From IMG/VR virus record IMGVR_UViG_3300003309_000010, positions 1-20,390 of that record: a stretch of DNA of 20,390 nt. One strand, given 5' to 3'. The translations under genes were made by a program, and so were the position numbers. Position 1 is the stretch's first letter; the number at the start of each line of letters is the position of its first letter. This stretch comes from a virus. Below, one piece after another: positions 1 through 20,390 of this stretch. Below the pieces are notes generated by a model. That model had not been told where the DNA came from and searched no databases. It saw only the letters and a list, made by a program, of their open reading frames with translations.

Positions 1-3000
1 TTCTCGCATCCCTGCTTTACTAGCAGCTGCCGTACCAGCGGTTGCGCTTCCGCCCGCCAGCCCACCCTTAAGAAGATTACTGGCAGCGCTACCTGCACTT
101 AAAGATTGCGCCAGTTTAACGCCGCCCATTAGTGAGTCAACGCCCATACCAAGAAATTTGGAAAGTCCTCCAGCTATACCACCCAGAATCGAAACGATCT
201 TACCTAAGTGTTGATTACTCTCGGATTTCTCGGTTTTAGTAGGTTTCTCCTCCTTGTCTTCACGCAATGCTTTGCGTTTTTCCGCCAACCGTTTCAGGCT
301 ATCGCGCCAACCGCCGTCCCTAAACCCGTCACCATCGACGTCGCCTTTGACCGTTTTCTTTGCTTTCTTCTTTTCTTGCTCTTCGAACCACGTGGTTAAC
401 GAATCCGTGGTTGAAGATAATAGCTCCTTGGTTTTATTTTCTCGATTTTTAATGAACGTCTTTATCGTTTCCGATAGCTTAGAGATTTCGCTCTTCTTAG
501 TGTCTGACGAACTGCTGTCGGTATCTTTACGAGAAAATACAGACGACATCTTGTTCCGTATAGATTCCTTAGCTTTGTCGACTTTAGCGCGTGTCCTATC
601 ACTAATGTGTTCCTCGTAAAATTGTTTAGCGCGTTCATTCAGAGAAGTGCGTTTTTCATCGACATATTCCGATATCGACGATGTGGCGTCTTTTCGATTG
701 AAAAGTTTCGCATCTTCTATTCTACTAACAATGTTGTCCCAAACCTTCTTAGTCGTTTTAGGACCACCTTCGTCCAGCTTATCTTGACCCTCAACGCGGT
801 TAAATATCCGTTTAACCATAGACGATACCGTTTCCGATAACTCGTCTTTACTGATTGTTGAGGTTTTAGTCGAATTCGTCTCGACCTCCGAACTGCTCTG
901 GTGTTTAGACTCCTCCCTGTTAACATCCACTTCGGTTTCCGCATTTGTGTATTTACGGTTCGAAATATTGATGTCTTGCGCGTGCTGACTTTTAGTCCTT
1001 TTCTGAACACTGGTCTCCTTGTCATTAAACACAGGATCGTTTGTCGAGTAAACGTACACGTTTTGCGTTTGAAAGATAGTGTCATCAGGCAACCTTAAAA
1101 AGGTCGCTTTGGCCACAGCACCATCCATTAACCCTTTCAGTAATTTGCTACCTTGCCCGACAACGGTCATGGGTAGTTTAAACAACTTACTCGCTAATCC
1201 GCCCGCTGCGGCGACACCTCTACCTGCGAGTGAACCTAATCCCTTCATTCGTAACTTGTCTCCTGAGACGTTACGTAACCCCTCCTTAATATCATCAGGC
1301 GATATCACTACCTTGGGTTGACCGTCTGCGGTTTCGTAAATAGAACCTTCCACTGACAGTAAATCTTTGAAGCTGCGAATTTGAACCTGTTTACCATCTT
1401 TTAGATAATAATAACGACCTTCCTTAATGTCCTTAGCCGTCATCGCCAACCGGCCATCTTTGGTGTATACATCCGTTACCTTATTGACACTCTCTTTGAT
1501 GGATTGGTACATATCCGTAATGAAATCACCGGCAGTGCTTATTGTGTCACCGCCAAACTGTTTCAACTTACGAGTGATTGTCAATGGTGCCCGGAACAGT
1601 TCACCTGATAATTCTTTCGCTTTCTTAAACACTCCTTGCTTGCGAGTGTACAAACCTTTACCGTAGTCTTCTTGGGAGATGACGACTTGGTCGGTTTCGG
1701 TATTGTATACAGGTCCGTTGATATCGTCGATGTTAGCTATGGCTTTGCCTACAACCTCTCCGTTGACATAGTTGTAGTATATTCCGCGATTAATATCTCT
1801 ACCCAGCAAACTGGGACTGACATCACCCTCGACGTAAATATCGGTTTGACCACGGGTGTAATCCGATAACTTTCGATTTGCAAATCGAAAGGCACTCTGT
1901 ACTCTATCTTGGGCTCCTCGACGGATACCCGATATCATCGATTTACCTTTAGATATCATTCTGGAGACACGTTTGCGCCCACCCCTTAACAACTGAATAG
2001 GCTTAGAAAACAAGGACTTAGCTTTAGATTTAATGCTATCAAATGCCCAGGCAGAATCGACTACATTTCCGGAGGCTACTGCTGCAACCAAACCACGAAT
2101 TTCTTCTAACAGTTCCGTGTTATTACCAATACCATCAGAGCTGGATTCCATCGCAGCGGTTAGGGTTGTTAGTTCTTCCAACACTGCGTCCATCTTATCC
2201 AGCATCGGACTTCCGCTTGGTTTGGCGCTAGTCTGATTAGTAACGGTAGACGAATCGTCGTGGTAGTACTCGTTGCTCTCGTTGTTCTCCACATAGCGCT
2301 GCTCAAGGTTGTCCACTAACGTACAGATTTTATCTGCCAAGTTAACTTTCACACCATTGACATTCAGTTCGTAATCCTTAGTAAGGAGATGGTTAATTGT
2401 GCTGTTATCTGAATAGTCAGGCGTTCCATCTTGATACACCGAATACGTGGTAAGGTTATCAATATTATCCCCACCGTAATGATTGGTACGATAAGACGCC
2501 ATTTCGGTTTGCAGGGTTGGGTTATGGTACTGCAAATTTTGAGTATTAGACGTTTTGATTTGTCTGAGCGCGTTTTGTACCCTCTGATTTGTAGTATTAC
2601 CTTCGGTATGGTAACGATCACCGTTAGAAGTGTAGTTGTCCTCGTCAGCATTGTGACTTGCGTTAAAAGTGTAGTTATTCCCATTTGTACGATAACGATC
2701 GCCGTTTACCCACAGTTGAGGATTTATATTACTGTTCGTTGTCCAGTTGGTTGAGACATCGCCGTACGTCTGAGTTTGAGAGTAGTCCGGTACAAACGAC
2801 GTATACCTGAGAGTATCCCCAGTAATATCACTCATACGGACATCAGATGTTTGCGCGCGCCGATTGTCGACAGTTGAATCCGAAAACTGGTAAGAGGTTG
2901 TTGGGTTCAAACTCGCGTTTGTGTTTTTCGCCGCGTTGTAGACAGACGATGAATTCGTGGATTTATCGAGATAACTGGGTTGAATATTTTGTACAGATCG

Positions 3001-5562
3001 AGATACTGCATTCACGAATTCATCTGAGAAGAGATTATTTACGTTTTGTTCAGAGTTCGGCGAAGATGTTGAGTAAGTGTACTGCGCATCGCCATCAAGT
3101 TCGGTAGTGTACAGTTTTTGACTTGTTGTGTTATTTACGGTCGGACTGTTCTCAGATACAATGTTTACGGAAGATACGTTGTTATCCGCGTAAACATTGT
3201 CAGAGTTGGACGTGACTTGATTCCTAACATTAGGGGGACCCATCGGGGTGAGCCTAGGCTCACCCAATACGGTGTGTCTATCTTTCAACGAGGTAGCAAC
3301 TCGGTCTTTTGCGAAATCAGAGAAACGAACGACATTGTTTTCCCTGACCATCACCTTAGAATCTGATTCGTTTGTAACAGAACTAACGCTGGTGTGTTTA
3401 TCTCGACCAGATATAGATTCGTTATTACGGATATCGACGTTCGTGTCATTATCCGTATAAACACGATTATCCATTGTGTTGTTGGTCGAGTTAACATTAG
3501 TGGGTGGAGTTCTACCTGTAGGTGGCTTAGGTGTATTTCCTCCGGTACCTGCGGATACGTCACGGTACTGATACAGGAGTTTATTCAGTTCCGTGTGTAT
3601 GATTTTACCGTCGGCGTCAAGCAAACCTGCGTTGCGGAGTAAGTCGAGATTACCCCCTCTGTCGATGGCGTTAAGTCGAGTTTGTAGTTCCTCTACTGCA
3701 CCGCTGGAGCCGACGGTTTTAAATCCTCTGGCTAACCTGACCCGATTACTCAACCCTTCATCGGATACGTCACGAACACCCAAAGTCTCTTCTTTACCGT
3801 CGTTAAGCATTTTATTCAACGCGTCAGTCAACTCCCGAATGACTTCACTATCTCCACTCTGGTAAGTGCCGTCTCGCAAGAGCGCATCGATATCGATATC
3901 AGGGTTATTTCTGGACTGTTCCACCAACGCATCTTTAAAGGCTTCTTTAGCTGCCTCGCTAAGCATAGGTTGATCATCGCCTGCATCCTCGAACAGTGTT
4001 TCTATCAACCCATCCACTTTCTCGTTGAGATCGTCGCGTTCATCGTTAGTTACTAAATTCCTAAGCATCGATTCCGTTGCTTCTTTATCAGTAACGAATC
4101 GTTGAGTATACAAATCGTATCGTTCTTGTGCGACATTCCCTTCGCCCCAATTCAACTCTTTAATAGCTTGGTGGATTTTCGCAAACCAGCCCGGTATAAT
4201 AGTGACTAACGTTTCGCGTTGCAGGTTGTCCCATTCCGCTTTATCCGTAATACGATCAATGAGGTTGTTGCGAACGTTTTCCCTATCCTGCCCTAAGGTA
4301 GGCGCTAAATCCTGCAAGAATTGCAAAGGACCGCTAAGCGCCCCGCCCTTCTCGATTTGATCATCGATGAACCGGCGTACAGACTCTACTCTGGTGGCGT
4401 TAAACAGCGAAAGTTCTTGACCTAAACGCCGAGCCTGCTCGTTCTCTTTGAGGAATTCCCCTAATTTGTTTTGCGCAAACCCAACTGCTTTTTCAGCGGC
4501 AAGTTTACCCCCGATTCCGCCGACTAGGTTACCCGCTTCGTCGCGTAGTGAGGTGCGCGGCGCATCGCCCATTAGCTCCTGCTGATCTTGTTGGATATCT
4601 GCGTACATTCCCGCAGCATCACCTACCTGAGCCATCGTATCGGCAATGTCTGTACCGATCTCTCTGGCACGCGTGACGATGTTCTCGCCCCATTGGGTGA
4701 AATAGTTCCTACCAAAATCAACAGCAGATTTCGCTGTCCTACCTTGCCACTCCTCAAGGAACAGCTGTTTGAACGTTTCGTTATTGCGTTGTTTTACTAA
4801 ATCAGGTAACCCTGTATTTTTAGTGATGTTACGTAATTCAGTAATTGCTAGTCCGAAACTCTCCGTGTTTACGCGCAAAATGCCGCTGAGTAAATGATTA
4901 CGTTTGTAATCTAACTCTAAGTTTTGACGCAGTACGTTGGCGAAGACGCTTTCGTTAAATGCAAGCTGTTTCCGATTAGTCAAATCCATCGACGCTAGTA
5001 GTTCATACTGAGCGTTATATCGTGACTCTTCAGTTTGTTCGGCTAACATATCCTGCGTCATCTGACGCGCTTGGAGCTTCGCCTGATTCTCTTGCCAGTT
5101 ACCGAACGCTTGCTCTAACCCACTCTTTATCTCCAGTGCGTTTTGATCGACGTCCGGTCTGTCTTTTCTTGCATCGGTGATCAGTGAAAACCGATCCGCC
5201 GCGGACTTCCCGAGATATTGTTCCACTACCGGAGTCAACCTGTTCAAGTTCCGTTTGAACATGGGAAGTTCTTTTCGAATGGGTTCTAACGCCGCCTGCT
5301 TCGCATTACGCATTGCAGTAAGTTGTTTTTCTCCGAATTCCGCTGTGGTACGATAACTGTGCGGCATCGCGGCCTTAACCGCATCCAACATCTGATCTTT
5401 GTCGGTTACTTTAGTGATCACAGTGTCTACCGCGACCTCCGCAGACGCCGCGACTGGATTGCGATCTTTTTCAGGCGCAGCGACCTCTAACGAAAGATCG
5501 TCAAAATCGTCGCCGAAGTCGCTATCAAAATCCAAATCTAAGTCTTCTGTATCGGACCTCAT
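1..5562 (-). CDS. phiKZ gp181-like large tail-associated virion protein (lytic/tape-measure-like), 3' end outside window
   Basis: The frame starts at ATG 5562 (GGAG SD 6 nt upstream; alternative in-frame ATG 5574). It had no stops in the stretches I translated, and no terminated ORF in this frame appears in the track, implying >=1854 codons. Acidic N-terminus MRSDTEDLDLDFDSDFGDDFDDLSLEVAAPEKDRNP, two TD(I/V)Y..G(I/R)YY..VVIS.(E/D)D...GL repeats, a GDVDGDGFRDGGWRD motif near 301-345 and a Gly/Ala-rich tract all match my recollection of gp181-family proteins. The catalytic lysozyme/SLT domain would lie beyond the window. Confidence 0.8.
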   Translation of the reverse strand, partial: MRSDTEDLDLDFDSDFGDDFDDLSLEVAAPEKDRNPVAASAEVAVDTVITKVTDKDQMLDAVKAAMPHSYRTTAEFGEKQLTAMRNAKQAALEPIRKELPMFKRNLNRLTPVVEQYLGKSAADRFSLITDARKDRPDVDQNALEIKSGLEQAFGNWQENQAKLQARQMTQDMLAEQTEESRYNAQYELLASMDLTNRKQLAFNESVFANVLRQNLELDYKRNHLLSGILRVNTESFGLAITELRNITKNTGLPDLVKQRNNETFKQLFLEEWQGRTAKSAVDFGRNYFTQWGENIVTRAREIGTDIADTMAQVGDAAGMYADIQQDQQELMGDAPRTSLRDEAGNLVGGIGGKLAAEKAVGFAQNKLGEFLKENEQARRLGQELSLFNATRVESVRRFIDDQIEKGGALSGPLQFLQDLAPTLGQDRENVRNNLIDRITDKAEWDNLQRETLVTIIPGWFAKIHQAIKELNWGEGNVAQERYDLYTQRFVTDKEATESMLRNLVTNDERDDLNEKVDGLIETLFEDAGDDQPMLSEAAKEAFKDALVEQSRNNPDIDIDALLRDGTYQSGDSEVIRELTDALNKMLNDGKEETLGVRDVSDEGLSNRVRLARGFKTVGSSGAVEELQTRLNAIDRGGNLDLLRNAGLLDADGKIIHTELNKLLYQYRDVSAGTGGNTPKPPTGRTPPTNVNSTNNTMDNRVYTDNDTNVDIRNNESISGRDKHTSVSSVTNESDSKVMVRENNVVRFSDFAKDRVATSLKDRHTVLGEPRLTPMGPPNVRNQVTSNSDNVYADNNVSSVNIVSENSPTVNNTTSQKLYTTELDGDAQYTYSTSSPNSEQNVNNLFSDEFVNAVSRSVQNIQPSYLDKSTNSSSVYNAAKNTNASLNPTTSYQFSDSTVDNRRAQTSDVRMSDITGDTLRYTSFVPDYSQTQTYGDVSTNWTTNSNINPQLWVNGDRYRTNGNNYTFNASHNADEDNYTSNGDRYHTEGNTTNQRVQNALRQIKTSNTQNLQYHNPTLQTEMASYRTNHYGGDNIDNLTTYSVYQDGTPDYSDNSTINHLLTKDYELNVNGVKVNLADKICTLVDNLEQRYVENNESNEYYHDDSSTVTNQTSAKPSGSPMLDKMDAVLEELTTLTAAMESSSDGIGNNTELLEEIRGLVAAVASGNVVDSAWAFDSIKSKAKSLFSKPIQLLRGGRKRVSRMISKGKSMISGIRRGAQDRVQSAFRFANRKLSDYTRGQTDIYVEGDVSPSLLGRDINRGIYYNYVNGEVVGKAIANIDDINGPVYNTETDQVVISQEDYGKGLYTRKQGVFKKAKELSGELFRAPLTITRKLKQFGGDTISTAGDFITDMYQSIKESVNKVTDVYTKDGRLAMTAKDIKEGRYYYLKDGKQVQIRSFKDLLSVEGSIYETADGQPKVVISPDDIKEGLRNVSGDKLRMKGLGSLAGRGVAAAGGLASKLFKLPMTVVGQGSKLLKGLMDGAVAKATFLRLPDDTIFQTQNVYVYSTNDPVFNDKETSVQKRTKSQHAQDINISNRKYTNAETEVDVNREESKHQSSSEVETNSTKTSTISKDELSETVSSMVKRIFNRVEGQDKLDEGGPKTTKKVWDNIVSRIEDAKLFNRKDATSSISEYVDEKRTSLNERAKQFYEEHISDRTRAKVDKAKESIRNKMSSVFSRKDTDSSSSDTKKSEISKLSETIKTFIKNRENKTKELLSSTTDSLTTWFEEQEKKKAKKTVKGDVDGDGFRDGGWRDSLKRLAEKRKALREDKEEKPTKTEKSESNQHLGKIVSILGGIAGGLSKFLGMGVDSLMGGVKLAQSLSAGSAASNLLKGGLAGGSATAGTAAASKAGMRE
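1270..1845 (-). repeat. Two ~68-aa internal protein repeats in the gp181-like protein
   Basis: Copy 1 (1845-1645): TDIYVEGDVSPSLLGRDINRGIYYNYVNG...IANIDDINGPVYNTETDQVVISQEDYGKGLYT. Copy 2 (1476-1270): TDVYTKDGRLAMTAKDIKEGRYYYLKDG...IRSFKDLLSVEGSIYETADGQPKVVISPDDIKEGLRN. Confidence 0.8.
2225..3545 (-). other. ~440-aa Asn/Ser/Thr/Asp-rich low-complexity segment inside the gp181-like protein
   Basis: Translation includes GNTPKPPTGRTPPTNVNSTNNTMDNRVYTDNDTNVDIRNN, NVSSVNIVSENSPTVNNTTS, DVSTNWTTNSNINPQ and DNYTSNGDRYHTEGNTTNQR. Confidence 0.75.
3246..3265. repeat. 20-bp perfect palindrome GGGTGAGCCTAGGCTCACCC within the CDS
   Basis: Read directly from the sequence; arms are exact reverse complements with no spacer. 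Confidence 0.9.
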
Positions 5563-5585
5563 GTCTAGCTCCATGTGTAAATAAT

Positions 5586-5589
5586 CATA
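5586..5589 (-). promoter_or_regulatory. Candidate phiKZ-type late promoter (TATG)
   Basis: The minus strand reads cTATGattatttacacatGGAGctagacATG, placing TATG ~24 nt upstream of the virion gene start. phiKZ late promoters have a TATG consensus at the start site. The motif is only 4 nt long. Confidence 0.4.
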
Positions 5590-5624
5590 GCCTTTGCGGG
5601 TATCGTTGATACAACCAGGCAACG

Positions 5625-5650
5625 ATTTATAAGGATATATTATATCGGTG
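5625..5650 (+). promoter_or_regulatory. Candidate phiKZ-type early (virion RNAP) promoter
   Basis: ATTTATAAGGATATATTATATCGGTG has TATATTAT (5636-5643), a 7/8 match to the phiKZ early motif TATATTAC, with an upstream TTTA tract. It is intergenic and ~50 nt before the first cassette gene. Confidence 0.6.
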
Positions 5651-5691
5651 TAAATGCACTTTAATCGCAACCCTTAATAAGGAGAGAACGC

Positions 5692-6648
5692 ATGACAGAC
5701 GGTACAAAAATGTACAATTTCTCAACGCTCCAAAACGACGACGTTACCATTTGCATTGATGGTCTACGTGTCCGTGCGGTTTTGGTAGTCGGGTTAACTT
5801 ACGCCAGATTCTGGGTAAACACTGATGGAATACAGGATTATTTTAATCGGGATTTCAATGGTTTGTGTGGGGATTGGTGTAGTACCGCGAGTGCCAGACC
5901 CACCCACAGTCTCTTACTAACTCATGGGTACGATGGGTTATTCAATAGTGAGGTGGTGGTTAACACTTTAGAGTGTGAACGATTCGAAGGTTCAGTAACC
6001 CTTCCTCGAATTCTATCTCAAGCGGGTATTGTGATGTCCCGCGTAGATAAAGGGTATCAACTGACGTATCCAACGTTGGCCTACGAACAGCGATTATTTG
6101 ATCCGCAAATTTTCGCGTTAGACGACGCCGATTTGTCTCTGAATCTGACCAAAACGTTAAAGGATCTACTGCACTGTCATACATTGACAGGTGCGAATCT
6201 GAACGACTACATTCTGTGCGTATTGGCTAAATTTCGTCACGATTTGTATCAAGGTTCTCGATGCGCTGGTTGGGCAGTGGCAGTTGAAAGCTTAAGGCAC
6301 AACAAAGAGATATTTGACTCTATTAGAATGTACGGTATTAAAACGCAAAAAGACGAGAGTACGTTGGTGTTAGCGAAATCCTCCAACGAACATGGTACCG
6401 TAAAAGTCTATCTCGGATTTCATGAGGATACAGGACCCACTATGGTTGTGGAGTCTATGTCGTCAGAATCTCCAGAAATCATCTATTGCAGTTTAGATGA
6501 AATCTGGAATTCCAACTTGACCGTATTATCTTCAGATATGATCGCGGACAAAGCCGCGACATTGGGCATTGAGCTATCGGCTGAAGAAATGGAACAAATT
6601 AATACTAACAGGACCACAAAAGATGAGTTACAAACAAAAAGTAAATAA
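5692..6648 (+). CDS. Hypothetical protein, paralogue family A domain plus C-terminal extension (318 aa)
   Basis: AAGGAG SD. Motifs VTICIDGLRVRAVLV...RFWVN (W41) and TLPRILSQAGIVM. Confidence 0.85.
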   Translation: MTDGTKMYNFSTLQNDDVTICIDGLRVRAVLVVGLTYARFWVNTDGIQDYFNRDFNGLCGDWCSTASARPTHSLLLTHGYDGLFNSEVVVNTLECERFEGSVTLPRILSQAGIVMSRVDKGYQLTYPTLAYEQRLFDPQIFALDDADLSLNLTKTLKDLLHCHTLTGANLNDYILCVLAKFRHDLYQGSRCAGWAVAVESLRHNKEIFDSIRMYGIKTQKDESTLVLAKSSNEHGTVKVYLGFHEDTGPTMVVESMSSESPEIIYCSLDEIWNSNLTVLSSDMIADKAATLGIELSAEEMEQINTNRTTKDELQTKSK

Positions 6649-7708
6649 CACCTACGTAGATAAAACCACCCTACCCAATCAAATTGATGTAGACACTGTC
6701 GTCGAACTGACGATAAAGGACTGTCATCTGGATTTTGCCGAAGGGTTACCTGAAATGCCGCGCCTTAAAAAGATACGTTTCGAGTACTGTCGCGGTGAAG
6801 ACATTATACTATTCACTACCCAACAAAACTTGAGCGAAGTAAGCTTCTTTCGTTGTGACGCGACAACCATCGATTTCGAAACGTATCGGGTGGACTTGGA
6901 GCGGGTCATGGTGAAAGATTGTCGGTATCTGGAGAAACTCGTCGGTGTCGATGAATTGCGTTTACAACATTTTACAGCGATAAAATGTCCGTTTCTAAAA
7001 ATACCGTTTTTAGAACCAGCGAATAAATTGCTCTCCTTTGGATGGCGCGATATGAGATTGGGCGCTCTCCCTCTCAACCTCATCCCAAAAGTAAAATGGT
7101 TAGATGTATCGAGAACCCATCTGAACGAAGATCCTAATCTGACCAAACTGACAAATTTGTCTTCTGTTAAGTTGGAAGACACTACCCGAGATTCACGCAA
7201 ACCCTTAAGAATACCAAGGAGTGTTCATACCGTGGTAGTGCGTGACCCCACCATAGTGTCACCTGTCGATACCGTTAAAACGCGTATAGTCGTCACTCCT
7301 AGTGGTAAGGGTAGACCTGAATCACGGAAATTTATGTCAAAGACGGTGTTAGCTACCACAGATCGTCTTTCGGCTCGGGAAAAACAGACTGCCTCCGAAG
7401 AAGATGAAAGTGAGATTGTCGAGCCGTCCCAACCTATATTTTCTCCTGAACTGGAAAGTTCGGAAAAGCACAAGGTGTATCTGGACAAAGTAAGGCGTCA
7501 AGCGTGGAACGAATTTGATGAAAGTGAATTTAAACACTTCCTTATTAAAGTGCCTACCCACGCCTTAGTGAAGCTAGACATTTGTAGCCAGTACAATGTG
7601 GCCAAGAAGGTACACAGAGTCGCTGCATCGGTTTATAGAGATCACCCTAACTGGGTACTGTTTAAACCGACGCATATTGTAACCAACGAAATTATTGATG
7701 AAGGATAA
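6623..7708 (+). CDS. Leucine-rich repeat protein (Cys-containing LRR) with C-terminal extra region, 361 aa
   Basis: Start re-placed at ATG 6623 (AGGA SD). LxxIxxxxC-type repeats: VVELTIKDC, LKKIRFEYC, LSEVSFFRC, LERVMVKDC, LQHFTAIKC, VKWLDVSRT, LSSVKLEDT. An acidic linker precedes a ~70-aa C-terminal region. Confidence 0.8.
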   Translation: MSYKQKVNNTYVDKTTLPNQIDVDTVVELTIKDCHLDFAEGLPEMPRLKKIRFEYCRGEDIILFTTQQNLSEVSFFRCDATTIDFETYRVDLERVMVKDCRYLEKLVGVDELRLQHFTAIKCPFLKIPFLEPANKLLSFGWRDMRLGALPLNLIPKVKWLDVSRTHLNEDPNLTKLTNLSSVKLEDTTRDSRKPLRIPRSVHTVVVRDPTIVSPVDTVKTRIVVTPSGKGRPESRKFMSKTVLATTDRLSAREKQTASEEDESEIVEPSQPIFSPELESSEKHKVYLDKVRRQAWNEFDESEFKHFLIKVPTHALVKLDICSQYNVAKKVHRVAASVYRDHPNWVLFKPTHIVTNEIIDEG

Positions 7709-7713
7709 CCGCC

Positions 7714-8328
7714 ATGTTACTCAACAGCTATTACCCCATCTTCTTACACACAAAGTTCTCTGACAAGGACATCGAACGTTTAATTAAACTATTTAGCGAG
7801 TTGGTTGATTCCGTCTTTTCAGCTAAGAACAGGCCTTTGGTCAGCATACTTGGGAAGTTACATATCGACCTTATCCCGGCCGAACTGGCAAGAGTGGACA
7901 AATTGCTCTCCAAAAAAGAACGTGCTGCTTTAGAGAAAATCTTTCCTTTAAAGACAGAACACGATGTGGCGGTTTTAAAAACCATTTTGGGACTGTTTCC
8001 GGTGTTGATGGCGTTCGCCAATTCCCATATGACCATCGAAGAATTCGTTCACTTCGAAGTGTCAAAACCTCAATTCAGCTGGAATGAGTTGGAGTCAAGT
8101 GATGGTGAGTTTACCGCAGACACGTTGCTAAACAACGCTAAGCCGGACGTATATTACGTCAATTTTGCTATCAGGGTGACGAAGCTTGAAGACGAAATGG
8201 TGAAAGGTAAAAGTCGTAAACCAAAGAAATCTAACCATTGGAATGAACCCGGTTTGGATGCGGAAGCTGAAGCGATGGTGAGAGACCGTCTCAAAGCAGA
8301 ACAGGGCGATGAACCGCCTTGGGACTAA
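7714..8328 (+). CDS. Hypothetical protein (204 aa), possible paralogue of 13207..13659
   Basis: AAGGA SD. N-terminus MLLNSYYP...FSDKDIERLI; basic linker, then an acidic tail ending DEPPWD. Confidence 0.85.
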   Translation: MLLNSYYPIFLHTKFSDKDIERLIKLFSELVDSVFSAKNRPLVSILGKLHIDLIPAELARVDKLLSKKERAALEKIFPLKTEHDVAVLKTILGLFPVLMAFANSHMTIEEFVHFEVSKPQFSWNELESSDGEFTADTLLNNAKPDVYYVNFAIRVTKLEDEMVKGKSRKPKKSNHWNEPGLDAEAEAMVRDRLKAEQGDEPPWD

Positions 8329-8343
8329 TAGGGAGGCATCAAC

Positions 8344-8787
8344 ATGTGTGACTTTGATGGGGATGAGTTTGACGGCGGAGGTTTCGACCAGTACGAACTT
8401 AATCCTGAACTCAACGCGCCTCTAGGTAGAACCGTGAGGTATAAATTGGCCGGGAACGCGCTTCATCTGGATTTAAGCTCCCCTAAAAGCATGACCGTTA
8501 TAGCATCCGATCTTGTTGTGGCGACGGTTTTATCCGATCCCGACGTATACAATGTAGATAAAGCAACATGCTGTAATGTGGGGATCTTAGAGACGAATCA
8601 GTATTCCTATTTCGTATATGCTTATCGAGTGTCAGGAAGATCCAAAATCAAGATCGACGTAAGGATAGAAGTTAACGACGGATTCATTCTGTCTGGGGAG
8701 TCCGCATTTGAGAGTGTGGATTCAGAGTACATAAAACGCGCACTTGAACCCTATTTGGGGAGTTCAATGTCAATCGAAAATGATTGA
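8344..8787 (+). CDS. Hypothetical protein (147 aa) with acidic N-terminus
   Basis: GGGAGG SD; tight packing with neighbouring genes. Confidence 0.8.
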   Translation: MCDFDGDEFDGGGFDQYELNPELNAPLGRTVRYKLAGNALHLDLSSPKSMTVIASDLVVATVLSDPDVYNVDKATCCNVGILETNQYSYFVYAYRVSGRSKIKIDVRIEVNDGFILSGESAFESVDSEYIKRALEPYLGSSMSIEND

Positions 8788-8806
8788 ATCAATGGAGTAA
8801 AAAAGA

Positions 8807-9883
8807 ATGTCTGAAAAATACACAATACAGTATCGCACTGGTGCGAAAGAGTTAACAATTGCGACTCTCTCCGTCGTTGACGATGAAATCGTTGAAATTG
8901 TTGTCCGAAGCGAACATTTTGAATCGTACTGGTGTGCGAATAACCTGTTTCCGCCCCAGTATATGAAGTTTGTTTATTCTCATGCCAGAGAAGGTGCGGA
9001 GTTGTTAAACCACACGTCGGTGTCTGAGTTTGAACACTCCGATGCGCCGTGCACGTTAATATCGGCGTTGTCGGATGCCGGACTGTATATTGATTTCAGT
9101 GGGGAAGGAGCCATCGTCGAGTTCGGCGGATTCATTGATGATGACGATGTGCTATGGAACAAACATGCGGGACGTTATGAAGGAAAGAACATTTCGTCAA
9201 TGGCTTTAGAAGTGTTGTTAGTCCATGCGCCAATAACTTGGGATGAAGAAAAAGACGAAGACCCTAGAGGTCCGTTTGATTTCCTCTCCCCGATAGCGCC
9301 AACAACACGCAGCTCAAGCCTTACCGATTTGGCGTTTGAACTTCATAATAAGGAGTATCGTTTTACGCGATACGACTACACCACGATTGATGGCGCCAAG
9401 GTGATTATGTTCACTTACGAAGAGAAGGAAGTCTATCTCGTGTACATCAATCCTGAAAAGGAAATTTGGATAATCGATACGGCGTGCGGACACGACACTG
9501 ACGAGGTAGAAACTTTCAAGCTGTTACATTTAACACTGGACGAAAACAACCCTACCCGGTACATCAATTATCGCACTTCTATCTCTGGTTCGATGTCCAG
9601 AAAGAAACTCGATAAAGATAAAACGTTAGGGTCATCGATGGTGCAGTGGGACCATCGGCTGCCCGTCCTTGCGCCGAAGTCAGGCGGGACGGTCGAACGC
9701 CGTCAGATAACATCCGCTGCGTTTGATCGCCAACGCGTGGATAATCGCTGTCTAATGTTGACCTACAACGATAAGGATATCCGTAACGCAACAGACAACG
9801 ATATCTGGTGCGGTCTTGGTGAACCCCGTATGCTGGAAAAATCCACACCATTAATTAACTCGTGGGTAGCACCACCTTGGTAG
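8807..9883 (+). CDS. Hypothetical protein, family A domain plus a possible degenerate second copy (358 aa)
   Basis: GGAG SD. Motifs LSVVDDEIVEIVV...SYWCAN (W42) and TLISALSDAGLYI. The second half has VIMFTYEEKEVYLVYI...EIWII. Confidence 0.85.
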   Translation: MSEKYTIQYRTGAKELTIATLSVVDDEIVEIVVRSEHFESYWCANNLFPPQYMKFVYSHAREGAELLNHTSVSEFEHSDAPCTLISALSDAGLYIDFSGEGAIVEFGGFIDDDDVLWNKHAGRYEGKNISSMALEVLLVHAPITWDEEKDEDPRGPFDFLSPIAPTTRSSSLTDLAFELHNKEYRFTRYDYTTIDGAKVIMFTYEEKEVYLVYINPEKEIWIIDTACGHDTDEVETFKLLHLTLDENNPTRYINYRTSISGSMSRKKLDKDKTLGSSMVQWDHRLPVLAPKSGGTVERRQITSAAFDRQRVDNRCLMLTYNDKDIRNATDNDIWCGLGEPRMLEKSTPLINSWVAPPW

Positions 9884-9906
9884 TGAAAAAATAACAGAAA
9901 ACGTAC

Positions 9907-9928
9907 AACGGTCGCTGTGGCGACCGTT
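9907..9928 (+). promoter_or_regulatory. Intergenic stem-loop directly upstream of an SD
   Basis: AACGGTCGC-tgtg-GCGACCGTT forms a 9-bp stem, followed immediately by AGGAG (9929-9933). There is no U-tract. Confidence 0.6.
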
Positions 9929-9940
9929 AGGAGCACAAAA

Positions 9941-10606
9941 ATGAAACAAGATAATGAAGTTAATCGACAGTATTTATACCAATCGGCGAATGGTGCGCTG
10001 GTAGCGATTACTATCACCAGTGGCGAGATTACGTTCATAAATGCGTGGACGAAATCAGCCTTCATGGTATGGATGGGGAATCGCGCTGAAACAGCGGCGC
10101 CTATTACACCCACCAAACCTGGTTATTACAAAGTCGTCTACGATGGCCCCCAAAAAGGTGCCAAGGTGATCGACAAAACCAGTATCGTCTACACTGATGG
10201 AATTGCTTTGCCTGAAATACGCCAAGCGCTCGGGGAGTGCGGTATTGCCATCAATCAAACGGAAGGTTCGAAGAATATCTTTATTGATTTCTTCGGTACA
10301 TTGGACGGTGACGGACAGCAAAGGGATTTTGCGTGGTTACCGTTCGGCGAGGTATCTATTACCGAAGCCGTTATAGGTATACTCGATTCTCGCACAGCAG
10401 TTATCACTAACCCGATATCGGTGGAGTGCGTGGAGAGGATAGAAGCCGAAGCCACTGCAAGAATGAAAGACGAATTAGGTTATCCGAAACGAACTTTTAC
10501 TTTCGAACAGGAAGTGACTAACTATCGTCAGACGTTCAAATTGTTGAAGGAAGGACAAGACGGCGGGACATATGTTCTGGGAACCACACAAAAAGATAAA
10601 TCGTAA
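9941..10606 (+). CDS. Hypothetical protein, family A (221 aa)
   Basis: Start re-placed at ATG 9941 (AGGAG SD). Motifs ITITSGEITFINA...MVWMGN (W44) and EIRQALGECGIAI. Confidence 0.85.
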   Translation: MKQDNEVNRQYLYQSANGALVAITITSGEITFINAWTKSAFMVWMGNRAETAAPITPTKPGYYKVVYDGPQKGAKVIDKTSIVYTDGIALPEIRQALGECGIAINQTEGSKNIFIDFFGTLDGDGQQRDFAWLPFGEVSITEAVIGILDSRTAVITNPISVECVERIEAEATARMKDELGYPKRTFTFEQEVTNYRQTFKLLKEGQDGGTYVLGTTQKDKS

Positions 10607-10633
10607 ATTAACACTATTGAGAGGTGAATTATC

Positions 10634-11203
10634 ATGCAACGTGCAGCATTAGTCGGTTACGTACACAAAACAGCCCATTTCGATTACAACGTACTTATGG
10701 GCCTCATTGACAATAAGGTCGTCTTTGCCAGAAACCAGTGGTTTAATCGAAAGACTTTTTGGGTTGACGATCGAACACTCGTCACCCCCCTCGCTCCAGA
10801 ATACCTATCGAGCGCTTATGAGGTGGTATACAAAATGTCTGGGGAAGGTATACAGGCTGAACCCACAACTGTCCCTCAGTCTACCATTGTGCGTCGCGAA
10901 CATAAGAACGCATTAGTATCTTTGCAGCGCCAGATGTCCCAGACGGGCGTCAATCTCAACAGAGACCTGAAAGATGGCACGATAGGTTGTATCTGGGCAG
11001 AAGTTGCAGGGACGAATAACATCGTCCCCATAACGGAAGGGAAATCGGTAATCGATATATTCGAACACTCCCCCGGCGTATCGGTTGAAGAACTTTCTTT
11101 CGAGCTGTTGAAAAAGAGAGTTGCTTACGAAGAGTACATCTTCCATCAAGAATCTTCTGGCGTTGTCGCTCCGGATCAGAAAGAAAAACCAACCAAGTTG
11201 TAG
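10634..11203 (+). CDS. Hypothetical protein, family A (189 aa)
   Basis: GAGGTG SD. Motifs MGLIDNKVVFAR...TFWVD (W43) and SLQRQMSQTGVNL. Confidence 0.85.
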   Translation: MQRAALVGYVHKTAHFDYNVLMGLIDNKVVFARNQWFNRKTFWVDDRTLVTPLAPEYLSSAYEVVYKMSGEGIQAEPTTVPQSTIVRREHKNALVSLQRQMSQTGVNLNRDLKDGTIGCIWAEVAGTNNIVPITEGKSVIDIFEHSPGVSVEELSFELLKKRVAYEEYIFHQESSGVVAPDQKEKPTKL

Positions 11204-11211
11204 GAGGTCGC

Positions 11212-11685
11212 TTGATAAACAAAGTAATCTCAGGCGGACAGACGGGTGCCGACTTGGGAGGATTACTTGCTGCTGAACGCGTAGGGATTGCAACCGGCGG
11301 GTTGGCACCTAAAGGGTATTATACCGAAAAGGGTAACCAACCCATTCTAGGAACACGGTTCGGATTAACTGAAGATGTATCGCCAGGATACACGCACCGG
11401 ACTGGAGTTAACGTACGCAACAGCGATGTAACATTAATTTTAGCGACCGAACCTAAATCGTACGGGACTGTTCAGACTATTCGGTACTGTGACGAGTACG
11501 GTAGGCGTTACAAATTGATCAACCCGTTTATCGAGGATGCCAGTGTAGGCGTCACTTTTCTGCGACAACATCGTCCCAATGTTGTCAACATAGCAGGTAA
11601 CCGGGAAACTGTCTCGCCAGGCTTAACCAAAATCACCAGAGACTGGCTAATCAATTGCTTCACCACCATCATCGATGGTCGGTAG
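11212..11685 (+). CDS. cpYpsA / 'putative molybdenum cofactor carrier' protein, SLOG superfamily (157 aa)
   Basis: TTG start with AGGAGGT SD. Hallmark motifs KVISGGQTGAD, TGGLAPKGYYTE, RTGVNVRNSDVTL, GTVQT and VNIAGNRE. Confidence 0.88.
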   Translation: MINKVISGGQTGADLGGLLAAERVGIATGGLAPKGYYTEKGNQPILGTRFGLTEDVSPGYTHRTGVNVRNSDVTLILATEPKSYGTVQTIRYCDEYGRRYKLINPFIEDASVGVTFLRQHRPNVVNIAGNRETVSPGLTKITRDWLINCFTTIIDGR

Positions 11686-11709
11686 CTTATTATAAAAGAG
11701 GAAACTGGA

Positions 11710-12501
11710 ATGCAAAAGCATAAAATTACTGTGGTTGACGAGAAGGTCACCAATCTACATTTAACTCATTGGTATCCAACTTCGAACATCACAGAGTTAG
11801 AATTTGTTGACTGTGAATTCGATCTGGAAGCAGGAACGCTCAGAACGTTCACAGCGTTAGAAAAGATGTCATTTTACGGATGCTCTGGCAACCCCATCAT
11901 CGACATTGGCGTTCAGCCATGGCTGCACACCGTAGTGTTAGGACATTGTAATTTCACTTCTATGAATCTACAGACAGAAGTTAATGAGACGCTCACCACC
12001 GTGATGATAACTAACTGTCATTGTGTCGAGAAGGTGTTTTTACCTACTAGCGTTAATCACTTGTTGGTAGATAATTGTCCCAACGTGGAAACGATGTTTC
12101 GCACGGAATATGAACGGATAACTTTCCTCATGCTGTCTCGTTGTAACATCACTGATTTTGATTTCTCTAAAACTCCCAACTTGGAGTATCTCAGCCTACA
12201 CACCATGAGTTATCACGGCGAGGTCCCTGACTTTTCCGGGTTAGAAAAGTTGGAAGTGTTGGATGTTAGAAACCTACAAACCAATTGGGAAAAGGTCGCA
12301 CCGTCAGGTATACTGGTACCGCCCAGCGTAACGAAAATTATCGAGACGCCGTGGGCAAATCATCGATACCCGACAGTCGGTGGACGCGATAACGCTGATG
12401 AGAAATGCGTTCAGCTGCTTTGCAGTGGCCCTGTGAACGACGACATCTTACCAGAAGCGGTCAGAGCGTTGGGTAAAGTAAAAGGGTACAAAGCTAAATA
12501 A
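11710..12501 (+). CDS. Leucine-rich repeat protein (263 aa), paralogue of 6623..7708
   Basis: GAGGA SD. Repeats ITELEFVDC, LEKMSFYGC, LHTVVLGHC, LTTVMITNC, VNHLLVDNC, ITFLMLSRC, LEYLSLHTM, LEVLDVRNL. Confidence 0.85.
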   Translation: MQKHKITVVDEKVTNLHLTHWYPTSNITELEFVDCEFDLEAGTLRTFTALEKMSFYGCSGNPIIDIGVQPWLHTVVLGHCNFTSMNLQTEVNETLTTVMITNCHCVEKVFLPTSVNHLLVDNCPNVETMFRTEYERITFLMLSRCNITDFDFSKTPNLEYLSLHTMSYHGEVPDFSGLEKLEVLDVRNLQTNWEKVAPSGILVPPSVTKIIETPWANHRYPTVGGRDNADEKCVQLLCSGPVNDDILPEAVRALGKVKGYKAK

Positions 12502-12527
12502 AATAATAACAATAAAGGAACAAATTC

Positions 12528-13109
12528 ATGTCCAAAATAATCGCAATTTCTTATACTACAACTACTTCAGCGAGAGCATCCATCGTGTTCGACAAACACG
12601 GGGTTATTGCCGCCGGTGTTGAGTCTAACAAGCGGGCTGGTATAAATCGATCTGTATGGTTTCACCGCAATGCGTTGCCGCCTAGAGACGTGGGTGGTAA
12701 TGTGACGCTGACCCGATCGTATAAGTTCACAACGCTAAGAGATAAACAGAAGTGGATAGCTGATAAAGTAGCGATAAGCAGGGGATTGTTGGCAAGCTCC
12801 ATCGAATTAGCTCAGTTTTTATCTGATAAAGTGGGAGTATATTACAGTGCGTTTGAAGATGTTTCTCAACTAGATGGAATCGAATTCCAATATAAAGGAG
12901 AGATACAATATCATTCGTTAGGCGGTGCGTTGCAAGCAGATGCGTTTGATGGCGTTTTAGGCATCAAAGTTGTTGAGTTATCTAAAAGTAATTTCAATCG
13001 CGCTGTAGAACTCGAGTTATTGTCTTTTGAAAACGAAGCGAGAGATGGGCTCATGGTACCCTTAACGGATAAGCGTTATTGGCGAGTAGTACGCGATAAA
13101 AAAGAGTGA
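12528..13109 (+). CDS. Hypothetical protein, family A (193 aa)
   Basis: AAGGA SD. Motifs SIVFDKHGVIAAGV...SVWFHRNALP (W44) and ELAQFLSDKVGVYY. Confidence 0.85.
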   Translation: MSKIIAISYTTTTSARASIVFDKHGVIAAGVESNKRAGINRSVWFHRNALPPRDVGGNVTLTRSYKFTTLRDKQKWIADKVAISRGLLASSIELAQFLSDKVGVYYSAFEDVSQLDGIEFQYKGEIQYHSLGGALQADAFDGVLGIKVVELSKSNFNRAVELELLSFENEARDGLMVPLTDKRYWRVVRDKKE

Positions 13110-13122
13110 TGGTTTTTGATTA

Positions 13123-13152
13123 CGTTAGCGGGTGCCTAGGCACCCGCTAACG
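13123..13152. repeat. 30-bp perfect intergenic palindrome (stem-loop without U-tract)
   Basis: CGTTAGCGGGTGCCTAGGCACCCGCTAACG; neither strand has a poly-T run downstream. Confidence 0.9.
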
Positions 13153-13206
13153 GTCGTATTACCAACACACTCGGGTTAAATAAGTTGTTCTTGTAAGGAG
13201 AATTCA

Positions 13207-13659
13207 ATGCTAATCAACCAACTTATTCCTAAAGGCGATCTTAAAGATTCTGACATCAACAATATATTGATCGATCTTAAAACAGACGGCTTTGCTAACG
13301 ACAACGCTAGAGTTCAAGCACTCCAAGAACTTATCGGGGTTTGGAGCGGGGACGAACACGATTTGTGGGATGCGCTCAGACACACTTTAATTCTCAATGA
13401 ACATTCTGAGAAAGAGTGGACTCACATATCCGTGTGGTTAAAACTCGCCGATGATAAAGGATCGTCAAGGTTAAGATTCGTTCTGCAATACATTTTGGCT
13501 AAACGTTTAGTCGGACTATCCGATCCAAAATCTATTAAGCTTCATAAGTGGACCATTGATGATAGATACGTGATGCTTGTTTTTAAATCAACATCTAAAC
13601 CCGCCCCCAAATCTAAACAGAGAGTTAAGAAACCAACGTATCTGAAGGTGGTTAAATAA
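13207..13659 (+). CDS. Hypothetical protein (150 aa) with SspB-like C-terminal LKVVK motif
   Basis: TAAGGAG SD. Ends STSKPAPKSKQRVKKPTYLKVVK-stop. Confidence 0.85.
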   Translation: MLINQLIPKGDLKDSDINNILIDLKTDGFANDNARVQALQELIGVWSGDEHDLWDALRHTLILNEHSEKEWTHISVWLKLADDKGSSRLRFVLQYILAKRLVGLSDPKSIKLHKWTIDDRYVMLVFKSTSKPAPKSKQRVKKPTYLKVVK

Positions 13660-13673
13660 GTTAGAGGTGCTCA

Positions 13674-14222
13674 ATGACCGTCACTGACGAGTATGTGTTT
13701 TATTGGACGAAGAATGATTTTCCGTCACATTGGTATCCTGCGGGATTTCACTACAAAGGGTTTTACTTCGCTACAGTGGAGCACTTTATGATGGTGCAGA
13801 AAGCTATTTTGTTTGAGATGTCAGACAAGACTAAGCAAGAAATAGCCAAGATACTGTCTAAAGAATCTCGGTATACTGCGTGGCAAATATTGCAAACATC
13901 CGACCCTAAAGAAGCGAAACAATTAGGCCGACAGGTGAAATGGTTTAATAAGAAGGTGTGGGAAGATGCGGTTAAGCCGGTTTTGTTTTTGGGTAATCTG
14001 TTAAAGTATCGTCAGGATGGCGCGCTTCAAGCCATGCTACTCAGATACCCTAATCGGGTTTTTGTAGAGGCGTCACCTTACGATAAAATATACGGAATAG
14101 GGTTATCAGATTCCGATGATAGGATCCATGATCCCACTAACTGGAAAGGAACCAATTGGGCTGGTGAGGCCGTTACCGCAGTCAGAGATTATATTGGAGG
14201 GCAAAATGTACGTCACTCATAA
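13674..14222 (+). CDS. NADAR family protein (YbiA-like; ADP-ribose N-glycosidase)
   Basis: GAGGTG SD. Motifs FPSHWY, FATVEHFMMVQKAILF, DPKEAKQLGRQV, GNLLKY, FVEASPYDKIYGIG and WKGTNWAG. Confidence 0.92.
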   Translation: MTVTDEYVFYWTKNDFPSHWYPAGFHYKGFYFATVEHFMMVQKAILFEMSDKTKQEIAKILSKESRYTAWQILQTSDPKEAKQLGRQVKWFNKKVWEDAVKPVLFLGNLLKYRQDGALQAMLLRYPNRVFVEASPYDKIYGIGLSDSDDRIHDPTNWKGTNWAGEAVTAVRDYIGGQNVRHS

Positions 14223-14601
14223 TCTACCCATAGAGTTAGGTACAAAACCGCTTGTAGAGCGCGTTATGAATACAGCGTGGTATGTACGTAATCGTGGTTA
14301 TTTGGAATTCAATGATCATGCGAAGTTCTTGAATGACTGGGATGGCACAGACATGGATTTTTTGTATGGAATGGCTTCGATGGATCCTCATAAAGAGCTG
14401 TTACCAAAGAACGACTCAGACGTGGTGAAACTCAAACTCATGCGAGGATTCTACCATTTCTGGAAGCGTGTCGAACAACAAGATCAGATAAAGCTTGTCA
14501 AACTGATCGACTGGAAGGTTTACGAGCCATTTATCAACTTAGTTTTCTTAGCGAGACCAAGAGTCATTGTGCTAAAAGACTTAAGTGGAAACAAACATTA
14601 A
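14206..14601 (+). CDS. Hypothetical protein (131 aa)
   Basis: Start re-placed at ATG 14206 (GGAGG SD); overlaps the NADAR stop by 17 nt. Confidence 0.8.
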   Translation: MYVTHNLPIELGTKPLVERVMNTAWYVRNRGYLEFNDHAKFLNDWDGTDMDFLYGMASMDPHKELLPKNDSDVVKLKLMRGFYHFWKRVEQQDQIKLVKLIDWKVYEPFINLVFLARPRVIVLKDLSGNKH

Positions 14602-14610
14602 GGAGGTAGG

Positions 14611-14664
14611 ATGATTTCTGTAACCACTAAACAGGACGCGAGGTGTTTTTGTGTGGTATCTTGA
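14611..14664 (+). CDS. 17-codon mini-ORF (MISVTTKQDARCFCVVS), or frameshifted N-terminus of the next gene
   Basis: Near-perfect SD TAAGGAGGT directly upstream of ATG 14611; overlaps the GTG at 14651 in another frame. Confidence 0.4.
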   Translation: MISVTTKQDARCFCVVS

Positions 14665-15313
14665 ACCCGTCGGTAAAGTACCTAGCGGGGAAGTGCGTGT
14701 GAATTTGGCTATCCCTTCCCCCGCTAACGAAGCCATAGATATCATGCAGTATATGGTTTCGGTGCACTCTCGCCTACTAACCCCCAACACGCTGAGACAA
14801 TTAGCCAAATTATATTGTGATTTTATGGCAAATCGTGAATACAAATCAAAAGTACAGCTAAAAAGGGTACCCAAAGAGTTCTGTCATTTCGTCTCAGAAA
14901 GGGGATTTCCAGAATTCGCTGGTGACAGCCTGACAAAAACCTTTTTAACGTATATCGCGTTATCCATGATTAATCAACTCTATGAGTTGAATCTCAGACT
15001 CTGGCAAGATATGCTGTACGTAACCGGATATGTCTGTTGGGAGACCGCCGGAATCACCTACGAGAACGCCATTATCAATTCCATCGTAGTTGGTTATCTC
15101 TGCGATAACAAATCACCTGTCAAAAAGTTGGACTATCTTGATCCTAGAGATATGCAAGGTAACTTATACTTACCTGTCGACAGGATTATAATAGATCAGT
15201 CTATCCTTAACGCTATTGAGGTCGGTAGGTTGGCAGGTAAAGACCCCGCCAATAAGAAAAAGTCTCAAGGTAAAAAGAAACCCGACAATGGGTTAGACAA
15301 TGATATTGTCTAA
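14651..15313 (+). CDS. Hypothetical protein (220 aa)
   Basis: GTG start with GAGGT SD; basic then acidic C-terminal tail. The true start is uncertain (see mini-ORF). Confidence 0.8.
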   Translation: MWYLEPVGKVPSGEVRVNLAIPSPANEAIDIMQYMVSVHSRLLTPNTLRQLAKLYCDFMANREYKSKVQLKRVPKEFCHFVSERGFPEFAGDSLTKTFLTYIALSMINQLYELNLRLWQDMLYVTGYVCWETAGITYENAIINSIVVGYLCDNKSPVKKLDYLDPRDMQGNLYLPVDRIIIDQSILNAIEVGRLAGKDPANKKKSQGKKKPDNGLDNDIV

Positions 15314-15340
15314 CCTAAAATTAAAAAAGAGGAAGCCCCC

Positions 15341-17095
15341 ATGTCTACACTATCACCAGAACACTATATCGAAGTTAACTACATGTTGTCTGTAGGTAAC
15401 AAACCTGAATCGATACACAAAATCGTTATGAAAAACGGAAGACTGTTAGCGGTTTATGCTAAGTCTAACATAAACACAGATACTTATATCTGGTTGAACC
15501 TGAAGGAGTTGCCTGAAGGTGTTAGACACGCGCTGGAAGTTTTCCCAGAAGCGGAAAACGCCAACCATCACTATTCCATGGATATATCCGGTAGCGACGG
15601 TAATCGTTTCTCTACTGAAGGTGACGACGAATATTTCGTTAGAGAGGCGTTGTCTCGGTCCGGTATCTCCTTGGAGTATGAGCAAGGTAAGCAAGCACTT
15701 TTATACTTAAACCCGGTGGTATGCGGTCACGGAATGGAAACTTCCGGAACGGAGATTCATACATCAAAGGCGATTAACGATGTTGTGGTGGTCGGTGATT
15801 ACGTCACCCATTTTCCTATTCTGCCTGGTGAGATAATCCCGCCAGAGCGGCTTTGTCAGTATTTAGCCGGTCTGCACACGACAGTTTACTATAAGTGGTT
15901 GGAGTGCAGACGTAACAGCCGAAGCTATGTTGATATCCCCTTCTCATCCAACAGATTTTTGAGAGCGGTGATATACGGTGAAGAAATTGTCGCTGCTATT
16001 GTCTATGACGCAGATAACATCGCTGTATGGTTAAACTACGCTAAATTACCTTGCGTGGACAAATTGGTACTTGAGACCCATGTTGCCGACAGAGGTTATG
16101 TTATGGCCAAGATGGGGTATGTTGACGGTAGAGTTAAACTCAATTCTCGTGAGTTGTTGACTGAGTATACTGATGGCGACTCGGTGTTGCAACGCGTGTT
16201 GAATCAGCTAGGTTGCATCGAGTTCGTCGGTAAACTCGGAGATGAAGGTGTACTCGTTATTTTCAATGACGTGATGGGGGATCCTTATGAACCTCACACT
16301 GAACCACAGAGTATAGCCAACATCCATTTATTGGCTAACATCGAAGGGGCTTCAGTTACACCGGTCTCAGAAGCGGAATCCAGCGGTTTCTTAAACCAAC
16401 TTGTTGGGTATATTAACGCGGACTTTATTGGGGGTGCGAGAGTATCGGATTTGTCTTACCAGTTTAATGCATTAAACATACTTGCATTAATTCAGTCTGG
16501 GTGGAACAAAGACATCAAAGCATTACCCTACAGAGAGTTGAGAATCACTTGTCAACATCAACGCACCATCAGTTTCTGGACAAAGGATGACGTTATTGTG
16601 TGCGCTAGGGTGCAAGGGGATAATCAGCGGATGTTATGGGTTAATGGTAAAATGTTAAAGGGTATCAAGTATCCTTCATCCTTTCCGGATTCAGTTTACC
16701 AAGACAAACCCTACTTCGCTTCTAAACATCCCGACTGTTTGGACACCGGGACAATCGAGGCAGACCACGGACCTTGGCAAGATACTTCGAAGCGTTGCCA
16801 TTCGTTACAAGGTGTGCTAGACTTTGCAGGGATAAAACTCATGAAAGAAGGAGAGGACATTGTTGGGATAAAGTCAGAAGATATTATCTTTATAGGGAAA
16901 TCGGGTATCTGGACACTCCCTCTAGACGCCCACGCCCCGATAGAGGATGTGACAACAGTCACTTCCCTTTTGAAGTTATTGCCCAGTATATTACTATTCC
17001 CGGCTCATGAGCGGGACATGATGGCTATTGCCAATGGATTTGTCGACGAGATGGACGAATTCGTTACCAAGGTAGTTGAAACCGATACCGTATAG
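15341..17095 (+). CDS. Hypothetical protein with three tandem family A domains (584 aa)
   Basis: GAGGA SD. Trp motifs YIWLN (15491), AVWLN (16028) and MLWVN (16637) are followed by VREALSRSGISL, LQRVLNQLGCIE and LQGVLDFAGIKL respectively. Confidence 0.88.
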   Translation: MSTLSPEHYIEVNYMLSVGNKPESIHKIVMKNGRLLAVYAKSNINTDTYIWLNLKELPEGVRHALEVFPEAENANHHYSMDISGSDGNRFSTEGDDEYFVREALSRSGISLEYEQGKQALLYLNPVVCGHGMETSGTEIHTSKAINDVVVVGDYVTHFPILPGEIIPPERLCQYLAGLHTTVYYKWLECRRNSRSYVDIPFSSNRFLRAVIYGEEIVAAIVYDADNIAVWLNYAKLPCVDKLVLETHVADRGYVMAKMGYVDGRVKLNSRELLTEYTDGDSVLQRVLNQLGCIEFVGKLGDEGVLVIFNDVMGDPYEPHTEPQSIANIHLLANIEGASVTPVSEAESSGFLNQLVGYINADFIGGARVSDLSYQFNALNILALIQSGWNKDIKALPYRELRITCQHQRTISFWTKDDVIVCARVQGDNQRMLWVNGKMLKGIKYPSSFPDSVYQDKPYFASKHPDCLDTGTIEADHGPWQDTSKRCHSLQGVLDFAGIKLMKEGEDIVGIKSEDIIFIGKSGIWTLPLDAHAPIEDVTTVTSLLKLLPSILLFPAHERDMMAIANGFVDEMDEFVTKVVETDTV

Positions 17096-17101
17096 TAAAT
17101 T

Positions 17102-17131
17102 AAAAAGAACGGACATGTCCGTTCTTTTTTT
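17102..17131. terminator. Bidirectional intrinsic terminator
   Basis: AAAAAGAACGGACATGTCCGTTCTTTTT is a 28-bp perfect palindrome (17102-17129), flanked by A5 and T7 tracts, 6 nt after the cassette's last stop codon. Confidence 0.85.
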
Positions 17132-17141
17132 GTTGAATTTT

Positions 17142-17145
17142 TATG
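17142..17145 (+). promoter_or_regulatory. Candidate phiKZ-type late promoter (TATG)
   Basis: ttttTATGaac lies between the terminator and the RNAP gene start (28 nt upstream). Its own ATG opens only 5 codons, so it is not the gene start. Confidence 0.45.
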
Positions 17146-17172
17146 AACTTACAAACTTAATCGAGATGCAGC

Positions 17173-20100
17173 ATGTACGAAAGTCTGACGCAATTTAGAA
17201 CAAAACACAAATTATCCAGTATTACCGAGCTGCCAGACACCACCACTTTCCAAGCTGGTATCCCTAGGGAACCCATATATCACTTCATGGATAGCCGGGA
17301 TACGTTAGGTCCCACCACGAGCGATATGTTCATCGCTGCCATTTTGGTGGAAGATGATAATGAGAAAATCTTCGTTAACCACATCACTGATATCCCCAAC
17401 CCAAGCGATAATTTAAAGAAGATAAGCGGTTCTGAACGTAGTGTTCCCGTTGAGTACCATAAACGGAATCGTAGGTTAAGCAGAGCGTTGAAGTTGGATA
17501 GAGCGTTAAGAGGGCGTGACCCGCTTGTCATCAACTATAACCCTATTTTCCACACCCATCGACGAGTCAGTGAACGAACCGAAGAACTCTACCCAGACAC
17601 GTTGTCTTACCTCGACACATTGAATCAGTCGATTAAACGTCTGGATACAAAGAGACTGCAATTTGTGGTGGTCAATTTACCCCAGATTATACCGCCAGAA
17701 GAAGAGCTGCGTAAACACATCGATAAGCAGACAGATACGTTACGTCGGTCATTGAAGACGTTTGAGTCCATCATGTTAGTCGAGCTGTTGAAAACCATGG
17801 TAGGTGAAGAAAAAACCTTGGATGGGTTATTTCAAGAGAACGTATATTTGACGTTGTACGATACAGGTTCCATTATCCACATCGATATGAACCAGTATCA
17901 AAAGATAACACAAAAAGTAGGCGATCAACAAAAGCTATCTTGGTGGTTAGATGTTATCACCAAACTCGTTGAATTAAGATCGGTTGAAACCGACGATGTG
18001 GAAGAGTCAGAAACGTACGCACAAAAGATCACCCAAGATGCGGAAAAAGAGGCCAAAGGGGATGTTAGAGACGAAACGACTCTTGCTTATGTGAGGCGTC
18101 TGGCTGCTAAAGGAACGGTCACGGAGAGAGAGTTAAAGCGTCATCTGGAACTTGCATCGTCCTATCGCAACATACCCACCCCCACCATCGGTGGAGAAAA
18201 CGGTAATGTGAAAACTGTTGCGGAGTTATTGGAGAAACAAGATAACACATCCATCGCTCTGAAGCCCGATACGCTACCTAAGTTTAAAGGGGTAGGTAGA
18301 TTTTCAGCCGACACCACCATTCGACGCATGGATGAGGATTACATCGCTAATCGATTCGAAGCCGATGTGATTGAGACGACACTGGCCTTCCAAAAAGGAC
18401 CGTTTGCAGTTACGAATATCACCAGAGAAGAAGTAAGGGACGCCGGAAACCACAACGTTGTCTACAAGATAGAGACAAAAGGAATAAAAGGCGGGAAAGG
18501 TAAATTTCCAATTGTCTTTCCTAAAATTGCCACAGACGGTACCTTCCAATCAGGAGGCGTCACGTATCGTATGGCCGCCCAACGTGCGTCGTTCCCTTTA
18601 ATCAAAACGGGTCCCAGCGAGGTGGTGTTGACATCGAGTATGTCTAAGCTTTTCTTGACCAGTGGTACAAAGAAGAAAAATGACTACTACAATTGGGTGG
18701 ATAAAAAGATAAAAGAAAAACGGCATGAAGGTGTTGTGACCGAACTCAAATTCGGCAACGACGTCACCAACGATCCCAACATAGACGTCCCTCCGATGTT
18801 GTCTTACCTAGGCAACAAGTATAAAGGGTTCACAGTCGGCACAGTGCAGTTCGACTTTACCGAAGAAACGGTCAAGCCGGAAGGTAAAGGTTGGATTTGC
18901 GGTATAGACGTCCAAGATAATAAAAAGCATACGGTTATCATGTTGCCTAATGGCCAACTCATGTGGTCGCAAGAGAACAGGTCCTCAACTGCGAAACCGT
19001 ATCTGTTAGGAAGCATTGAAGATCTCTTAGGATTGGACATTAGTAAAGCCCCTGTACCTTTTGCGGAATTAAAAGTTAAAGGGAAGCAGGTACCCATGGG
19101 TATCTTAATGGCCTATTGGAAAGGTTTCCGGAAAAGTCTCAAATATTTGGGTATTGAATACGACGTTATTTCAGCCACTGACAAGTCGCGTCAGTCAGGA
19201 TCATTTAACAAAAAATTCGTTCTGCATCTGGAAGATGTTAAGGTTATACTCAAACCTAACGGTGCCTTGCAAACGCTCTTTGCGGCAGGCTGGCAGGATT
19301 ACCATAGAGAGTTGAGGGAGTTAAAGTTTCGTGAACTGGATGTGCAGAAAAACTACAGTGTGTTGTTCACGCCTAAAGGTATCACGAAAAGCCACGAAAT
19401 CGAATTCGACTTAATGGAGGATTTCTGGATAGACCCGGTTACTGAAAAGCTGCTAAAATCCAGAGATTATCCTACAGAATTCTTCACACTATTCACCAGA
19501 GCGGTCGAGATGCTGGTAGATCGACAACATCACAACGAGAATAGCGGTGAGGTGTTCATTGAAAAACGGTACTCAAGAGTACTCGATGTGGTGTATGGTG
19601 AAATGGTGAGAGCCATGAGGGATTATCATCGTAATGGTCAGCCTTCTCGGAAGATATCAGCACCACAAGATGCAATTCTGACAAAGATACTCATGGATGA
19701 AAGTGTTTCTCCCGTCGAACAGGTCAATCCGCTGGGCGTAATAGGCGAACAAAACCGTATTGTGTATTCAGGTATCGGAGGACGGACTAATCGATCGTTG
19801 GTAGGCAGACACCGTGTATACGATAAAGGAGACAGAGGTAGAATATCTGAAGCGTTTACTGACGACGGAAAAGCTGGAACGGTTATGTACTATTCTGCGG
19901 CCCCCTCTATAGAAAACGTCTACGGGTTACCCGGTAAGAGCGACAACAACAACTTGGCCAACCAGTTGTCAATCACCATGTTGTTGAACCCGTTTGTCAT
20001 ATACGACGATCCTAAACGAGGCAACTATGCGCGTATTCAAGAGAACGCGTGGCGGTCAAACAATGGGCGCGTCGTTCCTCCTGTGGTGACAGGTCAAAGT

Positions 20101-20390
20101 GTGTTGATTGCCCACCAAGTCGGCGAATTGTACGCATTTGCTACAACCCAGGCGGGGAAAGTAACTGAAGTAAATGATGAAGCAATTGTTGTTGAATATG
20201 CAGATGGAACGACCAAAAGCTACGTGCTGGGCCTCATGTTTGGGACAGGTGCGGGTAAGGTATACCCTAGACGTTTAATCACGGACAGGGCCAAAGGTTA
20301 CAAGTTTGAGGCTCACGAAATACTCGCGTGGGACGATTACTTCTTTTACAGGGACAGGTACAATAAGACGCAAGTGAGCATGTATAACGG
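17173..20390 (+). CDS. Virion RNA polymerase beta-like subunit (phiKZ gp178-like), 3' end outside window
   Basis: ATG 17173 opens MYESLTQFRTKHKL, and the same frame is open at the window end (>=1072 aa). Beta-subunit motifs: FPKIATDGTFQSGGVTYRMAAQR, EQVNPLGVIGEQNRI, GGRTNRSLVGRHRVYDKGDRGRISEAFTDDGKAG, PFVIYDDPKRGNYARIQ and AGKVTEVNDEAIVVEYADG. A long phage-specific N-terminal extension is typical of gp178. Confidence 0.9.
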   Translation, partial: MYESLTQFRTKHKLSSITELPDTTTFQAGIPREPIYHFMDSRDTLGPTTSDMFIAAILVEDDNEKIFVNHITDIPNPSDNLKKISGSERSVPVEYHKRNRRLSRALKLDRALRGRDPLVINYNPIFHTHRRVSERTEELYPDTLSYLDTLNQSIKRLDTKRLQFVVVNLPQIIPPEEELRKHIDKQTDTLRRSLKTFESIMLVELLKTMVGEEKTLDGLFQENVYLTLYDTGSIIHIDMNQYQKITQKVGDQQKLSWWLDVITKLVELRSVETDDVEESETYAQKITQDAEKEAKGDVRDETTLAYVRRLAAKGTVTERELKRHLELASSYRNIPTPTIGGENGNVKTVAELLEKQDNTSIALKPDTLPKFKGVGRFSADTTIRRMDEDYIANRFEADVIETTLAFQKGPFAVTNITREEVRDAGNHNVVYKIETKGIKGGKGKFPIVFPKIATDGTFQSGGVTYRMAAQRASFPLIKTGPSEVVLTSSMSKLFLTSGTKKKNDYYNWVDKKIKEKRHEGVVTELKFGNDVTNDPNIDVPPMLSYLGNKYKGFTVGTVQFDFTEETVKPEGKGWICGIDVQDNKKHTVIMLPNGQLMWSQENRSSTAKPYLLGSIEDLLGLDISKAPVPFAELKVKGKQVPMGILMAYWKGFRKSLKYLGIEYDVISATDKSRQSGSFNKKFVLHLEDVKVILKPNGALQTLFAAGWQDYHRELRELKFRELDVQKNYSVLFTPKGITKSHEIEFDLMEDFWIDPVTEKLLKSRDYPTEFFTLFTRAVEMLVDRQHHNENSGEVFIEKRYSRVLDVVYGEMVRAMRDYHRNGQPSRKISAPQDAILTKILMDESVSPVEQVNPLGVIGEQNRIVYSGIGGRTNRSLVGRHRVYDKGDRGRISEAFTDDGKAGTVMYYSAAPSIENVYGLPGKSDNNNLANQLSITMLLNPFVIYDDPKRGNYARIQENAWRSNNGRVVPPVVTGQSVLIAHQVGELYAFATTQAGKVTEVNDEAIVVEYADGTTKSYVLGLMFGTGAGKVYPRRLITDRAKGYKFEAHEILAWDDYFFYRDRYNKTQVSMYN

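What the first reader, a model, noticed from the sequence alone, without database searches (positions are those of the whole stretch)
5692..17095. Unrecognised ~190-aa domain amplified at least 8 times across six genes (family A)
Seen: genes at 5692, 8807, 9941, 10634, 12528 and 15341 (three copies) share ordered motifs despite very low identity. (1) A beta-hairpin-like hhh-D/G-xx-hh-A/C-h stretch is followed by an invariant Trp: FWVN, YWCAN, VWMGN, FWVD, VWFH, IWLN, VWLN, LWVN. It lies at residues 41, 42, 44, 43, 44 and 51 from the starts. (2) A helix-Gly-strand motif, LxxxLxxxG(I/V/L/C), occurs 50-71 residues later (57-64 in six of eight copies). (3) A weaker C-terminal l..l.G..v.pls motif follows. 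Known: phiKZ-like phages carry paralogue families. Inference: a rapidly diversifying, early-expressed interaction scaffold, such as a panel of anti-defence or host-targeting proteins. This is the best candidate for an undescribed system here.
Basis: partly seen in the sequence, partly recalled or inferred. Interest (0 to 1): 0.85.

Follow-up and report, generated by a model that had tools for sequence, protein, structure and literature searches.

The report
Orphan domain family in jumbo phage
An uncultured marine giant phage carries seven or eight very diverged copies of one small protein domain that has no detectable relatives and a predicted shape unlike solved structures; the copies are likely made early in infection and likely bind host proteins, which is a new example of a pattern already familiar in giant phages.

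Summary
The family is real. All eight Trp motifs and the spacings are as reported; the strict helix-Gly motif is in 7 of 8 copies. Leave-one-out profiles separate the copies from motif-matched decoys (sum 74 bits against at most -4.7). An alignment of seven copies folds confidently (pLDDT 76, pTM 0.76). The 12528 copy is doubtful. The domain is about 150-170 aa; 190 is the repeat period in 15341.

The scan has not noted this family on other DNA, but noted similar arrays in other jumbo phages, and such expansions are in print. Verdict: new member of a known kind.

The parts
5633..5643 (+). GGATATATTAT, likely early (virion RNA polymerase) promoter, 59 nt before the first cassette gene
   Evidence: 5 copies of GGATATATTAY in 111 kb against 0.12 expected, all on the + strand between genes, one before an nvRNAP subunit gene; core also before accessory genes of JM-2012
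5692..6648 (+). 318-aa gene; family A domain at about 5698-6204, unrelated C-terminal part
   Evidence: (4.6 bits, above all 512 decoy scores)
6623..7708 (+). 361-aa LRR-like protein, paralogue of 11710
   Evidence: phmmer E 9e-8 to 11710; no Pfam hit of its own
8807..9883 (+). 358-aa gene; family A domain at 8807-9250 (the modelled copy), C-terminal part not scored as family A
9906..9929 (+). 10-bp hairpin just before the ribosome-binding site of 9941; no U-run on the + strand
9941..10606 (+). 221-aa gene, single family A domain (about 9956-10444)
10634..11203 (+). 189-aa gene, single family A domain
11212..11685 (+). cpYpsA SLOG-family protein
   Evidence: PF12694 E 4e-30
11710..12501 (+). 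263-aa leucine-rich-repeat protein
   Evidence: PF12799 E 1e-7; weak InlJ model hit far below cut-off
12528..13109 (+). 193-aa gene, doubtful family A member (only the beta-meander and Trp match; basic, pI 9.2)
13123..13162 (+). strong hairpin followed by a promoter-like variant (ACGGTCGTATTAC); may divide the cassette into two transcription units
   Evidence: inference
13674..14222 (+). NADAR-domain protein
   Evidence: PF08719 E 3e-35; relatives in 706 phage records
15341..17095 (+). 584-aa gene with three family A domains (about 15362-15832, 15923-16405, 16517-17044)
17102..17135 (.). hairpin with U-runs on both sides, likely terminator closing the cassette before the vRNAP beta gene
1..5670 (-). 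left flank: phiKZ-type large tail protein gene (runs off the contig)
   Evidence: phrog_3201 E 3e-130
17173..20390 (+). right flank: virion RNA polymerase beta subunit gene
   Evidence: phrog_3148 E 1e-210; 33% identical to JM-2012

Best explanation
Seven, possibly eight, copies of one 150-170-residue domain lie in six genes of an accessory cassette of a chimallin-encoding jumbo phage; they likely arose by old tandem duplications, are likely transcribed early by the virion RNA polymerase, and likely act as soluble, non-enzymatic binders, each predicted to use the same fold with different loops to hold a different host protein during takeover or counter-defence. Shown: homology of seven copies, cassette position, promoter-like motif, no membrane segment, no conserved catalytic residue. 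Predicted: a six-strand beta-meander, a helix capped by the conserved Gly, two or three more strands and a second helix.
For: Homology. Fold: seven-copy alignment gives pLDDT 76, pTM 0.76; strands and helices of 15341 domains b and c in a separate single-sequence model agree with it (Q3 0.56 and 0.58 against 0.36 for shifts, 0 of 555 shifts as high). Scaffold: of the columns conserved in alignment A5, the invariant ones are Trp42 and Gly92 and nearly all others are hydrophobic and lie in predicted strands and helices; no invariant Asp, Glu, His, Arg or Cys. Length varies between the Trp strand and the helix (50-71 aa). Highest 19-residue hydropathy 0.9-1.6, net charge from -16 to +5 per domain. 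Early: GGATATATTAY fits the ~10-nt AT-rich early-promoter pattern of RNAP-encoding jumbo phages, whose nvRNAP genes are early (PMC7598289, passages). Context: no such genes at this junction in JM-2012, BONAISHI, AH06, Stratton or L003; neighbours NADAR and SLOG are domain types that PMC7824862 (passages) assigns to NAD-centred conflict in jumbo phages.
Against: No partner, phenotype or expression data. The confident model is one copy folded from a 7-row alignment; the five models ranged from pLDDT 47 to 76, and no matched control (same copy alone, or decoy alignment) could be run. The single-sequence model of 15341 has pLDDT 32, and its domain a does not agree with the 8807 model (Q3 0.42; 84 of 555 shifts as high). 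HHalign probabilities are low. The promoter motif was picked after looking, and 15341 lies 9.7 kb and two hairpins downstream of it. NADAR is common in phages (706 records), so it is weak evidence of a defence island. With 10-27% identity, different copies may have unrelated jobs.
Confidence: 0.4

Rival explanations
1. The copies are early adaptors for the phage's own machinery (early infection vesicle, nucleus shell, import or transcription), not for host proteins.
For: Likely early promoter shared with an nvRNAP gene; nucleus-forming phage; scaffold-like conservation.
Against: No match in five other phiKZ-like genomes searched (first-look filter, no positive control), whereas core machinery is conserved; accessory neighbours.
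Confidence: 0.2
2. The curved sheet with helices binds small or hydrophobic molecules (lipid, nucleotide signal), as LolA/LolB, VioE or VtrC folds do, so the copies are carriers or sponges.
Confidence: 0.12
3. The copies are virion head or ejection proteins, like SPN3US paralog families A and B.
For: phiKZ-like phages do carry such families, up to 20 members (PMC5694885, passages); the cassette lies between two virion genes.
Against: No PF12699 hit; no similarity to a profile of 17 SPN3US family B proteins (HHalign probability 0.04-0.05), while left-out family B members score E 2e-10 or better; early-type promoter; terminator separates the cassette from the vRNAP gene.
Confidence: 0.1
4. The set is partly chance: a core of four or five copies is homologous and the rest (12528 above all, then 15341a and 5692) share only a common strand-Trp and helix-Gly pattern.
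For: Only one clear pairwise hit; 12528 lacks the strict helix motif and scores E 9.9; 15341a secondary structure does not agree.
Against: 5692 and 15341a beat all 512 motif-matched decoy scores and 25 of 25 HHalign decoys; same distance of the Trp from the start codon in all six genes; all lie in one cassette.
Confidence: 0.12

Closest known systems
Lineage-specific paralog expansions of jumbo phages (more than 30 tandem genes in phages G and 121Q, PMC5646251; about 35-copy Zn-ribbon expansion in phage G, PMC7824862; passages read)
   Same: Clustered copies of one small domain, restricted to a lineage, function untested.
   Different: Fewer copies (7-8), far more diverged (10-27%), interleaved with other accessory genes, one three-domain fusion, a different domain.
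SPN3US / phiKZ head paralog families A (PF12699) and B (PMC5694885, passages read)
   Same: Paralog families in a phiKZ-like phage, variable in number.
   Different: No sequence similarity; those are virion proteins, these lie behind an early-type promoter.
Non-essential, putative anti-defence regions of phiKZ (10.1101/2025.11.23.690004, passages read) and early vRNAP units (PMC7598289)
   Same: Clustered uncharacterised accessory genes with an AT-rich early motif.
   Different: No shared protein family found; essentiality and defence role untested here.
Polo-box (Plk4 PB3) and LolA/LolB-type folds
   Different: Scores are within background; no sequence support. A resemblance in layout only.

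Membership tests
Chimalliviridae-type nucleus-forming phage (the genome) | Encodes chimallin | tested here: met
   phrog_4795 nuclear shell protein, E 3e-10, at genome 82537-84450
Chimalliviridae-type nucleus-forming phage (the genome) | Two sets of multisubunit RNAP genes; PhuZ usually present | tested here: met
   phrogs 3148, 2986, 2987, 3295, 3015 and PhuZ phrog_4733
Chimalliviridae-type nucleus-forming phage (the genome) | Forms a nucleus in infected cells | not testable with these tools
   uncultured
Lineage-specific paralog expansion of a jumbo phage | Several homologous copies clustered in one region | tested here: met
Lineage-specific paralog expansion of a jumbo phage | Restricted to the lineage | tested here: inconclusive
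Tandem arrays as in phages G and 121Q | More than 30 very similar tandem genes | tested here: not met
   7-8 domains in 6 genes at 10-27% identity, interleaved
phiKZ_IP / SPN3US paralog family A (PF12699) | PF12699 match | tested here: not met
   no hit at E 0.1 for any of the six proteins; none in the held genome part at E 10
SPN3US paralog family B | Sequence similarity to gp138-gp154 | tested here: not met
   HMM and HHalign negative with working positive controls; 17 of the 20 members used
SPN3US paralog families A and B | Present in the virion head | not testable with these tools
   needs virion proteomics
Early vRNAP transcription unit | Conserved ~10-nt AT-rich motif before presumed early operons, including nvRNAP genes | tested here: met
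   definition from PMC7598289
Early vRNAP transcription unit | Mapped start site and early transcript | not testable with these tools
   no RNA data for this phage
Polo-box fold | Structural match covering the six-strand sheet and helix | tested here: inconclusive
LolA/LolB/VioE fold | Structural match to the open half-barrel with helical lid | tested here: inconclusive
Copper amine oxidase N-terminal domain (PF07833; lead recalled from memory) | Profile or structural match | tested here: inconclusive
   no HMM hit; structure lists show only the top 50 rows
Phage anti-defence proteins | Blocks a defence system in cells | not testable with these tools
   needs expression against a defence panel

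The most novel reading that the evidence does not exclude
Family A is a previously unseen protein fold that this phage uses as a small library of binders: one conserved core with exchangeable loops, each copy neutralising a different host sensor or effector that attacks nucleus-forming phages early (JukA, Avs5 or other NAD-consuming systems), with the three-domain gene acting as a multivalent version and the NADAR and SLOG neighbours covering the same pathway.
Probability: 0.12. Interest if true: 0.75.

Novelty: new member of a known kind. Interest (0 to 1): 0.33.

Why it matters
If the copies bind host defence proteins, they would add a new fold to a very short list: a 2026 review (PMC13282480, passages read) names Tad1 as the only anti-defence protein described in jumbo phages. 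Six soluble genes of 190-580 aa can be synthesised and screened in laboratory strains, and the 8807 domain is a compact target for a possibly new fold. It also shows that aligning in-genome paralogues can give a confident model for orphan proteins. Against this, the phage is known from one metagenome, its host is unknown, and such arrays are common in jumbo phages, so a specialist would not be very surprised.

Full report
Setting. The window is the first 20.4 kb of a 111,154-bp viral contig, estimated 41% complete. The contig encodes chimallin, PhuZ, both RNA polymerase sets, the major capsid protein, terminase and tail sheath of phiKZ-like phages. Its closest cultured relative by the vRNAP beta subunit is Halocynthia phage JM-2012 at 33% identity; two uncultured relatives at 45% and 41% exist as proteins only. 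One public run, X1, labelled coral metagenome, holds the DNA and may be its source; its contig covers window 20-20000 without differences.

The cassette. Fifteen + strand genes (5692-17095) lie between the large tail gene and the vRNAP beta gene. In JM-2012 these two genes are about 200 nt apart; in BONAISHI, AH06, Stratton and L003 one gene of about 540 codons lies between them, annotated as an RNAP subunit in AH06 and Stratton. So the 11.4 kb are accessory DNA at a rearranged junction. Besides family A it holds a cpYpsA SLOG gene, a NADAR gene and an LRR gene, a second LRR-like paralogue and five genes with no family hit.

Checking the observation. The motifs and spacings are as reported; the strict helix-Gly pattern is in 7 of 8 copies. 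Pairwise similarity is slight (10-27%; one clear pair). Three joint tests support homology. Leave-one-out HMMs rank 4 of 8 copies first and the others 3rd-7th of 109 (the 5692 anchor there was off by one residue, corrected later). Against decoys selected for the same Trp and Gly motifs the family sums to 74.1 bits and 64 decoy sets to at most -4.7; the decoy pool was small, 10 segments from 9 of 108 proteins. HHalign puts each copy above 25 of 25 decoys, at low probabilities. 12528 is marginal in all three and. No further copy is found in the held genome part.

Relatives. None was found by family libraries, word-index searches, the full scan of 1.84 billion representatives, tblastn on phage genomes, locus scans or five phiKZ-like genomes. 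All six proteins are single-member clusters at 90% identity. A shallow profile would miss distant orthologues, so 'orphan' means within these limits.

Timing. GGATATATTAY occurs 5 times in 111 kb (0.12 expected from a third-order Markov model; motif chosen after inspection), all on the + strand between genes: 59 nt before 5692, 43 nt before an nvRNAP subunit gene, 52 and 70 nt before two accessory genes, and once before a short frame I did not check. The core ATATATTAY occurs 6 times in the 35 kb of JM-2012 examined, four of them before three accessory genes and two inside genes on the other strand, none at its tail/RNAP junction. [quoted passage not shown] A strong hairpin followed by a variant motif at 13123-13162 may start a second unit holding 15341, and a terminator-like hairpin at 17102-17135 closes the cassette. 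Early expression is thus likely for the first genes and less sure for 15341.

How it likely works. Conservation is confined to core hydrophobic positions, a Trp and a helix-capping Gly; no polar residue is invariant, loops vary in length, and charge differs widely between copies. No membrane segment is evident. That pattern fits a binding scaffold better than an enzyme (inference). An early accessory cassette with NAD-related neighbours points to host takeover or counter-defence (PMC7824862; 10.1101/2025.11.23.690004; passages), so I put the host-binder reading at 0.4, phage-internal adaptors at 0.2, ligand carriers at 0.12, virion proteins at 0.1 and a partly chance grouping at 0.12. Nothing here identifies a partner. 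Whether divergence was rapid or simply old cannot be told: no variants, no orthologues, and an unresolved tree.

Comparison with what is known. It is not a member of PF12699 or SPN3US family B (PMC5694885, passages). It belongs to the described kind of lineage-specific expansions in jumbo phages (PMC5646251; PMC7824862; PMC13282480; passages). Earlier scan notes list eight similar arrays of other domains in other genomes and a separate helical family in this genome; these are unchecked leads. PMC10914365 (passages) confirmed only that phiKZ early promoters are AT-rich.

Verdict. A real, undescribed domain family with a possibly new fold, in an ordinary kind of setting, with function untested. 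New member of a known kind; interest 0.33.

Noticed in passing
window 6623-7708 and 11710-12501: Two paralogous LRR-like proteins (phmmer E 9e-8); 11710 has no tblastn match in 50,697 phage records at E 0.01. LRR proteins seem unusual in phages (recalled); in a coral sample they could touch host or animal immunity.
   Followed up: partly
genome 5633, 25927, 45639, 64040, 86377; variants at 13150, 55774, 76193, 101100: Likely early promoter GGATATATTAY and a shorter variant; useful for mapping the early genes of this phage.
   Followed up: partly
   Followed up: no
window 9906-9929: Hairpin ending at the ribosome-binding site of 9941, without a U-run on the coding strand; could be an RNA-processing or translation-control element.
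   Followed up: partly
genome 50838-52463: A 541-aa RNAP subunit gene (phrog_2986) lies 30 kb from the beta gene; a gene of that size sits next to the beta gene in four relatives, suggesting relocation in the JM-2012 lineage. Orthology not tested.
   Followed up: partly
genome 45709-50790: Three genes matching phrog_5353 flank the terminase gene: another small paralogue set.
   Followed up: no
genome 97534-100660: A run of about eight similar-sized (110-145 aa) genes with no PHROG hit before the nvRNAP genes; possible further family.
   Followed up: no
genome 25937-37628: Many short hydrophobic, membrane-like genes of unknown family behind the second promoter copy.
   Followed up: no
window 8344-8787: 147-aa beta-rich orphan ending in a helix reminiscent of family A; scores below zero against the profile.
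   Followed up: yes
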